Assembly: GCA_964629265.1 (NCBI GenBank)
Contig: CAZVQM010000001.1
Coordinates: forward strand, 1-56,622
Direction of reading: 5' to 3'
Source: an uncultured Candidatus Saccharibacteria bacterium
GTDB lineage: Bacteria; Patescibacteriota; Minisyncoccia; Sungbacterales; HO2-52-23
Length of the DNA: 56,622 nucleotides
The stretch's first letter is position 1; each line of letters starts with the position of its first letter. The position numbers and the translations under genes are program-made. The notes under the pieces were generated by a model. The model made no database searches and was not told the origin of the DNA. It was given only the letters and a program-made list of their open reading frames with translations. This document shows positions 1 through 56,622 of this stretch, piece after piece.

Positions 1-120
1 GTCGAAGACCATGCAAACTTCGCCTCCCATTGTTTTAAACACGTAATAGGCTCGCCCTAAATATTCAACCATCCAATCTTTTAAAAAGCAGGTTTCTTCG
101 CTTGTTGCATAAGCTCTCAA
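1..120 (-). CDS. 5' end of an unidentified CDS running off the left window edge (partial)
   Basis: The minus-strand frame is open from TTG at 120-118 (AGGAGG 6 nt upstream) through an in-frame ATG at 12-10 to position 1. It is too short to assign a family. Confidence 0.2.
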   Translation of the reverse strand, partial: MRAYATSEETCFLKDWMVEYLGRAYYVFKTMGGEVCMVFD

Positions 121-170
121 AATTCCGCCTCCTATTGTCGAAAAATATATTGGCTCGCGGAAAACGTTTT

Positions 171-1085
171 TTATGGAAGATTGTATTCTTTCTTGAGCTC
201 TTGGATCCCTTCTTCAAAAGAGATCTTCGGCTCCCAGCCGAGGAGTTCTTTTGCTTTCCTGTTGTCCGCGAGTGTTTCGTGGACTTCGCCCTCGCGCGGA
301 TTCGTAAATTCCCACTCGCCGCCGATCATTTGGGCGACCTCAAGAACGCTATAGCTTTTCCCCGTACCAATATTTATAATCTCCCCCTTTCCGACACTCG
401 CCGGTGACATTGAAAGAAGATTTGCTGCCGCGACGTCCCAGACGTGGGTAAAATCGCGCCGCTGTTTACCATCGGGGACCACAGGCATAGGACGATTATT
501 TTTCCTTTCCTCCAAAAAAATCCCTATGACGGTCGCATACGGCCCGTCTTTTGAGGTGGTTTGGCGCGGCCCGTAGACATTGAAATACCGAAGCGATACG
601 GTCTCAAGCCCGTAGAATTTTGACGCCATTTGGCAATACTGCTCGCCAACGCGCTTTTGAATCGCATAGGGAATCACGGGCTCCGGAGCCATGTCTTCTT
701 TGAGGGGCATGGGATGGCGGGGCCCGTAGGCCGAAGAAGAAGCGGAATACACCACACGCGAAACCCCGGCATCCCGCGCGGCAAGAAGGACATTGAGAGT
801 TCCGGTGATATTTATATCATTGGTGAGCTTCGGCTCTTTAATTGAGTATTGCATCCGCGGCTGAGCCGCGACATGAAAAATGCCCGCGGTACCCGCGAAA
901 ATCGCGGGAAGTTTTTCCGCATCACGAATATCGACTTCATGGAACGTGGCGCCCGGATTCAGACGCTCGCGCTTCCCCGTCAATAAGTTGTCTATCACAT
1001 GGACGTCATCGCCCCGCCGGACGAGCTGGTCTACGACGTGCGAGCCGATAAATCCCGCTCCTCCGGTAACCACGTATTTTGCCAT
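171..1085 (-). CDS. NAD-dependent nucleotide-sugar epimerase/dehydratase (extended SDR, GalE/WbpP-like)
   Basis: 304 aa. N-terminal Rossmann motif 'VVTGGAGFIGSH', 'YSASSSAYG', and catalytic YxxxK in 'PYAIQKRVGE'. Confidence 0.85.
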   Translation of the reverse strand: MAKYVVTGGAGFIGSHVVDQLVRRGDDVHVIDNLLTGKRERLNPGATFHEVDIRDAEKLPAIFAGTAGIFHVAAQPRMQYSIKEPKLTNDINITGTLNVLLAARDAGVSRVVYSASSSAYGPRHPMPLKEDMAPEPVIPYAIQKRVGEQYCQMASKFYGLETVSLRYFNVYGPRQTTSKDGPYATVIGIFLEERKNNRPMPVVPDGKQRRDFTHVWDVAAANLLSMSPASVGKGEIINIGTGKSYSVLEVAQMIGGEWEFTNPREGEVHETLADNRKAKELLGWEPKISFEEGIQELKKEYNLP

Positions 1086-1094
1086 GACAGTATG

Positions 1095-2018
1095 TTAATC
1101 GATTTTTGTAAATTCCTTCTTTACCTCCGGGCTCCGAACGCCAAGTTTTTTCGCAATCCACTCATAATCATGGACACTTACGTCATCGGGCGTAAGCCCT
1201 TGATCACGCAAAAGCTCCTCGTTGTATGTGCGGTCTGCAGCAAGAAGCGCACGAACCCGCGCGAGCCCCCGCTCCTCGGCGTGCGCGATTAAGCCATCGG
1301 TATCTTTCACAAAACAGTACCCTCCGTATCCGCGGTAGCCGCCGTGATACACGTCTAAATGCGAAGCGCCGATCCGCGAGTCCGCGGAAAACGCCGCTCG
1401 AATTTTTTCGTAATCGACGCCGTGGTGAGACGCAATATCGTATATCGCGTTCGCAAAAACAACTTTGCGCGCAAGGAGCACATTTCCCGCATACTTCACG
1501 ATCTCTGCTTCCGTTGCCGTAAGATCGAGCGAATCAGAAGGGGAAGAAACCGACGCTGCCGGCAGGAGCGCGAGAATGTCTCCTGCCGCGCTGCGGCTTT
1601 CCGCGGTCCAACCCACGAGCTGTCGGTCGGGATACACAAAGTCTTCCCATGCGCGTTGCTCCGTCAAAAATTCGGGGTTGAACAAAAACCGATGCATCGG
1701 GAATTGCTTTTGCAGCCGTTCAGTTGTCCCGGGCGGAACCGTTGATTTAAGGATGATGATTTTCGACGACGCGAACTCCGCAACCGCCGACTCCACAATA
1801 CTCGTATTCGCCGCGCCGGATGCGGCCCGCGGCGTGGGAACAGCAACAAACACGATATCGGCGCGCTCCACGTCGTCAAAAAATCCCTTTGCCGGATCGC
1901 GGTCGAATAAAAAAAGATTCTCGCCGCGCGTGAGTCCCCGCACCGCCTCGAAGTAACGTTTAAGGGGCATCCCCACCATGCCGACACCCACAACACCGAT
2001 GCGCATACCATTCATCAA
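1095..2018 (-). CDS. UDP-sugar 6-dehydrogenase family protein, short form lacking the C-terminal UDP-binding domain
   Basis: NAD-binding motif 'RIGVVGVGMVGMP' and catalytic-Cys motif 'GGYCFVKD'. The ORF ends about 60 aa after the Cys. The likelier start is the ATG at 2006 (MRIGVVG). Confidence 0.7.
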   Translation of the reverse strand: MMNGMRIGVVGVGMVGMPLKRYFEAVRGLTRGENLFLFDRDPAKGFFDDVERADIVFVAVPTPRAASGAANTSIVESAVAEFASSKIIILKSTVPPGTTERLQKQFPMHRFLFNPEFLTEQRAWEDFVYPDRQLVGWTAESRSAAGDILALLPAASVSSPSDSLDLTATEAEIVKYAGNVLLARKVVFANAIYDIASHHGVDYEKIRAAFSADSRIGASHLDVYHGGYRGYGGYCFVKDTDGLIAHAEERGLARVRALLAADRTYNEELLRDQGLTPDDVSVHDYEWIAKKLGVRSPEVKKEFTKID

Positions 2019-2035
2019 AAAATATAACTGATCCT

Positions 2036-4351
2036 CTACGGCACTTGTTTCAACGCCTCAAGAAGACGATCCACATCCGCACCGCGGTCAGGAGCAATGG
2101 CGCGCGCTTCCTCCGCGGCGCGACGCGCCTCTTCCCCGCGGCCAGCTTGGCCGAGCAATGCGGCGTATATGAGCCGATTCTCAAAGCTTGTCGGGTTCAC
2201 TTCCGTAAGGCGTTTATAGACCGAAAGCGCGTTTGCGTAATCCCCCACCTGACGATAGACCTGTCCCACACGAGTAAGCACCTCCGCGTTTAATGCGCTG
2301 ATTAAGAGCTCGGAACGGACTTCCGCAACAAGATCAGATTTCCCGGAAATAAGCGACAGCATCAGCAGATTCGCGCCGGCCTCGTGGTAGTTCCGGTCAA
2401 GATCCCATGCGGACCGCAGCACCTGAATCGCTTCATCGCCTCTTCCCATGCTCAAATAGAGCTGCGCCAGCTGAAAATAAATGATCTGCTTTGTGGGACT
2501 TACGCGAATTGCTTCTTTAAGGACCTGCTCCGCCTCACCCGCGGCCGTAGGATCAAAAAATGCTTTTTGAGACAGGAGTGCTCCAAGAAAAAGAAGATGC
2601 TTCACGTCTCTTCCCGGACCCACTGTCTCCTTCTTAAGCTCATCAATGGTAAATTGCAAAAATGCTCTCCGGTCACCATCGGGAAACGACTCATTTGCCG
2701 CGATGCCACGAGCAAAATTCGAAAGCTGTTCCCGCACTTCGGAGTCACCAAAAGTATTAAATGCAAGCGCCTCTTCAAATGCGGCTGTAAGTTCCGAAAG
2801 CGTGAACGTTTGATGCGTACTGGGAAAGTTGAGCGCACGGATAAGCGCTTTTGACTCTTGGATCGGCTTCACGTGAAGATAGTAACCGCCAAAGGAAAAC
2901 GCCACAAGGAAAAGTGCTGTAGCCGCATACGCTTTTCCAGACGCCTCTCGCCGATTCTCAAGCGAGCGGGGAATGACAGTCGGCGTTGGAACAGAAGCCG
3001 AAGAAAAATGAACGTACGCAAGGAACGCAAAAAACAAAAGGTACGTATTCAGGTTATCGAATACGAATATGTTTTGGAAAAAGTACGAAAGAAAGAGTGC
3101 CGACAGAACAATACCGTACCAGGCGCGCAATGCGCCGCACGCCACCGCACGCCACATCATGAAAAATGCCGAGCCGAAAAGCCCGAGGTACAAAAGTAAC
3201 CCAGAAAAACCCGTATTAATAAGCCAGTCAAAAAACACATTATGGGAGCGGTCAAACCACGGCTCCTGGGCGAAAAGCCCGGGTTCGAAATATTTCTGAA
3301 ACACGAGATAGTAATTCTCCTGGCCCCAGCCGAGAAACGGCCGTTCGAGCGCGGCTTTCGCAGACATCTGCCATATGAGGAATCGCGACTTAATCGTGGT
3401 CTCCTGGAGCGAATATTTCGTGATGCGATTGAGCGCCGGGCGAGATAGCACAAACTCCGAATCCCGTATACTCCAGAAAAAGAACGGAAGCGCAATACTC
3501 ACAATGAAAAAAGCCAGCGCGCATTTCCGACCGAGCGACCAGCCGGAATAAGGACCCATCCCGGATTGGTTCTCCAAGTCGTTTCTCCCTTTTCTATTCC
3601 CAAAGAATTGAACTTCTGCGGCTATCCGCGGCCAAAACCACACAACGGCACCGACAAACGGAATAAGGATAAGTGCCAACGCGAGGGTCACACCGCGTGT
3701 CGCCGTAAAATAGATAATCGCAAGCTCAAAAACCATTATCGCCGCGTAGAACGCGGTTCGCCACCACTTACCCCACCACTGATATAAGAAAAGAGCAAGG
3801 AGCCATACGTGAAAAAGAAGGTACGCGGCCAAGTATGTGGGGTTTCCGATTGTCGAATCAACCCGGAAACCTCCCTGCAGCGAAACGCGGTATCCCATTT
3901 TTTGAAGCAGAGCCACGTACGAGACCGCGATGCTCGCGAAAATCGTCATGTGAAAAAATACCATCCATTCGCGCTTCGAGAATACCGATGCAAGCATGAC
4001 AAAATAAAGATAGAGATGGAAAAGCATCAGGAACCCTTCCATGCGCTCGTAGTTCGAGAAAAACGCGCGGTACGGATTCGGACTGAAAAAATCCGCAAGG
4101 AAGAGCACAACAATGAGTGCCGTCGCAACCTTAAAAAGAGGCGTTAGGCGCGGACGATATTCTTCCTTTAAAACAGCGAGTCCCACCCAGAACGCAAAAA
4201 TGATTTCAATGATAATCCGAAACGCGAAATTCTTCCCGGTGATGAACGGGAAGAGCATGGATGATGAGACGTAGAGGGGCAAGAACGGAATTGTCCAAAG
4301 CCCGATTTTTACAATCCAGAGGGAAAATTGTTCAAACGCACTTTTTCTCAT
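2036..4351 (-). CDS. Polytopic O-antigen ligase/polymerase-like (Wzy_C-type) membrane protein fused to C-terminal TPR repeats
   Basis: 771 aa. The first ~470 aa are strongly hydrophobic with many predicted TM segments. The C-terminal ~270 aa show TPR-like repeats, e.g. 'IIYFQLAQLYLSMGRGDEAIQVLRSAWDLD' and 'VGQVYRQVGDYANALSVYKRLTEVNP'. Confidence 0.7.
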   Translation of the reverse strand: MRKSAFEQFSLWIVKIGLWTIPFLPLYVSSSMLFPFITGKNFAFRIIIEIIFAFWVGLAVLKEEYRPRLTPLFKVATALIVVLFLADFFSPNPYRAFFSNYERMEGFLMLFHLYLYFVMLASVFSKREWMVFFHMTIFASIAVSYVALLQKMGYRVSLQGGFRVDSTIGNPTYLAAYLLFHVWLLALFLYQWWGKWWRTAFYAAIMVFELAIIYFTATRGVTLALALILIPFVGAVVWFWPRIAAEVQFFGNRKGRNDLENQSGMGPYSGWSLGRKCALAFFIVSIALPFFFWSIRDSEFVLSRPALNRITKYSLQETTIKSRFLIWQMSAKAALERPFLGWGQENYYLVFQKYFEPGLFAQEPWFDRSHNVFFDWLINTGFSGLLLYLGLFGSAFFMMWRAVACGALRAWYGIVLSALFLSYFFQNIFVFDNLNTYLLFFAFLAYVHFSSASVPTPTVIPRSLENRREASGKAYAATALFLVAFSFGGYYLHVKPIQESKALIRALNFPSTHQTFTLSELTAAFEEALAFNTFGDSEVREQLSNFARGIAANESFPDGDRRAFLQFTIDELKKETVGPGRDVKHLLFLGALLSQKAFFDPTAAGEAEQVLKEAIRVSPTKQIIYFQLAQLYLSMGRGDEAIQVLRSAWDLDRNYHEAGANLLMLSLISGKSDLVAEVRSELLISALNAEVLTRVGQVYRQVGDYANALSVYKRLTEVNPTSFENRLIYAALLGQAGRGEEARRAAEEARAIAPDRGADVDRLLEALKQVP

Positions 4352-4375
4352 GTTCGCGGCGTATAGAATAAAGCG

Positions 4376-4654
4376 CTACATTATTTTAAACCATCGAAAA
4401 AAGGCATAGCGGAGCAAAAACGTCCCGCCGACGACAATAGTGCTCGAAATAAGCGTTGGAATCAGAAAAAAATCAATCAAGAGCCACAAAAGAATGATAT
4501 TGAGAAGCGAAAAAAAACTGCCCATCCATGCGTAATGAATAAAGCTTTTTTCCGCAAAAAAACCGATAAGAGGTATTCGCTTCAATATTTCGAGGATGCG
4601 CGCCATATCAAAAAACACTTGCTCCAGTATACTCGCTTCCCCGCAACACTTCAA
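4376..4654 (-). CDS. Small GtrA-like membrane protein (possible lipid-linked sugar translocase component)
   Basis: Two to three hydrophobic helices and a C-terminal 'TFLLRYAFFRWF' resembling the GtrA family C-terminus. The track start is TTG. The ATG at 4606 (MARILEIL, 76 aa) is the more likely start. Confidence 0.35.
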   Translation of the reverse strand: MKCCGEASILEQVFFDMARILEILKRIPLIGFFAEKSFIHYAWMGSFFSLLNIILLWLLIDFFLIPTLISSTIVVGGTFLLRYAFFRWFKIM

Positions 4655-4661
4655 TAGGGGG

Positions 4662-4690
4662 TTGACGATAAATTCTGGGACTGATACTGT
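4662..4690 (+). promoter_or_regulatory. Putative sigma70-type promoter for the small ORF and GT2 unit
   Basis: TTGACG (4662-4667), a 17-nt spacer, then TACTGT (4685-4690), about 28 nt upstream of the ATG at 4718. Confidence 0.3.
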
Positions 4691-4717
4691 TAAGGCAGCA
4701 ACCGATGGAGGGATGTT

Positions 4718-4867
4718 ATGGATGACGACACCGAACGCGCACTAATCAACTATCTGGCCGAGTGGAAACGATATGAACAAGAAGCGATGGGACGAGGCGC
4801 CTCCACGAGCGGATCAGGAATCATCACAAACATAGAAAAAATAGAACAAATGCTCGATCCGAAATAG
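4718..4867 (+). CDS. Small hypothetical protein (49 aa)
   Basis: Hand translation gives 'MDDDTERALINYLAEWKRYEQEAMGRGASTSGSGIITNIEKIEQMLDPK'. GGAGG lies 5 nt upstream of the ATG. The ORF ends in a GNRA-loop intrinsic terminator. It falls below the ORF-track length cutoff. Confidence 0.45.
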   Translation: MDDDTERALINYLAEWKRYEQEAMGRGASTSGSGIITNIEKIEQMLDPK

Positions 4868-4886
4868 CGGGGAAACCCGCTTTTTT
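4867..4886 (+). terminator. Rho-independent terminator
   Basis: GCGGG-GAAA-CCCGC hairpin (4867-4880) followed by TTTTTT (4881-4886). Confidence 0.7.
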
Positions 4887-4893
4887 CTCTACG

Positions 4894-4902
4894 TGTTATA
4901 CT
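4894..4902 (+). promoter_or_regulatory. Possible extended -10 promoter (TGTTATACT) just upstream of the GT2 start
   Basis: TGn + TATACT at 4894-4902. The ATG at 4911 lies 8 nt downstream and has no Shine-Dalgarno, a geometry compatible with a leaderless or near-leaderless mRNA. Confidence 0.3.
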
Positions 4903-4910
4903 CTATATAT

Positions 4911-5831
4911 ATGAAACCAGTCAAACTTTCGCTTATCGCGCCGGCGCATAACGAAGAAGATAATATAAGACCTTTTGTAGAGAAGGTCCTTGAAACATTC
5001 AGGAAAAATTCGATTGAAGGCGAAATCATCATGGTGGATGACGCCTCGAACGACCGGACGCGAACGCTGCTTCACGAACTGAAGGCGCGAACACCGAACA
5101 TGCAGATCATCGAAAACCGCGTCCGCATGGGAATCACCGGTTCGATCCAGCAGGGATACGACGTGGCGCAAGGAACGTACATCATCTTTCTCCCTTCTGA
5201 TCTTCAATCGGACCCGGGAGAAGATATTCCAAAGCTTTTAGAACCGCTCGAACAAGGGTACGACATCGCGGCGGGATTCCGGCAAAACCGCGTGGAAGAA
5301 ACGGTAAAAATCATCTCTTCGAGGATATTCAACGCGGTCTCGCGGATTCTTTTTGGCGTATCGTTTCGGGATCTTGGGTGGATCAAGGGATTTAGGCGCG
5401 ACATCCTCGATGAGCTTGGACCGCTTCGCTCGGACTGGCACCGCTTTTTTTTGATCCTTGCCGCGGAAAAAGGATTTAAAATTCTTGAAGTGCCGACAAC
5501 GGTCTACCCGCGAAAATTCGGAAAGTCAAAATTCGGAAAAACGGGATTTGGCCGCGCGTTCGGTGCTCTTTTGGATATCATTTCGATCCGGCTTTTGCTC
5601 TCGTTTTCCCGGAAACCCATGTTTGTCTTCGGGTCGCTCGGCGGCATCTCGCTTTTCGCGGGTTTTGCCGGCGGATCATACCTTATCTATCTCAAGATCG
5701 CACAGGGCTCCATCGGAGCCCATATCCCGCTTCTCTTCTTCGTGGTCCTCTCCGTAATCTCGGGCATCCAATTTTTCATGTTCGGCTTTATTGCCGAGAT
5801 GATTGCAGGGATAAAGGAAAAAAAGAAATAG
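4911..5831 (+). CDS. GT2 polyprenyl-phosphate glycosyltransferase (GtrB/ArnC/Dpm1-like)
   Basis: Motifs 'LSLIAPAHNEEDNI' and 'MVDDASNDRT'. An acidic 'PSDLQSDP' motif is also present. Two C-terminal TM helices ('MFVFGSLGGISLFAGFAGG', 'LLFFVVLSVISGIQFFMFGFIA') are typical of this subfamily. The ATG at 4911 is preferred over the GTG at 4893. Confidence 0.85.
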   Translation: MKPVKLSLIAPAHNEEDNIRPFVEKVLETFRKNSIEGEIIMVDDASNDRTRTLLHELKARTPNMQIIENRVRMGITGSIQQGYDVAQGTYIIFLPSDLQSDPGEDIPKLLEPLEQGYDIAAGFRQNRVEETVKIISSRIFNAVSRILFGVSFRDLGWIKGFRRDILDELGPLRSDWHRFFLILAAEKGFKILEVPTTVYPRKFGKSKFGKTGFGRAFGALLDIISIRLLLSFSRKPMFVFGSLGGISLFAGFAGGSYLIYLKIAQGSIGAHIPLLFFVVLSVISGIQFFMFGFIAEMIAGIKEKKK

Positions 5832-5859
5832 TGCACACCGTAATCCTTTTCGATCTCTA

Positions 5860-5888
5860 TTGACTTTCGTGCGGAGACATCAGATAAT
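5860..5888 (+). promoter_or_regulatory. Putative sigma70-type promoter for the deacetylase gene
   Basis: TTGACT (5860-5865), a 17-nt spacer, then GATAAT (5883-5888). Confidence 0.4.
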
Positions 5889-5894
5889 ACCGCA

Positions 5895-6788
5895 ATGATC
5901 CTTTCGGAGAAACTGATGCAAAGAGACGTCGTGCATATCGTCTTCCACAGCATTCGAGAGCGCGAAGACGAGGGGTTCGGCGATCCGTGGACAACGCCGG
6001 AACGCTTGAAAACAATCGTCGGACATCTCCTCGAGAATGATTGGACGATTCTTTCATGCGCCGAATTTGTCTCGAAGCGCGACCAAGGCGAACTCGACCC
6101 CGCCAAACGATACGCGACAATCTCGTTCGACGACGGATACCGCGACAATCTCGCGGCAGCGCAAATTCTCCACGGCCTCGGAGTGCGAGCAACGTTTTTC
6201 ATCATCTCTTCGACCATTCGCGGTATCATACCGGTATCCCATCGATTCCGCATAGTTCTTTCGCAGATCGCCCCGCATCTCTCGGTACAGAAAATAAAAG
6301 ACAGTCGGATGCGGTTGCGCCATCTGGTGGAAGAATTCCTCGGCGACCATCCGGCGGGAAACGAACTCTTTACCCGTATTGCGCGGGTACTCGGTCTCAA
6401 CGAGCAGAAACTTGTGCGTACGTTCTACCTTACCAAGAAGGAGATCCGGGGCGTAGAAGCACTCGACATGGAAATCGGATCTCATTCCGTGCACCACCTC
6501 TTTATAAATGAGCTTTCTCTCAAAGACGCAAAAAAGGAGATTGCGGCCTCGCATCAAGAGATCTCCGCCGTCGCATCTCCTCCGCGCTCGTTTGCATGGC
6601 CCTATGGCGCATGGGAGACGACGCCGGAGAAAGAAGAAAAGCTCTTTTCGCTCGCGTCGAAAATCTATGAAAGCGGCTGGGGATACCACCGTATACCGGT
6701 CGCAATCCGCGAGAACGAACGCTGGGCAATCTCCCGCATCGACGAAGCGGCATTCGAAGACGCAATAGGAATCGCTCCCTTGCCCTAG
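5895..6788 (+). CDS. Polysaccharide deacetylase (NodB homology domain; ArnD/NaxD-like context)
   Basis: NodB motifs 'ATISFDDGYRDN' and 'IGSHSVHH'. An alternative start is the ATG at 5916, which has GGAG 6 nt upstream. Confidence 0.8.
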   Translation: MILSEKLMQRDVVHIVFHSIREREDEGFGDPWTTPERLKTIVGHLLENDWTILSCAEFVSKRDQGELDPAKRYATISFDDGYRDNLAAAQILHGLGVRATFFIISSTIRGIIPVSHRFRIVLSQIAPHLSVQKIKDSRMRLRHLVEEFLGDHPAGNELFTRIARVLGLNEQKLVRTFYLTKKEIRGVEALDMEIGSHSVHHLFINELSLKDAKKEIAASHQEISAVASPPRSFAWPYGAWETTPEKEEKLFSLASKIYESGWGYHRIPVAIRENERWAISRIDEAAFEDAIGIAPLP

Positions 6789-6803
6789 AGGCAAGGGTTT
6801 TTT
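6777..6803. terminator. Intrinsic terminator between convergent genes
   Basis: Hairpin CCCTTGCC-CTAGA-GGCAAGGG (6777-6797) followed by TTTTTT (6798-6803). It lies between the + strand deacetylase stop and the - strand oxidoreductase stop at 6816. Confidence 0.65.
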
Positions 6804-6815
6804 GATACCGAGTAT

Positions 6816-7814
6816 TTACGAGATGTATTCTATGGCGAGCTTCCTCCCCAGAACAGCAGACCGGAGCGCGGCTTCGCATATGTGTACGGTCGCCAGATCT
6901 TCTCTCCCGATATTTTTCTTTGCGTCATACGAGACGGGGTCATGATCCGCCAGAGAGCGAAAGAAATACGAAAACTCGTCCGCCAAGGGATCACCTTTTT
7001 CGATCGGCGGAACACGGGGTTCTAAAGAGCCGGACGCATTCCCCGCGGCGTCAATGGAAAAATCATATACGCGCATTTCCTGCTTTTCCAAATCGGCATA
7101 TATTTTTTCCCGATCCGTAATCACCCAAAAATCCCGCGCTTTTTCCGGATGCACGCAGGAAAGTTCGAGCGACGCAAAAAAATCCGGATAGATGAGGTTC
7201 ACCATCGCCGAATCCTCTCGCTCGGGATCCAAAAGGTTCTGCCGCTCTGCGAATACGCTCGCCGGTCGGCGATCAAGGATAAAGTTTAAAATGTCGAAGA
7301 AGTGGATTCCGAAATTGAAAATAGCGCCGGAATCCGCCCAGAGCCGATTCTTGCCGCCGATGCAACGGCCGGTGATATAATGAATCTTTTGTCCGGCGGC
7401 GAGTTTCTCCTTGAGCGCGCGCACAACCGGATGAAAACGATAGAGATATCCGACGGAAAGAACAAGCGCTTTTTCATGAGCGAGCCGCACAAGTTCTGCG
7501 CTTTGCCGCGTAGAAAGCGTCATCGGCTTTTCCACGAGGACGTGTTTCCCTTCCGCGAGCGCCGACTGCACTATGTCGAAATGAAGAGCCGTGGGTGCTG
7601 CGACCAGAAGTGCGTCAACACGCGGAAGAAGTTCCCGATAATCGGAGTAATACGAAACACCGAGGCCCTTTGCAAAATCCGCCTTTGCCGGATCGGGATC
7701 CGCAATGCCGACAAACTCACACGCGAGGCGTCCAATGGTTTTTGCGTGGTTTTGTCCCCACCGGCCGCAGCCCACAAGACCAATCTTTACGCGCTTTTTT
7801 TCTACCTCCTCCAT
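6816..7814 (-). CDS. Gfo/Idh/MocA-family NAD(P) oxidoreductase (WbpB-like sugar 3-dehydrogenase context)
   Basis: N-terminal 'KIGLVGCGRWGQNHA' Rossmann motif and 'EKPM' motif ('VLVEKPMTLS'). It is adjacent to an aminotransferase and an acetyltransferase. Confidence 0.8.
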   Translation of the reverse strand: MEEVEKKRVKIGLVGCGRWGQNHAKTIGRLACEFVGIADPDPAKADFAKGLGVSYYSDYRELLPRVDALLVAAPTALHFDIVQSALAEGKHVLVEKPMTLSTRQSAELVRLAHEKALVLSVGYLYRFHPVVRALKEKLAAGQKIHYITGRCIGGKNRLWADSGAIFNFGIHFFDILNFILDRRPASVFAERQNLLDPEREDSAMVNLIYPDFFASLELSCVHPEKARDFWVITDREKIYADLEKQEMRVYDFSIDAAGNASGSLEPRVPPIEKGDPLADEFSYFFRSLADHDPVSYDAKKNIGREDLATVHICEAALRSAVLGRKLAIEYIS

Positions 7815-8911
7815 GATAGTATGACATCCCGTACATATTCCATTTCCTTTTTCTCCATAGTTGGGAAAAGCGGAATCGAAACAATTTCCCCGACAACCCG
7901 TTCCACATTCGGCAACGATGCGGAAACGGGATACGCCGGTTGCTTGTGGAGAGGAATCGGATAATGCACGTTTGTTTTCACTCCTCGTTCTTCGAGAAAT
8001 GCTCGAAACCCTTCGCGCTGCGACGCATCTTTTACCCGGACGACGTAGAGATGATAGACGTGCTCCGCCGGGTATCCCGGCGGAGGCGAGGGAAGAATCA
8101 CGGATGCTCCATCAAGATGCTCACGGTAAAATGACGCGATTGCCCGACGCTCGCGATTATGTTCGTCAAGATGCGCGAGCTTTACGCGAAGGATCGCGGC
8201 CTGGAGGCCGTCAAGGCGTGAATTCGCCCCGACGTATTTGTGGCTAAACCGGCCCCCTTCTTCACCGTGCGCGCGGAGCGCTCTCACGCGTTTTGCGATT
8301 GCCTCATCGTCGGTCACTACTGCCCCGCCGTCTCCCATAGCGCCGAGATTTTTTGACGGAAAAAAGCTGAACGCGGAAGCGGCGCCAAACGTGCCGACTT
8401 TTTTCCCTTGAAACGTCCCTCCGTGCGCCTGCGCGCAATCCTCAAGGATGGGAATATTTCTTGACCTTGCGATTTGGGTGATGCGCCCCATGTCGGCGGC
8501 CAATCCGTAGAGGTGGACGGGCACGATCGCCTTTGTTTTTGGCGTAATCGCTCGCTCGATTTTTTCCGGATCAATATTGAACGTGGCAGGGTCAATATCT
8601 ACGTACACCGGTCGCGCGCCCGCGCGCAAGATGGCTTCCGCGGTCGGGAAGGCGGAAAGCGAAGTCGTCGCGACCTCGTCGCCCGCGCCGATGCCGAGCG
8701 CAAGGAGCGAAAGGGTAATCGCGTCCGTGCCGTTTCCGACGCCTACCGCGAATTTTTTCCCGACCCATGAGGCAAACTCCCGCTCAAACGCCTCAACTTC
8801 CTCACCGAGGATAAAAGAGGATTTCCGAAGAACTCGGTCGATCGCCTCGTCGAGTTCGCGGCGCATCGATTCATGGATGCGCGTAAGGTTAAGAAGCGGA
8901 ATGTCTTTCAT
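7802..8911 (-). CDS. DegT/DnrJ/EryC1/StrS-family PLP sugar aminotransferase
   Basis: Motifs 'AVGVGNGTDAITL' and 'FSFFPSKNLGAMGDGGAVVTDD', with the Schiff-base Lys present. Confidence 0.9.
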   Translation of the reverse strand: MKDIPLLNLTRIHESMRRELDEAIDRVLRKSSFILGEEVEAFEREFASWVGKKFAVGVGNGTDAITLSLLALGIGAGDEVATTSLSAFPTAEAILRAGARPVYVDIDPATFNIDPEKIERAITPKTKAIVPVHLYGLAADMGRITQIARSRNIPILEDCAQAHGGTFQGKKVGTFGAASAFSFFPSKNLGAMGDGGAVVTDDEAIAKRVRALRAHGEEGGRFSHKYVGANSRLDGLQAAILRVKLAHLDEHNRERRAIASFYREHLDGASVILPSPPPGYPAEHVYHLYVVRVKDASQREGFRAFLEERGVKTNVHYPIPLHKQPAYPVSASLPNVERVVGEIVSIPLFPTMEKKEMEYVRDVILSWRR

Positions 8912-8913
8912 GG

Positions 8914-9540
8914 TTACTCGCTCTCGTCTTTGTCGCCGATGGACGAAAGGCGTTCTTCCACCGTCATATAGAACCGCGCGGGATTCCCGATGACGATAAC
9001 GCCCGAGGGCACGTCTTTTGTGACGACCGCCGCCGCTCCGACCAAACTCCCTTCCCCTATGACGACACCGGGAAGTATTATTGCACCCACGCCTATATAG
9101 GCGCCCCTTCGTATCACTGGCCCTGCGCGGACTTTTCTTTTTTCCGGAAGAAACGTGTATTTGAGATCAGCCATGACAACGCCAGGCGCTATTTTCACGT
9201 CATCTTCGATCACGGTATGCTCCGCAATAAAACAGCGCGAATGAATACGGACGTTCGATCCGATCGTTGCAAAAGGAGAAATCTCGGAACCAGAGCCGAT
9301 CGAGACGTTCCGCCCGACTGACACACGCTCGCGAATAACGGCGTGGTGTCCGGTGGAGAACGAATCGCCAATCGTCCCTCCGGCATATACCGCGGTCCCG
9401 TGGCGCAACACAGCGCCTTTTCCGATGGAAAGCGGGAGCTCCCCGGACCGCGCCCCGCGCGGCGGAATACCCAAAGAGACCCACTCCTCTATGGTGGACC
9501 CATCGCCTACAGAAACATTGGGATGAATTTTATACTTCAC
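8914..9540 (-). CDS. Left-handed beta-helix (hexapeptide) sugar N-acetyltransferase (WbpD-like)
   Basis: Repeated hexapeptide pattern ('VSIGSGSEISPFATIGSNVRIHSRCFIAEHTVIEDDVKIAPGVVM'). The GTG at 9540 forms a GTGA overlap with the upstream stop and is preferred over the track start at 9585. Confidence 0.8.
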   Translation of the reverse strand: MKYKIHPNVSVGDGSTIEEWVSLGIPPRGARSGELPLSIGKGAVLRHGTAVYAGGTIGDSFSTGHHAVIRERVSVGRNVSIGSGSEISPFATIGSNVRIHSRCFIAEHTVIEDDVKIAPGVVMADLKYTFLPEKRKVRAGPVIRRGAYIGVGAIILPGVVIGEGSLVGAAAVVTKDVPSGVIVIGNPARFYMTVEERLSSIGDKDESE

Positions 9541-10979
9541 ACAGAAAGACCCTTGATTACACGCGCTCTTCGCCGTTTTATCCAATCATACCCTATAACG
9601 CATGAAAAGGAAGAAAGGATAAACATGAGGGAATTGACCGGGTAGCGCAGCCGTCCCTGGTCAGAAAACGCGCCAACCATGCTTGTTGTAGCATAATAGC
9701 CGATGAGCACGACGAAGACGAGCGCTGCGGCGCGCTCCTTCCCGCCACGCAAAACCGCAACCGCCGCGCCGCCGATCCATGCGAAAAATACGGCGAGCCA
9801 AAACATGCGGCCAACGATAGGAATCGCAAAATATGGCCCGAGATGCTCGCGCGCCATGCGATAAAACTCACCAAATCCTTTCGTGAATATGGTAACAAGC
9901 GGATTAAACGTGAGATTACGATCGGGGATCACACGGAAGTGGCCCAAATACGACGTATAGAGGTCTTGGGTAAAGAATGCCTGTCCTGCAACAACAAGGA
10001 CCACCGTTGCTTCTTTCGGATGCTCCCGAATAATGCGAAATCCCTCTTGCGCGAGAACGCTTCCCCACCGCGGGTCCTCCCGAACCTCCTTGACACTTAC
10101 GCCGTAGCGCTCGGCAATGCCGCCAAGAAGCTCCTGACGAACGTCACCAAACTCCGTGCCGGTCGCCACGGTTATGACCGAGACCGCGAAATCCGAATAG
10201 ACATTGCGCAAACCAGTTGTCGCAACGCTAACGGTCCCGAAGTAATAATAGTTCCTGATAAGCCACGGCGAGAGGATGAGAAAAAACGAAACCGCGAAGA
10301 GAAAGACCGGCAGCATGCGCTTCCGCACAGCACCCATCGCCCATAAACCCGCTTCCGGTCTTTTCCATGACAAAAGAACGGAGCAAAAAAGGATCGCTAC
10401 AAAAATAAGAAACACAAATTGCCCGTGCGGACGCGTGAGCGTCGAAAAACCGAGAAAAACGGCGGAAAAAATAGCATCGCGCGACGCGCCGCTTTCGCGA
10501 AGCCGAAGGAAAAAATAGAGCGACGCCGCCATAGTGAAGCCCGCAAGCATCTCCGTTGTCGGCACAATACTCCATAAAATCATCTGCGGCTCAAATGCGG
10601 CCAGCGCCGCTGCGATTGTGCGGACACGCCGGTCCTCGGTGAAGCGCCCCGCGATCCCCCATACGACGAGAGGAAGAAGTGAACCGAGTATCACGTGAAC
10701 AAGAACTGCGGGAACAAAAGACCCCGACGCCCAAAGAGACCCCGCAAGGAAAGATAAAAAAAGCGGCGGGAAAAACGCCGAGGGCTCGAAGGGCGGCTCG
10801 CCAAGGGTAAATCCATGACCCGCGACAAGGGCGTCCGCGATTTTATAAAACCGCGGAGCGTCAGAAACCAAGAGCGACTCTTCTCCCAAGAACCACACCG
10901 CCGAACCAAAGAGCGCAAGCCGCACGAAAAATGCGATGCCAATGATTATCCAAACGGCACGAGGAATATTCCTCATCAT
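9537..10979 (-). CDS. GT-C fold membrane glycosyltransferase (ArnT/PMT, GT39/GT83-like)
   Basis: 480 aa and polytopic (more than 10 hydrophobic segments). The N-terminal 'FFVRLALFG...DAPRFYKIADAL' region resembles the ArnT/PMT_2 family. It sits next to the GT2 / deacetylase / aminotransferase set. Confidence 0.6.
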   Translation of the reverse strand: MMRNIPRAVWIIIGIAFFVRLALFGSAVWFLGEESLLVSDAPRFYKIADALVAGHGFTLGEPPFEPSAFFPPLFLSFLAGSLWASGSFVPAVLVHVILGSLLPLVVWGIAGRFTEDRRVRTIAAALAAFEPQMILWSIVPTTEMLAGFTMAASLYFFLRLRESGASRDAIFSAVFLGFSTLTRPHGQFVFLIFVAILFCSVLLSWKRPEAGLWAMGAVRKRMLPVFLFAVSFFLILSPWLIRNYYYFGTVSVATTGLRNVYSDFAVSVITVATGTEFGDVRQELLGGIAERYGVSVKEVREDPRWGSVLAQEGFRIIREHPKEATVVLVVAGQAFFTQDLYTSYLGHFRVIPDRNLTFNPLVTIFTKGFGEFYRMAREHLGPYFAIPIVGRMFWLAVFFAWIGGAAVAVLRGGKERAAALVFVVLIGYYATTSMVGAFSDQGRLRYPVNSLMFILSSFSCVIGYDWIKRRRARVIKGLSV

Positions 10980-10989
10980 GCGCCCGCGA

Positions 10990-12051
10990 TCATACGATAA
11001 AATTTTCTACAATAACCGTGTCTTCCGGAATATCAACCTTCGCTGTTTTCCCGATGACCGTGTGCATATGCGCGGGTTTTATGCCGTAGCCCGGACTCTT
11101 TATCGTAAGCACGTCCGCAGTAATAACAGTTCCCGCGCGAATCGCGCCGCGAGAAACAACGCTTTTCCCGTGCTTATTGAGCATGCCGATCTCCTTTTCG
11201 TCACAGCGAACTTCGGTATCGGCGACCGCCTTCTCAATGCGCCGGATCTGCGAACACATCATGGTGAATTCAAACGGATCCAAACTTACCGTCGAGTGAT
11301 CCGGACCGGGAAGCGTCTTATCAAGCGTGAAATGCCGCTCAACAGACACCACACCGAGCGCAACTGCCGCTATGGTTGGAATAAATCCAAGCTCATGCCC
11401 GGAATATCCCACGGGGATCGGCTGATAACGCTCTTTGAGCGTCTTTATCGCGCCGATATTCAAATTCTCATCCGGCGTCGGGTAGATTGAAACGCACTGC
11501 TTGATGATAAGATTCCTATTATGCTCGAGGACGGTATTCACCGCGTCGTCGATCTCATCCAGGGTGGCGGTACCCGTCGACAAAAATAAGGGCTCGGGGT
11601 TTCTTGCAACGAATTCGAGAAGCGGTTTTGTGCGAAGATCAAACGACGCGATCTTCCAGCAATCCATGCCGATGCTTGCAAGGATCTCGGCGCTTTTCAA
11701 ATCAAACGGAGTCACGAAAAACGCAACACCCAAAGAATGAGCATACTCTTTGAGACCCGCAATCTCCTCATCCTTCAACTCCTGGGTAAGTCGATACTCC
11801 TCGTAGGTCTTCCCGAACGAGCGTGAATGCGCCTGATTTTTTTCAAGAAGCTCTCGCGCAAAAACGTCCCGTACGGTCCGCTTCTGAAACTTTACGGCGT
11901 CTGCTCCGGCGTGCGCCGCGGCCTCAATCGAACGGCGGGCCAAATTGATATTCCCGTTATGGTTATTTCCGATTTCTGCAACGATAAACACGGGATGTCC
12001 GGGACCTATCTTTTTGTTGAAAATGGTTACGACTGGTGAAGGCGTATTCAT
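10990..12051 (-). CDS. NeuB-family ulosonic acid synthase (N-acylneuraminate / KDN(-9-P) synthase-like) with C-terminal SAF domain
   Basis: Motif 'FIVAEIGNNHNGNINLARRSIEAAAHAGADAVKFQKR' and a C-terminal SAF-like 'IRAGTVITADVLTIKSPGYGI'. The ATG at 12051 (MNTPSPV) is preferred, because the track start at 12174 overlaps the upstream gene by ~100 nt. Confidence 0.85.
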   Translation of the reverse strand: MNTPSPVVTIFNKKIGPGHPVFIVAEIGNNHNGNINLARRSIEAAAHAGADAVKFQKRTVRDVFARELLEKNQAHSRSFGKTYEEYRLTQELKDEEIAGLKEYAHSLGVAFFVTPFDLKSAEILASIGMDCWKIASFDLRTKPLLEFVARNPEPLFLSTGTATLDEIDDAVNTVLEHNRNLIIKQCVSIYPTPDENLNIGAIKTLKERYQPIPVGYSGHELGFIPTIAAVALGVVSVERHFTLDKTLPGPDHSTVSLDPFEFTMMCSQIRRIEKAVADTEVRCDEKEIGMLNKHGKSVVSRGAIRAGTVITADVLTIKSPGYGIKPAHMHTVIGKTAKVDIPEDTVIVENFIV

Positions 12052-12070
12052 GTAGGTATAGTAAAACCCT

Positions 12071-13993
12071 TTATGTTTCTTTTTCGATTCGCTCTGCAAT
12101 AGATTCGAAATCGAGTTTGTGATATTGTAATACTTCGCTGTTGTGTCCGCAGGCGGGAATCTCCTCGACGCCAAGCGAAAGAATGCGCTGTCCCTTCATG
12201 TGCGGGGCAAGCGCGCTCCGAATCTGCATGCCTTGGCCAAGCGACACATAGTGATCATCAATGGTAACGACCAGTGGATACCCGTTAAGCGCCTTTGACA
12301 ACCATGCGCTGTCTACCCGATTCAGCCATGGAAAATTCATAACCGCCGTAGAAATCCCTTTCCCCCGAAGAAGCTCAACGGCTTTTACGGCTTCGGTCAT
12401 CATCACCGGGCCATAGGCCATAATGAGGACATCGGTTCCTTGAACCAATAACGCCCCCTTCCCAATCTCAAGCTCATACTTTTCTGGTAGGCGGTACGGC
12501 GCCTCACTCGCAACGCTCACAAACCGGATATAGGTTGATTCCGGATTTTTTTCAACAGCCCAGCGGATTGCCATACGCGCTTCACGCTCATTTGCGGGCT
12601 CAATCGCGACAAGACCAGGTATTCCGCCGAGCGCGGATATATCCCGGACGGACTGATGGGAATGCCCCGGCATTCCTGGAAGAAGCCCGGCAAGCGTCCC
12701 TACATAAATAATTCTTTTTTTCTCAGTCGCATTATTGTATATATGCTCATTTGGCCGCGTTGAAACAAAAGCGGCAAACGAATGCGCAATGGGAAGCATC
12801 CCTTGGAGCGCAATGCCGCCCGCCATTGAAACCATATCCTGCTCTGCAATGCCGCATTCTACAAAACGGTCTGGGAATTCATTTTTAAACGCGAGAACGC
12901 CGGTATCCGGAATCAAATCCGCATCGAGCACTACCACGTCTTTCCGTTCACGGCCGATTTTAAGAAGCTCGTCACCATATGCCGGAATCAGACGTTCCAC
13001 CGTTCCGGGCATAGTCGTTGCTGGCATCATCGCCGATTCGAACTGAAGCACATCAAGGCCCGTGCTTTTCAAATTGGAATTCGCCCGATCCCGTATTTCC
13101 TCGAACGCAGCGACATACTGCTCGTACGCCGGCGCGCCGGAATGGAATTTATATGTTCCGTCCGCATCCATGCGCTCCATGAAAGAAACCCCCTTCCCCT
13201 TGATCGTATCTGCAATAAGCATCTGGGGGCGGTCACCCACGGTCTTTGCTCGATCAAAAGCTTTTTTCAATGCATAAAAATCGTGCCCGTCGCAACGCAA
13301 AACCTCCCAACCAAAATCGCGAAATCTCTGCTCAATGGCACTAACGTCATTTAAATCACTTACCCAACTGTCAGACTGAATCTTGTTATGATCAACGATC
13401 GCAGTAATTTCGGAATATTTTCCGTTTACCGTCGGCTGGAGCGATTCCCAAATCTGTCCCTCTTGTAGCTCACCATCTCCCGTGAGAACATAGACGCGAC
13501 CTGATTTCCCCTGAAGACGTTTTGCCTTTGCCATTCCGCGAGCCTTTGAAATCCCCATGCCCAAGGAACCGGTGTTTGCCGCGATATACGGCGTCCCCGT
13601 ATCCGGATGCCCGGGAAGGCCGCCCAAACGGCGAAGTTTGTGAATCATCTCAAAATCAAGCTTTTCAAGACCTATTAAAATTGAATAGAGCGCTGGAACG
13701 TCGTGCCCCTTTGAAGAAAAATAGATATCGCTCGGGTCCTTTCCGCTTTCATTAGGGTTCCGCAATTCTTGCGTCCAAAGCCAGGTGGCAATATCGATCG
13801 AGCTGAAGCTTGACCCGATATGACCCGAATTCGTGCTTCGGATCATGTAGAGCGCGTTTATCCGGAATACGTCCGAAAGAACCCAGGCAAGCAAAAAAGG
13901 GTCCGAAATGCTTTTCCGGATCCTTTGAATTTCAGAAAGAGGAACGTAGTATAACGTTTTTTCGGATAATGCGGCTGATGTGAGTTCGCTCAT
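12071..13993 (-). CDS. Transketolase-family ThDP enzyme (N- and C-terminal halves fused, 640 aa)
   Basis: Motifs 'NSGHIGSSFSSIDI' and 'VLTGDGELQEGQIWES' (ThDP/Mg GDG motif). The pyrimidine-binding half contains 'ECGIAEQDMVSMAGG'. Confidence 0.85.
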   Translation of the reverse strand: MSELTSAALSEKTLYYVPLSEIQRIRKSISDPFLLAWVLSDVFRINALYMIRSTNSGHIGSSFSSIDIATWLWTQELRNPNESGKDPSDIYFSSKGHDVPALYSILIGLEKLDFEMIHKLRRLGGLPGHPDTGTPYIAANTGSLGMGISKARGMAKAKRLQGKSGRVYVLTGDGELQEGQIWESLQPTVNGKYSEITAIVDHNKIQSDSWVSDLNDVSAIEQRFRDFGWEVLRCDGHDFYALKKAFDRAKTVGDRPQMLIADTIKGKGVSFMERMDADGTYKFHSGAPAYEQYVAAFEEIRDRANSNLKSTGLDVLQFESAMMPATTMPGTVERLIPAYGDELLKIGRERKDVVVLDADLIPDTGVLAFKNEFPDRFVECGIAEQDMVSMAGGIALQGMLPIAHSFAAFVSTRPNEHIYNNATEKKRIIYVGTLAGLLPGMPGHSHQSVRDISALGGIPGLVAIEPANEREARMAIRWAVEKNPESTYIRFVSVASEAPYRLPEKYELEIGKGALLVQGTDVLIMAYGPVMMTEAVKAVELLRGKGISTAVMNFPWLNRVDSAWLSKALNGYPLVVTIDDHYVSLGQGMQIRSALAPHMKGQRILSLGVEEIPACGHNSEVLQYHKLDFESIAERIEKET

Positions 13994-14198
13994 ACGTATT
14001 TATTAGAACAAGAAGAGGATAAAAAGGGTTTCTTAAAATGCACCAATCGGATTATCGCGAAAGATATGAACAAGAACTTCCGCGCGCAAAAATGTATCAG
14101 AAACGGAATTCCGTACACGGTCAATTTCATGCATCGAAACGCGGAAAAGCAAGTTTGCCATTGTATATTTAGAACGAATTTATTGCTTTTATAGTTTC

Positions 14199-14235
14199 AA
14201 AAAAATGAGGGGTCCCGCATACGCGAGAACCCCTC
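14199..14235 (-). terminator. Rho-independent terminator after the orphan gene
   Basis: On the minus strand, GAGGGGT...ACCCCTC (7-bp stem, 14207-14235) is followed by A + TTTTTTT (14199-14205). Confidence 0.65.
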
Positions 14236-14260
14236 GGTCTTGTGACGAAACCCTCCTTGC

Positions 14261-15364
14261 CTACTTGGTGTAGGCCTTGATTTGCGCCTTGAGGAACATC
14301 TTAAGACGATTGGTCGAGCAACCATCCATGAGGCCGCTGAAGTGCTCGGCGCAGGCCTCGCCCATAGCCGTGAAGTAGCCGTCCTCGCCCTCGAACATAC
14401 GCTCGAGAGTCGAGTCGAATGCATCCACGTGCCACACTGCCTCGGCCGCGCCAACCGCGATCTGCGGAAAGAATGGCCATCTGCCACCGCGCGTCCGCTG
14501 ATAGTAGCGCATCGAGGGCAAGAGCACGAACGCCGTAGGAATGATGAGGGAGGACTTCACTCCCTCTGTCGAGTACTGGACCACCGCGACGTCTGCGCCC
14601 ACGAAGTCCGGGACGCCCGACATGACGCGCTCACCGATGGTGTGGCCGATGTCCGCACGGTCGAGAAGATCCCGCATCATACCCTCAAGCTCGTCCTTCT
14701 CCGGATCCGCCGGGTGAAACGAGCCAAGAATGTATGCAGGAGGAAAGAGATGCTTGACAGATCCCACGAGCGCATCGATAGTCGCCTCCATCTCTGTCTT
14801 GTCGAACTGGTTCGAGGAAGAGGCCGCGAAGTACACGATCCTCGCATCCGACGGAAGGTTGAGGCGGCTTCGCATCTGGGCGCAGATGGCGACACGATTC
14901 TTGCCATACTCTGCGATGTCGTCGTATGACGCATTGCCGAGCGCGACCACGCTGTCAGGACCAAGATCTGGCCGCGCGCGGAGCGCGAGCTTGCGGCCGG
15001 ACTCGTCGAGCGTTGTGAGCCAGGTTGGCACGAGATCTCGTACCGCGGCCTCACACCCCGACATGTAGAAGTCCCCGCACCAGATGACCGGCTTCCCGGC
15101 CTTGAGCGCCGCGGCAGACGCATTCTTCCAGAGGGTCTGCGCCTTGCCGTTCGTGCCGGAGATGACAAGGGCGTAGCGGCTCACATCGATCTCCGTGGCC
15201 TCGATGAACGGGATCCCGAGGCGAGTGAGGTGCTTCTTCCCGGCGCCCTTGGGATCGAGGAAGACCTCGATCAATAGTCCCTCGCTGATGAGCTGACTCA
15301 CGGGCTCCCCGATGCACTCCACCGTACCTAGATCTCCGAAGCACACCGCCGCCTTCTTTTCCAT
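14261..15364 (-). CDS. Hypothetical protein, family not recognised (two-Rossmann-like layout), GC3-rich
   Basis: 367-aa ORF with AAGGAG 8 nt upstream of the ATG, plus its own promoter and flanking terminators. Codon third positions are strongly G/C-biased (AAG, GAG, ATC, CTC), unlike its neighbours. Confidence 0.75.
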   Translation of the reverse strand: MEKKAAVCFGDLGTVECIGEPVSQLISEGLLIEVFLDPKGAGKKHLTRLGIPFIEATEIDVSRYALVISGTNGKAQTLWKNASAAALKAGKPVIWCGDFYMSGCEAAVRDLVPTWLTTLDESGRKLALRARPDLGPDSVVALGNASYDDIAEYGKNRVAICAQMRSRLNLPSDARIVYFAASSSNQFDKTEMEATIDALVGSVKHLFPPAYILGSFHPADPEKDELEGMMRDLLDRADIGHTIGERVMSGVPDFVGADVAVVQYSTEGVKSSLIIPTAFVLLPSMRYYQRTRGGRWPFFPQIAVGAAEAVWHVDAFDSTLERMFEGEDGYFTAMGEACAEHFSGLMDGCSTNRLKMFLKAQIKAYTK

Positions 15365-15421
15365 CCCTCTTCTCCTTGTCGTTCGAGTTTGGAGCTACAC
15401 TGGAGGATTCCAGCAGAATAT

Positions 15422-15449
15422 AGTATACAAATTTTCCAAAAAAAGTCAA
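15422..15449 (-). promoter_or_regulatory. Near-consensus sigma70-type promoter for the orphan gene
   Basis: On the minus strand: TTGACT (15449-15444), a 16-nt spacer ending in TG, then TATACT (15427-15422). The ATG at 15364 follows about 57 nt downstream. Confidence 0.5.
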
Positions 15450-15450
15450 G

Positions 15451-15475
15451 AAAAATCCGGTGCGTACGCGCCGGA
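15451..15475 (-). terminator. Rho-independent terminator after the aldolase gene
   Basis: On the minus strand, a TCCGGCGCG-TA-CGCACCGGA hairpin (15456-15475, one G-U pair) is followed by TTTTT (15451-15455), directly abutting the -35 of the next promoter. Confidence 0.65.
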
Positions 15476-15488
15476 AATCAAAACTTGT

Positions 15489-16172
15489 CTATTGCGTGCG
15501 GGCTTCGACTACCTCACAAACCGCGAGCTTTGCGTTTTGCGTGACGCTCGCCCAGTCGCTTGACTTCACCGCATCAGAGATGCCGAGACTCGGCACAACA
15601 AAGAGATACCCCGCGCGGAGAAACGCGCCAATAACATCAATGTCCACGCCGCCCGTCACGATGAATTCCATCCTCGGGAATATCCCGCGAAACTCGCTCA
15701 AGAACTTGAGGTTTGCTTTGATGCCCAGCGAGGGCATGGGCATGAAAAGCTTCACCATCATGACGCCGAGGCTCATCGCAATTCGTACCTGGCTATCGTC
15801 GCGAGCACCGGGGACTACGAGAACACCGCAGAGATTCGCAATCTTGATAACTCCCTCATCCGTGAGATTGCTCACGAGGAATTCCGCACCCGCGTCAATC
15901 GCGCCCTGCGCCCGTTCAGAGGTCTGAACCGTGCCCGCTCCAACGATGAGTGCGTCTCCGAAATGCCTGCGCGCTTCATAGATCGCATCGGTGTTCACGC
16001 GCGGGGGCGTGTTTTTGTACGGACGGAGAAGAATCTCCATGAACGGGATTCCGCCTTCAAGAAGCGCCTCGCCCACTCGGAGGTAATCAGAAACACTCCC
16101 GGCATTCACCGTCGGAACAAGCCCGTGCGCGCGCATGATTTCAAGGACCTCGAGCCGCCTCATCACCGCCAT
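15489..16172 (-). CDS. KDPG/KHG (Eda) family class I pyruvate aldolase
   Basis: Motifs 'GGIPFMEILLR' (Eda 'LEVTLR' Glu equivalent) and 'LIVGAGTVQTSERAQGAIDAGAEFLVS'. The Schiff-base Lys context 'MMVKLFMP' corresponds to Eda 'KFFPA'. Confidence 0.8.
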   Translation of the reverse strand: MAVMRRLEVLEIMRAHGLVPTVNAGSVSDYLRVGEALLEGGIPFMEILLRPYKNTPPRVNTDAIYEARRHFGDALIVGAGTVQTSERAQGAIDAGAEFLVSNLTDEGVIKIANLCGVLVVPGARDDSQVRIAMSLGVMMVKLFMPMPSLGIKANLKFLSEFRGIFPRMEFIVTGGVDIDVIGAFLRAGYLFVVPSLGISDAVKSSDWASVTQNAKLAVCEVVEARTQ

Positions 16173-16236
16173 CGCTTCCTCCTAAAAAGATCTCCTTACG
16201 ATTCGTACCGCGGAAAATAATCTCTGTCAAGCGTCG

Positions 16237-17700
16237 TTATATTTTTTCCGAATCGTAATCCACGCTCACCTGCTTCCACTCGGAATAAAATTCAAGCGCT
16301 TTGGTTCCGGGTTCTCTCCATCCGTTGCCCGAAAGACCGATGCCGCCAAAGGGCATATGCGGCTCGGAGCCGTGCGTCGGGCCGTTTACCCGAACAACGC
16401 CTGCGCGGTAGCGGCGTACAAATTCCTCTGCACGGTGAATTGATGCGGTATGGATCGCGCCGGAGAGTTTGAATTTCGAATCATTGGCGAGCTGGATCGC
16501 TTCTTCAAGATTTCTCACGCGATATAAAATAACGACAGGGCCGAAGAGCTCATCCAAGGAAATCTCGTCTTTCGGCGATACACGCTCAAATACCGTCGGA
16601 GAAATGAAAAACCCTTTTTTATGCATGTCGTCCGCAAGGCGCACGCCGCCCGCAAGAAGAACTCCTCGCCGCTTTTGCGCGCCGCGAACGGCATTCAAAA
16701 TTTCTTTCATTCGTTTCTCTGAAATAATTGCGCCGTAGTCGTCGGTATCCGCGGTGCCGATTTTGAGCGCATTCACCTTTTGTAGAAAGAGCTTCTTGAA
16801 TTTCTCATATACTTTGTCGAATACGATAATGCGCGATGCCGCGGCGCACCGCTGGCCTGCATCAACAAATGCTGCGGCGACCGCAACTGCCGCTGCTTTT
16901 TCCAAATCCGCATCATCACACACCACAAAAGGATTTTTCCCTCCCGCTTCAATAGAGACCTTGGCAAGGCGAGGCGCGGTCGCTTTGAGGATTTTCTGTC
17001 CGGTCGCGGCAGAGCCGGTTAAGCTCACAAATTCGATTCTCGGATCCGCGACCAATGGCGCGCCGATCTCCGGCCCCGTTCCCTGAAGAACGGAGATAAC
17101 GCCAGCCGGAACGCCCGCCTCCTTGAAAACTTTCGCGTACCATACCGCGACATACGGCGTATATTCATGCGACTTCACAATAACGGCGTTTCCGCAGAGT
17201 AGCGCGGGAAAAATCTTCCATGCAACTCCTGCCGCAGGATTATTGAATGGTGTAATGAGTGCTCCTATACCGACGGGCTCGCGAACCATTTTTACGCTTC
17301 GATTCGGAACTGCGGTTGGAAGTACCTCGCCGAAAAATCGCCTTCCCTCGCCAGCAAAGAAAAATCCGCATTCAATCGCGGCGTCAACCTCCCCAAGGGC
17401 TGATTTTTTTGATTTTCCGGATTCGCGCGCGACGATCTCGGCAAGTTCTTCTTTTCGCGCCTGCATGAGGAACACAGCGCCGCGAAGGATCTCCGCACGC
17501 TTCACAACAGAAATCTCCGACCATGCCTCAAATCCTTTTTCAGCTGATCTCAAAACTTTTTCAACATCCCGCCTATCCCCTTTCGCGACCAAAACAAAAA
17601 CCTCTCCTGTCGCAGGATTTACTTTCGGAAAGAATTTGTTCGATGCCGGACGAACCTCCTTCCCGTCTATCCAGTGAAAAATCTTCTTCGGGTAAGCCAT
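16237..17700 (-). CDS. NAD(P)+ aldehyde dehydrogenase
   Basis: Catalytic motifs 'VSIEAGGKNP' (Glu) and 'FVDAGQRCAAASR' (Cys). The ATG at 17700 (MAYPKKIF) is preferred over the track start at 17742. Confidence 0.9.
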   Translation of the reverse strand: MAYPKKIFHWIDGKEVRPASNKFFPKVNPATGEVFVLVAKGDRRDVEKVLRSAEKGFEAWSEISVVKRAEILRGAVFLMQARKEELAEIVARESGKSKKSALGEVDAAIECGFFFAGEGRRFFGEVLPTAVPNRSVKMVREPVGIGALITPFNNPAAGVAWKIFPALLCGNAVIVKSHEYTPYVAVWYAKVFKEAGVPAGVISVLQGTGPEIGAPLVADPRIEFVSLTGSAATGQKILKATAPRLAKVSIEAGGKNPFVVCDDADLEKAAAVAVAAAFVDAGQRCAAASRIIVFDKVYEKFKKLFLQKVNALKIGTADTDDYGAIISEKRMKEILNAVRGAQKRRGVLLAGGVRLADDMHKKGFFISPTVFERVSPKDEISLDELFGPVVILYRVRNLEEAIQLANDSKFKLSGAIHTASIHRAEEFVRRYRAGVVRVNGPTHGSEPHMPFGGIGLSGNGWREPGTKALEFYSEWKQVSVDYDSEKI

Positions 17701-17710
17701 AAGAGGGACT

Positions 17711-18544
17711 CTAGCGCGCAGTCCACCCGCCGTCAACCACAAGGGTTGAACCAGTCATATACGACGATGCTTTGTGCGACGCGAGAAACAATACAGCCCC
17801 GTTATACTCGTCACCATGAGCCATTCTCCCAAGGATTGTACGGGCATTATACCCGCGGACAAACTCCTCGTTTTGATCTGCATATACCCCTCCGGGAACA
17901 AGGGTATTTACCCGGATCCCAAACGGAGCCCCATATTCTGCGAGCCAGCGGGTAAAATTTAGCATTCCTGATTTTGCAACGCTATACCCAACTGGCTTAA
18001 AATACACCTCGCCCGCCTTTCGACGAAAATCGTAAATTGACTGGTCGGGGGTTACAACGCCATACGTGGAAGAAATATTTATAATACTTCCCTGTTGTCC
18101 TCCTCCTGTACGGTATGCTCGAATGAATTCTTGAGAAACAAAAAATGCACCTTTCAGATGAGAATCAAGAAACGCATCCCATGCGGATTCAGGCACGTCT
18201 TCAAACGGGCCGTTCGCTGCAACAGAGGCATCCGGCGGCGAATCAAGGCCCGCATTGTTGATAAGGATGGAAGGCACGCCAAATTTCTTTACCACCTCGT
18301 CTACCGCACGACGCACCTCTTCTTTTTTTGTTATATCAACAGGTAACGAAAGAAACCGGGCGCCGTTAGAAACCAATTTTTCGGTAGTCGGATTTTTTCT
18401 TTCCGCAATGTCAAAACTGACCACCGCGGCTCCCGCATGCGCAAGAGTCGAAATATACTGACTTCCCAACCTTCCGAGACCGCCGGTGACAATCGCGACT
18501 TCACCGTCGAGATTATACATATCAGAAATAAAATCCTTATTCAT
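17711..18544 (-). CDS. Short-chain dehydrogenase/reductase (classical SDR)
   Basis: Motifs 'VAIVTGGLGRLGSQY', 'NNAG' ('ILINNAGL') and YxxxK in 'GYSVAKSG'. The ATG at 18544 has AGAGGA 8 nt upstream. The track start is 18559. Confidence 0.85.
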   Translation of the reverse strand: MNKDFISDMYNLDGEVAIVTGGLGRLGSQYISTLAHAGAAVVSFDIAERKNPTTEKLVSNGARFLSLPVDITKKEEVRRAVDEVVKKFGVPSILINNAGLDSPPDASVAANGPFEDVPESAWDAFLDSHLKGAFFVSQEFIRAYRTGGGQQGSIINISSTYGVVTPDQSIYDFRRKAGEVYFKPVGYSVAKSGMLNFTRWLAEYGAPFGIRVNTLVPGGVYADQNEEFVRGYNARTILGRMAHGDEYNGAVLFLASHKASSYMTGSTLVVDGGWTAR

Positions 18545-18582
18545 ACGTTTTCCTCTCATGGAGACCCTCTTTTTATAGAACG

Positions 18583-18611
18583 ATTATAGTCCGGAAAAGG
18601 TATTCGGGCAA
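18583..18611 (-). promoter_or_regulatory. Putative sigma70-type promoter for the SDR-ALDH-aldolase unit
   Basis: On the minus strand: TTGCCC (18611-18606), a 17-nt spacer, then TATAAT (18588-18583). Confidence 0.45.
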
Positions 18612-18696
18612 GCATTTCTCATATAATAGCATTGACATCTATTACATTTCGTGTCACAAATAGGCCCAGTACCTACTACTCTCTGGAGGTGGCATC

Positions 18697-19770
18697 ATGG
18701 AACTCTTCGGCCGTTTGGGTGATTTCTGGATCTCCTTCGGATGGCTTATCATCCTTGGCACGGTCTCCATGGCGTTCATCGGCATTTTCAAACGGGCGAT
18801 CATGAAGTCGAATACCCTTTCCGTGCTCCAATACCTCATACTCTGGTATGCGATGACAACCGCACTCTTCGGGGCTGTCTATATCGCGCTCTGGGGATTT
18901 ACGCTTCCTCAGCTTCTTCCGGGGTTTTTCCGGACAGTACTTGCCGGTGCGTTCGTAAACGTCGGCATCCAATTCGCAAACGCGAAAGCGGCATCCCTTG
19001 ACGCAGGCGAAGTGTCGCTCACAGCGCCGCTTCAAGCAATGACGCCGGGGCTTATCACGCTTCTCGCGCTTACCCTTGGCGAATTTCCAAGTGCGCTTGG
19101 CGTTACGGGCATCATAATCATGGCATCCGGGTCATGGATTCTCATGTTCCAAAAGACCCCCCAGGGAACATACGAATATCTCGGCCCGATCCGCGAACTC
19201 AAATATCTCTGGCTACGCAATGCCACGGGCAGCGTGCAGGCAAGCGGAGTACGATCCGTCAACTCGGGAAAGGCGCTCGTTGTCCGCCTTGCGCTCCTTT
19301 CAGCGTCGCTCGGGACCTTCGGACTTCTCATGGATGGCCTCTTTACCCGAAGAGGCATAACCCTCCAAGGACTTACGCTCGGCGCACTAATCTTCACGGC
19401 AATCTTCACCGCCTCCTATGCGGTTTGGTACATCCTCAGGCCAGATGCGACTCCGGAACAAAAAGCCAAAGCAGTTCCTTACTTCATCGCCTATCCCGGC
19501 ATCATCCTCTTCCTAGCCGCAAGTATCGCGTGGATTCTCCATATTCTTCTCGTTAACCCAGCGTACACGCATACCTATGTTGCCTACGTGGGGACGCTCA
19601 AACGCTTCAGCATTCTCATGTCAGTCGTTCTCGGAAACATCATCTTCCGGGAACAGGATTTCAAGAAGCGCTTCTGGGCAAGCGTTCTCATCATCGGAGG
19701 CGCGATACTCATCTCAATGGATGACCTCCCACAACGCCTTTCAGCAAAAATCGAACTCTTCGGATTCTAG
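18697..19770 (+). CDS. Polytopic membrane protein, possibly a DMT/EamA-type transporter
   Basis: 357 aa with about 10 hydrophobic segments and GGAGG 7 nt upstream of the ATG. The family assignment is tentative. Confidence 0.5.
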   Translation: MELFGRLGDFWISFGWLIILGTVSMAFIGIFKRAIMKSNTLSVLQYLILWYAMTTALFGAVYIALWGFTLPQLLPGFFRTVLAGAFVNVGIQFANAKAASLDAGEVSLTAPLQAMTPGLITLLALTLGEFPSALGVTGIIIMASGSWILMFQKTPQGTYEYLGPIRELKYLWLRNATGSVQASGVRSVNSGKALVVRLALLSASLGTFGLLMDGLFTRRGITLQGLTLGALIFTAIFTASYAVWYILRPDATPEQKAKAVPYFIAYPGIILFLAASIAWILHILLVNPAYTHTYVAYVGTLKRFSILMSVVLGNIIFREQDFKKRFWASVLIIGGAILISMDDLPQRLSAKIELFGF

Positions 19771-19776
19771 CCAAAA

Positions 19777-19808
19777 ACCGCCACGCGCAAGCGCGAGCGG
19801 TCTTTTTC
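19777..19808 (+). terminator. Rho-independent terminator after the membrane protein gene
   Basis: GC-rich interrupted hairpin ACCGC(ca)CGCG-CAAG-CGCG(a)GCGGT (19777-19801) followed by CTTTTTC. Confidence 0.6.
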
Positions 19809-19814
19809 TTACTA

Positions 19815-19979
19815 AAGACCTTTTGCAAAATAACATTCTGGCTCATTTCCCCAAATTTCGGCTGCAAAGGACTCATCGGAACTTACCGTACTTATATCAA
19901 GTACGCCTACATTCCTCTTCGCCCTTTTCGCTCGAAATTTGTGAAAATTATCACAAAAACTTATTTTGCAAAAGGTCTT
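19815..19979. repeat. 165-nt concentric nested palindromic element (element A)
   Basis: Perfect 19-bp terminal inverted repeat AAGACCTTTTGCAAAATAA (19815-19833 / 19961-19979). Inner IR AAATTTCG/CGAAATTT (19853-19860 / 19933-19940). Central hairpin CGTACTT-ATATC-AAGTACG (19887-19905). All three share the same centre at ~19896.5. Confidence 0.8.
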
Positions 19980-19987
19980 AAATGTCC

Positions 19988-20557
19988 CTATCGAAGCGCA
20001 AGCGTAGCAACATCTCTTCCCTGTGCTTCCAGGATGAAATTTGCGAGATCACGAATTGCGCCGTCCCCACCGCGGCGCTTTGCGACAAAATGCACGCGTT
20101 TTTTTATTATGTCCTCGGCCTGTAGAGGCGCGGCGGCGAGCTCGACTTCCTTGAGAATCTCGTAGTCAGTCATGTCATCACCCATTGCCGCACAATCACC
20201 AAACGTAAGTCCATGTGAAGCAAGCCATGTCTTTGCTGTTTCTACTTTTGCTTTACGCTCTACCCCGGAAAAAACCGCTATCGGCTCCCACGTTCCGGAC
20301 GCGACCGAAGACAAACTATTCCATTTCTTGACCAAATTTTCCAGAAATGAAGCATTCACACCAGACTCACCGGTAATACAGCAAACCACAATTCCGATTC
20401 CCCGAAGAAGAGATATCCCCTGCCCGTCCGCGTGGCTGCGGATTTTTGCAAGCGGCCCTTCGGGCCCCTCAATCACGTGGCCGGTAAAAATAACGCCGTC
20501 GCTATCAAGAACCAAGGCCTTTATCTTTTTTGCACGCTCTTGCAGTGATGCATTCAT
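19988..20557 (-). CDS. HAD-IIIA phosphatase, KdsC / ulosonate-phosphate phosphatase family
   Basis: Motifs 'IKALVLDSDGVIFTG' (DxD nucleophile), 'ITGES', 'AAMGDDMTDYEIL' and 'RRGGDGAIRDLANFILEAQG', colinear with KdsC. Confidence 0.8.
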   Translation of the reverse strand: MNASLQERAKKIKALVLDSDGVIFTGHVIEGPEGPLAKIRSHADGQGISLLRGIGIVVCCITGESGVNASFLENLVKKWNSLSSVASGTWEPIAVFSGVERKAKVETAKTWLASHGLTFGDCAAMGDDMTDYEILKEVELAAAPLQAEDIIKKRVHFVAKRRGGDGAIRDLANFILEAQGRDVATLALR

Positions 20558-20578
20558 AAAAAAGTTTCGATATGTAAA

Positions 20579-21304
20579 CTATGCATGCGCAATGACTCCT
20601 TTTTCAAGAAGCGCCTCCGCGATCGCAAAATCCAATTCCGAATCAATATCAAGGGCGTAGAGATAAGGAATAATATGGTATCCGCTTCGTTCTCCGTAGA
20701 GAAGTTTTCTCTCCTTGAGAACCGAGGTTCGCGTCACAATGATATTTCCTCGGAAATATGCTTTCTCATGTTTCTGGCGGGCATTGGGGTAGGTATTGAG
20801 CGTATAGTGGTCATGGAATGGCGCAAGAGAATCCGCATCGGTAATCCGAAGCGCTTTACCGGGATGTTGACGCGCCTCTGCCACACCCATTACGGAATCA
20901 AGCTGGGGATTCTTCAGAAGAACCTCGATAGATGCATCGATATCCTCCGTACGTTGGAAGGGAACCGTGGGAATAAGGCGAACGACGATATTGGGAATAT
21001 AGCGCTCATTCGCTTCAAGCCAATTCACTGCATGAATAATATATTCAAAATCCGGAGATGTGTCACCAGAAATCTCCGCCGGACGGAGAAATGGCGCTTC
21101 GGCTCCGGAACGATTTGCAACCTCTGCATATTCTTTTGAATCAGTCGAAACAATAATCCGATTGATGTATTTCGATTCCCGCGCAGCACCAATAATCCAA
21201 CTCATGAGCGGTTTTCCGCCGAGCGGACGAATATTTTTATGAGGGATTCCTTTCGAGCCGGATCGCGCTCCGATAATGGCTAAAATTCTATTGCTTCCTG
21301 GCAT
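20579..21304 (-). CDS. Acylneuraminate (CMP-ulosonic acid) cytidylyltransferase family, copy 1
   Basis: Motif 'ILAIIGARSGSKGIPHKNIRPLGGKPLMSWII', the canonical NeuA/CMP-NeuAc synthetase N-terminus. Confidence 0.85.
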   Translation of the reverse strand: MPGSNRILAIIGARSGSKGIPHKNIRPLGGKPLMSWIIGAARESKYINRIIVSTDSKEYAEVANRSGAEAPFLRPAEISGDTSPDFEYIIHAVNWLEANERYIPNIVVRLIPTVPFQRTEDIDASIEVLLKNPQLDSVMGVAEARQHPGKALRITDADSLAPFHDHYTLNTYPNARQKHEKAYFRGNIIVTRTSVLKERKLLYGERSGYHIIPYLYALDIDSELDFAIAEALLEKGVIAHA

Positions 21305-21313
21305 ACAGATTTT

Positions 21314-22051
21314 TTATACAATAAAACCCCCCGGATCTTCTTTCAATTTCTCCATCAGTTTCTCCGCGATGAAAAAATCAAGAGGCGTATCGATATCAAT
21401 CGCATACGGCTTCGGAATCACATGGTACCGGACACGCTTCCCCGCCATTGATTTCTCTTCGACGAGCGTGCGCCATCTGAGCGCAATCACGTCAACGTGC
21501 TGAAAAGCTTTTGGAAACGACTGGCGCGGCATATTATGAGCATCCTTAAATCCCGTATGCTCTTCAGATAAAAACGGCTCGAGGTAACCATCGGTAGAGG
21601 CGCGCCATAATTTATAGGGGTGCTTTGAAACAGAGGCAATGGTGCGCGAAGAATCTGCTGACTGGTCATTTTTCAAAAGCTCTACGCAAGCGTCAATATG
21701 TTCCGGTCGGCACAAAGGCGTCGTCGGTGCAAGACGCAATATCACGTCCGCCTGCCATCCTTCGCGATCGCGAAGCGTGGTTGCCGCGTGATACAAGTAA
21801 TCAAAATCGGGCGTATGATCCTTTGCGAGTTCTTTCGGCCGTAAAAATGGAACTTCGATTCCCTGCTCGATTGCAAGATCCGCATACCGGGGTGAATCAG
21901 TAGACATGATAAGGCGCGTAACGGAATGGGACTGCTTTGCCGCATCCGCAATCCACGCAAATAAAGGCTTCCCGGCAAGCGGCCGGATATTCTTGTCTGG
22001 TACCCCTCGGGAACCAGAGCGCGCGCCAATGACTCCCAATACTTTCATCAA
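21314..22051 (-). CDS. Acylneuraminate (CMP-ulosonic acid) cytidylyltransferase family, copy 2
   Basis: Motif 'VLGVIGARSGSRGVPDKNIRPLAGKPLFAWIA'. It is a tandem paralogue of the preceding gene. Confidence 0.85.
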   Translation of the reverse strand: MMKVLGVIGARSGSRGVPDKNIRPLAGKPLFAWIADAAKQSHSVTRLIMSTDSPRYADLAIEQGIEVPFLRPKELAKDHTPDFDYLYHAATTLRDREGWQADVILRLAPTTPLCRPEHIDACVELLKNDQSADSSRTIASVSKHPYKLWRASTDGYLEPFLSEEHTGFKDAHNMPRQSFPKAFQHVDVIALRWRTLVEEKSMAGKRVRYHVIPKPYAIDIDTPLDFFIAEKLMEKLKEDPGGFIV

Positions 22052-22101
22052 ACCTTTTATACACCAATTATCCTTCTACCCATATAACTCCTTAGGACGC
22101 C

Positions 22102-23325
22102 TCATACGTTTCTCGAGGCCGCTACGCGAAATATGGACTCCATTGCTTCGGCATACTTTTGCCACGAAATATTGTTTTCTACAAACCTTCGTCCGTTCTT
22201 GCTCAATGTACGATAAAGCTCCGGGTGAGAAATAAGTTGTTCTACCGCCTCAGCAATATCCTCGGATGATTTCTCGTTCACCAGAAGAGCATTCTCTCCG
22301 TCCGTCAGCATTTCGTGAAGCGATGCGCCTTTCGATACGATAACAGGCGCGCCACATGCCATCGCTTCTAACGTTGCGAGGTTACCCGGATGGAGGATAC
22401 TCGGAAAAACTCCGATATCATGGCCTTGATATACTCTCACAAGCTCTTCTTCGGAAATAATGCCCAAAAAGCGTACCCGCGCACCAAGATCCCACTTCCT
22501 CACAAGCTTTTTTAACATCTCATAGTATGCCGAGCGCTGGGCGGTGTCTCCCACAATATCAAGCGATACATCATACCCTCGATCATTAAGAATTTTTACC
22601 GCTTCAATTGCGTCTTCAAATCGTCTGTGTTCAAATAATGCTCCCACCCCGAAAAGCCTTGCTTTTTTGTTTCGTCGACCTTCTCTCGCGCGGTACATGA
22701 AGCGATTCAAATCGGCGCCCGTGCGCACTTGTATCGCCTCCTTCCCCATATACTTCTGAACAAGTGCCTTATTAATACTATTCAGCACTACAATTCGATG
22801 AGGATTAATAAAGAGACGTAATTCCGTCCAATCCATGATCCGATAAAAAAGCTTTTTAAAAAAAGAGACCGAAAAATCTGGATTGAGCTCTTTTGCTCTC
22901 CAAAACTTCCACGTCCGAAAAGTCATCGTATTCAACATCCAAACGGCGGGGATATCTCGTATTTCTTTCTTAAAATAATACGATACCGCATACACATAAA
23001 AGGCATGCGGATTCAAAATGTCGGTATCCGGATCTATGAGATGCGCAAGACGACGTGCATTTCGATTTCTTTTAAACCACCACGCGAGATAACTTGGACG
23101 CGTGAAGAACCCCAAAAATGATTCTACGCGATGAGGATCGTAGTCCGAAAGTGTGATAACATCGAGTCCGTTAATAAGATCCGTATATGTATTTTTGCGG
23201 TCAACCTCAAATGCATATAACTTTACCGTGTGTCCTTTTTTTAGAAGATTTCGTGCAAGCTCGAGCGCTTGACGCTGGGTTCCCCCTTTAAACGTAAGTC
23301 GGTGAACGATAATTGCAATCTTCAT
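22102..23325 (-). CDS. GT4 (GT-B fold) glycosyltransferase, paralogue 1 of a pair
   Basis: C-terminal 'GNLATLEAMACGAPVIVS' (E-x7-E region). It is roughly 45% identical by eye to the ORF at 29787..31022, including the identical 'RRFEDAIEAVK'. Confidence 0.8.
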   Translation of the reverse strand: MKIAIIVHRLTFKGGTQRQALELARNLLKKGHTVKLYAFEVDRKNTYTDLINGLDVITLSDYDPHRVESFLGFFTRPSYLAWWFKRNRNARRLAHLIDPDTDILNPHAFYVYAVSYYFKKEIRDIPAVWMLNTMTFRTWKFWRAKELNPDFSVSFFKKLFYRIMDWTELRLFINPHRIVVLNSINKALVQKYMGKEAIQVRTGADLNRFMYRAREGRRNKKARLFGVGALFEHRRFEDAIEAVKILNDRGYDVSLDIVGDTAQRSAYYEMLKKLVRKWDLGARVRFLGIISEEELVRVYQGHDIGVFPSILHPGNLATLEAMACGAPVIVSKGASLHEMLTDGENALLVNEKSSEDIAEAVEQLISHPELYRTLSKNGRRFVENNISWQKYAEAMESIFRVAASRNV

Positions 23326-23336
23326 TTTTAAAATTC

Positions 23337-24440
23337 CTACGAAAAATATTCTTTTACAAGAAAAGCAACACGTCTAATTTCATGCAATGGTGTTGTCACA
23401 GAAGAAGGCAGGGATAAACCGTGCTTATATAGGTATACTGCATTGGGAAATTTTTTCCCGAATCGGAAATGACGATAACATGGCTGCTTATGGAGTGGAT
23501 AGAAAAACCTTCGCGACTGTACTCCCTTCTCTTCTAAAAAACGAGATAATCCTGCGGCGTCAGGAACCAACACATTGGTAAACCAAAATACCGAACGAAC
23601 GTGCGGCGGAGTTTTCCAAAACCTGCAATCGGGTACATCCTTAAGAATATGTTCATACAAATCTCTAATCTGCTTTTTTCGAGCGATGATTCTCCTCAAT
23701 TTATGAAACTGAGCAATTCCTAATGCCGCTTGCATTTCCGTAAAAGAAAAATTAAATCCTATATCCGTATGGATGAAAGTTCCTCGATTATCCCTGCCGT
23801 GATTTTTTAATCGGTACGATTTTCTATGAAAATATTCTTTATTCGTTAAAAGTATTGCCCCCTCACCGCACGTCATTGTCTTGTTGCCGAAAAAAGAGAT
23901 CATGCCGATATGTCCCAGGGTACCGAGGTGTTTACTTTTATAAAAAACGCCCATCCCTTGTGCCGCATCCTCCACAACAAAAAGACGATACTTCTTTGCT
24001 AGTTTCATAACCGCATCCATATCCGCAGCAAATCCATATAGATGTACGGGAATAATCGCCTTCGTCTTCTTTGTTATTTTTCTTTCTGCTGCACGAATAT
24101 CAATACCAAACGTATGTAGATCCACATCCACCAATACCGGGCGTGCGCCTGCCATAATAACCGCATTCGCGGTCGCTATAAAAGTCAAGTCAGGAACCAA
24201 TACCTCATCCCCTGGTCCAATTCCAATCGCTTTTAAAGCAACAAAAAGACCAGCCGTACCGTTGGTAACAGCGAGAGCGAATTTAGCTTTTGTATATGTT
24301 TTTAGCAGGGATTCAAACTCGTGAGTAAGATCATGCTCAGTGACCCACCCGGAGGAAACAACCTTATCAAGCCATTTCTTTTCTTGTGCATCTATCCAAG
24401 GCTCCACTACTGGTATCCTAACGAGAGAGCGCTTCTTCAT
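23337..24440 (-). CDS. DegT-family PLP sugar aminotransferase
   Basis: Motifs 'ALAVTNGTAGLFVAL' and 'ISFFGNKTMTCGEGAILLTN', with the Lys present. Confidence 0.9.
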   Translation of the reverse strand: MKKRSLVRIPVVEPWIDAQEKKWLDKVVSSGWVTEHDLTHEFESLLKTYTKAKFALAVTNGTAGLFVALKAIGIGPGDEVLVPDLTFIATANAVIMAGARPVLVDVDLHTFGIDIRAAERKITKKTKAIIPVHLYGFAADMDAVMKLAKKYRLFVVEDAAQGMGVFYKSKHLGTLGHIGMISFFGNKTMTCGEGAILLTNKEYFHRKSYRLKNHGRDNRGTFIHTDIGFNFSFTEMQAALGIAQFHKLRRIIARKKQIRDLYEHILKDVPDCRFWKTPPHVRSVFWFTNVLVPDAAGLSRFLEEKGVQSRRFFYPLHKQPCYRHFRFGKKFPNAVYLYKHGLSLPSSVTTPLHEIRRVAFLVKEYFS

Positions 24441-24465
24441 AATTTTCTGAAGCTATTACCAACCT

Positions 24466-25677
24466 TCATCTTTTATCCCGATACTTATGAAAAAAATCAT
24501 GGAATGCCTTTATTACACGATTACCATCCTCCCTGGCAATTTCCGGGTGACATCCGATATAAAATCCGTTTTTGTTGATATATGCCGCCACCGGATACTT
24601 TGGCTCCAGATCTCCGAAGAGACGCCGATACACCGGCTGATTAATCATGGGACTCATATAACGCGTTTCCACCCCGCGGTTTTCTAACCAATAAATGAGA
24701 TCATCACGAGAAATTCTTTTGTCCTTGATCACTAACGGAAAAACCATAAATGCATGATCAGAATGGTTGGGTATATATGGAAACTGTAAAAAAATTTTCA
24801 GGGGTGCTAACGCGCGAACGAGATACGACGCATACCGCTGACGAAAACGAATATTGTGAGGCAATTCTTTCAATTGTGCAACTCCTAATGCGCCTTCTAA
24901 TTCCGTAAGTCGGAAGCTGTGACCAATACTCTCAAAAGAAAATCTGCGGGACGCCATCACGAGTCGTGCTTTTCCGCTGACCCCCTTGTCATCATCAATG
25001 GAAAAATAGATCGAATCACGGCCGTGATTTACCAAACTTCGAACTTTTACCGCAACCTTCGCATCATTTGTTAAGACAAGTCCTCCCACTCCAGTAGTCA
25101 CCAAATGCGCCATATAGGTAGAAAAACAGGATATATCACCTCGAGAGCCAACCGGTTTACCTTTATAGGTCACTCCCACTGTTTCGCAGGAATCCTCAAT
25201 TACCTTGAGATTATGTTTCCGAGCAAGAGACATAATATCCTCCATGTCTGAGGAAAGACCGAAAAGATGCACGGGGATAATTGCACGCGTCCTTTTAGAT
25301 ATCTTCGCAGTAACCAGTGAAGGGTTTATGTTATACGTTCTCGGATCGACGTCAACAAATATCGGTTTCATGCCGTTGTGAATAACGATATTGGCGGTAG
25401 CTACAAATGTCACTGCGGGAATCAAAACCTCATCCCCATCTTCCCATCCATACAATTCCTTCATGGCTTGAAGTGCGACTTGTAATGCACTTGTTCCGCT
25501 ATTTGCCGAAATCGCGAATTTCCTATCGCAAAGGCGTGCAAATCCTTCTTCGAATTTTTGCAAAAAAGGCCCATAAGAAATACGGCCGGAATCAAGGACT
25601 CTGTTGACCAACTTTTTCGCATAGGGAGAAATGACTACCCCGCCTACGCCAATTTTGTGTTTTACGGCTTTTTTCAT
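24466..25677 (-). CDS. DegT-fold enzyme with catalytic Lys replaced by His: predicted ColD/E1-type NDP-4-keto-6-deoxyhexose 3-dehydratase
   Basis: 'FSTYMAHLVTTGVGG' aligns residue-for-residue with 'FSFHAAKVMTTGEGG' of the neighbouring paralogue. The His codon CAT is at 25107-25105. The ATG at 25677 is preferred over the TTG at 25692. Confidence 0.65.
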   Translation of the reverse strand: MKKAVKHKIGVGGVVISPYAKKLVNRVLDSGRISYGPFLQKFEEGFARLCDRKFAISANSGTSALQVALQAMKELYGWEDGDEVLIPAVTFVATANIVIHNGMKPIFVDVDPRTYNINPSLVTAKISKRTRAIIPVHLFGLSSDMEDIMSLARKHNLKVIEDSCETVGVTYKGKPVGSRGDISCFSTYMAHLVTTGVGGLVLTNDAKVAVKVRSLVNHGRDSIYFSIDDDKGVSGKARLVMASRRFSFESIGHSFRLTELEGALGVAQLKELPHNIRFRQRYASYLVRALAPLKIFLQFPYIPNHSDHAFMVFPLVIKDKRISRDDLIYWLENRGVETRYMSPMINQPVYRRLFGDLEPKYPVAAYINKNGFYIGCHPEIAREDGNRVIKAFHDFFHKYRDKR

Positions 25678-25688
25678 ATCATGATATT

Positions 25689-26828
25689 TCAAGCGTCAAG
25701 AACACGTTGCAATCGCTTTACGATCTCACTCACATCCTTTTTACGAAGTGTCACAAACGATGGTAAATTCAATCCATGTATTCCCAAAGATTCTGTATTC
25801 GGCAGTTTTATATGATTATATTCTTTATATATAGATTGTGTGTGTATAGGGACAAAAAAAGGCCGCGATTCTACCTTCTTTTTCCTAAGTTCGGTTATTA
25901 CCGCATCCCTATTTTTTCCAATCGCTTTCGGATCTATAAGAATAGAATAAAGCCAATGAGCACTCATTGCCCACGGCGCCTGCGAAGGCAAGACAACACC
26001 ACGTGTTCCTTTAAGAAAGCGTGAGTACCACTCTGCAATACGGATCTTCGCCTTCAAAAAGGCATCTACTCTTGCCAGCTGCCCCAATCCGACCGCTGCC
26101 TGAAGATTGGTCATCAAATAATTAAACCCGAGAGTATCGTGTAGAAAATATCGCCCCGTCCTTGATCTGCCGTGATTGTGGAGTACCTTGACCTTCTGTG
26201 CGAGTCCAGAATCATTCGTAACCACCATTCCACCCTCTCCGGTTGTCATCACCTTTGCAGCATGAAAACTAAAAACTCCTACATCGCCCCATGTACCGAC
26301 TTTCTTTTTATTTACCTCCGCGCCAATCGCCTCTGCAGCGTCCTCTACGACAAAAAGTTTATGGGTGCGAGCAATTCTCATAATCTTGTCCATCCGGGCA
26401 GGATGCCCATAGAGATGTACCGGGATAATCGCTTTTGTTTTCTTCGTAATAGCCCTTTCGATTTTTTCGGGATCAATCTGCCAATAGATTGGGTCGACAT
26501 CGACAAATACGGGTTTTGCTCCCGCATATCGGACGGCATTAGCGGTAGCAATAAACGTCAACGAGGGTACAATAACTTCGTCCCCTGGTACAATATCAAG
26601 GGCTAAAAGCGAAAGATGCAATGCGGCAGTACCGTTGGAGCAGGCGATAGCGTACTTCGCACCAATAAACCGAGCAAACTCCTTTTCAAATCTCGAAATG
26701 TGGGGGCCAGAGGAGGAAACCCAGCCGCTTTTTATCGCTTGTGTGACATAATACAATTCTTTACCGGAAAGATCGGGCTTTGATACCGGATAAAAAACAC
26801 TCGACATATCAATTTTTTTATGCCGCAT
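25689..26828 (-). CDS. DegT-family aminotransferase, GDP-perosamine synthase-like
   Basis: Motifs 'YYVTQAIKSGWVSSSGPHISRFEKEFARFIGAKYAIACSNGTAALHL' and 'FSFHAAKVMTTGEGGMVVTND'. It lies two genes from gmd. Confidence 0.8.
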   Translation of the reverse strand: MRHKKIDMSSVFYPVSKPDLSGKELYYVTQAIKSGWVSSSGPHISRFEKEFARFIGAKYAIACSNGTAALHLSLLALDIVPGDEVIVPSLTFIATANAVRYAGAKPVFVDVDPIYWQIDPEKIERAITKKTKAIIPVHLYGHPARMDKIMRIARTHKLFVVEDAAEAIGAEVNKKKVGTWGDVGVFSFHAAKVMTTGEGGMVVTNDSGLAQKVKVLHNHGRSRTGRYFLHDTLGFNYLMTNLQAAVGLGQLARVDAFLKAKIRIAEWYSRFLKGTRGVVLPSQAPWAMSAHWLYSILIDPKAIGKNRDAVITELRKKKVESRPFFVPIHTQSIYKEYNHIKLPNTESLGIHGLNLPSFVTLRKKDVSEIVKRLQRVLDA

Positions 26829-27255
26829 GGTATTTTTTTAGCAATTCCGAACTTGAACGAATTTTCCCTCCCCCAACATTATAGACGGGTCTAATCCCCA
26901 ATCGCTTGCACACTCTTTTTTCAGGTGTATTTTCTTTTGTTCTATCGCCGCCATTTGCAAAAATATGTGGTCGGATTTTAGCAAGCGCATCACAGACACT
27001 CATGTCCTCCGGATTTTTAGGGTGATCGGTCAAGATCACGCGATCGACACAAGACAATGTTTCTAATATCTCCTTACGTTCTCTCTCGGGCATGAATACT
27101 TTCCCCCTTTTTTTCATAAGCCAGTTATCGTTATTCAAAATTACGATATGAACGTCGCCGAGGCGTTTCGCGTGCCGGAACATCCTAATATGACCAACGT
27201 GAACCGGATCAAACCCCCCGCTCGTACAAATTATAATTTCTTTTTTTGTTCTCAT
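26818..27255 (-). CDS. Cytidylyltransferase-like nucleotidyltransferase (RfaE domain II / TagD-like)
   Basis: 145 aa with the HxGH motif 'SGGFDPVHVGHIRMFRHAK'. Confidence 0.8.
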   Translation of the reverse strand: MRTKKEIIICTSGGFDPVHVGHIRMFRHAKRLGDVHIVILNNDNWLMKKRGKVFMPERERKEILETLSCVDRVILTDHPKNPEDMSVCDALAKIRPHIFANGGDRTKENTPEKRVCKRLGIRPVYNVGGGKIRSSSELLKKYHAA

Positions 27256-27259
27256 GAAA

Positions 27260-28264
27260 CTAAGCTAATGAAACGCCGTTTTTCTCACAATCCGCATTAA
27301 GCATGATCCTTGCAATATCTTTAAATTTCATTTTCGGTTCCCATCCGAGATCTCGCTTAACTTTTGAATAGTCGCCACAGAGAACATCAATCTCTGTAGG
27401 ACGATAATACTGAGGATCGATGACAATATATTTCTGCCAGTCAGAAATGCCAGCAAGACGAAAAACTTCTTCCACGAACTCGCGAACCGTATGGGTTTCA
27501 CCGGTTGCGATTACATAATCATCGGGTTTCTCTGCCTGGAGCATCAGCCACATGGCTTCGACATATTCCGGGGCGTAGCCCCAGTCGCGTTTTGCGTCAA
27601 GATTTCCGAGATGAATACCATCTCGTTTCCCGCCAAGAATTTCTGAAACTCCTAACGTTATTTTTCGTGTTACAAACGTTTCCCCTCTTCTGGGCGACTC
27701 ATGATTAAAAAGAATTCCGTTTGAAGCAAAAAGACCATATGATTCGCGATAATTCTTTGCAAAGTGAAAAGCGGCGACCTTTGCGATACCGTAGGGACTC
27801 GCCGGATGAAAGGGAGAATTTTCATTCTGCGGCGACGGCACGTTACCGAACATCTCCGAAGAAGACGCTTGATAAAATTTCGTTTTAATCCTCGTATCGC
27901 GTATTGCCTCCAAAAGGCGCAAAGTGCCAAGCGCAATGGTATTTGTGGTGTATTCCGGTATGTCAAAACTTACCCGAACATGGCTTTGCGCGCCGAGATT
28001 ATAGATTTCATCAGGCCATACTGTTTCTATAATTCTTGCGAGATTGCTCGAATCGGTAAGATCGCCGTAATGAAGAATAACGCCCTCCTCATGAGGAACA
28101 GTCTTGTGGAGATGTTCAATACGACCTCGATTAAACGAACTTGAACGCCGTACAATACCATGAACTTCGTATCCTTTTTCTAGTAATAATTCGGCGAGAT
28201 ATGATCCATCCTGGCCAGTTATGCCAGTAACGAGAGCTTTTTTCTTTTTTGATTTCGTCTCCAT
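27260..28264 (-). CDS. gmd: GDP-mannose 4,6-dehydratase
   Basis: Motifs '[38 protein letters not shown]', '[10 protein letters not shown]' (YxxxK) and '[16 protein letters not shown]', the canonical Gmd signature stretch. Confidence 0.9.
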
Positions 28265-28280
28265 AATTTTATGGTTTTGT

Positions 28281-28892
28281 CTAACGTCTCTGCTTTATGA
28301 TTTTTGCCGGATGGCCGACCGCGGTAACATACGCAGGCAAATCATCGACGACCACCGACCCTGATCCAACAACCGTTCGCTCGCCGATCGTTATATGATC
28401 ATTAATAACACTCCTTAAACCAATAAATGTACCCCTTCCCACTCGAACGCTACCGCCAGTAACCACGCCGGGCGCGAGATGTACAAATGGCTCTATAATA
28501 GCGTCATGTTCCACCAAACATCCGCTGTTTATGATTACGCCGTCACCGATTATCGCACCGGTATGAATAAAGGCGCGAGCGCCGATCATAACACCTTCAC
28601 CTATATGAACATTTTTATCGATAAGTGCGGTGGGGTGGATAGCATTGGTAAATACTGCCCCTCTCTCTTTTAACGCCCTGAATACTTTTTCTCGAATCTC
28701 GGTATCGCCAATTGCGACAAAAAAATAGCATCCCTGGCGAATAAATTTTTCTGCATCTTTGTCGGTTCCCAGATAGGGATCCCTTTTCGATTCTCTGTCG
28801 AGAAATCCCAAAACCCGAACACCGCTATCATAACTAAAAATATTCGCTGCGACGCCGGCGTGTTCCCCTGCACCAACAATTACAACTTCCAT
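28281..28892 (-). CDS. PglD/NeuD/PerB-type hexapeptide sugar N-acetyltransferase
   Basis: N-terminal Rossmann-like '[16 protein letters not shown]' followed by left-handed beta-helix repeats ('[37 protein letters not shown]'). The ATG at 28892 is preferred, because the track start at 29054 overlaps the upstream gene. Confidence 0.8.
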
Positions 28893-28923
28893 GATTAATG
28901 TAACGGAAAAATAACGCTCATAG

Positions 28924-29787
28924 TCACTTTTTTTCAAAAATAAAATTTGCCGCGCTCCCCGGAATGTAAGAAGGACGAGAAACAACTGCGAATCCGCTCT
29001 TTCCCAACTGCTCAAAAATCTCCCCATGGCCGGGAAGAGCCTCATCAATCTCAATTATAAGAGACCGGAGTCCTGCGTACTCTAACGTTTTTCTTGCGCC
29101 TCGCACTATACCAAGCTCACCGCCATCCACATCAATTTTTATCAAATTCGGTAGCGGTACATTAAATCGTTCAACAAAATCGTCAAGCCGAAACGCAAGA
29201 ACTGACTGATTAAATTCATAATTTTCACGCCGCGAAGGAACTTGCTTCCCACTGTCTAAATAATGCTTTGCGCGACCAGCTCCGATATCTGTATATCGGA
29301 ATGTATGAATTTTAGTTTCTTCCGCAAGCGCAATCTGAAAAGGGTACACTCGATCAGAACAACTATTCATTGCGATATTTTTACAAAACGCGGAAAAATT
29401 TTCGAATCCCGGCTCAAATGCGTATATACTGCACTTCCCCTTACACGCCGCCCAACCAATCAAAGAAAAAACACCGATATTTGCTCCAATATCATAAAAT
29501 ACATCCCCGGATCCTATATGGGTATCCAGCCAACGTACGGTTTCCGGTTCTTTGGCACAATAGGATAATCTCTTTGTTAATGTATAGGTACCCACATCCA
29601 TCCGAATATCACGACGTGGATAGTCAAGTATCGCTGTCACTTGCATCTGCTCTTTCATATTCACCTTGAAAGAATTCAACAGCCGCTCAAGAGATGTCCG
29701 ACCGAGCGTCTTTGTCCTGTGTGCTCTCCGGAAGGTTTCCTTCCAAAGCCACAGGAAACGACGAATATTCTTTATACGATACCTCAT
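28924..29787 (-). CDS. FkbM-family SAM methyltransferase
   Basis: Motifs 'DVFYDIGANIGVFSL' and 'IYAFEP'. The start is coupled to the upstream stop (TAATG at 29785-29789). Confidence 0.8.
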   Translation of the reverse strand: MRYRIKNIRRFLWLWKETFRRAHRTKTLGRTSLERLLNSFKVNMKEQMQVTAILDYPRRDIRMDVGTYTLTKRLSYCAKEPETVRWLDTHIGSGDVFYDIGANIGVFSLIGWAACKGKCSIYAFEPGFENFSAFCKNIAMNSCSDRVYPFQIALAEETKIHTFRYTDIGAGRAKHYLDSGKQVPSRRENYEFNQSVLAFRLDDFVERFNVPLPNLIKIDVDGGELGIVRGARKTLEYAGLRSLIIEIDEALPGHGEIFEQLGKSGFAVVSRPSYIPGSAANFIFEKK

Positions 29788-31022
29788 TATGCTTTTAAAT
29801 ATTTTTTATACTCCTCTTGAAATATGCCCTCTATGACATGCGCATAATTTTTTTGAGACAAATGTTTCTCAACAAAAACCCGTCCATTACGACTCAATTT
29901 CATATAGAGTTCCGGATTATCGAAAAACGCCTCAATAGATGCCGCAATATCTTTCGGCGATTTATCTTCGGCAAAAAGCGCGGTCTCTCTATGCACTAAT
30001 ATTCCGGCAAGACCGCTTGTTTTTGCGGATACCGCTGGAGTACCGCATGCCATAGCTTCAGAAACGGTAAATGGAAGACCCGCCTCTTGCATAACCGCGG
30101 AGGTAACTACAATGTCACCGTTTTGATATGTCTTTGCGAGCTCCTCTTCGGGGACAAAACCCAAGAATACGATTCGATCTCCGATACCGAGCTGTTCTGC
30201 TAGATTTTTCAATTTTTCGTAATAATTTCTCCGATGTTCATACGCGCCTACCACACTCACTCGTATATCATATCCCCTATCGATAAGAAGCTTTACTGCC
30301 TCAATCGCGTCTTCAAAACGCCTATACGTAAACAGGGTTCCCGTAAGAAGGAGGTGTGCTTTCCGGTCTCTAAGCGGCTTTCTTTCTTTATAAGGAAAAC
30401 GTTCTACGTCTATACCGGATTGTACCACGATAGATTTCCGCCCGATAAATTTTTTCACATTTTCACGATTCCGCTCTGAATACACAACAATCGTATTATG
30501 CCGTATAAATTTCCCTATCTCTATCATGTCCGTGCAGTAATAAAAAAAACGCTTCAACAAAGGAACACGAAATCGCGGATCATGTGCCTTTCCCGATTTA
30601 AACTTCCAGCCGAAAAGAGGCATAGAAGACATTTCCCAGATACAGGGGATATCTTTTATCTCCTTTTTAAAATATACGGAAACCGGATATGTATTATGGG
30701 AATGCGCGTCGAGTAACTCCGTATCGCGATCAACGAGGTATGCCAACCGTCTCGCGTGCTCATTTCTTTGCTGCCATCTCACTAAATAACTCGGGCGACG
30801 GAGAATCCCCAAAAATCTTTTCTGAACGGATATATGATCACGAGGTAGCGATACTATCCTGAGACCTTGTGTAAGTTCTGGTGATGCGAGTGCTGGGTCG
30901 TATTCAAACGTATATACCGTAATCTGATGTCCCATCCTTTGTAATTCATGCGCAAGCCCCAACGCTTTTTGCTGCATCCCGTCTTTTCGTTTAATTTTTC
31001 TGAGAATAATGCCAATCTTCAC
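29787..31022 (-). CDS. GT4 (GT-B fold) glycosyltransferase, paralogue 2 of a pair
   Basis: GTG start with AAGGA upstream, motif 'FTVSEAMACGTPAVSAKTSG', paralogous to 22102..23325. Confidence 0.8.
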   Translation of the reverse strand: MKIGIILRKIKRKDGMQQKALGLAHELQRMGHQITVYTFEYDPALASPELTQGLRIVSLPRDHISVQKRFLGILRRPSYLVRWQQRNEHARRLAYLVDRDTELLDAHSHNTYPVSVYFKKEIKDIPCIWEMSSMPLFGWKFKSGKAHDPRFRVPLLKRFFYYCTDMIEIGKFIRHNTIVVYSERNRENVKKFIGRKSIVVQSGIDVERFPYKERKPLRDRKAHLLLTGTLFTYRRFEDAIEAVKLLIDRGYDIRVSVVGAYEHRRNYYEKLKNLAEQLGIGDRIVFLGFVPEEELAKTYQNGDIVVTSAVMQEAGLPFTVSEAMACGTPAVSAKTSGLAGILVHRETALFAEDKSPKDIAASIEAFFDNPELYMKLSRNGRVFVEKHLSQKNYAHVIEGIFQEEYKKYLKA

Positions 31023-31036
31023 AAAATAGTTCCTTA

Positions 31037-31065
31037 TTGACTTTTATAAAGATTCATATTATTGT
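31037..31065 (+). promoter_or_regulatory. Putative promoter for the Nudix-like gene
   Basis: TTGACT (31037-31042), a 17-nt spacer, then TATTGT (31060-31065). Confidence 0.35.
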
Positions 31066-31071
31066 AATCAA
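31043..31071 (-). promoter_or_regulatory. Putative promoter for the GT4/FkbM/.../NeuA operon (face-to-face with the + strand promoter)
   Basis: On the minus strand: TTGATT (31071-31066), a 17-nt spacer, then TATAAA (31048-31043). Confidence 0.4.
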
Positions 31072-31090
31072 AGCTCGTAGGGAGGAGAAA

Positions 31091-31594
31091 GTGGAAAAGA
31101 AAGACGCTGATGAACTTGTACGACTTCTCGGCATCGTTGCTCGAGAGAAAGGGTATTTGCCAAATCAAGAGTCGTTTGAAGCAATCCACAAGATCATCCC
31201 ATGGGCGGCCGTAGAGATTCTTGTTATCAATCCTGATATTCCCAGGGAATTCTTCCTCACCAGACGCAATGATCAATACTGGAATGGATGGCATATCCCC
31301 GGAGGATATGTAAGAACAACTCATACTTCGCTCATTGATGCGTGCAACTCAGTCGCAACACGAGAACTCGGAAACGCTTCCGCAATAATCTCCGCAAGAC
31401 TTATCACTGCGTATCTCTGGAAAGATCATCCGTATGGCAATCCGATTTCTCTTGTGTACGCATGCACGGTTGACCAACGTCCTCATACGAATGATCACGC
31501 ACGTTTTTTTTCAGAGGTTCCCTCTCCGATGGTCCCACATCATGTCGACTTCATACACGCGTACCTTCAATCACTTTCCGGAAATCACCCCTGA
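31091..31594 (+). CDS. Nudix-fold-like protein with a degenerate Nudix box
   Basis: 'GWHIPGGYVRTTHTSLIDACNSVATRELG' fits G-x5-(E)-x7-RE-L but lacks the EE pair. The GTG at 31091 has GGAGGAG 4 nt upstream. Nudix GDP-sugar hydrolases (Gmm/WcaH) are known neighbours of gmd. Confidence 0.4.
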   Translation: MEKKDADELVRLLGIVAREKGYLPNQESFEAIHKIIPWAAVEILVINPDIPREFFLTRRNDQYWNGWHIPGGYVRTTHTSLIDACNSVATRELGNASAIISARLITAYLWKDHPYGNPISLVYACTVDQRPHTNDHARFFSEVPSPMVPHHVDFIHAYLQSLSGNHP

Positions 31595-31595
31595 G

Positions 31596-31611
31596 AAAAC
31601 CCAGGGGTTTT
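31596..31611. terminator. Small hairpin between convergent genes (weak terminator)
   Basis: AAAACC-CAGG-GGTTTT. It is short and AU-rich and overlaps the stop codon of the 902-aa gene. Confidence 0.25.
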
Positions 31612-34318
31612 ACAATACGCGAAATTCCGGAATACTTACAATAAACTTGCCGCCCTTTAATCTCCATTCTTTCTCCTTTTCGAGAAACGCATTGGTAAAT
31701 CCCCACGGAAGAATATAAAAATAGTCGGCTTTTGCGCGCGCCATTGCCTCAGATACAATAGGAATATTCGTCCCCACCGTAAACTTCCCAATCTTTTCCG
31801 GATGCTTTTCTGCAATCCCGGCGAGCAATGAAGAATCGATCTTGGACCACTGGAGAATCGTATTCCCCTTCGTGCTTGCGCCGTACCCATAAATAATTTT
31901 TCCGCGAGCGATCTCACTCCGCATAAACGCAATGGTATCATCCCGATTTTTTTCAATCGCGTTTCGAAAACGAATAAATTCTTCTTCCCCGACGTCTTCC
32001 GGATACTGAATACTTCCCGACGCAAGATGGCGCGAAAAAAGCCGATAACTCCCGCCGTTGATGTTGTTTTCCGTGACACGAAAAATCTCAAGTCCGTTTC
32101 TCTCAAAAAGATGCCTCAAAGCGCGATACGAATAATATTCGAGATGCTCATGGCAGATATTTGAGACGTCGTTATGCTCGAGCATCGGCCGCAACGTCAT
32201 CATCTGCGCAATAAAGACGCCATCGGGAGCAAGATGCCTCTTCACATTTTGCATAAAGCGATTCGGATCTTCACTGTCGTAAAACATGGAAATCGCCGTA
32301 ATGATTTTTGCCTTCCTGTTTTCTGGAAGGATATGGACATCTTCCCACGCCACGCCGTATATGACATCGGCGTATCGCTTCAATTCAGGAATCAAATTTT
32401 GCGCCGGTTCCACGCCGACCCTGAGAGAGGACGATGGGACAAACGAAAGAAGTGTCCCGTCATTTGCGCCAATATCCAAAAAGAGGTCTCCAGATGCCGG
32501 CTTTGCAATAGCAAGAGAAAGCGAAGCGATCTCTCTCAAATCATCAATAATCATAGGATTCAACGCAGACCGATACCAGTAATGATCCGTATAGAGAACG
32601 CGGAAATCAGCCGTGTGCTTCAACTGAACAAGATCGCACCCGCCGCAGTGAACCAGCGTAAGAGGTGAGGATGCTGTCTTGTGAGACGGATCCCCAACAA
32701 ACGCGTTTATGTGGAGTTCCCCAAGCGATACAACCTCACTCAACTCGCGGGAGCCGCATACGCGGCACTTTGTAATAACCCCTTCCTTCATACATATTCG
32801 TGCGTTATGCGATGCAAATTCTTCAATCTCTCGCGAGAGGATCTCGCCAGCGGGAACCGTAAAGCCGCGAGGCCTGATGAAACGCCGAACGTAGCGCTTC
32901 CTATTTCCCTCTGTTCGATCGACTCCGCTCGCCAACAGACACACGGCATCTACAAATTCAGCCGGAGAACGAACAAATTCAAGAACGCGGCCCTCCATGA
33001 GCTGCTGAAAATGAATCGCATGCTCCTGCCTGTTTTGTTTTGCAAGAATGGAAATCACCGGCCTTCCGATGATTATAGCACCGATGACTGCACTTGTATT
33101 GGCGCCTTCAACCACGGCGCAGGAATGAAACAAACAATCATAAAACAGCTGAAGATTCTTTATAGCGACCGGCAGTATATTGAACGCTGGAATAACTCGT
33201 ACATCACGCAAACCAGATACCCGCTCGTACATTGAAAAATGCGTTGGATGCGGCCTGATAATAACCTGTGTCTTCCGAATGTGTGGATTGGAAGCATTGT
33301 CGAGCGCGTACCGTATCCACTCAATAAGTCCTGCCTCGTCAATCGTTGCAGCAACAGAACTCCCCAAATAGAGGAGGATCGGATCTTCCGCGCGAAGTTT
33401 GTACATCGCACAAAAATTTTTGCGCTCGAGAGAAGGACTTCGCGGCACAAACCACTCATCGAAATACGGCGCTCCCGTAACGCGAATATCCTCTCGCGCC
33501 ATTCCCTGATACATAACAGCTTCATCGCGCTGCGTTTCGTTCCACACGAACAATCGGTCGGGAATTATATGGAAAACTCCTTTATTGGTGAGATTATCCC
33601 ACGAAAGCACTGGGATAGCATTTGGAATTTTCATATCTCGCGCCGCCTTCAAATACTCAAGTTCAGCAGAAGAATACCGCATATTGGTGGGAGAAGCGAG
33701 TACCACATCCGGATGTATCTCCTGTATATGCAGAATCGCGTTTGGGTGAGCAGATGCGAAACGCTCAAAGAGTCTAAGACATGCGCCTACTACGCCGGTA
33801 CGAAGCAAAAAACGGACCGGCAGCCACAAAACGCATTTCTGCAAAAAAGGATGAAGATACCGTCGCCACCGTTCTGCATAGAATTGTTCCTGCTCGGGCA
33901 TGAGGAGGTAACGCCGATAGCTCAAAATCTCCCGCACATGAAAAAGGAAGGTTCCTCGCCGCGATACATCGCGGGCCCAGTCGAATAGTATCCCAGATGA
34001 GGCGGATTCTCCTTTCCGCAGATCCTCAATAGAATATTTCTTTGAAAGACCACGATCGAAAAGAACATGCACGCGATTGCCGCGATCTGCCATCGCCCGA
34101 ATCGCGCTTTGAAAGACACTAAACTCGCCACACGAGCGGATGACAAAAAGAATGGTAAACCCCGCACTAAATTTCGACTGGTTCTTGTGCCGCCCTGATG
34201 GAGCCGGCGGGAGAACGTTGGATTCCAAAACAATATGTTCACCAGTATCCGATGGAACCGACTGCGGCGGTCGAAATTGTAGTGGCGGGGTAAACTGTCG
34301 AGAAGAAAGTGATGTCAT
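31610..34318 (-). CDS. Fusion protein: uncharacterised 'SWDN-motif' two-Rossmann-like domain (N) + TylCIII-type NDP-hexose C-methyltransferase (C)
   Basis: The N-terminal half carries 'IPVLSWDNLTNKGVF', 'IRVTGAPYFDEW' and 'VIIRPHPTHF'. The C-terminal half has a Zn-ribbon 'CRVCGSRELSEV...HCGGCDLVQL', the SAM motif 'FLDIGANDGTLL', and 'ICHEHLEYYS', 'NGGSYRLF', 'YGYGASTKGNTILQ'. The ATG at 34318 forms an ATGA overlap with the upstream stop. Confidence 0.8.
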   Translation of the reverse strand: MTSLSSRQFTPPLQFRPPQSVPSDTGEHIVLESNVLPPAPSGRHKNQSKFSAGFTILFVIRSCGEFSVFQSAIRAMADRGNRVHVLFDRGLSKKYSIEDLRKGESASSGILFDWARDVSRRGTFLFHVREILSYRRYLLMPEQEQFYAERWRRYLHPFLQKCVLWLPVRFLLRTGVVGACLRLFERFASAHPNAILHIQEIHPDVVLASPTNMRYSSAELEYLKAARDMKIPNAIPVLSWDNLTNKGVFHIIPDRLFVWNETQRDEAVMYQGMAREDIRVTGAPYFDEWFVPRSPSLERKNFCAMYKLRAEDPILLYLGSSVAATIDEAGLIEWIRYALDNASNPHIRKTQVIIRPHPTHFSMYERVSGLRDVRVIPAFNILPVAIKNLQLFYDCLFHSCAVVEGANTSAVIGAIIIGRPVISILAKQNRQEHAIHFQQLMEGRVLEFVRSPAEFVDAVCLLASGVDRTEGNRKRYVRRFIRPRGFTVPAGEILSREIEEFASHNARICMKEGVITKCRVCGSRELSEVVSLGELHINAFVGDPSHKTASSPLTLVHCGGCDLVQLKHTADFRVLYTDHYWYRSALNPMIIDDLREIASLSLAIAKPASGDLFLDIGANDGTLLSFVPSSSLRVGVEPAQNLIPELKRYADVIYGVAWEDVHILPENRKAKIITAISMFYDSEDPNRFMQNVKRHLAPDGVFIAQMMTLRPMLEHNDVSNICHEHLEYYSYRALRHLFERNGLEIFRVTENNINGGSYRLFSRHLASGSIQYPEDVGEEEFIRFRNAIEKNRDDTIAFMRSEIARGKIIYGYGASTKGNTILQWSKIDSSLLAGIAEKHPEKIGKFTVGTNIPIVSEAMARAKADYFYILPWGFTNAFLEKEKEWRLKGGKFIVSIPEFRVL

Positions 34319-35091
34319 GGAAACACAAGGAGGCATTGGCCCGTCATGAGGTTAAACCGCCGTATTCGTTTGCCTGCGGGAGAACCGCAGTATTCTTCGA
34401 CTGTCTTTTCTACGCCGGGCGAGGTTTCATAAAAACCATAGTCGTCGACAATGATAATCCCCCCTGAGGCCATCCGTTCTCCGAAAAAAGAGAGAGCGAA
34501 TTTCGTCGGCTCCTCAATATCCATATCAAGATGTACGAGATGAAATTTCGTATGGAAAAATCGCGGCGCGATATCTTGAATTCTCCCTTTTAGTACTTCA
34601 ACGAACGGAAAAGAAGAAAGGTATGCGCGAACCGATTCAAAACTCGTATCGGAAAAAAGGCCCGGAACGTGGCGTTTCCCTTCTCGAAGGTGTGGCAAAT
34701 CCCGTGCGTCGTGCCCGGTAAACGTATCGACACTATACATGGCCGCGCCATCGGAAAAATAATGGCGGCAGAGCGCTGCAAGAAAATGGCTCGTTCCCCC
34801 TTTGTGTACTCCCGCCTCGAGGATAAAAATCTTTTCGCCGCCATGGCGAATCCGCGTGATATTTTCGACCGCCTGATACAAATGATAAAGCCGATCATAA
34901 AAATGTCCCGTGGTCTTCGCTTCGACAACCTCGCGCGCGCTTCGATAGAAGACGCTGTGTGCCCGAATATCGCGAAGTTTCTTGGCCGAACGTCCGTATA
35001 CGGTCGGCACATAGTGATACCCCTCTCGGGCGCGAAACACTACGTACCCAAAGCGGAGGATTATTCTCTGTACGAATTCATTTAATTTCAT
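34315..35091 (-). CDS. TylF/MycF-family (Methyltransf_24-like) SAM O-methyltransferase
   Basis: Motifs 'ILEAGVHKGGTSHFLA', 'SVDTFTGH', 'VHLDMDIEEPT' and 'GGIIIVDDYGF'. The ATG at 35091 is preferred over the track start at 35184. Confidence 0.8.
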   Translation of the reverse strand: MKLNEFVQRIILRFGYVVFRAREGYHYVPTVYGRSAKKLRDIRAHSVFYRSAREVVEAKTTGHFYDRLYHLYQAVENITRIRHGGEKIFILEAGVHKGGTSHFLAALCRHYFSDGAAMYSVDTFTGHDARDLPHLREGKRHVPGLFSDTSFESVRAYLSSFPFVEVLKGRIQDIAPRFFHTKFHLVHLDMDIEEPTKFALSFFGERMASGGIIIVDDYGFYETSPGVEKTVEEYCGSPAGKRIRRFNLMTGQCLLVFP

Positions 35092-36496
35092 GGTAGGGAA
35101 TCTTACGGAGGTCTGAATGTGACGCGACAGCATGTACGATCCGGAAAATGCGCTCGCCTGCTTTCCCGTCAAGCGGCCCAACATGCTTTTTTACGATACG
35201 CGCCCTCCCCTCGCGATCACGGGACGGATTTTCAAGATACGAACGTACAACCTCGATGAGCTCTTTTTCATTGGAAGCGCGCCGCATGCCTCCTGTAGCT
35301 TCCAGTTCCTGATAATGGACCGTATTATCAAGCGCCGCGGACAAACGCTGGCTCCATCGAATCCTCGAGTCGGGAGTATACCCATTGAATCCTATAAGGA
35401 CAATCGGCCTATCAAAAATCGATGCTTCGAGCGCAACAGTGGATCCCATATTAAGCGTAACGTCGCTCAAGCGCACCAAATTCATGAGAAGCCGAAGATC
35501 CGCATCGGTAAAATCCCATCCCTTCCCGAACGCAAGAACCGGACATTGCTTTGCCTCCTCGCGAAGCGCGCGTACATGATAGGGACTTGGATGCGGACGA
35601 ATGACCGCCTGCGAATTTGGGAGCTCTCCTCGCCCAATCGCTTTCACAAGCATCACGACGTGTTCGGCTGTTTCCGGAATGTTAAAGAGTCCCGCCATGA
35701 GCCCGCCTCCAAAATACGTGATCCAGCGCTTCGAAGAATCAATCCCAAACATCTTTCCGAACTCCTCCTTTGACATCCGCCACGCGGGGTCAACATAATG
35801 ATCCCATTGCGGAAATCCGACCACACGAATGTGTTCTCGTGGGTAGCTATTGAAACGCACCGCTTCTTCAACCATGGAATCATTCTGCACCAAGAGAACA
35901 TCGGGATGCACCCGAAGAAACCCTTTTGAGGTGAAATTATCCCAGCTTCGCATCATGCCGATCGAAGGAATCCCGTGGCGATGAGCGTATTTCACCATGA
36001 GAAAATCACTCTCCGTGAGAAGCCCGGCCGCAAACACGGCGTCAGGTTGATATTTCTCGAAGTATAGATGCCATCCCGCATCGTCACGAAAAATATAATA
36101 TTCGATATTCCGCATAATCCAGCGCCAAAACGTGAAATGCCCCAACACCCAGAATCCCTGCTTAACCAAAAAATTCACAAGCGAGCCGCCATTCAGATAG
36201 CTGAACCAGATTCGAGAAGAAATCGTACGGGTTGGTACGCACCCAAAACAAGCGATCCGATACATCTGTTTTACCCATCGATCTCCACCAATGTCGGGCG
36301 GAATTGACTCAATAATGCAATGCTCATTCCCGAATTTCTCTTGATACTTCTTTGCGTTTTCGTCCGGAACAAAGAGAACGGCGGTTACATCTTGGCGCGC
36401 CTTCAAAATCGAGTAAAAATCACCGTAGAGGATATTACGGATCTCCTGGCCCGCCGCAAGCGTAAGAAAAATTACCGTATTTCTTTTTTTTTCCAT
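35078..36496 (-). CDS. Uncharacterised 'SWDN-motif' two-Rossmann-like protein (paralogue B)
   Basis: Motifs 'GMMRSWDNFTSKGFL', 'IRVVGFPQWDHY' and 'AVIRPHPSPY', colinear with 41458..42825 and the N-terminal half of 31610..34318. An A9 run lies in codons 2-5. Confidence 0.7.
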   Translation of the reverse strand: MEKKRNTVIFLTLAAGQEIRNILYGDFYSILKARQDVTAVLFVPDENAKKYQEKFGNEHCIIESIPPDIGGDRWVKQMYRIACFGCVPTRTISSRIWFSYLNGGSLVNFLVKQGFWVLGHFTFWRWIMRNIEYYIFRDDAGWHLYFEKYQPDAVFAAGLLTESDFLMVKYAHRHGIPSIGMMRSWDNFTSKGFLRVHPDVLLVQNDSMVEEAVRFNSYPREHIRVVGFPQWDHYVDPAWRMSKEEFGKMFGIDSSKRWITYFGGGLMAGLFNIPETAEHVVMLVKAIGRGELPNSQAVIRPHPSPYHVRALREEAKQCPVLAFGKGWDFTDADLRLLMNLVRLSDVTLNMGSTVALEASIFDRPIVLIGFNGYTPDSRIRWSQRLSAALDNTVHYQELEATGGMRRASNEKELIEVVRSYLENPSRDREGRARIVKKHVGPLDGKAGERIFRIVHAVASHSDLRKIPYHEIK

Positions 36497-36497
36497 A

Positions 36498-38264
36498 TCA
36501 CTTGTGCATAGAATGCATGCGAGAAAAAACCGACTTCGGATCAGCCAGAAGGTCGCGCGGCCGCCCCTCCTCTTTCACCGATCCTTCGTCTAGCACGAAA
36601 ATTCGATCTGCGCCCATTACCGTTGAAAGACGGTGCGCAATAATAATGATCGTGACTTTCCCCCGCAAATTCTCAATGGCGTGCTGTATATGCCTTTCGG
36701 ACTCAATATCCAAAGCACTCGTCGCCTCGTCAAGTATAAGGACGGAGGGGAGTTCTGCAAGAGCCCGTGCGAGGACAATCCGTTGGCGCTGCCCGCCAGA
36801 AAGCATCGTCCCCCGTTCTCCCACCACCGTCCGGATTCCTTGGGGAAGGGACATCACAAAGTCGTGTATGTAGGCACGCTGCAATGCAAAACGTATGTCT
36901 TCGTCTGATACATTACCCCGATAAAATCTTACGTTGTGCTCAATAGTATCGTTTAATAAAAAAATATCCTGCGATACGTAGCTAATGCGTTTTCTCCACT
37001 CATGGAGATCAAATTCCTCTGCCGGTCTTCCATCAAGAAGGATTCCGCCCCCTTGAGGCGAAAAAAACCTCATCAGGAGATCCGCAATCGTTGTCTTCCC
37101 GGCGCCTGAAACTCCTACAATCCCTACCATTTCTCCCTTTTTTACGGAAAACGACAAATGAGAGAAGAGCTCCGTCTTACCCGTATGAGAGAACGTAACG
37201 CCGCGAAACATTACCTCATGCTCAAAGCGAAACGGAAGTCCCTGCCGGAATTCCTCTTGAGAACCTGACAACATACGCTTAAACTGCTCCACGAATACGA
37301 CATGGGGTAACGATTCATTGATATCATGCAGAGCGCCTTGGATAAGTTCAATCTGCAAAAATATCTGCTGTACGAGATAGATGATTGCGACAAACGACTC
37401 AAAGTGAAATTCCGTCGTATAGTATGAGAAAAGAAAAATGCTTGATATAAGGACAACACTCGCCGGTTCAATCGCTTGCTTATTGAGCGACCGAATGATA
37501 TTCCCTTTCAACTCAAGCGAGCGCCATTGATTAAACTGCTCTTCGCCGCGCAGAAGTACCTCATCTTCCACCGCCAATGCCTTAATGGTCTTAAGCCCTC
37601 CCAAATGCTCAATGAGATATTGGAAAAGATTCTTACTTTCACGCGCAAACGCCTCTCGGAGCACCTTTGTCTTCCGGAGCAAAGGTCCGAGTATAGCGAG
37701 AAGAATTCCTCCTACCATGACAGTAATTATTGTGATCGGGTAAGAGATGGTGAACGCGACAGACAAAAATACCGCCACGCTCACAAATGCAAGGGGCAAA
37801 TATGCGAGAGAACCGAGAAGTTGCGAACTCCGATCTACGTCTTGGGTGAGCGCCGTCTGGATGTAGCCTGCCTTCTGAAAAAGAAGTACCGGCCATCGCG
37901 CGCGAAGTACTTTTCGTAAGATATCACCCATCTCCCGCGTACGGTAATGATACATAACGCTGAGCCGGACATAACTAAACAAAAAAAGAAAGCCCGCCTT
38001 TAAAACAAAGAAGATGATAATAAAAACTGCAAGCGACCGAATATCATACGGAAACGGAAGATACTGAAAAACCGCCGCCACAAAGCGGGTAATCATGTTT
38101 TCCCCACCGCCCTCTCCCCCGATGACAAACGAGAGGAGCGGAATCACCATACCTACGCCGACGCTCGCTGCAATACTCCCCGCGAGCCCAACGCATCCCA
38201 TAAGAACAAGTTGAGGGAGGTAGGGGCGATATGTCCGAATCAAAAGACGAAACGTCTCCTTCAT
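36498..38264 (-). CDS. ABC exporter, fused permease-ATPase (MsbA/PglK/Wzk-like)
   Basis: N-terminal six-TM-type domain, Walker A 'GVSGAGKTT', signature 'LSGGQRQR' and Walker B 'ILILDEATSALD'. Confidence 0.9.
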   Translation of the reverse strand: MKETFRLLIRTYRPYLPQLVLMGCVGLAGSIAASVGVGMVIPLLSFVIGGEGGGENMITRFVAAVFQYLPFPYDIRSLAVFIIIFFVLKAGFLFLFSYVRLSVMYHYRTREMGDILRKVLRARWPVLLFQKAGYIQTALTQDVDRSSQLLGSLAYLPLAFVSVAVFLSVAFTISYPITIITVMVGGILLAILGPLLRKTKVLREAFARESKNLFQYLIEHLGGLKTIKALAVEDEVLLRGEEQFNQWRSLELKGNIIRSLNKQAIEPASVVLISSIFLFSYYTTEFHFESFVAIIYLVQQIFLQIELIQGALHDINESLPHVVFVEQFKRMLSGSQEEFRQGLPFRFEHEVMFRGVTFSHTGKTELFSHLSFSVKKGEMVGIVGVSGAGKTTIADLLMRFFSPQGGGILLDGRPAEEFDLHEWRKRISYVSQDIFLLNDTIEHNVRFYRGNVSDEDIRFALQRAYIHDFVMSLPQGIRTVVGERGTMLSGGQRQRIVLARALAELPSVLILDEATSALDIESERHIQHAIENLRGKVTIIIIAHRLSTVMGADRIFVLDEGSVKEEGRPRDLLADPKSVFSRMHSMHK

Positions 38265-38292
38265 ATACCTTCTTCAATCATACCTTTCTCTT

Positions 38293-39615
38293 CTACAAGG
38301 ATGCATGGAATTGTTTCTGAACGGAAAACGAAGGGAAATCAATGCGACTGAGAACATCGACTATCTTTTTTGCGGCAGTACCGTCTCCGAAAAGATTGGT
38401 TGAAGGATACGGGCCATATTCCAATTGCCACTCAATCACAGAACGAATGTCGTCGGCGTGAGCTTCTGCATCAATCACATTCACGCCCCGCTCGCGTCCA
38501 TCCTGGCGATTCCCCACGAGGACAACGGGAGTGCCGAAATATCCTCCCTCCCGCAGAAAACTGGAAGAATTTCCAACCGCAACCGCGGCATGTTTAAGAA
38601 TTCGACAAAAATCTTTTGGAGAAAATCCGCGAAAAAACACCGCCGTTGTCTTTGCGGCCGAATGCTGACGTTCACGATATTCCCGAATTGCCGAAGAAAT
38701 ACCGTCTTGACCTCCATCAATATTCGGAGCAATAAAAATCTTCGGCAGATCGAATACATCAACTGCTTTCAAAATACTCTCCATATTCTCATAGCTTGAC
38801 CGATATTCCGTGGTTACCGGATGTTGGGAAACAATAATAAATGGTTTGCGGAGATCAACGCCGCGGAGGTTATCCGCTTTCCATACCCCGGGGCCATGCA
38901 TATCACGAAATGGCTCGTTAAGCGACAGATCAATTCCCATCAAAAAATCAATAATAGGGGAACCGGCGAGGTGGACAGAGCGGGGGTCCTCACCCATTGC
39001 AAGAATACGCTCTTTTGATTTTTGCGTCACCGGAAAATGAATATGAGCCAATTTCGTAATCGCGTGGCGGACACTGTTATCGATTGTACCGGAAACGTCT
39101 CCGCCCTCGAGATGCGCAATCGGAATATTTAAAAACGCGGCTGCCATCGCGACCGGAAGTATCTCAAACCGATCGCCGTGAAGAAGCAAAACGTCTGGCC
39201 GAAGACTTTCAAAAATGTCCGGAATACCCAAGAGTCCGAAGGCGGCTGATTTGACCATTGTAGTAAGATTTCCACCTTCAAGAAACAAAGGAAGCCGCGC
39301 GCTGATCGGGAAACCATCAGCTGTAAGTACCCGCATAAGATACTCCATCTGATGAATTTCGTGATGAGGCTTCAGAAGCGCTGATGTGCGCGCACGAATA
39401 TACCATGGCAGAGAACGAAAAAACGACACCGGCTCTCCGTGGCGAAGATACCAGAGGAGGTGGTCGAAAAAGAGCGGGGTTCCAACAATAACCTGAAGCT
39501 CAAAATTTGGATGATTTTGAACAGCCCCCATAACGGGTTTGAGCCGTCCATAATCGGCGCGGCTTGTTGTGACAACACAAATTTTTTTCTTTTTCGTTAC
39601 TTCACGTGATTCCAT
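38293..39615 (-). CDS. UDP-N-acetylglucosamine 2-epimerase (hydrolysing), NeuC/LegG type, with an N-domain insertion
   Basis: Motifs 'KICVVTTSRADYGRLKPV', 'LLLHGDRFEIL', 'HLEGGDVSGTIDNSVRHAITKLAHIHF' and 'NSSSFLREG'. It is ~440 aa versus ~370-390 for typical NeuC. Confidence 0.85.
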   Translation of the reverse strand: MESREVTKKKKICVVTTSRADYGRLKPVMGAVQNHPNFELQVIVGTPLFFDHLLWYLRHGEPVSFFRSLPWYIRARTSALLKPHHEIHQMEYLMRVLTADGFPISARLPLFLEGGNLTTMVKSAAFGLLGIPDIFESLRPDVLLLHGDRFEILPVAMAAAFLNIPIAHLEGGDVSGTIDNSVRHAITKLAHIHFPVTQKSKERILAMGEDPRSVHLAGSPIIDFLMGIDLSLNEPFRDMHGPGVWKADNLRGVDLRKPFIIVSQHPVTTEYRSSYENMESILKAVDVFDLPKIFIAPNIDGGQDGISSAIREYRERQHSAAKTTAVFFRGFSPKDFCRILKHAAVAVGNSSSFLREGGYFGTPVVLVGNRQDGRERGVNVIDAEAHADDIRSVIEWQLEYGPYPSTNLFGDGTAAKKIVDVLSRIDFPSFSVQKQFHASL

Positions 39616-40640
39616 CGAAGCTGTGTGTCCTTCGGTATATCTCGCCGAGCCCGCCGCCCGAGTATACGTTTAAATCCCTCTGCACGGATTTGACCAGTTC
39701 CCGGCCGTTTCACCCAAAGATTTTCCATGGTAAATTTTTCTCCTTTCTTTACCGGCGCAATAGTTACTACTGACGCAAACGCAAAATCAATCGTCGGCTG
39801 TTCTTCTTTGAGGGGGCCTTTGTGCTCTCCGCGCGACTCCCAGATGGCGCGCGATCCCGTAATAAGCATTTTTAATTCTTGCGGATCCATGGAAACCAGA
39901 ATGTCCTCCCCTTTCCATGTACGGTCGGACGTAAAATGCCGTTCAAGAACCGATGCGCCAAGTGCAACCGCGCCCAAGGCCGCCCACGGGCCTTTTGAGT
40001 GATTCGAAAGCCCTACAACGGTATCAGGGAACGCTTTGCGTAACTTTGCAACCGCTTGAAGATACACGCGGTTCCAGGGAGTTGGATACATATTCGTACA
40101 GTGAAGAAGTACGAACGGAACCTTATGCTTGCGTAAAATGGCAACTGTTTTTTTGATTGACGGAATATCGTTCATGCCGGTTGAAACAATCATCGGCTTT
40201 CCGAACCGAGCAACATGCTCCACCAAGGGATAATTATTGCATTCTCCTGATCCGATTTTAAATGCCTTCACGCCAATTTTTTGAAGTCGATTCGCAGCGG
40301 CGCGCGAAAACGGCGTTGAAAGAAAAATCATTCCGAATCTTTCCGTGTAGCGCTTCAGTTCGCGCTCTTGCGTTTCCGAAAGCGCCGAGCGCTCCATAAC
40401 CTCCCAAATAGAAACCTTAGAATTTGCCGGAATTGTTTTTCGCGCTTCCGCTTCAAGCATTTCATCCTCAAGGACATGCCCCTGAAATTTCACACATTCG
40501 GCCCCAGCCCGCGCCGCATCGCGGATCATCCGCTTTGCTTTTGCAAGATTCCCATTGTGATTAATGCCGATTTCCGCGATTACAAACGGCGGATAATCAA
40601 GACCGATTTTTCTTTCCGAAATAGTAATAGAGGGATTCAT
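39597..40640 (-). CDS. NeuB-family N-acylneuraminate/legionaminate-type synthase with SAF domain
   Basis: Motif 'FVIAEIGINHNGNLAKAKRMIRDAARAGAECVKFQ' and a C-terminal SAF-like 'VKKGEKFTMENLWVKRPGTG'. Confidence 0.9.
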   Translation of the reverse strand: MNPSITISERKIGLDYPPFVIAEIGINHNGNLAKAKRMIRDAARAGAECVKFQGHVLEDEMLEAEARKTIPANSKVSIWEVMERSALSETQERELKRYTERFGMIFLSTPFSRAAANRLQKIGVKAFKIGSGECNNYPLVEHVARFGKPMIVSTGMNDIPSIKKTVAILRKHKVPFVLLHCTNMYPTPWNRVYLQAVAKLRKAFPDTVVGLSNHSKGPWAALGAVALGASVLERHFTSDRTWKGEDILVSMDPQELKMLITGSRAIWESRGEHKGPLKEEQPTIDFAFASVVTIAPVKKGEKFTMENLWVKRPGTGQIRAEGFKRILGRRARRDIPKDTQLRWNHVK

Positions 40641-40646
40641 ATAATG

Positions 40647-41381
40647 CTAGGGTTTCTCTTCTTCTAGTATTTTTTTAAATTTTTCTTCTGCGGCTTCCCA
40701 ATCTGACGGCTCGTCGATATCAAAGGCAAATTTCTTATCTACTACGCACCCGCGCGAATCATCGCCGTAGATATTCGGCTCCGGAGAAAACAAGAGCGAC
40801 GACTGAAACGCATAGACGGAACTGTTCCGATAATATGTTTTGGGAAGCGATTGCCTGCGGGGAACAAAATTTTTTAACGGACCCCCGGCAAAGATGGAGA
40901 GGCGATCGTGTGCAGCCATCGTAACCTGCCACATCGGATTCAATACGCCGGGTACCTCTGCAACGCTGATAACCGAGTCCGCTCCGGTCGCCCTCAACTT
41001 CTCAACGATCTCCCGGACGTGATAGGGCCGTTTTGCGGCAGACGTCGGTTCGAAAAGCACGACATATTCCGGCACATAGTTTTCGCGCTCTTTAAGCCAT
41101 GAAAGCGCATGCACCAAAACCGGCAGAGTCGGCGTATTATCCTCGGCAAGTTCCGCGGGACGCATAAACGGAACCTCTGCTCCGTACATACGCGCGACCG
41201 CCGCAATTTCTTCCTCATCTGTACTCACAATAACGCGATCAACGATTCCGCTTTTCTTGAGCGTCTCAATAGCCCATGCAAGAAGTGGCTTTCCGCAAAA
41301 CGGTTTGATGTTCTTGCGCGGGATCGCTTTTGAACCGCCGCGCGCGGGAATAATACCGAGAATATCTTTCTTAACTTTCAT
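40647..41381 (-). CDS. Acylneuraminate (CMP-ulosonic acid) cytidylyltransferase family, copy 3
   Basis: Motif 'ILGIIPARGGSKAIPRKNIKPFCGKPLLAWAI'. The ATG at 41381 (MKVKKD) is preferred. The 61-aa N-terminal extension in the track overlaps the upstream gene. Confidence 0.85.
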   Translation of the reverse strand: MKVKKDILGIIPARGGSKAIPRKNIKPFCGKPLLAWAIETLKKSGIVDRVIVSTDEEEIAAVARMYGAEVPFMRPAELAEDNTPTLPVLVHALSWLKERENYVPEYVVLFEPTSAAKRPYHVREIVEKLRATGADSVISVAEVPGVLNPMWQVTMAAHDRLSIFAGGPLKNFVPRRQSLPKTYYRNSSVYAFQSSLLFSPEPNIYGDDSRGCVVDKKFAFDIDEPSDWEAAEEKFKKILEEEKP

Positions 41382-41457
41382 GCAACAAATATAACGTATA
41401 CGGCTATTGAAAAGTTTTTGAGTTGACTGATTAAAAAATTGCGCTAATGCGCCACAT

Positions 41458-42825
41458 CTAGTTGCGAGAAAACATGAGAGCGGCGTGTGCAACGCGATCC
41501 GCTGAATGACCATCGAGCTTCCAGATAAATTCCTGCCGAATTCGTTCTCGTCCTTCCGCATCAAGATTCGGATTATCTAAATAATTATTTATATATGTAA
41601 TGAGCGATTCGCGCGTATACGCAATCGCAAATCCTTTCGTGCGCGAAAGCGCAATGTAGTGGGAATAATCATGATAGTAACGCTTTACGGAGCGCCAATG
41701 TGGCTCCTGCGACTTTCCGTCAAACGCAACGCATACGATCGGCTTGTCGAACGCAGCGGCGTCAACGGTCATAGTGGAAGCAGTTGTCACAAGCACATCG
41801 CAATGTGCAAGGGAATTCGCGAGATGAACAACCTGTTCTTGCTCCATTTCCCAACTTGACCGGTCCTTCCCGCTATATGACGAAATACCACTATCAAAAA
41901 CCACATTCCCGAGGCGCTTTACAGAATTCTCATCAAAACGAAAAGCGGGATGGGGCCGAAATACAAGAACAACCTCTTTTGCGTCTTCAATCATCCCCTC
42001 CCGGAGCTTCCGCGCGATTATTTCGAGTACTTCAATTTCATGCGGTGCATGAAAATCCCCAATTCCCGCAAAAAGAATCATTTTCTTTTTTGGATCAATA
42101 CCGAGTTTCCGAAAAAATTCCTCCCTCGGCACTATTATATCCTTCACATACCAATCAAAATGAGGAATGCCGACTAGTCGGATCCGTTCCCGCGGGTACT
42201 GTTGCACATATTCCATCTTTTCTGCAATATAAGGACTCCAAACAAGGAGTACAACATGAATATATGGAACAAGACCGCCGCGAGAAGTTGGGTTGTCCCA
42301 ACTTCGCACCATACCGACAACCGGAACATTATTCTTGTGCGCTGCTATCGTTGCATCAAAATCTAATTCGATTTGGACATCCGTGGAAAAAAGCAAATCT
42401 GGCTTTTCACGAGAAAAAAGCTCTTCCATGGCACGCGAAGGCGCACGAAGCAAAAAAAGACGCCGCACAAACGCGTGGAACCATTTACTTTTTCCAAAAA
42501 GATAGATAAAAGTCCTCTTTGCGGCAAAAGCGACATACCTTCCCTCCATATGGGTCCGCTGATCCATAAGAATTGTTTCGGTCCATAAACCATTTCGAAT
42601 ACAGTATGAGAGTACGCGTTCAAAAAACGAGAGGGGCCGGCCGAGAATTCCAAAAACAGAAATTCGATCCGACCCAAATTCTGTCCGATAGAACTCTTCT
42701 TTGTCCGCATGTGTAACAAGTCCCACGTGAACATCGCTATGCTGAATAATCTTTTCAAGCACAAAAGAGCGAAGAATATTTCTCGCAATCGATCCGTCAT
42801 TTACGGTAATAAAGATTTTTTTCAT
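41458..42825 (-). CDS. Uncharacterised 'SWDN-motif' two-Rossmann-like protein (paralogue C)
   Basis: Motifs 'GMVRSWDNPTSRGGL', 'IRLVGIPHFDWY' and 'LVFRPHPAFR'. The N-terminal 'IFITVNDGSIARNILRS' parallels 'VIFLTLAAGQEIRNILYG' of paralogue B. Confidence 0.7.
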   Translation of the reverse strand: MKKIFITVNDGSIARNILRSFVLEKIIQHSDVHVGLVTHADKEEFYRTEFGSDRISVFGILGRPLSFFERVLSYCIRNGLWTETILMDQRTHMEGRYVAFAAKRTFIYLFGKSKWFHAFVRRLFLLRAPSRAMEELFSREKPDLLFSTDVQIELDFDATIAAHKNNVPVVGMVRSWDNPTSRGGLVPYIHVVLLVWSPYIAEKMEYVQQYPRERIRLVGIPHFDWYVKDIIVPREEFFRKLGIDPKKKMILFAGIGDFHAPHEIEVLEIIARKLREGMIEDAKEVVLVFRPHPAFRFDENSVKRLGNVVFDSGISSYSGKDRSSWEMEQEQVVHLANSLAHCDVLVTTASTMTVDAAAFDKPIVCVAFDGKSQEPHWRSVKRYYHDYSHYIALSRTKGFAIAYTRESLITYINNYLDNPNLDAEGRERIRQEFIWKLDGHSADRVAHAALMFSRN

Positions 42826-43985
42826 GGCTTAGTTGGAAAACCAAGAGAACGGACAAATTCAAGAATAGCCGCGTTTCGCTTCTCCCATGAGTATTTTTGT
42901 ACTTCGCGGCTACCCCTCTCCACTCGTTGATCCGTCTCCTTGGGGTCTGCGAATGCGGTGTGGATAGCACGTGCAAATGACGAAGGGATGTCTGCCTCTG
43001 CGAAGAAAACCATTGAATCATCAACAATATTTCGAATAGACGGAAGATCAGAAGCAATGATTGGCCTCCCGGACGCCATATACTCAAAGAGTTTCACCGG
43101 AGACGTCTCAACGCGCGACGCTTCGTCTTTTGAGGTATTGGGAAGCACAAGAATGTCTGCGGCGCGAAGCCACATCGGAATTTCGGCATGAGGCCTTCTT
43201 CCGGCGATAACAATATTCTTAACTTTTAACTTTTCACTTTTAATCTTAAACTTTTCAATATCCTCGTCTGTGCCGCCAACGAAATACAGTATTTCGTCTT
43301 CATTGAGAAATTGGTGCGCATCAAAAAGCGTTTGAACGCCCTTCCAACCGAACAGATGGCCGGTATACAATACGATTTTTTTATCAAGGGGGAGAGATAA
43401 TTTTTCCCGCGCCTCTCTTTGCGAGATATCGATCGAGAACATATCAATATCGACAGCATTTGGCTGATGGAGCATGCGGAAAACAGGAATGCTAAAATCA
43501 TTTTTCAATGCCTCCACTTTGATTCGGTTTGTGACAATGAAACCCGATATACGCCGGAATACGAAACGGTTCAACGCCTCAATGCGGGATTTGTAGAAAT
43601 CATGAATCTCAAGGGTCATGGGGCGACGAAGAAACGAAATCAACGCCGCGTCCCGCGCGTCATGGAAATAGAGAAGCGCGCGGCGACGGAACGCGACAGA
43701 AAAAAACGCGGATACATTAAATGACGCAAGAAGGATATAAAAAGAAGAAGAGCCGGGAAAAACACCGAGAAGATCAATAACCGGTATCCGTCGAATCCGG
43801 AAGTTTTTCTCGATCCCGTGATGAGAAAACGGATCAACGCCGTGAAAAGCGGGATTCCTACGCCACGGAACCAAAAGTTCAACTTCGTGTCCGGAACGCG
43901 CGAAGCCCTCACACGTCTTCATAATAAGAGGCGACATCGTCTTTTCGGACGGAAACCGCCAATGCGATACGTATACTATTTCCAT
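42822..43985 (-). CDS. GT4 (GT-B fold) glycosyltransferase
   Basis: Motifs 'VKLFEYMASGRPIIASDLPS' and an N-terminal 'MEIVYVSHWRFPSEKT'. ATGA overlap with the downstream gene. Confidence 0.8.
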   Translation of the reverse strand: MEIVYVSHWRFPSEKTMSPLIMKTCEGFARSGHEVELLVPWRRNPAFHGVDPFSHHGIEKNFRIRRIPVIDLLGVFPGSSSFYILLASFNVSAFFSVAFRRRALLYFHDARDAALISFLRRPMTLEIHDFYKSRIEALNRFVFRRISGFIVTNRIKVEALKNDFSIPVFRMLHQPNAVDIDMFSIDISQREAREKLSLPLDKKIVLYTGHLFGWKGVQTLFDAHQFLNEDEILYFVGGTDEDIEKFKIKSEKLKVKNIVIAGRRPHAEIPMWLRAADILVLPNTSKDEASRVETSPVKLFEYMASGRPIIASDLPSIRNIVDDSMVFFAEADIPSSFARAIHTAFADPKETDQRVERGSREVQKYSWEKRNAAILEFVRSLGFPTKP

Positions 43986-44767
43986 AGGAGTCGCTTCCCG
44001 AGAAGCCCGAGAAGGCGCGCGTTATACTCGTGGCGCGCGTATTCGTAAAAAAGAGGGGGGCGCTTTCCGCTGCAAAACAAAAATCGGGGCATACGGAGAA
44101 CATGAACGAGCGACGCTCGAAAAGTATGCAGCATCTTCTTGAGAATCTTTATCCTTGAAACAGACCGGAGACCCTCTGACTCTATACGAAGATAGTGCGC
44201 CATCCTCCGGCGGACGCCTGCGACGTCCCCCAAGGGCACTAGGATAGGATGCGTTAAGGCGCCAACGCGCTCGCCGGGCAAAACCTCGATTCGTTCATGT
44301 ACCGATTTTATAAATCCCTTCACATGGCCCCGGTGAAAAAACCGCATCTGCTGATTCGGATACGACGTACTGCACCGAACGAGCTTCCCTTGATGCACGT
44401 ATATCCGCGGCGTCCACCATGCAAACGCCGACGGAGCTAAAATGATCTTTCGCATTTCTTCCGCGCATTCCGCTGACACATATTCGTCGGAATCGATATA
44501 GAATACCCACGGATTCCGAAGATGCGCCATACAGCTGTTCCGAACCGCACTAAAGTCCGTAATTTCTCCCTCGGCGTCGCGATGCCGCGCGTCTTGCACT
44601 GCGACCGACGCGCCGAATTCACGCGCAATGCTTGCTGTTTCATCGCTGCTGCTTCCGTCACAAACAAAAACCTCGTCAAAATCGCGAAGCGATTCAAGCG
44701 CACGGCGCAACGTTCGCGCAGAGTTTCTCGCAAGGATGAAAACAGAAATAGGAAGTTTATCCGGCAT
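43976..44767 (-). CDS. GT2 glycosyltransferase
   Basis: Motifs 'ISVFILARNSARTLRRALESL', 'VCDGSSSDET' and 'YIDSDEY' (DxD). Confidence 0.8.
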   Translation of the reverse strand: MPDKLPISVFILARNSARTLRRALESLRDFDEVFVCDGSSSDETASIAREFGASVAVQDARHRDAEGEITDFSAVRNSCMAHLRNPWVFYIDSDEYVSAECAEEMRKIILAPSAFAWWTPRIYVHQGKLVRCSTSYPNQQMRFFHRGHVKGFIKSVHERIEVLPGERVGALTHPILVPLGDVAGVRRRMAHYLRIESEGLRSVSRIKILKKMLHTFRASLVHVLRMPRFLFCSGKRPPLFYEYARHEYNARLLGLLGKRLLWK

Positions 44768-44768
44768 A

Positions 44769-44931
44769 GAAACTGTCTAAAAAGTCTGTTTCGTCGCGAA
44801 ATTGTCTGATTTCGAGCGAGCCGAGGACGGACGACGAAGGCGTATATGGAGAATATACGCCGAGGAGGACGGACAAAGGCGGAGCCGAAATCGGACAATT
44901 GCAGTAGAATAAGGGCTTTTTAGACAGTTTC
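44769..44931. repeat. 163-nt concentric nested palindromic element (element B) filling an intra-operon intergenic gap
   Basis: Perfect 16-bp outer IR GAAACTGTCTAAAAAG (44769-44784 / 44916-44931). A 17-bp inner IR (44798-44814 / 44886-44902, 2 mismatches). Central hairpin GGCGTATA-TGGAGAA-TATACGCC (44839-44861). All are centred at 44850. The central hairpin is flanked by direct G/A-rich repeats CCGAGGACGGACGACGAAGG / CCGAGGAGGACGGACAAAGG. Confidence 0.8.
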
Positions 44932-45729
44932 ATAGGGTTTTTCCAAAAGAAGCATAATATGAGGAAGAAGCGCGCGATGAGGCAAACCCAAAACGCGCAT
45001 GCCCGCCTTTATAACGCGCTTGAAGGGGTTATGCGTTCTTCCCAGCTCCCTTCGGATTTCCCACGGCTGACCTTTGAGCGCGCTCTCGCGGGCGAATTTC
45101 AATACGCGCCAATAGGTATAAAAATGAAGGTTATTGTCCTTGAGCGGATTTTTCCCACAGATCCGAACGTATACATCCTGAAAAATGCGCGGAAAGTACG
45201 CAAGGCCCCAGAGGCCGGTATGGGTTTCCTTTGGCCAAAGGCGGTTCGGCAAGGCGAGATAGAGGACTCCGCCCGGCTTCAAGACGCGCCATATCTCCGA
45301 AAGATATTCTCGAGGATCTCTAACGTGCTCGAAAACGCTTATGGAGAGCGCGGCGTCGAAATACCGGTCGGAAAACGGCAACGCGCTCCCGTCATAAAAG
45401 AAAAAACTGGGCGAGACGCCGTAGGCAGCCGCGTGGCGCACTGCAATGGCAACAAGATCTTCCTCGATATCAACGCCGGACACCTCGGCGCCCGCTTCAG
45501 CAAACGCAATGGAAACGCCTCCGTTTCCCGATCCGACGTCAAGCACGCGGAGGTTTTTCGGATCACGGATGCGAATACGGAAATCTTCCACGATTCCGCG
45601 CGCGCGAGCGATCTTGTTCGCCCAGTCCGCAATGATTTTTTGCCGCTCTCGCTCCGAGGCGCGCGGGAAGCGTCCAGAAACATATTCGCGCGCAACGACA
45701 TGAATATCGTCAAGAAATGATTCCGGCAT
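44920..45729 (-). CDS. Class I SAM-dependent methyltransferase (Methyltransf_11-like)
   Basis: Motifs 'LRVLDVGSGNGGVSIAFAEAGAEVSGVDI' and 'LKPGGVLYLALPN'. The ATG at 45729 is preferred over the track start at 45843. Confidence 0.8.
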   Translation of the reverse strand: MPESFLDDIHVVAREYVSGRFPRASERERQKIIADWANKIARARGIVEDFRIRIRDPKNLRVLDVGSGNGGVSIAFAEAGAEVSGVDIEEDLVAIAVRHAAAYGVSPSFFFYDGSALPFSDRYFDAALSISVFEHVRDPREYLSEIWRVLKPGGVLYLALPNRLWPKETHTGLWGLAYFPRIFQDVYVRICGKNPLKDNNLHFYTYWRVLKFARESALKGQPWEIRRELGRTHNPFKRVIKAGMRVLGLPHRALLPHIMLLLEKPYETV

Positions 45730-46849
45730 GGCGGTATTCAATCGAAGAAAGCATGGTAAGAAACTGATCGACATGATGGAGAATATCGAAGTCCCTTGCG
45801 CGAAGCAGCGCGTTTCGGGAAATCGCGCGCCGAAAGCCGGCATCGCGCATCATTCGTTCCATTTCGCGCTTGAACGCGTCGACGTCACCCAACGGAACCA
45901 AAACACCGTTCGTTCCCGAAATGATGATCTCCCGGAAGCCGCCGACGTCTGAGGCAATAACCGGAACTCCCGCAGCCATTGCTTCGACTGCTGCGATCCC
46001 AAACCCCTCCCAGCGGGAAGGAAGAAGAACGCAATCAGCACAAGAAAGGAGCTGTGGAATGTCGCGCCGTTCGCCGAGAAACCTCACCCGCTCGCGAAGC
46101 CGATATTCCTCCGCAAGCGCTTCAAGCCGCGCCCGCTCCTCCCCGTCTCCCGCAACAAGAAGAAACACGCCTGGGATGTCCCGCAAGGGAGCAAAAAGAA
46201 CATCAAGGCCTTTTTGACGCGTCAGGCGGCCTATAAAGAAAAAGAGGAACGCGCCCTGCGGCACACCGAATTTCTCCCGTTTCATACCGCCTTTTCTTTC
46301 GCGGATGCGCGAAAGATCAACGCCGTTCAGAAGAATAACAATTTTCCCGCGGTTGATACCGTGGCGCACAAGCGATTCACAGACGCCCCGAGAAACCGCA
46401 ACGATACGGTCCGAAAACCTCTGAAGCATCCGATCAACGAAAAATTGCCACGGCGACTTCACGGCGTCATACACGTTATGCTCGAACGACACAATCGCTG
46501 GCACGCGGCATATCGCGCCCGCAACACGCCCAATCGTATTCGCAAACCACAGATGGGTGACAAGAATGCGCGGACGCCATTCGCGGATCGTCAAGACGAA
46601 TCGGAGCCACGACGAAAGGTCCAGCATGCCGCGGAAAACTATATTCCTCCGATTACTCTCGGCAATCCTGCATTCTGCAAGAAGCGACGCCCCTGCTTTT
46701 TCCGGCCGGAGCGTTATGAGCCGCACCGGAATCCCACGACGGATGCATTCGTTTATTTCGTCGACCACAAGCCGTTCCGCGCCACCACCTGAGAGCGAGT
46801 TGACGACAAATGTTATGGTCGCGGCCCGAGACAACGAATTTCCATTCAT
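45710..46849 (-). CDS. GT4 glycosyltransferase
   Basis: Motifs 'ITFVVNSLSGGGAERLV' and 'PSRWEGFGIAAVEAMAAGVPVIASDVGG'. Confidence 0.85.
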   Translation of the reverse strand: MNGNSLSRAATITFVVNSLSGGGAERLVVDEINECIRRGIPVRLITLRPEKAGASLLAECRIAESNRRNIVFRGMLDLSSWLRFVLTIREWRPRILVTHLWFANTIGRVAGAICRVPAIVSFEHNVYDAVKSPWQFFVDRMLQRFSDRIVAVSRGVCESLVRHGINRGKIVILLNGVDLSRIRERKGGMKREKFGVPQGAFLFFFIGRLTRQKGLDVLFAPLRDIPGVFLLVAGDGEERARLEALAEEYRLRERVRFLGERRDIPQLLSCADCVLLPSRWEGFGIAAVEAMAAGVPVIASDVGGFREIIISGTNGVLVPLGDVDAFKREMERMMRDAGFRRAISRNALLRARDFDILHHVDQFLTMLSSIEYRHAGIIS

Positions 46850-47904
46850 AAACCGCGAGGTGCAAGTGATTCGGACAACGCGTCCATCATCCTGCCAACT
46901 GTTTTCTCAAACGCGTGATGCTCGACCACGGTGCGGCGAAGGGTCAGATTCGGACGGCTTTCATCTGCAAGATTCTTGATTCGCCCCGCGAGAAACTCCG
47001 GGCCTTGGTGCACCAAAAAATACTGGGGTGGCAGTATGTCGCGATATGCCTCGTTCGATGTGAGGACGGAAAGTCCGACTGCCATCGCTTCAAGCACCGC
47101 TTTATCCATGGACCCTGTCCTTGAAAGATTAACGAAAAGATCATGATCGCGAAGAATATCCGGGATTTCACGATATGGAAGAGGCCCGAGAAAAACAATT
47201 TCCCGATCAAGACCGAGGCGAGAGACAAGCATTTTTAGCGAGTCAAGGTAGAAAGAATCTTTTGGAAGAAGAGGGCCGCCCGCGATTGTGAGTACCCACT
47301 GCCGCCCCCACGTTTTTTTGAGCTCGGCGCACGCACGAATGAGCGCCTCATAATTTTTTACGGATGAAATCCTTCCGATAGTAACGAGCCGTAACGCGCT
47401 TGGATGCGCGAGCGGCGATTTCCCGGGAGAAAACCGTTCGGTATCAATCGCCTGCCCCACGACGACCACTTTTTTGGAATGAATCCGAAACCCCTCGCAG
47501 GACGACGTAAACACGAAAGAGACGAGTTTTTCCGCAAGCCGCAGCTTCCACGTAACGCTCTTGTGGGCGTACCAGAGCGCGCTCGGTTTTTTGAGAGAAA
47601 TAAGAAAGGGGGCGGCGGCAACGACGAATTCCGGAATTTGATGGAAAAGCACGGCGTCCGCGCGCGCGTAGTGACGCGAAAAAAGCACCAAGAAGCGCCA
47701 GATCCGTTTGAGGCGCGAGAACCCGTGTTCTTTCCCGAGAGAATAGACCGATACGTGTGGGGGAAACGACGCAAAACCCACGGCATTCGCGATAATCACC
47801 ACGCTCTCGGCGCGGCGAGCGCATGCTTCGAACCAATAATAAAACGCTCCGAGATTGTCGTCCTCTCTGTCGACTTTTTGCGTAAGGATGAGAAGTTTCA
47901 TCAA
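46846..47904 (-). CDS. GT4-like glycosyltransferase
   Basis: GT-B C-domain motif 'GSMDKAVLEAMAVGLSVLTS', with ATGA overlaps on both sides. Confidence 0.75.
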   Translation of the reverse strand: MMKLLILTQKVDREDDNLGAFYYWFEACARRAESVVIIANAVGFASFPPHVSVYSLGKEHGFSRLKRIWRFLVLFSRHYARADAVLFHQIPEFVVAAAPFLISLKKPSALWYAHKSVTWKLRLAEKLVSFVFTSSCEGFRIHSKKVVVVGQAIDTERFSPGKSPLAHPSALRLVTIGRISSVKNYEALIRACAELKKTWGRQWVLTIAGGPLLPKDSFYLDSLKMLVSRLGLDREIVFLGPLPYREIPDILRDHDLFVNLSRTGSMDKAVLEAMAVGLSVLTSNEAYRDILPPQYFLVHQGPEFLAGRIKNLADESRPNLTLRRTVVEHHAFEKTVGRMMDALSESLAPRGL

Positions 47905-49016
47905 AAACAGATAGTGAATGTTTCTCTGTAGCGCAGGAGGTATTCTTCTTCGTCTGACGGGAACGACCGCACTACTTCCACGTTCGCGCGAGAAAACTGC
48001 GCGCGGAGCTCCGGATCTTTCGAGAGGGATTCAACGGCAGACCGGAATGCGTCTCTGTCATTCACCGGAATCACGATGCCGTTTACGCCGCTTTTTACGA
48101 CCTCACCCGCAAGCCCCACATCGGTCATAACAACCGGAAGTCCCGCCGCCATTGCTTCAAGCACCACGCGCCCCCATCCTTCGTGATACGACGAGAGAAG
48201 AAATACGTCGAACGAACGGAAGTACTCGTGGATGTCGGAGCGCCATTCCTCAAGTATAACACACCCGCCGAGGCCAAAACGCGCAATCGCACGCTCGTAA
48301 CGCAGACGGTCGGGGCCGTCGCCGATAATCGAAAGAGTCGCTTCCGGTATCGCCGTGCGAAGTTCCGCCATCATACGGATAAGCATCAAAAAATTTTTCT
48401 CCTTTTCCACAAAGCGGCCCGCGGCGCACATGCGAAACCGCTTCTTGACGGACGCAACAGGTGCCGCGCCATCCGCGACCGCACGCCGAAACGCCACGAG
48501 ATCGGCAAAAATAGGAAGAACCGCAATCCGCTCCCGCGCGGCAGGAAACCGGCGAACGACGGAATCGCGGATCCGCGCCGACACAACCCGGATGCACCGA
48601 GCCCGCGGCAGTAAAAAACACGCGATCCGATAGCGAACCCGCTCTTTCCACGACGCGCGACAATACCAGGGGCTCAAAACATCCGCGTGAACCTGGAGCT
48701 GGAATGGGACGCCGAACCTGCGGCTCGCGAAATAACCGATGAGTCCCACTTCGTCAGGCGACTGGGCGCTCACGGCGTCAAAACGACCTTGTGAAAGAAG
48801 CGTGCGCAATCTCCGGTACATCCACAAACGAGAAACCACGGCGCCGAAACCTGTTCCGTAAAGGAAGAGTCGCGAACCGACTCGTTCGTCTGCATCCGCC
48901 CCAAGAACAAAAATATGAAGCTCGGAAAAAAGCTCTGCGTAGCGCTCCATCCTCTTCCTGGCGCCGCTCCCGTGCCGAAGGATGGAGGGATCAGAAGAAA
49001 GCATGACTACCTTCAT
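47901..49016 (-). CDS. GT4 glycosyltransferase
   Basis: Motif 'SSYHEGWGRVVLEAMAAGLPVVMTDVG'. Confidence 0.85.
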   Translation of the reverse strand: MKVVMLSSDPSILRHGSGARKRMERYAELFSELHIFVLGADADERVGSRLFLYGTGFGAVVSRLWMYRRLRTLLSQGRFDAVSAQSPDEVGLIGYFASRRFGVPFQLQVHADVLSPWYCRASWKERVRYRIACFLLPRARCIRVVSARIRDSVVRRFPAARERIAVLPIFADLVAFRRAVADGAAPVASVKKRFRMCAAGRFVEKEKNFLMLIRMMAELRTAIPEATLSIIGDGPDRLRYERAIARFGLGGCVILEEWRSDIHEYFRSFDVFLLSSYHEGWGRVVLEAMAAGLPVVMTDVGLAGEVVKSGVNGIVIPVNDRDAFRSAVESLSKDPELRAQFSRANVEVVRSFPSDEEEYLLRYRETFTICF

Positions 49017-51259
49017 GTGAAAAGTGTTACCGTTTTATCCGCCATTCGCTCAGCCGTAAAACGCATGCTCGTCTTTCGGCCTTCGGCTCCCAGACGAGCG
49101 CCGAACGCCGGGTCGTCGAGAACGCGAAACACCGCACGGACAAGCTCATTCCTATTGTCGTATGGAACGAGGAGGCCGTTTTCGCCGTCGCGAATAAGTT
49201 CTGGATTCCCGCCGACCGCCGTTGTCACAACCGGTGTTCCTCGCGAAAGCGCTTCGAGTATTGTATGAGAAAACCCTTCATACGCCGTATTCAGGATAAA
49301 AACGTCCGCGGCGGCAAGGTACAGCGCATGGTCCTCGGGAGAAACGCGCCCAAGAAATCGAACTCGATGAGAAACGTTATTTTTCTTTGCGCGCTCCTTC
49401 AGGATTTCTTCAAGCGGTCCCGAACCAAGAATAACCAGCTCGGCGCCGGAAGCTCGGCGAAGAATATCAGACATTGCATCGATCAAAAGAGAAAACCCTT
49501 TCCACGGCACCAAGCGGCCGGAAGAGACAAGAAGCGTTCCTTCTACGCCAAGAAACACACGCGCGGATTCTCGGGAAATCCCCTTGGAAGATTCCGCGGC
49601 GTTCTCAATCACAACGACCTTCTCTTTCCGGACTCCCCACCAGAGAATAACCGAGCGCAGATACGCGCTCGGTACGATAACGAGCCGCGCGCGCCGCGCC
49701 ACAAACGTTTCGATCTTTCGCAAAATCTCCACTCGCACGCCATACCGCTTCCCCAAGAACGAATTAAGAAGATCCGTAACGCCAAAGCGCTGAATGCCCT
49801 GCTCCCATGCGTAGTCGCCGACAACTTTCAGCGCGAACTCGCGACGAATGCACCATGCGGCAAAGAATGCCGGCAGCCCTACGCTCACCGGATCTTGCGC
49901 AAATACGACATCCGCGAAGCGGCCGCGGAATGCGACGTCAAGAAAAAAAAGAAAATGGCGAATTCCCTTTTTGTACCGCCGATAGTCGCCGAATGAGGAA
50001 ACACGGACCATGATTCCGCGCCGCGGCAGATGTTCGAGAAGCGTTTTCGTATAGGTGGCGGGACCTCCGATATCCGGCGGAAATGCGCCGGTCGCAACAA
50101 GGATGCGCTTTTTTGCGGCGAGAAGCTCACGGAAAAGATCGCTGTAGATATCCGCAATGCGATCCCAGGAAAATCGATCGCGGACCATATCCTGGCCCCG
50201 AACGGCAATGCGGTTCTGCAATTTTCTGTCCCGCAAAAGACGGAGAATCTTTTGCGCAAGGTCACCGGGATCCTCCGGACGCGCAAAAAGACCGGTTACC
50301 CCGTCCTCAATAATATCGGGGATGCCGCCGACCGGCGTTCCAATGATGGGGACTCCACAGGAGAGAGATTCCACAAATGAATTCCCCATGCCTTCGGACC
50401 GCGAGGGCCGGACAAATACGTCTGCTTTGCAAAGATAGTTCGGCACTTCCTCATGGGGGATACTCCCGAGAAGCTGTACGGATTCGCCAAGACCAAGCGA
50501 CAGAGAAAGCTTCTCAAGCGCGCCCCGTTCCGGACCATCGCCAAGAATCCAACACTCTGCGCCGGATATGGACTTCTTGACCTCCTTCATCGCGCGAATC
50601 AGCACATCGATTCCGTTTTTTTTCACCAGCCGCGAGGTCGTAATGACAATCTTCTGGTTTTTGCGGGAACTTCTCACTTTTGAATTTTGAATTTTGAATT
50701 TCTCACCGTCTACCCCGTTCGGAATCAGACGCGCAATACCTCGGTAGCGATATTCGCCCGAGAGCGCGAGAAGATAGGACGAGATCGCCGTAACTGCGTC
50801 AGCGTGAAATAAGATCGCGCAAAGCGCGCGCCGGATAAACCCACCGCGGCCTCGCCGGATCCGCTCCTCGTTCTCTCCGTATTGAAACGTAAAGACAAGA
50901 GGGGTTCGCGGGTGGAAGAACTTGAAAGCGAGCGCGGCGAGAGACCCTTGTGAAAGATCCATGCCCCACAGCAAAACATTTTTTTGTTTTGCAGAAATCC
51001 GAAATCCGAAATCCGAAATCCGAAACAAAACTAAAACAGGTAACAGCCATTTATCGAATCGAGTCCCGAAACCGAGGCGAATTACCGTTCCTTCGGGGCG
51101 TAGTTCCCGTTTCGGGATGTCACGCCGCATTCGCGCCGTCACAATAGTAAAATCAAAACGGTCCTTGAGCCGCCGGCTAACTTCCTCTATGGCGATCTCT
51201 GCGCCGCCCACAAAAGGATGATAGGCGGTTGAGAAGACATATACCTTTGGTTTCGCCAT
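49013..51259 (-). CDS. Tandem double GT4 glycosyltransferase (two complete GT-B modules in one 748-aa protein)
   Basis: Two E-x7-E regions are present: 'SEGMGNSFVESLSCGVPIIGTPVGG' and 'YEGFSHTILEALSRGTPVVTTAVGG'. The second module starts near 'KRILVATGAFPPDIGGPATY'. The ATG at 51259 (MAKPKVYVF) is preferred over the track start at 51406. Confidence 0.85.
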   Translation of the reverse strand: MAKPKVYVFSTAYHPFVGGAEIAIEEVSRRLKDRFDFTIVTARMRRDIPKRELRPEGTVIRLGFGTRFDKWLLPVLVLFRISDFGFRISAKQKNVLLWGMDLSQGSLAALAFKFFHPRTPLVFTFQYGENEERIRRGRGGFIRRALCAILFHADAVTAISSYLLALSGEYRYRGIARLIPNGVDGEKFKIQNSKVRSSRKNQKIVITTSRLVKKNGIDVLIRAMKEVKKSISGAECWILGDGPERGALEKLSLSLGLGESVQLLGSIPHEEVPNYLCKADVFVRPSRSEGMGNSFVESLSCGVPIIGTPVGGIPDIIEDGVTGLFARPEDPGDLAQKILRLLRDRKLQNRIAVRGQDMVRDRFSWDRIADIYSDLFRELLAAKKRILVATGAFPPDIGGPATYTKTLLEHLPRRGIMVRVSSFGDYRRYKKGIRHFLFFLDVAFRGRFADVVFAQDPVSVGLPAFFAAWCIRREFALKVVGDYAWEQGIQRFGVTDLLNSFLGKRYGVRVEILRKIETFVARRARLVIVPSAYLRSVILWWGVRKEKVVVIENAAESSKGISRESARVFLGVEGTLLVSSGRLVPWKGFSLLIDAMSDILRRASGAELVILGSGPLEEILKERAKKNNVSHRVRFLGRVSPEDHALYLAAADVFILNTAYEGFSHTILEALSRGTPVVTTAVGGNPELIRDGENGLLVPYDNRNELVRAVFRVLDDPAFGARLGAEGRKTSMRFTAERMADKTVTLFT
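50678..50701. repeat. Heptanucleotide tandem repeat (TTTTGAA)x3.4 inside the double-GT4 CDS
   Basis: Three perfect copies at 50678-50698 plus TTT. It encodes 'KFKIQNSK' on the minus strand. Confidence 0.85.
50994..51025. repeat. Heptanucleotide tandem repeat (GAAATCC)x4.6 inside the double-GT4 CDS
   Basis: Four perfect copies at 50994-51021 plus GAAA. It encodes 'FRISDFGFRIS' at about codons 78-89 of the gene. Confidence 0.9.
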
Positions 51260-51293
51260 CGTATCTATTGGAACGCACCGAAAAAGGCAGAGG

Positions 51294-52063
51294 TCAAGAT
51301 TTTCGAAAAGCAGCGGCAAGCGTACCTCCATACCATTGGAGTGCGGGAAGCTTCTGTGCAAAACATCGAAGCCCGTGAACGTCACGTTCCTTCCAAAATT
51401 CAGCAAGCGAGAGACCCTGCGCCTTGAGAAACCGCATCACTTCCCACGAAGATATGAGTACGCGCAGATCGTCGTCCTTTCGCTCATATCTGCCGGTCCG
51501 ATCGGTAAAATTTTCCTTCACAACCCGAAACGCCGAAAACCCTACCAACCGAAGAACATAATCCCGCATGCGGACGATATGAAACCATGCGCGATATAAA
51601 AACGACTTGTGGCGGAGAGCGGTCGGCCAGGCAAGTGGAAACTCAAGGTTTGGGGCAAGCACGATAAGGAACCCGCCCCGTTTCAGAACGCGGGCGCATT
51701 CTCGAAGAAGCCCCTTGGGATCACGAACGTGCTCAAGCGAAAACAATAAAAGCGCTCCGTCGAAAGAGGCGTCTTCAAATTCAAGCGGCGGACACTCACG
51801 AGCAACAAATGCAATTGAACGGGAATCTTCCTTCCACTTCGCACGCGCTTCTCGAACCGCATACGAAGAACGCTCGATCCCCGTATACGAAATATTTTGC
51901 CCAAGCCGAGAAAGAATTTCCGCCGTGCCGCATCCGACATCAAGAATCTTAAGAGGATGCTCCCCTTTCTCCCGTATGTAGTCAATGACGTTCCGTCTGG
52001 GAAACGCATCCCATCCTGTTCCACACCCGCATATTCATAATAGTGTGGCTCGTAGTTCGCCAT
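51294..52063 (-). pseudogene. Class I SAM methyltransferase interrupted by a single frameshift near the 5' end (pseudogene, assembly error or recoding)
   Basis: The ATG at 52063 is coupled to the upstream stop (TAATG) and opens frame 1 ('MANYEPHYYEYAG'). The methyltransferase frame, 'GWDAFPRRNVIDYIREKGEHPLKILDVGCGTAEILSRLG...FDGALLLFSLEHVRDPKGLLRECARVLKRGGFLIV', is offset by one base. It has no ATG/GTG/TTG before codon 'LFSLEH' and is closed upstream by a TGA at 52037-52035. Confidence 0.6.
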
Positions 52064-52866
52064 TATGGCGTTCTTTTTGCCTCAAGCTCCATGATGGTCT
52101 CTTTGACTAACCCGTCAGAGGGGTTTTGGACAAGAACTTTTTTCCACCATTCGAGCGCAGCGGGAATGTTATTCTCACGCTGGTATAAAGCCGCAAGCCA
52201 ACGCATGAGATCGGTATTGCCGGGATTTGCTTCAAGCCCTTCAAGAAGCACATCGTCCGCCAGGCCCTTTTTTTGCGTGTACGAATACGAATAGAGATCA
52301 GAAAGCGACATATACGTTCCGATGTCGTCAGATTTGTTTCGAATCGATGCACGGAAATTCGCCTCTGATTTCGGATAGTCAGGAAGATACTTCCAATAGA
52401 GTTCCCCCAAATTTGCGAAAGAAACGGAGTTCAGGGGCCGAATCACGCTCGCATATTCCCAGGCATCGCGCGCGCCCTCGTAATCGCCGATTCCTTTTTT
52501 CAAAAGCCCTATCTCGAGCCATCCTGCCAAAAAATCGGCGCGCTCGCTCACGGCCGCGGCATGAGTCCGAATCGTCGAATATATTTTATCAAGATCACTC
52601 CCGCCGAAAGCGGCTATCTCCTTCGGATCAGGCCTGATCTCTCCGGGATCGCGGCCGACATACGGCGGAATCAAAACCGGAGGATCCTCTGCGACGCGAC
52701 GCGCCTCTTCCCCGCCTTCTGGAATGTTCAATTCCCCTTGGGGTCGCTCCCGAAAAACAAGCAATCCCGAAATGTTCTCCCGAAAATATACGAGAACTCC
52801 GACGCCAGCGATCGCGAGGACGATGACGATAAAAGAATATCGTTTGAAGAATTCCCTAATGGGCAT
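52063..52866 (-). CDS. Membrane-anchored TPR-repeat protein
   Basis: N-terminal TM helix 'YSFIVIVLAIAGVGVLVYF'. TPR-like repeats include 'GLLKKGIGDYEGARDAWEYASVIRP' and 'LAALYQRENNIPAALEWWKKVLVQNP'. Confidence 0.75.
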   Translation of the reverse strand: MPIREFFKRYSFIVIVLAIAGVGVLVYFRENISGLLVFRERPQGELNIPEGGEEARRVAEDPPVLIPPYVGRDPGEIRPDPKEIAAFGGSDLDKIYSTIRTHAAAVSERADFLAGWLEIGLLKKGIGDYEGARDAWEYASVIRPLNSVSFANLGELYWKYLPDYPKSEANFRASIRNKSDDIGTYMSLSDLYSYSYTQKKGLADDVLLEGLEANPGNTDLMRWLAALYQRENNIPAALEWWKKVLVQNPSDGLVKETIMELEAKRTP

Positions 52867-52876
52867 ATGCTAAAAA

Positions 52877-52905
52877 ATATTACATGACAAAAAGCAGAGT
52901 GTCAA
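52877..52905 (-). promoter_or_regulatory. Near-consensus sigma70-type promoter for the TPR/methyltransferase/GT operon
   Basis: On the minus strand: TTGACA (52905-52900), a 17-nt spacer, then TAATAT (52882-52877). The -35 is part of the palindrome TGTCAA-CTA-TTGACA (52900-52914). Confidence 0.5.
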
Positions 52906-52958
52906 CTATTGACAAAAAAATGCGCCCGGAGCAAAAATGGATCTTTTCGAACAGCTTC

Positions 52959-53954
52959 TTAAGGACGATTCAATACGAACGTGAAACCGCCAACGGGCGA
53001 AATGGGAATTGTTGCTTGCACCGAATCAAAGGTAATCGCAAGGGAACCGCTTATGACGTAATCGAGGTTGTCCACCCATAATCCGTATGTTCTCGTGGCG
53101 CCCGCCGGAAATGTCTTGGGAATTGAAATGCCAAAAAGAGACACATGAGGGTTCCCTTCCGGCGGAACAGTTGAATTAAACGTATAACGGGTGGATGAAA
53201 TTACCTCATCCGAAGTTGTAACTCCATCCCGAAGAATAAAGATGACTTCCCGTCCTCGATTGCTTGCCGAGTTCATCTGATCAGTAAGCTTTATTATAAT
53301 TTGCGAAAGAAGGATGCTCGCCGAAAGATTATTTTGAATTGTAATGTCTCCGATCTTCGTAGGATTTACCGCAGCAATTGGGAATACGCTTTCGCTTCCG
53401 CCGGAAATCTTAAATTCTTCTTTTTTCTTTTCTACGGGCGGGGTTGTGGTAGCTGTTTCCGGAGGGACGGAGGGCGACGGGGGCTCCACGACCGGAGGCG
53501 GTAGAACGGTTTCGCTCCCTTTCAACAAAGAAAGTTCACCCTGGTACTTTTTTATGAGATCAGTGAGCGAAGAACTTGGATAATTCGTCTGTACAGAATT
53601 CAAAGATGAAATAAGCGACTCAAGCTCGGTGATTCTCACAGAAGAGCCATCCGTGCTTTGAGAAAGAATTTCATTCGCCCGCGTCCGGGTCTTTGGGCCA
53701 AAATAGCCGAGAGCCGGAGCAATGCCTTCTCTCTCCTGGAAGCGTTTTACGCCCCCTCGAGTAAGCGAGAAAAAATTCCCGGTCACCGGGCCGGAATAGA
53801 CGCTCTGGGATTTCAAAAATTCTTGGAGCCGGGTAACATCTCTGTCATCTGCAATGCCGTAATAAAGATCTCGATCAAAACCGGCGGCGAACACAGCGAT
53901 CGGTGCCGCAAAAAATCCTACCACGATATAAAAAGCTAATTTTTTCATATACAT
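52959..53954 (-). CDS. Secreted/anchored protein with peptidoglycan-binding (PG_binding_1-like) domain and a C-terminal beta-sandwich-like module
   Basis: Signal/anchor 'KKLAFYIVVGFFAAPIAVFA' and PGB-like 'DVTRLQEFLKSQSVYSGPVTGNFFSLTRGGVKRFQEREGI'. A Pro-rich linker 'PPPVVEPPSPSVPPETATTTPP' follows. The C-terminal ~150 aa resemble the modules of the adjacent surface protein. Confidence 0.75.
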   Translation of the reverse strand: MYMKKLAFYIVVGFFAAPIAVFAAGFDRDLYYGIADDRDVTRLQEFLKSQSVYSGPVTGNFFSLTRGGVKRFQEREGIAPALGYFGPKTRTRANEILSQSTDGSSVRITELESLISSLNSVQTNYPSSSLTDLIKKYQGELSLLKGSETVLPPPVVEPPSPSVPPETATTTPPVEKKKEEFKISGGSESVFPIAAVNPTKIGDITIQNNLSASILLSQIIIKLTDQMNSASNRGREVIFILRDGVTTSDEVISSTRYTFNSTVPPEGNPHVSLFGISIPKTFPAGATRTYGLWVDNLDYVISGSLAITFDSVQATIPISPVGGFTFVLNRP

Positions 53955-53956
53955 CC

Positions 53957-53984
53957 ATAATACTACTACAAATCAATATTTCAA
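53957..53984 (-). promoter_or_regulatory. Putative promoter abutting the PGB-protein start
   Basis: On the minus strand: TTGAAA (53984-53979), a 16-nt spacer, then TATTAT (53962-53957). The -10 ends 2 nt before the ATG at 53954 and 8 nt before the ATG at 53948. Confidence 0.35.
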
Positions 53985-54019
53985 TACTGCCATATGTAAG
54001 GTTTCAAAGCGGCAACAAA

Positions 54020-54047
54020 CCAAAAGCCCCCTATCGGGGGCTTTTGG
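54020..54047 (-). terminator. Rho-independent (bidirectional) terminator, second of two after the surface protein gene
   Basis: Perfect palindrome CCAAAAGCCCCC-TATC-GGGGGCTTTTGG with U-rich tails on both strands. Confidence 0.7.
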
Positions 54048-54052
54048 TCTAG

Positions 54053-54084
54053 AAAAAAATCCGACCCCGCTTTTGGCGGGGCCG
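54053..54084 (-). terminator. Rho-independent terminator, first after the surface protein gene
   Basis: On the minus strand, a CCCCGC-CAAAA-GCGGGG hairpin (54065-54081, extendable to 54062-54084) is followed by GA + TTTTTTT (54059-54053). Confidence 0.65.
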
Positions 54085-54124
54085 AATTCGAGCCTACAAG
54101 GAAAGCTCATACTACGAAGTTAGA

Positions 54125-56622
54125 CTACTTCGTGAAGTTCTGCTGGCTCATTTCCGTTGTCGGAAGGCCTGGCACTTGGTAGCCGTTCAACCAGTCGTTC
54201 GTCGTTGTTGCCGACGTAGTCGTGGTGTTTGGCGACCAGACGAAATCGTTTTGCGCAGAATACCCTACGACATCTGCTTGCTCGCGGTTTACCAAGTTCG
54301 TGTTGTTTGCGAACGTGGAATCGCCGAGGAGCGCGACCGCAATCGAGTCACCTATCGTGACGCTTGCGAGTGAACCTTTAAGTTCAAAGTATCGCGATCC
54401 GCCTGCAGGGATATTCAATGCTTCGACTGTCGTAGAAGCAGATGATACGGTTGGGGTCGTGTTTGAGACCGGGTTGAAGTAGAAGACTATTTCATCCGTT
54501 CCCATGGCGCCGCTCCCCGAGACATTACCCCATACGTCCTCGCTCACTTCATCAACATTTCGCGAATGTACCGGGTTTTGCGCATACGCATTCGTTGAGA
54601 AGCCGGAGTCCGAGTACGCGAAGAGCTTGAAGATTGTCGTTGTCGCAACAGTCGTTGAACTTACCCGGAACGTCATCTTCGCAATACCGAGATCGTCTGC
54701 CGCATCCGCCGTCACCTTGAATCGGTAGAGTGTCATCTCGCCGTTTGCAAGGGTATTTGACGGAACAGACAGGCGTTCAAACGTCGGGTAGGTTTGCACA
54801 AGGCGTACTCCTACGCCAGCTGTATCAGCACCTGCAGTCGGGTTGAGTTCTCCGCCCGACGAAAGGCCAACACCTTTTGTGGTTGTTACTGCCTCGCCGT
54901 CGTAGTTTACGGTAACAAGATGACCTCGCGTTGCCGCCTCATTCACGCCAAGGAGTCCAAGATCCGCCTTAATCGTAAGGAGCTTCTCAGTGTCCTTCGC
55001 AACCGTGAAGTCGGCCAAGCTCAAGGTCGATGTTGCGCGCGTACCAGTTCCCTGGAAGACCGCTTCACCAACCTTTGTTGCGCCGTCCCAGAGGGTCAAC
55101 TTCTTGATATCTGAAGATGACGCCGTGGATGATGCAAGCGTAAGCGCAATCCGATCAAGTCGAATTGCTTCATCAGTTGCTTTAATCTTCAATACCACCA
55201 ACAAGACATCGGTCTTATTTGCAATACCATAACGCTCTGCGGTCGGGCTTGACGCGTCAAGCGTGATCGTAAGCGTTCCTCCGGTTTTTATGGTCATCGT
55301 GGGGCCGGTGTTTAACGTAACGGATTCCGTTACTGTAACGCCGGTACTTTTGCCAACAACTGTTGTATCGCTGTTTGTAGACGTAAGACCAACTCGGAAG
55401 GTCTCACTTGCTGCGGGCAAGTTGGAGATATTGCACTTCACATCAACCTCCTTCACTGTTCCCTTCGGAATAATGATCTCGGTATCCATGTTGAAGGTAA
55501 GCAAGTCCTCCGTGTTCGCCGTTGCCTCGTCAGGCGTTACAACGTTCCCGCCCGAGTTGAGTGCCGTTGCGCCGTCAAACATCTGGCAGGTGTTAAGATC
55601 AGTTGCTGTTGAACCGCTCGCTGGCGTAAGTCCCATTTTCTGGGTCGTGATCCGGAGGTCTTCACCGGAATCAGACGCGTCGTACTGAACTTTTGCGAAC
55701 AAGAATCCATTGACGCCGCGGACAACATTCTGCGAAGCCGGAGTCGGCGCAATTGCCACGCGAAGCGCTGCGCGCTTTACCGTCATTGTGTTTGCCGTTG
55801 TTGACGACGTCGGAGTCGCTGAAATCGTAAGGCCCGTTACCTCGCCTTTTGCCGTAATGTCTCCGTCAGGATCAATTTGCGCCTGGACAGTATCAGCATC
55901 TTCGAAGTCAGTTGTCAGTTTGCCTTTGATGACGTACGTGTTCGCGCCAACCGGAACAGTCCATGTGTCGGTGAAGGTAACTGACTCATCAGAGCCAACA
56001 TCCTTGGGCCCGGCAACAACTGCGCCAGCATCGGTGAAGACCGATACGTTGTCAATCTGCGTTCCATCCTCGCCCGCTGAAAGGCCGAATGTAACCTTGA
56101 ATGACGTGACCTGCACTGGCTCGCCTTTTGCTTCAAGCATGAAGGAACCGAGCGAGGTATTCGATACGTCTACAGGAACGTTTCCTGCGGCAATAGTATT
56201 GGACTTCTCAACGCGGAGAGTTCCCTTTGCAATGGTATGTGCATATCCATCGTAGTAGGGCTCTGTTGACGTAAATCCTTCACCCTGCGTAGAGGTGTTT
56301 GCCGAGGTGCCGTTTGCCGGCGTGAGGTAGTAGCCGTAGGTCTTTCCTTTCACTACAACATCGGTTCTCCGCTGGATATCAAAGTCAATGGTTCGGTCAG
56401 AACCACCTTCCACGTCGAGTTTGATTGCGGTTTCTATGTTGCCGCCTTTATCAACTTCAACTGATTGGCCTAATCGCGCGACATAATATCGCCCGTCAGA
56501 GCTTGCTTCTGCCGGATACTCGGTGCCGTTCACGACAACACGGACGTTTTTGACGTCACCCGTGCCGGCGGAACCCGCCTGGTACCATCGGACTTGTTCA
56601 AGCATAACCGGCTCTGCGGATC
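54125..56622 (-). CDS. Large Thr/Ser/Val/Gly-rich modular cell-surface protein (5'-partial; runs off the right edge)
   Basis: The frame is open from the window edge. The first in-window Met (56605) is not followed by a signal peptide. There are at least four ~110-130-aa beta-strand-rich modules sharing the pattern 'x-F/L-x-V/I-x-A-x-x-E/D-x-V/I-x-V/L ... V-x-L/F-x-D-G-A/T'. Two terminators follow the stop. Confidence 0.8.
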   Translation of the reverse strand, partial: SAEPVMLEQVRWYQAGSAGTGDVKNVRVVVNGTEYPAEASSDGRYYVARLGQSVEVDKGGNIETAIKLDVEGGSDRTIDFDIQRRTDVVVKGKTYGYYLTPANGTSANTSTQGEGFTSTEPYYDGYAHTIAKGTLRVEKSNTIAAGNVPVDVSNTSLGSFMLEAKGEPVQVTSFKVTFGLSAGEDGTQIDNVSVFTDAGAVVAGPKDVGSDESVTFTDTWTVPVGANTYVIKGKLTTDFEDADTVQAQIDPDGDITAKGEVTGLTISATPTSSTTANTMTVKRAALRVAIAPTPASQNVVRGVNGFLFAKVQYDASDSGEDLRITTQKMGLTPASGSTATDLNTCQMFDGATALNSGGNVVTPDEATANTEDLLTFNMDTEIIIPKGTVKEVDVKCNISNLPAASETFRVGLTSTNSDTTVVGKSTGVTVTESVTLNTGPTMTIKTGGTLTITLDASSPTAERYGIANKTDVLLVVLKIKATDEAIRLDRIALTLASSTASSSDIKKLTLWDGATKVGEAVFQGTGTRATSTLSLADFTVAKDTEKLLTIKADLGLLGVNEAATRGHLVTVNYDGEAVTTTKGVGLSSGGELNPTAGADTAGVGVRLVQTYPTFERLSVPSNTLANGEMTLYRFKVTADAADDLGIAKMTFRVSSTTVATTTIFKLFAYSDSGFSTNAYAQNPVHSRNVDEVSEDVWGNVSGSGAMGTDEIVFYFNPVSNTTPTVSSASTTVEALNIPAGGSRYFELKGSLASVTIGDSIAVALLGDSTFANNTNLVNREQADVVGYSAQNDFVWSPNTTTTSATTTNDWLNGYQVPGLPTTEMSQQNFTK

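Follow-up and report, generated by a model that had tools for sequence, protein, structure and literature searches.

The genes for a transketolase-family enzyme (TK), an aldehyde dehydrogenase (ALDH) and an SDR in the studied locus belong, by conserved synteny, to one cassette together with the genes for the ulosonic-acid synthase NeuB1, a KdsC-type phosphatase and a CMP-transferase (b, below). The predicted product of this cassette is a CMP-activated modified 3-deoxy-2-ulosonic acid destined for the cell surface, probably an undescribed, shortened and doubly acidic sugar. We assign a probability of roughly 0.55 to the explanation as a whole, that is, the cassette, trimming of the sugar tail and later insertions. 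TK, ALDH and SDR are not stray catabolic genes, while the aldolase gene and the 'orphan' gene found among them are later add-ons.

The window, that is, the whole analysed stretch of 56,622 nucleotides, is contig 1 of a groundwater Patescibacteria genome (742 kb, 87% complete). The list of open reading frames confirmed the coordinates of six genes given in the original prediction, and the flanks were as described there: a NeuB gene on one side, and a KdsC-like HAD gene with two CTP_transf_3 cytidylyltransferase genes on the other. The features of the region are the following.

10990..12051, minus strand: NeuB1, PEP-condensing ulosonic-acid synthase, core cassette member (PF03102, 242.7 bits, and SAF domain)
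12071..13993, minus strand: TK, atypical fused transketolase-family ThDP enzyme (three TK domains)
14199..14235, minus strand: terminator-like hairpin and T-run 3' of the orphan gene (reading of the intergenic sequence)
14261..15364, minus strand: the 'orphan', 367 aa, predicted GT-B fold, WecB/NeuC-like or TagF-like (AlphaFold2 and Foldseek)
15420..15475, minus strand: terminator-like hairpin 3' of the aldolase gene, then promoter-like TTGACT-16-TATACT 5' of the orphan gene (promoter scan, sequence reading)
15489..16172, minus strand: class I pyruvate aldolase of a divergent Eda clade (PF01081)
16237..17742, minus strand: ALDH, core cassette member (PF00171)
17711..18559, minus strand: SDR, core cassette member (adh_short_C2)
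18611-18583: promoter-like TTGCCC-17-TATAAT upstream of the SDR gene (promoter scan)
18697..19770, plus strand: EamA/DMT-fold membrane protein, 357 aa, divergent (features and fold)
19988..20557, minus strand: KdsC-type HAD phosphatase (NCBIfam profile matches)
20579..21304, minus strand: CMP-transferase a (PF02348)
21314..22051, minus strand: CMP-transferase b, likely a cassette member (PF02348)

Here one divergent gene and two insertions break up the cassette, leaving three transcription units or more. The insertions are the aldolase and orphan genes, compositionally distinct (GC3 of 0.68 and 0.79, respectively, compared with 0.44–0.58 in the cassette genes) and inserted later between ALDH and TK. 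The orphan gene is apparently monocistronic.

Relatives of TK were found in 569 genome stretches. Gene order was considered in the best 80 of these (50–67% identical to TK), drawn from about 15 phyla or more, among them Patescibacteria, Cyanobacteriota (with Moorena and the Vampirovibrio group), Gemmatimonadota, Acidobacteriota, Chloroflexota, Pseudomonadota, Nitrospirota, Planctomycetota, Verrucomicrobiota, Chlorobium, Bacteroidota, Myxococcota and Actinomycetota. Neighbours were counted in the 53 loci with sufficient flanking DNA, and NeuB was present in 41 of them, SDR in 40, ALDH in 38, CMP-transferase in 37 and an HAD phosphatase (KdsC-like or HAD_2) in 23 or more. A KpsC/S-like ORF occurred in 16 of these loci, and a TagF-like ORF in nine. 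The commonest order was NeuB-(HAD)-SDR-ALDH-CMP-transferase-TK, with ALDH mostly directly after SDR. In G446, a 100% complete genome of the same order, the genes form a single run of CMP-transferase (69% identity), SDR (62%), ALDH (64%), TK (58%), KdsC (40%) and NeuB (51%). No Eda-type aldolase was seen in any of the 80 loci, and no orphan homologue near TK in the 53 well-flanked ones. Our literature search yielded no paper on a cassette of this composition.

As the conserved neighbourhood of TK carries NeuB, CMP-transferase, HAD and transferase genes, the TK, ALDH and SDR genes are, with high probability, part of a NeuB-dependent biosynthetic cassette. Hence, of the unusual ulosonic-acid route proposed originally, the association holds, the three genes being kept beside NeuB, CMP-transferase, HAD and candidate transferases in many phyla, whereas its independence of PEP-dependent NeuB does not, NeuB being a core member (41/53). 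Nor is the pyruvate aldolase the core carbon-chain builder, as it is missing from all 80 loci and from the complete genome G446.

The more mundane alternative offered by the same prediction was a non-phosphorylative deoxy-sugar catabolic cassette of SDR, ALDH, aldolase and transporter that merely lies inside the glycan locus. These enzyme classes do match such pathways, and the ALDH has sub-threshold matches to lactaldehyde and glyceraldehyde dehydrogenase models; however, when the neighbourhoods in relatives were examined, glycan loci of many phyla were seen to keep the SDR-ALDH pair next to NeuB, CMP-transferase and TK but to lack the aldolase. Moreover, there is no lactonase or sugar-acid dehydratase among the annotated genes of the window and no ILVD/EDD dehydratase in the source genome (87% complete), and the Eda family is nearly missing from Patescibacteria (one weak match in 400 sampled genomes). 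Contradicted by the conserved glycan neighbourhood, the catabolic reading is hardly credible.

NeuB1 is 51–71% identical to the TK-adjacent NeuB of Patescibacteria relatives and scores 297 bits with TIGR03569, under the cut-off of 399.65; its reading frame is readable from TTG at 12174, the family match beginning near ATG at 12051. The best NCBIfam matches of the phosphatase are all below the cut-offs as well (KdsC, 75 against 208 bits; the YrbI family, 74.8 against 107; KDN-9-P phosphatase, NF058599, 68 against 180), and an enzyme of this KdsC-type HAD class implies a phosphorylated ulosonate intermediate. CMP-transferases a and b (PF02348, 90 and 85 bits, respectively) are 45% identical to each other. 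The latter is 69% identical to the enzyme heading the SDR-ALDH-TK-KdsC-NeuB operon of G446 and 57–62% identical to those of loci L020, L027 and L031, and is likely the cassette member that activates the product. CMP-transferase a, whose closest homologue (48%) adjoins an orphan homologue in genome G421, probably handles a different ulosonic acid of the locus.

The same set of a NeuB-family synthase, a KdsC-type HAD and CTP_transf_3 operates in the Kdn-9-P/Neu5Ac-9-P route (Bacteroides thetaiotaomicron; vertebrate NANS, NANP and CMAS), the B. thetaiotaomicron enzymes being KDN-9-P synthase, KDN-9-P phosphatase and CMP-Kdn synthetase. When the three are encoded together, a phosphorylated ulosonate is expected to be dephosphorylated and then CMP-activated. 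However, this route has no counterpart of the co-conserved SDR, ALDH and remodelled TK, and the cassette phosphatase and synthase fall below its equivalog cut-offs (NF058599, 68/180; TIGR03569, 297/400).

The TK was originally described as a full-length transketolase, and indeed all three domains are present (Transketolase_N, 119.5 bits; Transket_pyr, 97.1; Transketolase_C, 60), but it is not canonical, the substrate-phosphate positions being replaced. The best NCBIfam model is NF004559 (384.5 bits against the cut-off of 488), and among solved structures it comes closest to human TK (E 3e-61) and to the split TK of Carboxydothermus. With canonical transketolases (EC 2.2.1.1, both human-type and split-type) it shares the three-domain architecture and all ThDP-binding and catalytic residues: the GDGELQEG motif, N203, H58, H97, H129, H284 and E384 are invariant in 79/79 members. 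The substrate-pocket residues listed for human TK include Ser345, His416, Asp424 and Arg474 (PMC8016368). At these positions the cassette TKs carry, respectively, D363 (77/79), L434 (78/79), P442 (77/79) and S493 (70/79), that is, Ser is replaced by Asp, His by Leu, Asp by Pro and Arg by Ser. In the yeast and E. coli enzymes the equivalent positions bind the substrate phosphate and set the stereochemistry. The same difference is seen between paralogues of the Moorena and Chlorobium genomes, where the canonical TKs have THDS...GEDGPTHQ, SRQ/TRQ and ADLAPS, and the cassette TKs, SLAG...PGGPGHSHQ, VS and ADL(M/I)LD. A separate, better-scoring canonical TK is present in all three tested cassette carriers (G446, Moorena bouillonii and Chlorobium sp. 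KB01), and a second TK N-terminal fragment is found on contig C53 of the source genome. Judging by these alignments, the cassette TK is an extra, remodelled paralogue set in a glycan cassette, with the residues holding the sugar phosphate replaced and then conserved.

Since the sugar-phosphate-binding residues are lost, the cassette TK probably acts on the finished sugar, not on building a phosphorylated precursor. Phosphate binding is possibly retained, as R/K334, found in 70/79 cassette TKs near the position of the canonical first arginine, may take over the role of the latter. The pocket also contains conserved acidic D98 and D363, unfavourable to a nearby carboxylate or CMP phosphate, a point against action on an acidic sugar. 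If, instead, in a reading close to the original prediction, TK (possibly with the aldolase) built or reshaped an unusual sugar phosphate, to which NeuB1 would add PEP, with SDR and ALDH tailoring before or after this step, that would agree with the usual substrates and products of TK, which are sugar phosphates, with the phosphorylated intermediate shown by the KdsC-type phosphatase, and with R/K334. We consider such precursor supply unlikely, as three or four of the residues that in canonical TKs set phosphate binding and stereochemistry have been exchanged for others now conserved, the canonical TK in every tested carrier could provide ordinary sugar phosphates, NeuB enzymes require an aldose while TK yields ketoses, and ALDH would be left unaccounted for.

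The ALDH (PF00171, Aldedh, 477 bits) and SDR (adh_short_C2, 136 bits) fall below every NCBIfam cut-off, for ALDH those of the equivalog models. The top models for ALDH are alpha-ketoglutaric semialdehyde dehydrogenase (397/770) and 2,5-dioxovalerate dehydrogenase (379/750), enzymes acting on 2-keto acids by oxidising the aldehyde at the far end. Among named models, SDR scores best with D-mannonate oxidoreductase, gluconate 5-dehydrogenase and KduD, which in sugar acids convert the next-to-last hydroxyl to a ketone and back, and its nearest solved structure of named function is a KduD-type 2-deoxy-D-gluconate 3-dehydrogenase. These family leanings fit oxidation of a next-to-last hydroxyl by SDR and of a far-end aldehyde by ALDH, being weak hints because the scores are below the cut-offs and many families are nearly equal. 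In most of the 38 loci with a TK-adjacent ALDH the latter is 44–80% identical to the ALDH of the window, which is the only ALDH of the source genome (87% complete).

In the pathway that we favour, NeuB1 would condense PEP with a common aldose phosphate, the phosphatase would release a C8 or C9 ulosonic acid, and SDR would oxidise its next-to-last hydroxyl, yielding a hydroxymethyl-ketone (ketol) tail. The remodelled TK would then remove the two-carbon ketol, and the aldehyde left would be converted by ALDH to a second carboxylate, so that the product would be a 3-deoxy-2-ulosaric acid, two carbons shorter. CMP-transferase b would activate it before or after trimming, and a TagF-like transferase encoded elsewhere in the locus would install it. 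The trimming chemistry proper, which is suggested by the logic of the enzyme families, has in our estimate a little less than an even chance.

The chain could also be extended rather than trimmed, with SDR turning the terminal CH2OH into an aldehyde and TK adding a C2 ketol to produce a C10 or C11 keto-ulosonic acid, while ALDH would act on a side product or another aldehyde. TK is reversible, ketol addition to an aldehyde acceptor being its normal synthetic direction, and the enlarged, uncharged pocket would accommodate bulky acceptors and bulky donors alike. However, extension gives no role to the co-conserved ALDH (38/53 loci, mostly directly after SDR), and the nearest named families of the SDR oxidise secondary, not primary, hydroxyls, making it very unlikely.

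For the trimming pathway, a precedent is the formation of Kdo8N in Shewanella by the KdnB oxidase and the KdnA aminotransferase, in which a completed ulosonic acid is oxidised at its far end, although, unlike the cassette, it is not known to involve a transketolase or ALDH. The chemical type of the proposed product occurs in nature as the seven-carbon 3-deoxy-2-ulosaric acid Dha (3-deoxy-D-lyxo-hept-2-ulosaric acid) of plant RG-II and some bacterial LPS, but we derive that a Kdn-type precursor would be expected to give a different stereochemistry. To our knowledge, the biosynthesis of Dha has not been described.

The aldolase matches PF01081 (KDPG/KHG) with 85.9 bits (cut-off 27.8). As predicted, the Schiff-base Lys (K141) and Glu (E46) are conserved, and so are R50 and T81, all four being invariant in its clade. 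With KDPG/KHG aldolase (Eda; Thermotoga maritima TM0066, E. coli) it has in common the class I TIM-barrel, the Schiff-base Lys and catalytic Glu, and also the Arg and Thr holding the pyruvate moiety. It differs in the TIGR01182 score (112.9, under the cut-off of 156), in two insertions close to the active site, and in forming a separate small clade, split from other Eda-family representatives in phylogenetic placement (SH-aLRT 98), with only eight representatives in 1.84 billion at E <= 1e-30; the phosphate-binding glycine loop ('TGG') is not conserved within this clade. Instead of an Entner-Doudoroff context, there is a link to the cassette genes: divergent aldolases, 38–39% identical, still adjoin a cassette-type ALDH (L101) or TK (L102). 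A PF01081 aldolase is absent both from G446, where the whole cassette is present, and from G421. The aldolase is a lineage-restricted accessory genetically tied to the cassette, and its substrate is probably an unphosphorylated 4-hydroxy-2-oxo acid. Cleavage or re-formation of the di-acid, or condensation of the released glycolaldehyde with pyruvate, would be a guess among several.

The orphan has no Pfam family, and among 17 members of its family there are weak matches to Epimerase_2 (6/17) and Glyphos_transf (4/17). The bare label of an orphan protein given to it before can be replaced, as its AlphaFold2 model (pLDDT 91.2) has a GT-B fold. The top Foldseek matches, which share this two-Rossmann fold, are UDP-GlcNAc 2-epimerases (WecB/NeuC) and TagF (E about 1e-11 to 1e-9, TM 0.54–0.66), but sequence identity is 10–15%, and the catalytic residues are unassignable. 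An invariant His at 217, in the 'FHPADP' context, presumably corresponds roughly in position to the conserved His of the epimerases. The model suggests a nucleotide-sugar epimerase/hydrolase-like or TagF-like enzyme. Its homologues are rare and patchy, being present in 2/61 genomes of the order and in 0/400 genomes sampled in the phylum.

One could envisage a separate, NeuB-independent route, where the orphan would free a sugar from a nucleotide sugar, the aldolase would add pyruvate, and CMP-transferase a would activate this third ulosonic acid. The window does contain three CMP-transferases and only two NeuB genes, the aldolase and orphan genes, both GC3-rich, lie side by side in the window as in close relatives, the orphan homologue of G421 adjoins a homologue of CMP-transferase a, and an aldolase clade without the conserved phosphate loop fits an unphosphorylated sugar. 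Still, the two genes are uncoupled elsewhere, G446 and G421 having the orphan without a PF01081 aldolase, and the divergent aldolases adjoin cassette ALDH or TK with no orphan where visible (L102). Here the two genes have a terminator-like hairpin and a promoter-like site between them, and aldolases of the Eda family are generally known to favour cleavage thermodynamically. Such a route seems distinctly improbable.

Finally, the divergently encoded 357-aa membrane protein, with no Pfam match, has an Atlas feature score of 0.97 to EamA clusters and a structural TM of 0.74. Its homologues (24–57% identical) occur in four Patescibacteria TK loci (L015, L021, L022 and L025), so that in Patescibacteria this EamA/DMT-fold protein occasionally accompanies the cassette.

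The window corresponds to contig 1 of a 742-kb, 120-contig groundwater Patescibacteria genome (87% complete), whose proteins have Candidatus Wolfebacteria as their closest named relatives. The 19 sequencing runs listed for 11000–20600 are all DNA from groundwater or soil. All genes named in the original prediction are present as described there.

Genes of the region (ORF listing and Pfam/NCBIfam scan, except the last line)
10990–12051, NeuB1
12071–13993, transketolase (TK), three-domain
14261–15364, orphan protein, 367 aa, no Pfam family
15489–16172, PF01081 aldolase
16237–17742, aldehyde dehydrogenase (ALDH)
17711–18559, short-chain dehydrogenase (SDR)
18697–19770, membrane protein, divergent
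19988–20557, KdsC-like HAD phosphatase
20579–21304, CMP-transferase a, CTP_transf_3
21314–22051, CMP-transferase b, CTP_transf_3
38293–41564, second NeuB, NeuC and third CMP-transferase

Almost all of the remaining window also consists of glycan genes, including three TagF-like genes, several aminotransferases and several methyltransferases. In total there are two NeuB, one NeuC and three CTP_transf_3 cytidylyltransferases; as two synthases stand against three CMP-transferases, CMP-transferase a is left without an obvious synthase partner, and the set suggests that as many as three CMP-activated acids come from this 0.74-Mb genome. Ulosonic acids (Kdo, sialic, legionaminic, pseudaminic) shape the recognition of bacterial surfaces, and with glycan genes filling nearly all of about 56 kb in so small a genome, surface sugars are evidently central to the episymbiotic life of this organism. 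The membrane protein has no Pfam match; its predicted DMT-like nature was borne out by a ten-helix EamA fold (structural TM 0.74 by query and 0.90 by target; Atlas features 0.97 to EamA clusters), and four of the Patescibacteria TK loci contain homologues. NeuB1 is adjoined by a GT-C (PMT_2-like) membrane glycosyltransferase (9537–10979), whose homologues (38–41% identical) neighbour the cassette in four loci from Patescibacteria (L007, L014, L015, L016).

For the enzymes lying between NeuB1 and the phosphatase, two alternatives had been proposed: a route to an unusual keto-deoxy-sugar acid, independent of NeuB, with TK and the aldolase building the carbon chain, or a non-phosphorylative deoxy-sugar catabolic cassette merely embedded in the locus. 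We sought TK relatives in one genome per species, which gave 569 stretches, and analysed the best 80 of these (50–67% identical; from Patescibacteria plus a dozen or more further phyla), calling ORFs in each locus and comparing them with the proteins of the window. Neighbours were counted in the loci where TK has five or more ORFs on its upstream side and two or more downstream (n = 53), "near" meaning within seven genes. NeuB was found near TK in 41 of these loci, SDR in 40 and ALDH in 38; CMP-transferases were near TK in at least 37 (a lower bound, as spurious opposite-strand ORFs mask some), and KdsC-like or HAD_2 phosphatases, the HADs being confirmed by Pfam, in at least 23. The commonest gene order was NeuB-(HAD)-SDR-ALDH-CMP-transferase-TK. 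The 100%-complete genome G446, from the same order, carries a single run of CMP-transferase (69% identical to b), SDR (62%), ALDH (64%), TK (58%), KdsC (40%) and NeuB (51%). In Moorena bouillonii the cassette is dispersed over about 20 kb, with the cassette-type ALDH (46%) and NeuB (36%) still among its genes. An Eda-type aldolase occurred in none of the 80 best TK loci, nor did a clear homologue of the orphan, with one match at 24%.

Hence, given this conserved neighbourhood in the 53 loci, the TK-ALDH-SDR trio belongs to a NeuB-dependent, CMP-activating biosynthetic cassette. By the criterion set out with the original prediction, the catabolic alternative is refuted, since relatives keep SDR and ALDH beside NeuB, CMP-transferase and TK in glycan loci that have no aldolase; neither a lactonase nor a sugar-acid dehydratase is found among the annotated genes. 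The proposal of a non-canonical route holds for these genes, but its independence from NeuB does not, and the aldolase is an add-on rather than the chain builder of the route. The original observation is therefore confirmed and its interpretation partly supported.

The three enzymes expected of a phosphorylated (Kdn-9-P type) ulosonic-acid route, namely a synthase of the NeuB family, a phosphatase of the KdsC type and a CMP-transferase, are all present in the window and recur with TK, SDR and ALDH. In such a route the substrate would be mannose-6-P or ManNAc-6-P and the product Kdn or Neu5Ac; the NCBIfam equivalog models all scored below cut-off. PDB searches with ALDH and NeuB1 returned generic relatives only. 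No description of the cassette was found in the searchable full-text literature, most subscription journals being outside its coverage, and within that literature the cassette appears undescribed.

Outside Patescibacteria, an ORF of 570–600 aa with a weak Capsule_synth (KpsC/KpsS-like) match comes after TK or HAD_2 (16 of the 53 loci; L069 12536–14326), the Pfam match having been obtained with a 596-aa ORF following TK. It is a candidate transferase for the cassette product, a role for which TagF-like genes (near TK in 9 of the 53 loci) are the candidates in Patescibacteria. In a Vampirovibrio MAG a gene with a PAPS-reductase domain directly follows the cassette TK (L026 11967–12914), a hint that an additional modification, sulfur or adenylyl, takes place in this lineage.

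The TK of the window is full-length, as predicted: its three domains align over the whole length to human TK (HMMER, E = 3e-61). The ThDP-binding and catalytic residues (GDGELQEG, N203, H58, H97, H129, H284 and E384) are each present in 79 of 79 sequences of the cassette TK family alignment, so that the ThDP GDG...N motif, the catalytic histidines and the cofactor-activating Glu of canonical transketolases (EC 2.2.1.1) are all kept. In contrast, the residues recognizing the substrate are not. In the yeast, E. coli and human enzymes these pocket residues hold the phosphate of the substrate and recognize its D-threo configuration. They were used in modelling the complex of human TK with xylulose-5-P and are listed in PMC8016368.

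Substrate-pocket positions of human TK and their counterparts in the cassette family
Arg318: Ile/Val, with R or K two residues upstream in 70/79
Ser345: D363, 77/79
His416: L434, 78/79
Asp424: P442, 77/79
Arg474: S493, 70/79

The register of the ADL...S segment, misplaced by MAFFT, was taken from a motif search and from the HMMER alignment to human TK. As controls we used the canonical TKs of Moorena and Chlorobium, which have the standard ADLAPS, THDS...GEDGPTHQ and SRQ/TRQ motifs; these motifs are absent from the cassette TKs encoded in those genomes. No NCBIfam equivalog cut-off was reached by the TK of the window (best NF004559, 384.5 vs 488; TIGR00232, 164 vs 682). The cassette TK is present as an additional paralogue: a better-scoring canonical TK is also encoded in each of G446, Moorena and Chlorobium sp. 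KB01 (Transketolase_N 198–522 bits vs 114–121 for the cassette copy). The C-terminal subunit of the split housekeeping TK of G446 was not located in locus L114. The window's own genome contains a second N-terminal TK fragment of 50 residues, at the end of contig C53. A further candidate on contig C5 (approximately 10900–12900, L111) was rejected, as its Transket_pyr/E1-beta-like ORF (335 aa) adjoins an E1-alpha-like ORF (343 aa); this pair is probably a 2-oxoacid dehydrogenase E1 alpha/beta rather than a split transketolase.

As the cassette TK retains the chemistry and has probably lost the phosphate grip, it is an unlikely enzyme of the pentose-phosphate pathway and an unlikely source of a phosphorylated precursor. 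Contrary to the precursor-building role predicted for it, it most likely trims the finished sugar. The simplest scheme using SDR, TK and ALDH together would run as follows. NeuB1 and the phosphatase would yield a free C9 or C8 3-deoxy-2-ulosonic acid, whose next-to-last hydroxyl would be oxidized by SDR, producing a HOCH2-CO- tail, precisely the kind of ketol that transketolases cleave; TK would then remove two carbons, and ALDH would convert the aldehyde left behind to a carboxylate. This would give a doubly acidic 3-deoxy-2-ulosaric acid, two carbons shorter, to be activated by CMP-transferase b. Such tail-clipping would be an enzymatic counterpart of periodate trimming.

The best named NCBIfam models of SDR are mannonate oxidoreductase, gluconate 5-dehydrogenase and KduD, which all act at the next-to-last carbon of sugar acids, interconverting hydroxyl and ketone, and those of ALDH are the alpha-ketoglutaric semialdehyde and 2,5-dioxovalerate dehydrogenases, which oxidize the far-end aldehyde of 2-keto acids. 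As leanings of sequence families, these would be weakly consistent with tail-trimming. A stereochemical derivation of our own indicates that Kdn and Kdo have tails which, when read from the far end, show the configuration needed in TK donors, and that a Kdn precursor would yield a stereoisomer of Dha, not Dha itself.

We tentatively propose, giving it about three chances in ten, that the cassette supplies the missing biosynthesis of 3-deoxy-2-ulosaric (Dha-type) sugars: TK would have been recruited to cut the glycerol-like tail from a finished sugar of the sialic-acid type, the small Eda clade would be an aldolase dedicated to the di-acid or to the released glycolaldehyde, and tiny-genome Patescibacteria would carry a seven-carbon, doubly charged sugar on their surface. 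If true, a pathway crossing phyla and based on C–C cleavage by TK would represent a new type of sugar tailoring, would give a textbook enzyme a new function, and could account for the origin of natural heptulosaric-type acids. Moorena bouillonii PNG and Chlorobium sp. KB01, apparently cultured carriers, are possible experimental handles on this hypothesis. In both (L047, NZ_MKZS01000001, and L067, respectively; records without a metagenome-bin label) the cassette TK adjoins a CMP-transferase, and in the former the cassette-type ALDH and NeuB lie about 15–20 kb from TK.

In the window itself, the cassette has acquired lineage-specific accessories, namely the Eda-clade aldolase, the orphan, which has a predicted GT-B fold, and the DMT transporter; the window adds a split, insertion-bearing Patescibacteria variant, and evidence of a dedicated Eda clade travelling with the cassette. 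The aldolase matches PF01081 (85.9 bits vs the cut-off of 27.8), and, as predicted, its Schiff-base Lys and catalytic Glu are conserved: K141 and E46, together with the pyruvate-binding R50 and T81, are invariant in its clade. These features are common to KDPG/KHG aldolases (Eda), but the phosphate-binding glycine loop is not conserved in the clade, and an Edd partner was not found. The "TGG" position varies within the clade (TGG, THG, SSG, TMS, TGV, TSG, TMG) and is followed by an insertion, two insertions flank the active site, TIGR01182 scores 112.9 vs the cut-off of 156, and no ILVD/EDD family (Edd-type dehydratase) gene was found in the 87%-complete genome. Only eight representatives among 1.84 billion were retrieved at E ≤ 1e-30, and in a quick tree they formed a clade apart from 106 other Eda-family representatives (SH-aLRT 98).

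Eda-family genes are nearly absent from Patescibacteria, with one weak match in 400 sampled genomes. The nearest aldolase representatives are mostly on contigs of 1–3 kb, where partial flanking genes are the informative part. The ALDH-aldolase-orphan-TK order is kept in close relatives, and clade members only 38% and 39% identical lie, respectively, directly after a cassette-type ALDH (71% identical; L101) and directly before a cassette-type TK (L102). A metagenome scan with the aldolase alignment yielded five loci, three being near-identical relatives. The aldolase is hence genetically tied to the cassette; since G446 has the whole cassette and no PF01081 gene, it is at the same time a dispensable, lineage-restricted accessory. 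Its substrate is probably an unphosphorylated 4-hydroxy-2-oxo acid; the proposed di-acid is a homologue of 4-hydroxy-2-oxoglutarate. Candidate roles are cleavage or re-formation of the di-acid, scavenging of the glycolaldehyde released by TK, or feeding of a separate route. In one locus a clade member (40% identical) is followed by a gene of the APH/choline-kinase fold (PF01636; L008 1536–2657), which sugar and Kdo kinases share.

The orphan belongs to a small family (18 clusters) of patchy distribution, with no homologues in 400 sampled genomes of the phylum and only two distant ones in 61 genomes of the order. Its AlphaFold2 model (pLDDT 91) has a GT-B fold, for which UDP-GlcNAc 2-epimerases and TagF are the best structural matches, equally good. 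Several family members weakly match epimerase and TagF Pfam families; Epimerase_2 (PF02350) is weakly matched by 6 of 17 members (best E = 1e-5), the window copy not among them. In the genomes G446 and G421 an orphan homologue is situated beside TagF-like and CMP-transferase genes. In the window the gene has its own promoter-like site and hairpin terminators on both flanks. As the GC3 of the orphan (0.79) and the aldolase (0.68) exceeds that of the cassette genes (0.44–0.58; genome GC 49%), both genes appear to have been inserted later, between ALDH and TK. Close relatives among the Wolfebacteria carry a toxin-antitoxin-like DUF4258/DUF2283 pair between ALDH and the aldolase (L005 8595–9022; L006, L007 749–1167), and hence the gap between ALDH and TK seems to be an insertion hot spot.

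Follow-up and report, generated by a model that had tools for sequence, protein, structure and literature searches.

Closest described systems

In Tannerella forsythia (Bacteroidota), where a general O-glycosylation system operates, Tanf_01245 and TFUB4_00887 were reported as putative transferases of Pse and Leg derivatives (Tomek et al. 2017, PMC5420450). Knock-outs of the BFO_1060 family in this bacterium led to the loss of terminal Pse/Leg; the basis is genetic only, and transfer of nonulosonic acids (NulO) was proposed from it (PMC5420450). Bacillus subtilis SpsB, a TagB-domain protein encoded beside the Leg pathway, was dispensable for Leg transfer (PMC7439481).

The TagF-like enzymes (PF04464: TagB/TarB, TagF/TarF, TarL/TarK; structures 3L7I-3L7K and 8VA1) have a GT-B fold and catalyze phosphoryl transfer at the beta-phosphate, with CMP as the leaving group. 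In TarL, H433 touches the alpha-phosphate and protonates CMP, while H300 of W299-H300 serves as the base (PMC10901376). CMP-ulosonic acid donors are used by the bacterial GT-B sialyltransferases GT38, GT52 and GT80 and by the retaining ulosonic-acid transferases GT99 WbbB, GT107 KpsC, GT118 KpsS1 and GT140 KrkA. Sialyltransferases and retaining Kdo transferases share the CMP motif (K/R)xHP (PMC12887879).

Three paralogous ORFs in a sugar-coat locus

The analyzed window, a 56,622-nucleotide stretch of DNA, comes from a tiny uncultured CPR bacterium, and three ORFs, named here A, B and C, lie within its large sugar-coat locus (Table 1). B was 100% identical to 'hypothetical protein A2131_02190' of Candidatus Sungbacteria GWC2_49_10, and A is named 'hypothetical protein A2131_02215' in the public record. 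The start of C in public gene calls is 34318 (902-aa protein), the coordinate that was also given in an initial annotation of this DNA.

Table 1. Coordinates of the paralogues, their motifs and the neighboring genes in the window
Feature	Position	Strand	Basis or remark
Paralogue A	35078..36496	minus	472 aa ORF
Paralogue B	41458..42825	minus	455 aa ORF; nearest the family consensus
Paralogue C, longest ORF	31610..34336	minus	ORF scan
Family domain of C	32804..34318	minus	residues 1 to about 505 of 902
C-methyltransferase module, C-terminal fusion to C	31610..32767	minus	zinc-binding Methyltransf_13, Methyltransf_23, Methyltransf_14
SWDN motif	A 35936..35947; B 42292..42303; C 33593..33604	minus	three-way alignment
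RPHP motif	A 35588..35599; B 41947..41958; C 33245..33256	minus	three-way alignment
G-I-P-H-F-D of B (G219, P221, D224), end of N-domain	42154..42171	minus	alignment
CMP-type cytidylyltransferase (NeuA/PseF-like), directly downstream of B	40647..41381	minus	Pfam CTP_transf_3
NeuB-type nonulosonate synthase	39597..40640	minus	Pfam NeuB and SAF; NCBIfam NeuB_NnaB 369 bits
NeuC-type hydrolysing UDP-GlcNAc 2-epimerase	38293..39615	minus	Pfam Epimerase_2
Fused TMD-NBD ABC exporter (MsbA/HepA/PglK-like), between NeuC and A	36498..38264	minus	
Two tandem CMP-type cytidylyltransferases	20579..21304 and 21314..22051	minus	
Second NeuB-type synthase	10990..12174	minus	

BLASTP comparison confirmed that A, B and the N-terminal half of C are paralogues, with similarity far beyond chance between A and B (E 6e-47, 28% identity, full length), A and C (E 1e-20, 23% identity across 328 residues), and B and C (E 7e-10, 24% identity across approximately 160 residues). 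The initial annotation was right in recognizing three paralogues with shared SWDN and RPHP blocks. The colinearity of approximately 450 aa that it described applies to A and B; C could be aligned firmly only from about residue 200, its first 140 residues or so being weakly aligned, and the 'RNIL' block said to be shared by all three occurs in A and B and is missing from C. The family domain of C is divergent: SWDN, GxPxxD and RPHP remain, but two C-domain elements, the 'ST..D' acid and the 'FDG' block, are missing. No fourth paralogue was detected in the window by tblastn.

The window carries three CMP-type cytidylyltransferases, as had been noted earlier, together with two NeuB genes and one NeuC gene. 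The best NCBIfam model for the cytidylyltransferase next to B was PseF (175 bits, under cut-off); the start codon given for this gene is the likely one. The NeuC product scored 327.5 bits against NeuC_NnaA, exceeding the cut-off of 235.9. The ABC exporter belongs to a conserved cassette that was also found in loci L118 and L119 and on the P0101 contig. Pfam analysis of the scanned window ORFs of at least 180 aa revealed no sialyltransferase or Capsule_synth family, in agreement with the earlier reading that the locus contains no sialyltransferase-type family. CDP-polyol enzymes (TagD, IspD/TarI-like, phosphocholine- or other CDP-donor cytidylyltransferases) were absent from the window.

Family placement and fold

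The initial annotation could not place these proteins in a named family. Against Pfam Glyphos_transf, whose gathering score is 22.1, B reached 45.7 bits and A fell slightly short with 20.7 bits; a precomputed Glyphos_transf assignment exists for most of 157 homologues. Comparison of a 34-sequence family profile with 11 canonical TagF-likes using hhalign gave 98.8% probability (E 1.4e-16) and was confident over approximately residues 190-455 of B. The elements common to both groups were paired in this alignment: the GxPxxD that closes the N-domain fell on 'GyPRxD', which is invariant in TagF-like enzymes, RxHP on KxHP, and ST..D..P on SS..E..P, while FD and the C-terminal DG.s..R helix were aligned as well. 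Searched against the PDB, the family profile matched TarL 8VA1 (E 3e-4), with 'vRlHP' on 'fKMHP'. On these profile similarities, A, B and the N-terminal half of C fall into a large and separate branch within the TagF-like superfamily (Pfam Glyphos_transf / COG1887). Clustering at 50% identity divides this branch into at least 3,450 clusters; it is found chiefly in CPR/Patescibacteria and extends into Verrucomicrobiota, Elusimicrobiota, Acidobacteriota and Rhizobium. Most of its members are either annotated as "hypothetical" or mislabelled as CDP-glycerol glycerophosphotransferase.

Among curated models, the best-scoring was NCBIfam NF046086 (BFO_1060 family glycosyltransferase, BFO_1060_trans), which matched 34/34 members (best E 2e-20), whereas the TarB/TarF/TarL models were matched by only 2-3 of the 34. 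B scored 55 bits, with residues 136-447 on model positions 42-358/365 and hence nearly the whole length matched, and A scored 50.7 bits, the matches of A and C being centered on SWDN-GxPxxD. Since the window proteins reached only 32-55 bits against a cut-off of 200, and all matches fell far under it, membership in the BFO_1060 family is not established. Both families possess a TagB/GT-B domain with an 'HP' motif, both occur beside CMP-NulO biosynthesis genes, and a CMP-nonulosonate is the proposed donor for both. The present family, mainly from CPR/Patescibacteria in contrast to the Tannerella proteins, is treated as separate from BFO_1060 on a comparison of profile scores. It is large and unnamed, and even for BFO_1060, its nearest family, the functional evidence consists of knock-outs. 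TIGR04396 ('surface carbohydrate biosynthesis protein'), an uncharacterised family for which the literature searched contained no study, gave weak matches to 11/34 members (best E 2.3e-8, far under the 125-bit cut-off); the match in C spans the SWDN region.

The AF2 model of B (pLDDT 95.1) consists of two Rossmann-like domains in a GT-B fold, and its Foldseek matches were GT-B proteins; together with the hhalign result, this bears out the GT-B or TagF-like fold suggested earlier. The top PDB matches were UDP-GlcNAc 2-epimerases (E ~1e-13, TM ~0.55), and the UniRef name of B is 'UDP-N-acetylglucosamine 2-epimerase domain-containing protein', so that a 2-epimerase-like or other non-transferase GT-B-fold protein might be considered. 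This is highly improbable, because Pfam Epimerase_2 was unmatched even at E <= 1, and when the family profile was compared with the window NeuC, hhalign gave only 20% over 86 C-terminal columns as against 98.8% for TagF-likes. Moreover, a TM of ~0.55 is what GT-B proteins reach generically, MshA and WaaG among the same matches included, and a bona fide NeuC is already present in the locus.

In contrast to TagF-likes, the family has a helical insert of approximately 75 residues in the N-domain (B 60-140), which has a net charge of +8, is aromatic-rich and contains amphipathic helices (muH 0.65-0.71). The enzymes are soluble but probably membrane-associated, the insert resembling the monotopic association that is also probable in TagF-likes.

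Conserved motifs and candidate active-site residues

Three-way alignment showed SWDN, I-R-[VL]-x-G-x-P-x-x-D and RPHP to be invariant in A, B and C. SWDN of B (S175, W176, D177, N178) lies in a loop after the N-domain strand 169-172 according to the AF2 secondary structure. Across the family, this loop reads as an invariant S-W-D-(N/Q)-x-T-x-K; in the 34-sequence alignment both S and D177 were conserved in 34/34, and W and N in at least 90%. D177 is the candidate catalytic acid/base. In the RPHP motif of B (R290, H292, P293), R was conserved in 34/34 and H in 31/34, the remaining three members having RFPP/RFTP. H292 aligns on TarL H433, and by sequence the R-x-H-P of the family is the (K/R)xHP cytidine/CMP-binding signature. 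Two further C-domain elements, the helix start 'S-T...D' and 'P...FD', are retained as well.

The catalytic W-H of TagF/TagB/TarL (TagF H444, TarL H300) was invariant in 11/11 canonical sequences and has no counterpart in the family, which instead carries the S-W-D loop. A presumed equivalence of the two was not supported by HMM-HMM alignment: the loop was placed one beta-alpha unit away at low confidence, segment alignments were non-significant, and a family profile of the N-domain only had no match in the PDB. The N-domain has no His column reaching 60% in the 34-sequence alignment, and Glyphos_transf positions 1-133, the N-terminal third of the model that holds WHG, were never matched by family members. 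As judged from these alignments, the C-domain keeps the superfamily cytidine-nucleotide site and the N-domain has lost the TagF W-H base.

These observations bear on the possibility that the proteins are TagF/TagB-type phosphotransferases, which would move glycerol-, ribitol- or another alditol/sugar-phosphate from a CDP-donor onto the glycan. The Glyphos_transf score of B, the hhalign match, the retained CMP-contacting His and the name 'CDP-glycerol glycerophosphotransferase family protein' given to some homologues (NCBI/JGI) are in its favor. Nevertheless, the missing W-H base and N-domain His, the unmatched third of the Pfam model and the far better match to BFO_1060 than to TarB/TarF/TarL make it quite improbable. 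Gene content agrees: 0/113 family loci gave a match to the TagD, IspD-like, phosphocholine-cytidylyltransferase or NTP-transferase probes, whereas a CDP-donor cytidylyltransferase was present in 5/8 canonical TagF loci. The polyol/sugar-phosphate transferase that the initial annotation had offered as an alternative is hence disfavored. Of the TagF resemblance that it named as evidence against its proposal, the confident match was found, and the CMP-contacting His is conserved; the catalytic W-H base is missing from the family, and genes forming CDP-glycerol/ribitol are missing from the window and the 113 loci.

The features shared with GT38/52/80/99/107/118/140 are the (K/R)xHP motif, CMP-ulosonic acid donors and a carboxylate base or nucleophile (both proposed in the present family), and the lack of a requirement for a metal-binding DxD. 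Sequence similarity to these GT families was not detected: no Pfam/PDB profile match at E <= 10 was obtained except TarL, none of these families was among the top 50 Foldseek matches, and the D/E-D/E-G motif of sialyltransferases and QxxxD of Kdo transferases are not present as such.

Genomic context of the family

The partners of the family are NeuA/NeuB/NeuC, in contrast to the TagD/TarI/TarJ of TagF-likes. The ±10 kb neighborhood contained NeuB together with a CMP-type cytidylyltransferase in 8/8 diverse loci of the family (7/7 diverse members with CTP_transf_3 and NeuB, and a Rhizobium plasmid homologue) compared with 1/8 canonical loci of the WH type (Fisher p = 0.0014). Both genes were also found in 37/107 non-centered 8-kb blocks, and in 16 of these a NulO gene lies no more than 400 bp from a family gene. 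The co-occurrence with neuA/neuB that the initial annotation suggested examining was thus found in these loci, in support of its idea of candidate transferases for CMP-ulosonic acids. The 3:3 ratio of family genes to cytidylyltransferases holds in the window and is not a rule, since other loci have 4:2 or 2:1.

Because this branch is found almost always beside genes for sialic-acid-type sugars, the three proteins are probably the missing attachment enzymes for such sugars. The neighborhood itself shows a role in NulO-containing glycans, not that NulO is the transferred sugar. The proteins could instead be GT-B transferases of the same glycans that add a hexose from a UDP/GDP/dTDP-sugar to the NulO residue or to its acceptor, or that move another cytidine-activated group, as the uncoupled gene numbers, the precedent of SpsB and the UDP-sugar-binding GT-B proteins among the best Foldseek matches would allow. 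This is rather unlikely, given that R-x-H-P is the signature of CMP-donor enzymes and that every significant sequence relative whose donor is known uses a cytidine nucleotide. Furthermore, the window has three CMP-activating enzymes and no other candidate NulO transferase, and the NeuA-NeuC-NeuB-ABC cassette of L119, where something must transfer the NulO, has no transferase other than the family gene within 10 kb.

Proposed function

A, B and the N-terminal half of C are accordingly proposed, with a probability of roughly 60%, to be CMP-nonulosonate glycosyltransferases built on a TagF scaffold. Each would bind an ulosonic acid, nonulosonic or of another kind, that the neighboring NeuC/NeuB/NeuA-type genes produce in CMP-activated form, and would move the sugar from CMP onto a hydroxyl group of the growing glycan, which is probably lipid-linked, on the cytoplasmic side of the membrane. 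The reaction would be a glycosyl transfer at C2 of the ulosonic acid, unlike that of TagF-likes, with CMP again leaving. An invariant carboxylate may act as base or nucleophile, D177 being the prime candidate and D355 the alternative, and H292 may help CMP to depart. The three paralogues may serve different donors and/or acceptors, and the MsbA/PglK-like ABC exporter encoded in the same locus would then export the product.

The C-terminal half of C matched Methyltransf_13 (E 3.6e-10), Methyltransf_23 (2.6e-14) and Methyltransf_14 (2.3e-30), and its fusion to the family domain would tie sugar tailoring to transfer. In L123 the same module is encoded separately, close to a family member, and a family-methyltransferase fusion was found in P0185 too.

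Paralogous proteins and the surrounding glycan locus

Approximately 50 kb of the window was occupied by a single glycan locus on the minus strand, in which three ORFs, designated A, B, and C, were paralogous. The initial annotation had recognized these ORFs as related, and ORF calls, BLASTP, and a three-way alignment bore this out. On sequence evidence, the family that they represent is probably one of CMP-nonulosonic acid (NulO) glycosyltransferases (rough probability 0.6). BLASTP aligned A and B over their full length (E 6e-47, 28% identity), A and C across 328 residues (E 1e-20, 23% identity), and B and C across ~160 residues (E 7e-10, 24% identity). In the three-way alignment, the blocks SWDN, I-R-x-x-G-x-P-x-x-D, and R-P-H-P did not vary; 'RNIL', also listed originally as shared, was present in A and B and absent from C, the first ~140 residues of which aligned weakly with A and B. 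The C-terminal half of C was a zinc-finger C-methyltransferase (Pfam Methyltransf_13/23/14), and tblastn detected no fourth paralogue in the window.

Coordinates of the paralogues, the conserved cassette, and other features of the window and of related loci (L-numbers)
Feature	Sequence	Position	Strand	Remarks
A	Window	35078..36496	minus	472-aa ORF
B	Window	41458..42825	minus	455-aa ORF
C	Window	31610..34336	minus	Longest ORF; start 34318 (902 aa) in public gene calls
Cassette with MsbA/PglK-like fused ABC exporter	Window	36498..42825		
Cassette with MsbA/PglK-like fused ABC exporter	L118	10001..19058		
Cassette with MsbA/PglK-like fused ABC exporter	L119	10001..16202		
Second NeuB cluster	Window	10990..18559		
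Transketolase-like	Window	12071..13993		In second NeuB cluster
KDPG/KHG-type aldolase	Window	15489..16172		In second NeuB cluster
Aldehyde dehydrogenase	Window	16237..17742		In second NeuB cluster
SDR	Window	17711..18559		In second NeuB cluster
KdsC/Kdn-9-phosphate-phosphatase-like HAD hydrolase, then two tandem CMP-type cytidylyltransferases	Window	19988..22051		
Wzy_C (O-antigen-ligase-like) with C-terminal TPR repeats	Window	2036..4351		771 aa
PMT_2-type GT-C	Window	9537..10979		
ORF without significant Pfam match	Window	14261..15364		367 aa
ORF without significant Pfam match	Window	54125..56605		826 aa
ORF without significant Pfam match	Window	18697..19770	plus	357 aa
QTWHG TagF-like+GT2; NeuB and CMP-type cytidylyltransferase fragment	L132 (Nonomuraea gerenzanensis)	7967..10612, 15801..18669		~5 kb apart
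Four consecutive 'hypothetical proteins' (450-514 aa)	L124 (Rhizobium sp. WL3 plasmid)	946..6795		Upstream of NeuB/KpsF/NeuC/NeuA

In public databases, A and C carry the names 'hypothetical/uncharacterized', and the sequence of B was identical (100%) to that of a 'hypothetical protein' in the CPR/Patescibacteria genome of Candidatus Sungbacteria bacterium GWC2_49_10. The UniRef title of B is 'UDP-N-acetylglucosamine 2-epimerase domain-containing protein' and a 419-aa protein in its 90% cluster is titled 'Small-conductance mechanosensitive channel'; both names have the look of annotation artefacts. Further homologues bear the title 'CDP-glycerol glycerophosphotransferase family protein'.

The gene order at the paralogues was B, NeuA, NeuB, NeuC, ABC, A, TylF-type methyltransferase, and C. 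The NulO genes of the window consisted of two NeuB, one NeuC, which scored above the NeuC_NnaA equivalog cut-off, and three CTP_transf_3 cytidylyltransferases, for which PseF was the best model; a KdsC/Kdn-9-P-phosphatase-like HAD and an MsbA/HepA/PglK-like ABC exporter were also encoded. The glycan locus further contained at least eight GT4 genes, GT2 genes, four DegT aminotransferases, a GDP-mannose dehydratase, a PglD-like acetyltransferase, FkbM, TylF, and class-I methyltransferases, a Wzy_C+TPR protein, and a PMT_2 GT-C. Among the window ORFs of at least 180 aa that were scanned, none matched the sialyltransferase, Capsule_synth, TagD, or IspD families.

The tandem cytidylyltransferases shared 44% identity with each other and 37% with the NeuA adjoining B. 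The unusual gene set beside the second NeuB suggests a modified ulosonic-acid pathway, and the Wzy_C-TPR and PMT_2 proteins are possible ligase/oligosaccharyltransferase candidates for a CPR glycan. Genes were nearly all on the minus strand over window positions 1..56622, with negative GC skew throughout, and G+C was 0.43-0.45 across 22-32 kb compared to 0.52-0.56 at the window flanks.

Homology to TagF-like enzymes and predicted fold

The initial annotation could not place the proteins in a named family; the Pfam match of B and profile-profile alignment now do so. B matched PF04464 Glyphos_transf at 45.7 bits (gathering score, 22.1), while A fell just short of the gathering score (20.7) and C had no match to this model, of which only positions ~134-367 were ever matched by the family. 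A profile of 34 family sequences (alignment A2) searched against the PDB matched TarL (8VA1, E 3e-4), with 'vRlHP' opposite TarL 'fKMHP'. For hhalign, 11 canonical TagF-like genes were taken from annotated plasmids using a TarL fragment as probe. The family profile aligned to them with 98.8% probability (E 1.4e-16), confidently from B residue ~190 to the C-terminus, pairing GxPxxD with GyPRxD, KKxILYa with kkvilYaPT, RxHP with KxH(P/Y/F), ST..D..FDkP with SS..[DE]..l.rP, FD with yD, and DGxsgeR with dGxAsxR. Judged by these alignments, the family is homologous to TagF-likes in the C-domain and where the N-domain ends.

For B, AF2 gave a very confident model (pLDDT 95.1, pTM 0.92), which predicts a GT-B fold made up of two Rossmann domains, with a helical insert of ~75 residues located in the N-domain. 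The top 50 Foldseek matches of this model were generic GT-B proteins (UDP-GlcNAc 2-epimerases, MshA, WaaG; TM ~0.55), among which TagF and TarL were absent. These neighbors did not discriminate the type of donor, and a glycosyltransferase that acts on this glycan but uses a different donor is conceivable, if unlikely. phmmer with B against the PDB returned nothing at E <= 10, and a profile restricted to the N-domain (B 138-232) gave chance matches only. GT38, 42, 52, 80, 99, 107, and 118 were found neither by Pfam nor by PDB sequence matching, nor among the top 50 Foldseek matches.

UDP-GlcNAc 2-epimerase was also considered and rejected. An epimerase-like or other protein is highly improbable: the likeness in fold was that of generic GT-B proteins, no Epimerase_2 Pfam match was obtained at E <= 1, and hhalign against the NeuC of the window gave 20%.

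The nearest curated family was NCBIfam NF046086, 'BFO_1060 family glycosyltransferase', which was matched by 34/34 members (best E 2e-20). A, B, and C scored 50.7, 55.1, and 31.9 bits, respectively, and since all scores lay far under the cut-off of 200, the family is regarded as a sister of NF046086 and not as a part of it. In A and C, the best-scoring stretch was the N-domain segment with SWDN and GxPxxD. TIGR04396 was matched by 11/34 members, and the TarB/TarF/TarL models by two to three only. Tanf_01245 and TFUB4_00887 of Tannerella forsythia are BFO_1060 homologues in which a TagB/GT-B domain is combined with an HP motif, and genetic evidence, available for T. forsythia alone, shows that the S-layer O-glycan depends on them for its terminal Pse or Leg derivative (PMC5420450). 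The present family resembles BFO_1060 in being encoded beside CMP-nonulosonate biosynthesis genes as well. SpsB of B. subtilis calls for caution: it too is a TagB-domain protein encoded beside a Leg pathway, yet it is dispensable for Leg transfer (PMC7439481). No direct characterization of the family, nor any study of TIGR04396, was found in the literature searched.

CMP-site histidine and candidate catalytic residues

In TarL, H300 of W299-H300 (TagF H444) is the catalytic base, and H433 touches the alpha-phosphate and aids the departure of CMP, according to the cryo-EM study of TarL (PMC10901376). The latter residue (TagF H584) is the invariant C-domain His of TagF-likes, and H292 of the family (B numbering) aligned to it within RxHP, where R290, H292, and P293 were conserved in 34/34, 31/34, and 34/34 sequences of A2. 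The CMP-contacting His is conserved within a (K/R)xHP motif. This cytidine/CMP motif is common to sialyltransferases of GT29/38/42/52/80 and to retaining Kdo transferases of GT99/107 (PMC12887879). Because TagF-likes have the same motif, it points to a cytidine nucleotide in the family and not to a CMP-sugar specifically. Three members (P0078, P0094, and P0113) have RFPP or RFTP at this position and hence are without the CMP-contacting His; P0078 adjoins a second family gene, with NeuB-NeuC-NeuA 7 kb away (L122).

The W-H base was invariant in 11/11 canonical TagF-likes. No counterpart of W-H-G was seen in the family, His occurring in at most 19/34 sequences in every N-domain column of A2, and the TagF base His is by alignment absent. 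Only S175, D177, and G219 were invariant in the N-domain, with W176, N178, D155, and D224 nearly so; the invariant or near-invariant Asp residues of the family were D177, D155, D224, and D355. Strand 169-172 of the N-domain precedes S-W-D, just as a strand precedes W-H in TagF-likes, and 'WDNxTxKG' resembles their 'WHGxPLKK'. An equivalence of S-W-D and W-H may be supposed from this, no more than supposed because global, local, and segment-restricted hhalign gave no confirmation, the N-domain aligning with low confidence and the segments non-significantly. A distant Rhizobium homologue retained 'GSWDQPTTKG' and 'RCHP'.

Gene neighborhoods across genomes

GTDB species representatives were searched with a degenerate DNA pattern for GMVRSWDNxT, a pattern that covers no more than the CPR-rich sub-branch. 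It yielded 107 stretches, 106 of them with a family gene and almost all from Patescibacteria. Among the 107 non-centered 8-kb blocks, NeuB was found in 22, a CMP-type cytidylyltransferase in 24, and NeuC in 14, with at least one of these in 37; a NulO gene lay within 400 bp of a family gene in 16 blocks, on the same strand in 13 of the 16. Two or three family genes were present in 48 blocks.

Seven diverse members, among them a variant without the His and sequences from Verrucomicrobiae, Elusimicrobia, and other metagenomic lineages, all had CTP_transf_3 and NeuB within ±10 kb (7/7; precomputed Pfam). The plasmid homologue of Rhizobium sp. WL3, WP_147885260.1, named 'hypothetical protein' by PGAP, likewise has NeuB and CTP_transf_3 nearby and is immediately preceded by neuC and an acylneuraminate cytidylyltransferase. 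As controls, eight canonical WH-type TagF-like loci (±10 kb) were used, of which 5/8 encoded a TagD-, IspD-, phosphocholine-, or NTP-transferase-type enzyme and 1/8 NeuB/NeuA (Nonomuraea, a GT2-fused QTWHG protein). Co-occurrence with ulosonic-acid genes, proposed initially as the phylogenomic test of the family, was therefore 8/8 compared to 1/8 at canonical loci (Fisher p = 0.0014).

Probes for CDP-donor enzymes, all genuine sequences taken from TagF loci that carry annotation, gave matches in 0/113 family loci. The linkage is tight and crosses phyla for CMP-nonulosonate genes, and there is none to CDP-polyol genes. A classical polyol-phosphate transferase would share the TagF-like homology, but this result and the missing counterpart of the W-H-G base make it improbable.

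The cassette of the window was repeated at 3/7 loci (L118, L119, and the P0101 contig) as family gene, (GT2), NeuA, NeuC, NeuB, ABC exporter, and the phyla that share it are distant ones (Verrucomicrobiae and others). At L119, no other glycosyltransferase lay within 10 kb of it. The initial annotation had also argued from three paralogues and three cytidylyltransferases; such a 3:3 count was rejected as a general rule, as L121 has four family genes with two cytidylyltransferases and L122 has two with one.

L132 is possibly a teichulosonic-acid-type locus. The four-protein run of L124 has HP motifs, and its similarity to the family was undetectable by tblastn.

Proposed function

For a CMP-NulO glycosyltransferase, the donor would be a CMP-ulosonic acid, and one of the invariant Asp residues, D177 or else D355, may serve as base or nucleophile. 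The basic, aromatic, and amphipathic N-domain insert could anchor the enzyme at the membrane, and the acceptor would be a lipid-linked glycan that the adjacent ABC exporter flips later.

A broader joint reading, put at somewhat short of even odds, takes the proteins as an unrecognized CAZy-level family with thousands of members, supplying CPR/Patescibacteria and several further phyla with the missing transferases of sialic, legionaminic, pseudaminic, and related acids. The TagF scaffold would have exchanged its catalytic His for Asp and kept the CMP site, and a portable cassette (transferase, NeuA, NeuC, NeuB, MsbA/PglK-like exporter) would sialylate a lipid-linked surface glycan. By extension, tandem or fused copies might build oligo- or poly-NulO, by analogy with TagF polymerases.

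To our knowledge, most bacterial NulO (Pse, Leg, and many sugars that resemble sialic acid) lack an assigned transferase, the few established families being Maf, GT118 KpsS1, and the classical sialyltransferases. Beyond these, the Tannerella proteins are implicated genetically. The function proposed here is not categorically new, because NulO transfer by TagB-like GT-B proteins has been published for the neighboring family and the fold and CMP motif are known. The branch itself is nonetheless distinct and very large, has no name, is mis-annotated in part, and differs in the catalytic signature of its N-domain, besides having a conserved cassette. As NulO transferases are scarce, the family is of moderate to good interest, and glyco-engineering wants new ones. 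If correct, the assignment would give a function to at least 3,450 clusters (50% identity) now 'hypothetical' or mislabelled as CDP-glycerol glycerophosphotransferases, and would explain CMP-sugar use in many NeuB/NeuA-bearing CPR genomes. It would also suggest sialic-acid-like surfaces on ultra-small, probably host-attached bacteria and clearly exemplify how the scaffold of a phosphotransferase can be adapted to glycosyl transfer.

Family size and domain fusions

Exhaustive searching of 1.84 billion representatives with the profile retrieved 3,450 proteins at E <= 1e-30, 7,307 at <= 1e-10, and 14,629 at <= 1e-3. Family genes are numerous in Saccharibacteria, and carriers that can be cultivated include Rhizobium sp. 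WL3, a Verrucomicrobium, and Sediminibacterium. Members P0121-P0125, P0158, and P0185 included tandem two-domain proteins (897-944 aa) and fusions to GT4 or a methyltransferase. The fusion partners were only family copies, GT4, and methyltransferases, with no fusion to NeuA or NeuB. The methyltransferase fusions parallel gene C of the window, and at L123 the same C-methyltransferase type was encoded by a separate neighboring gene.
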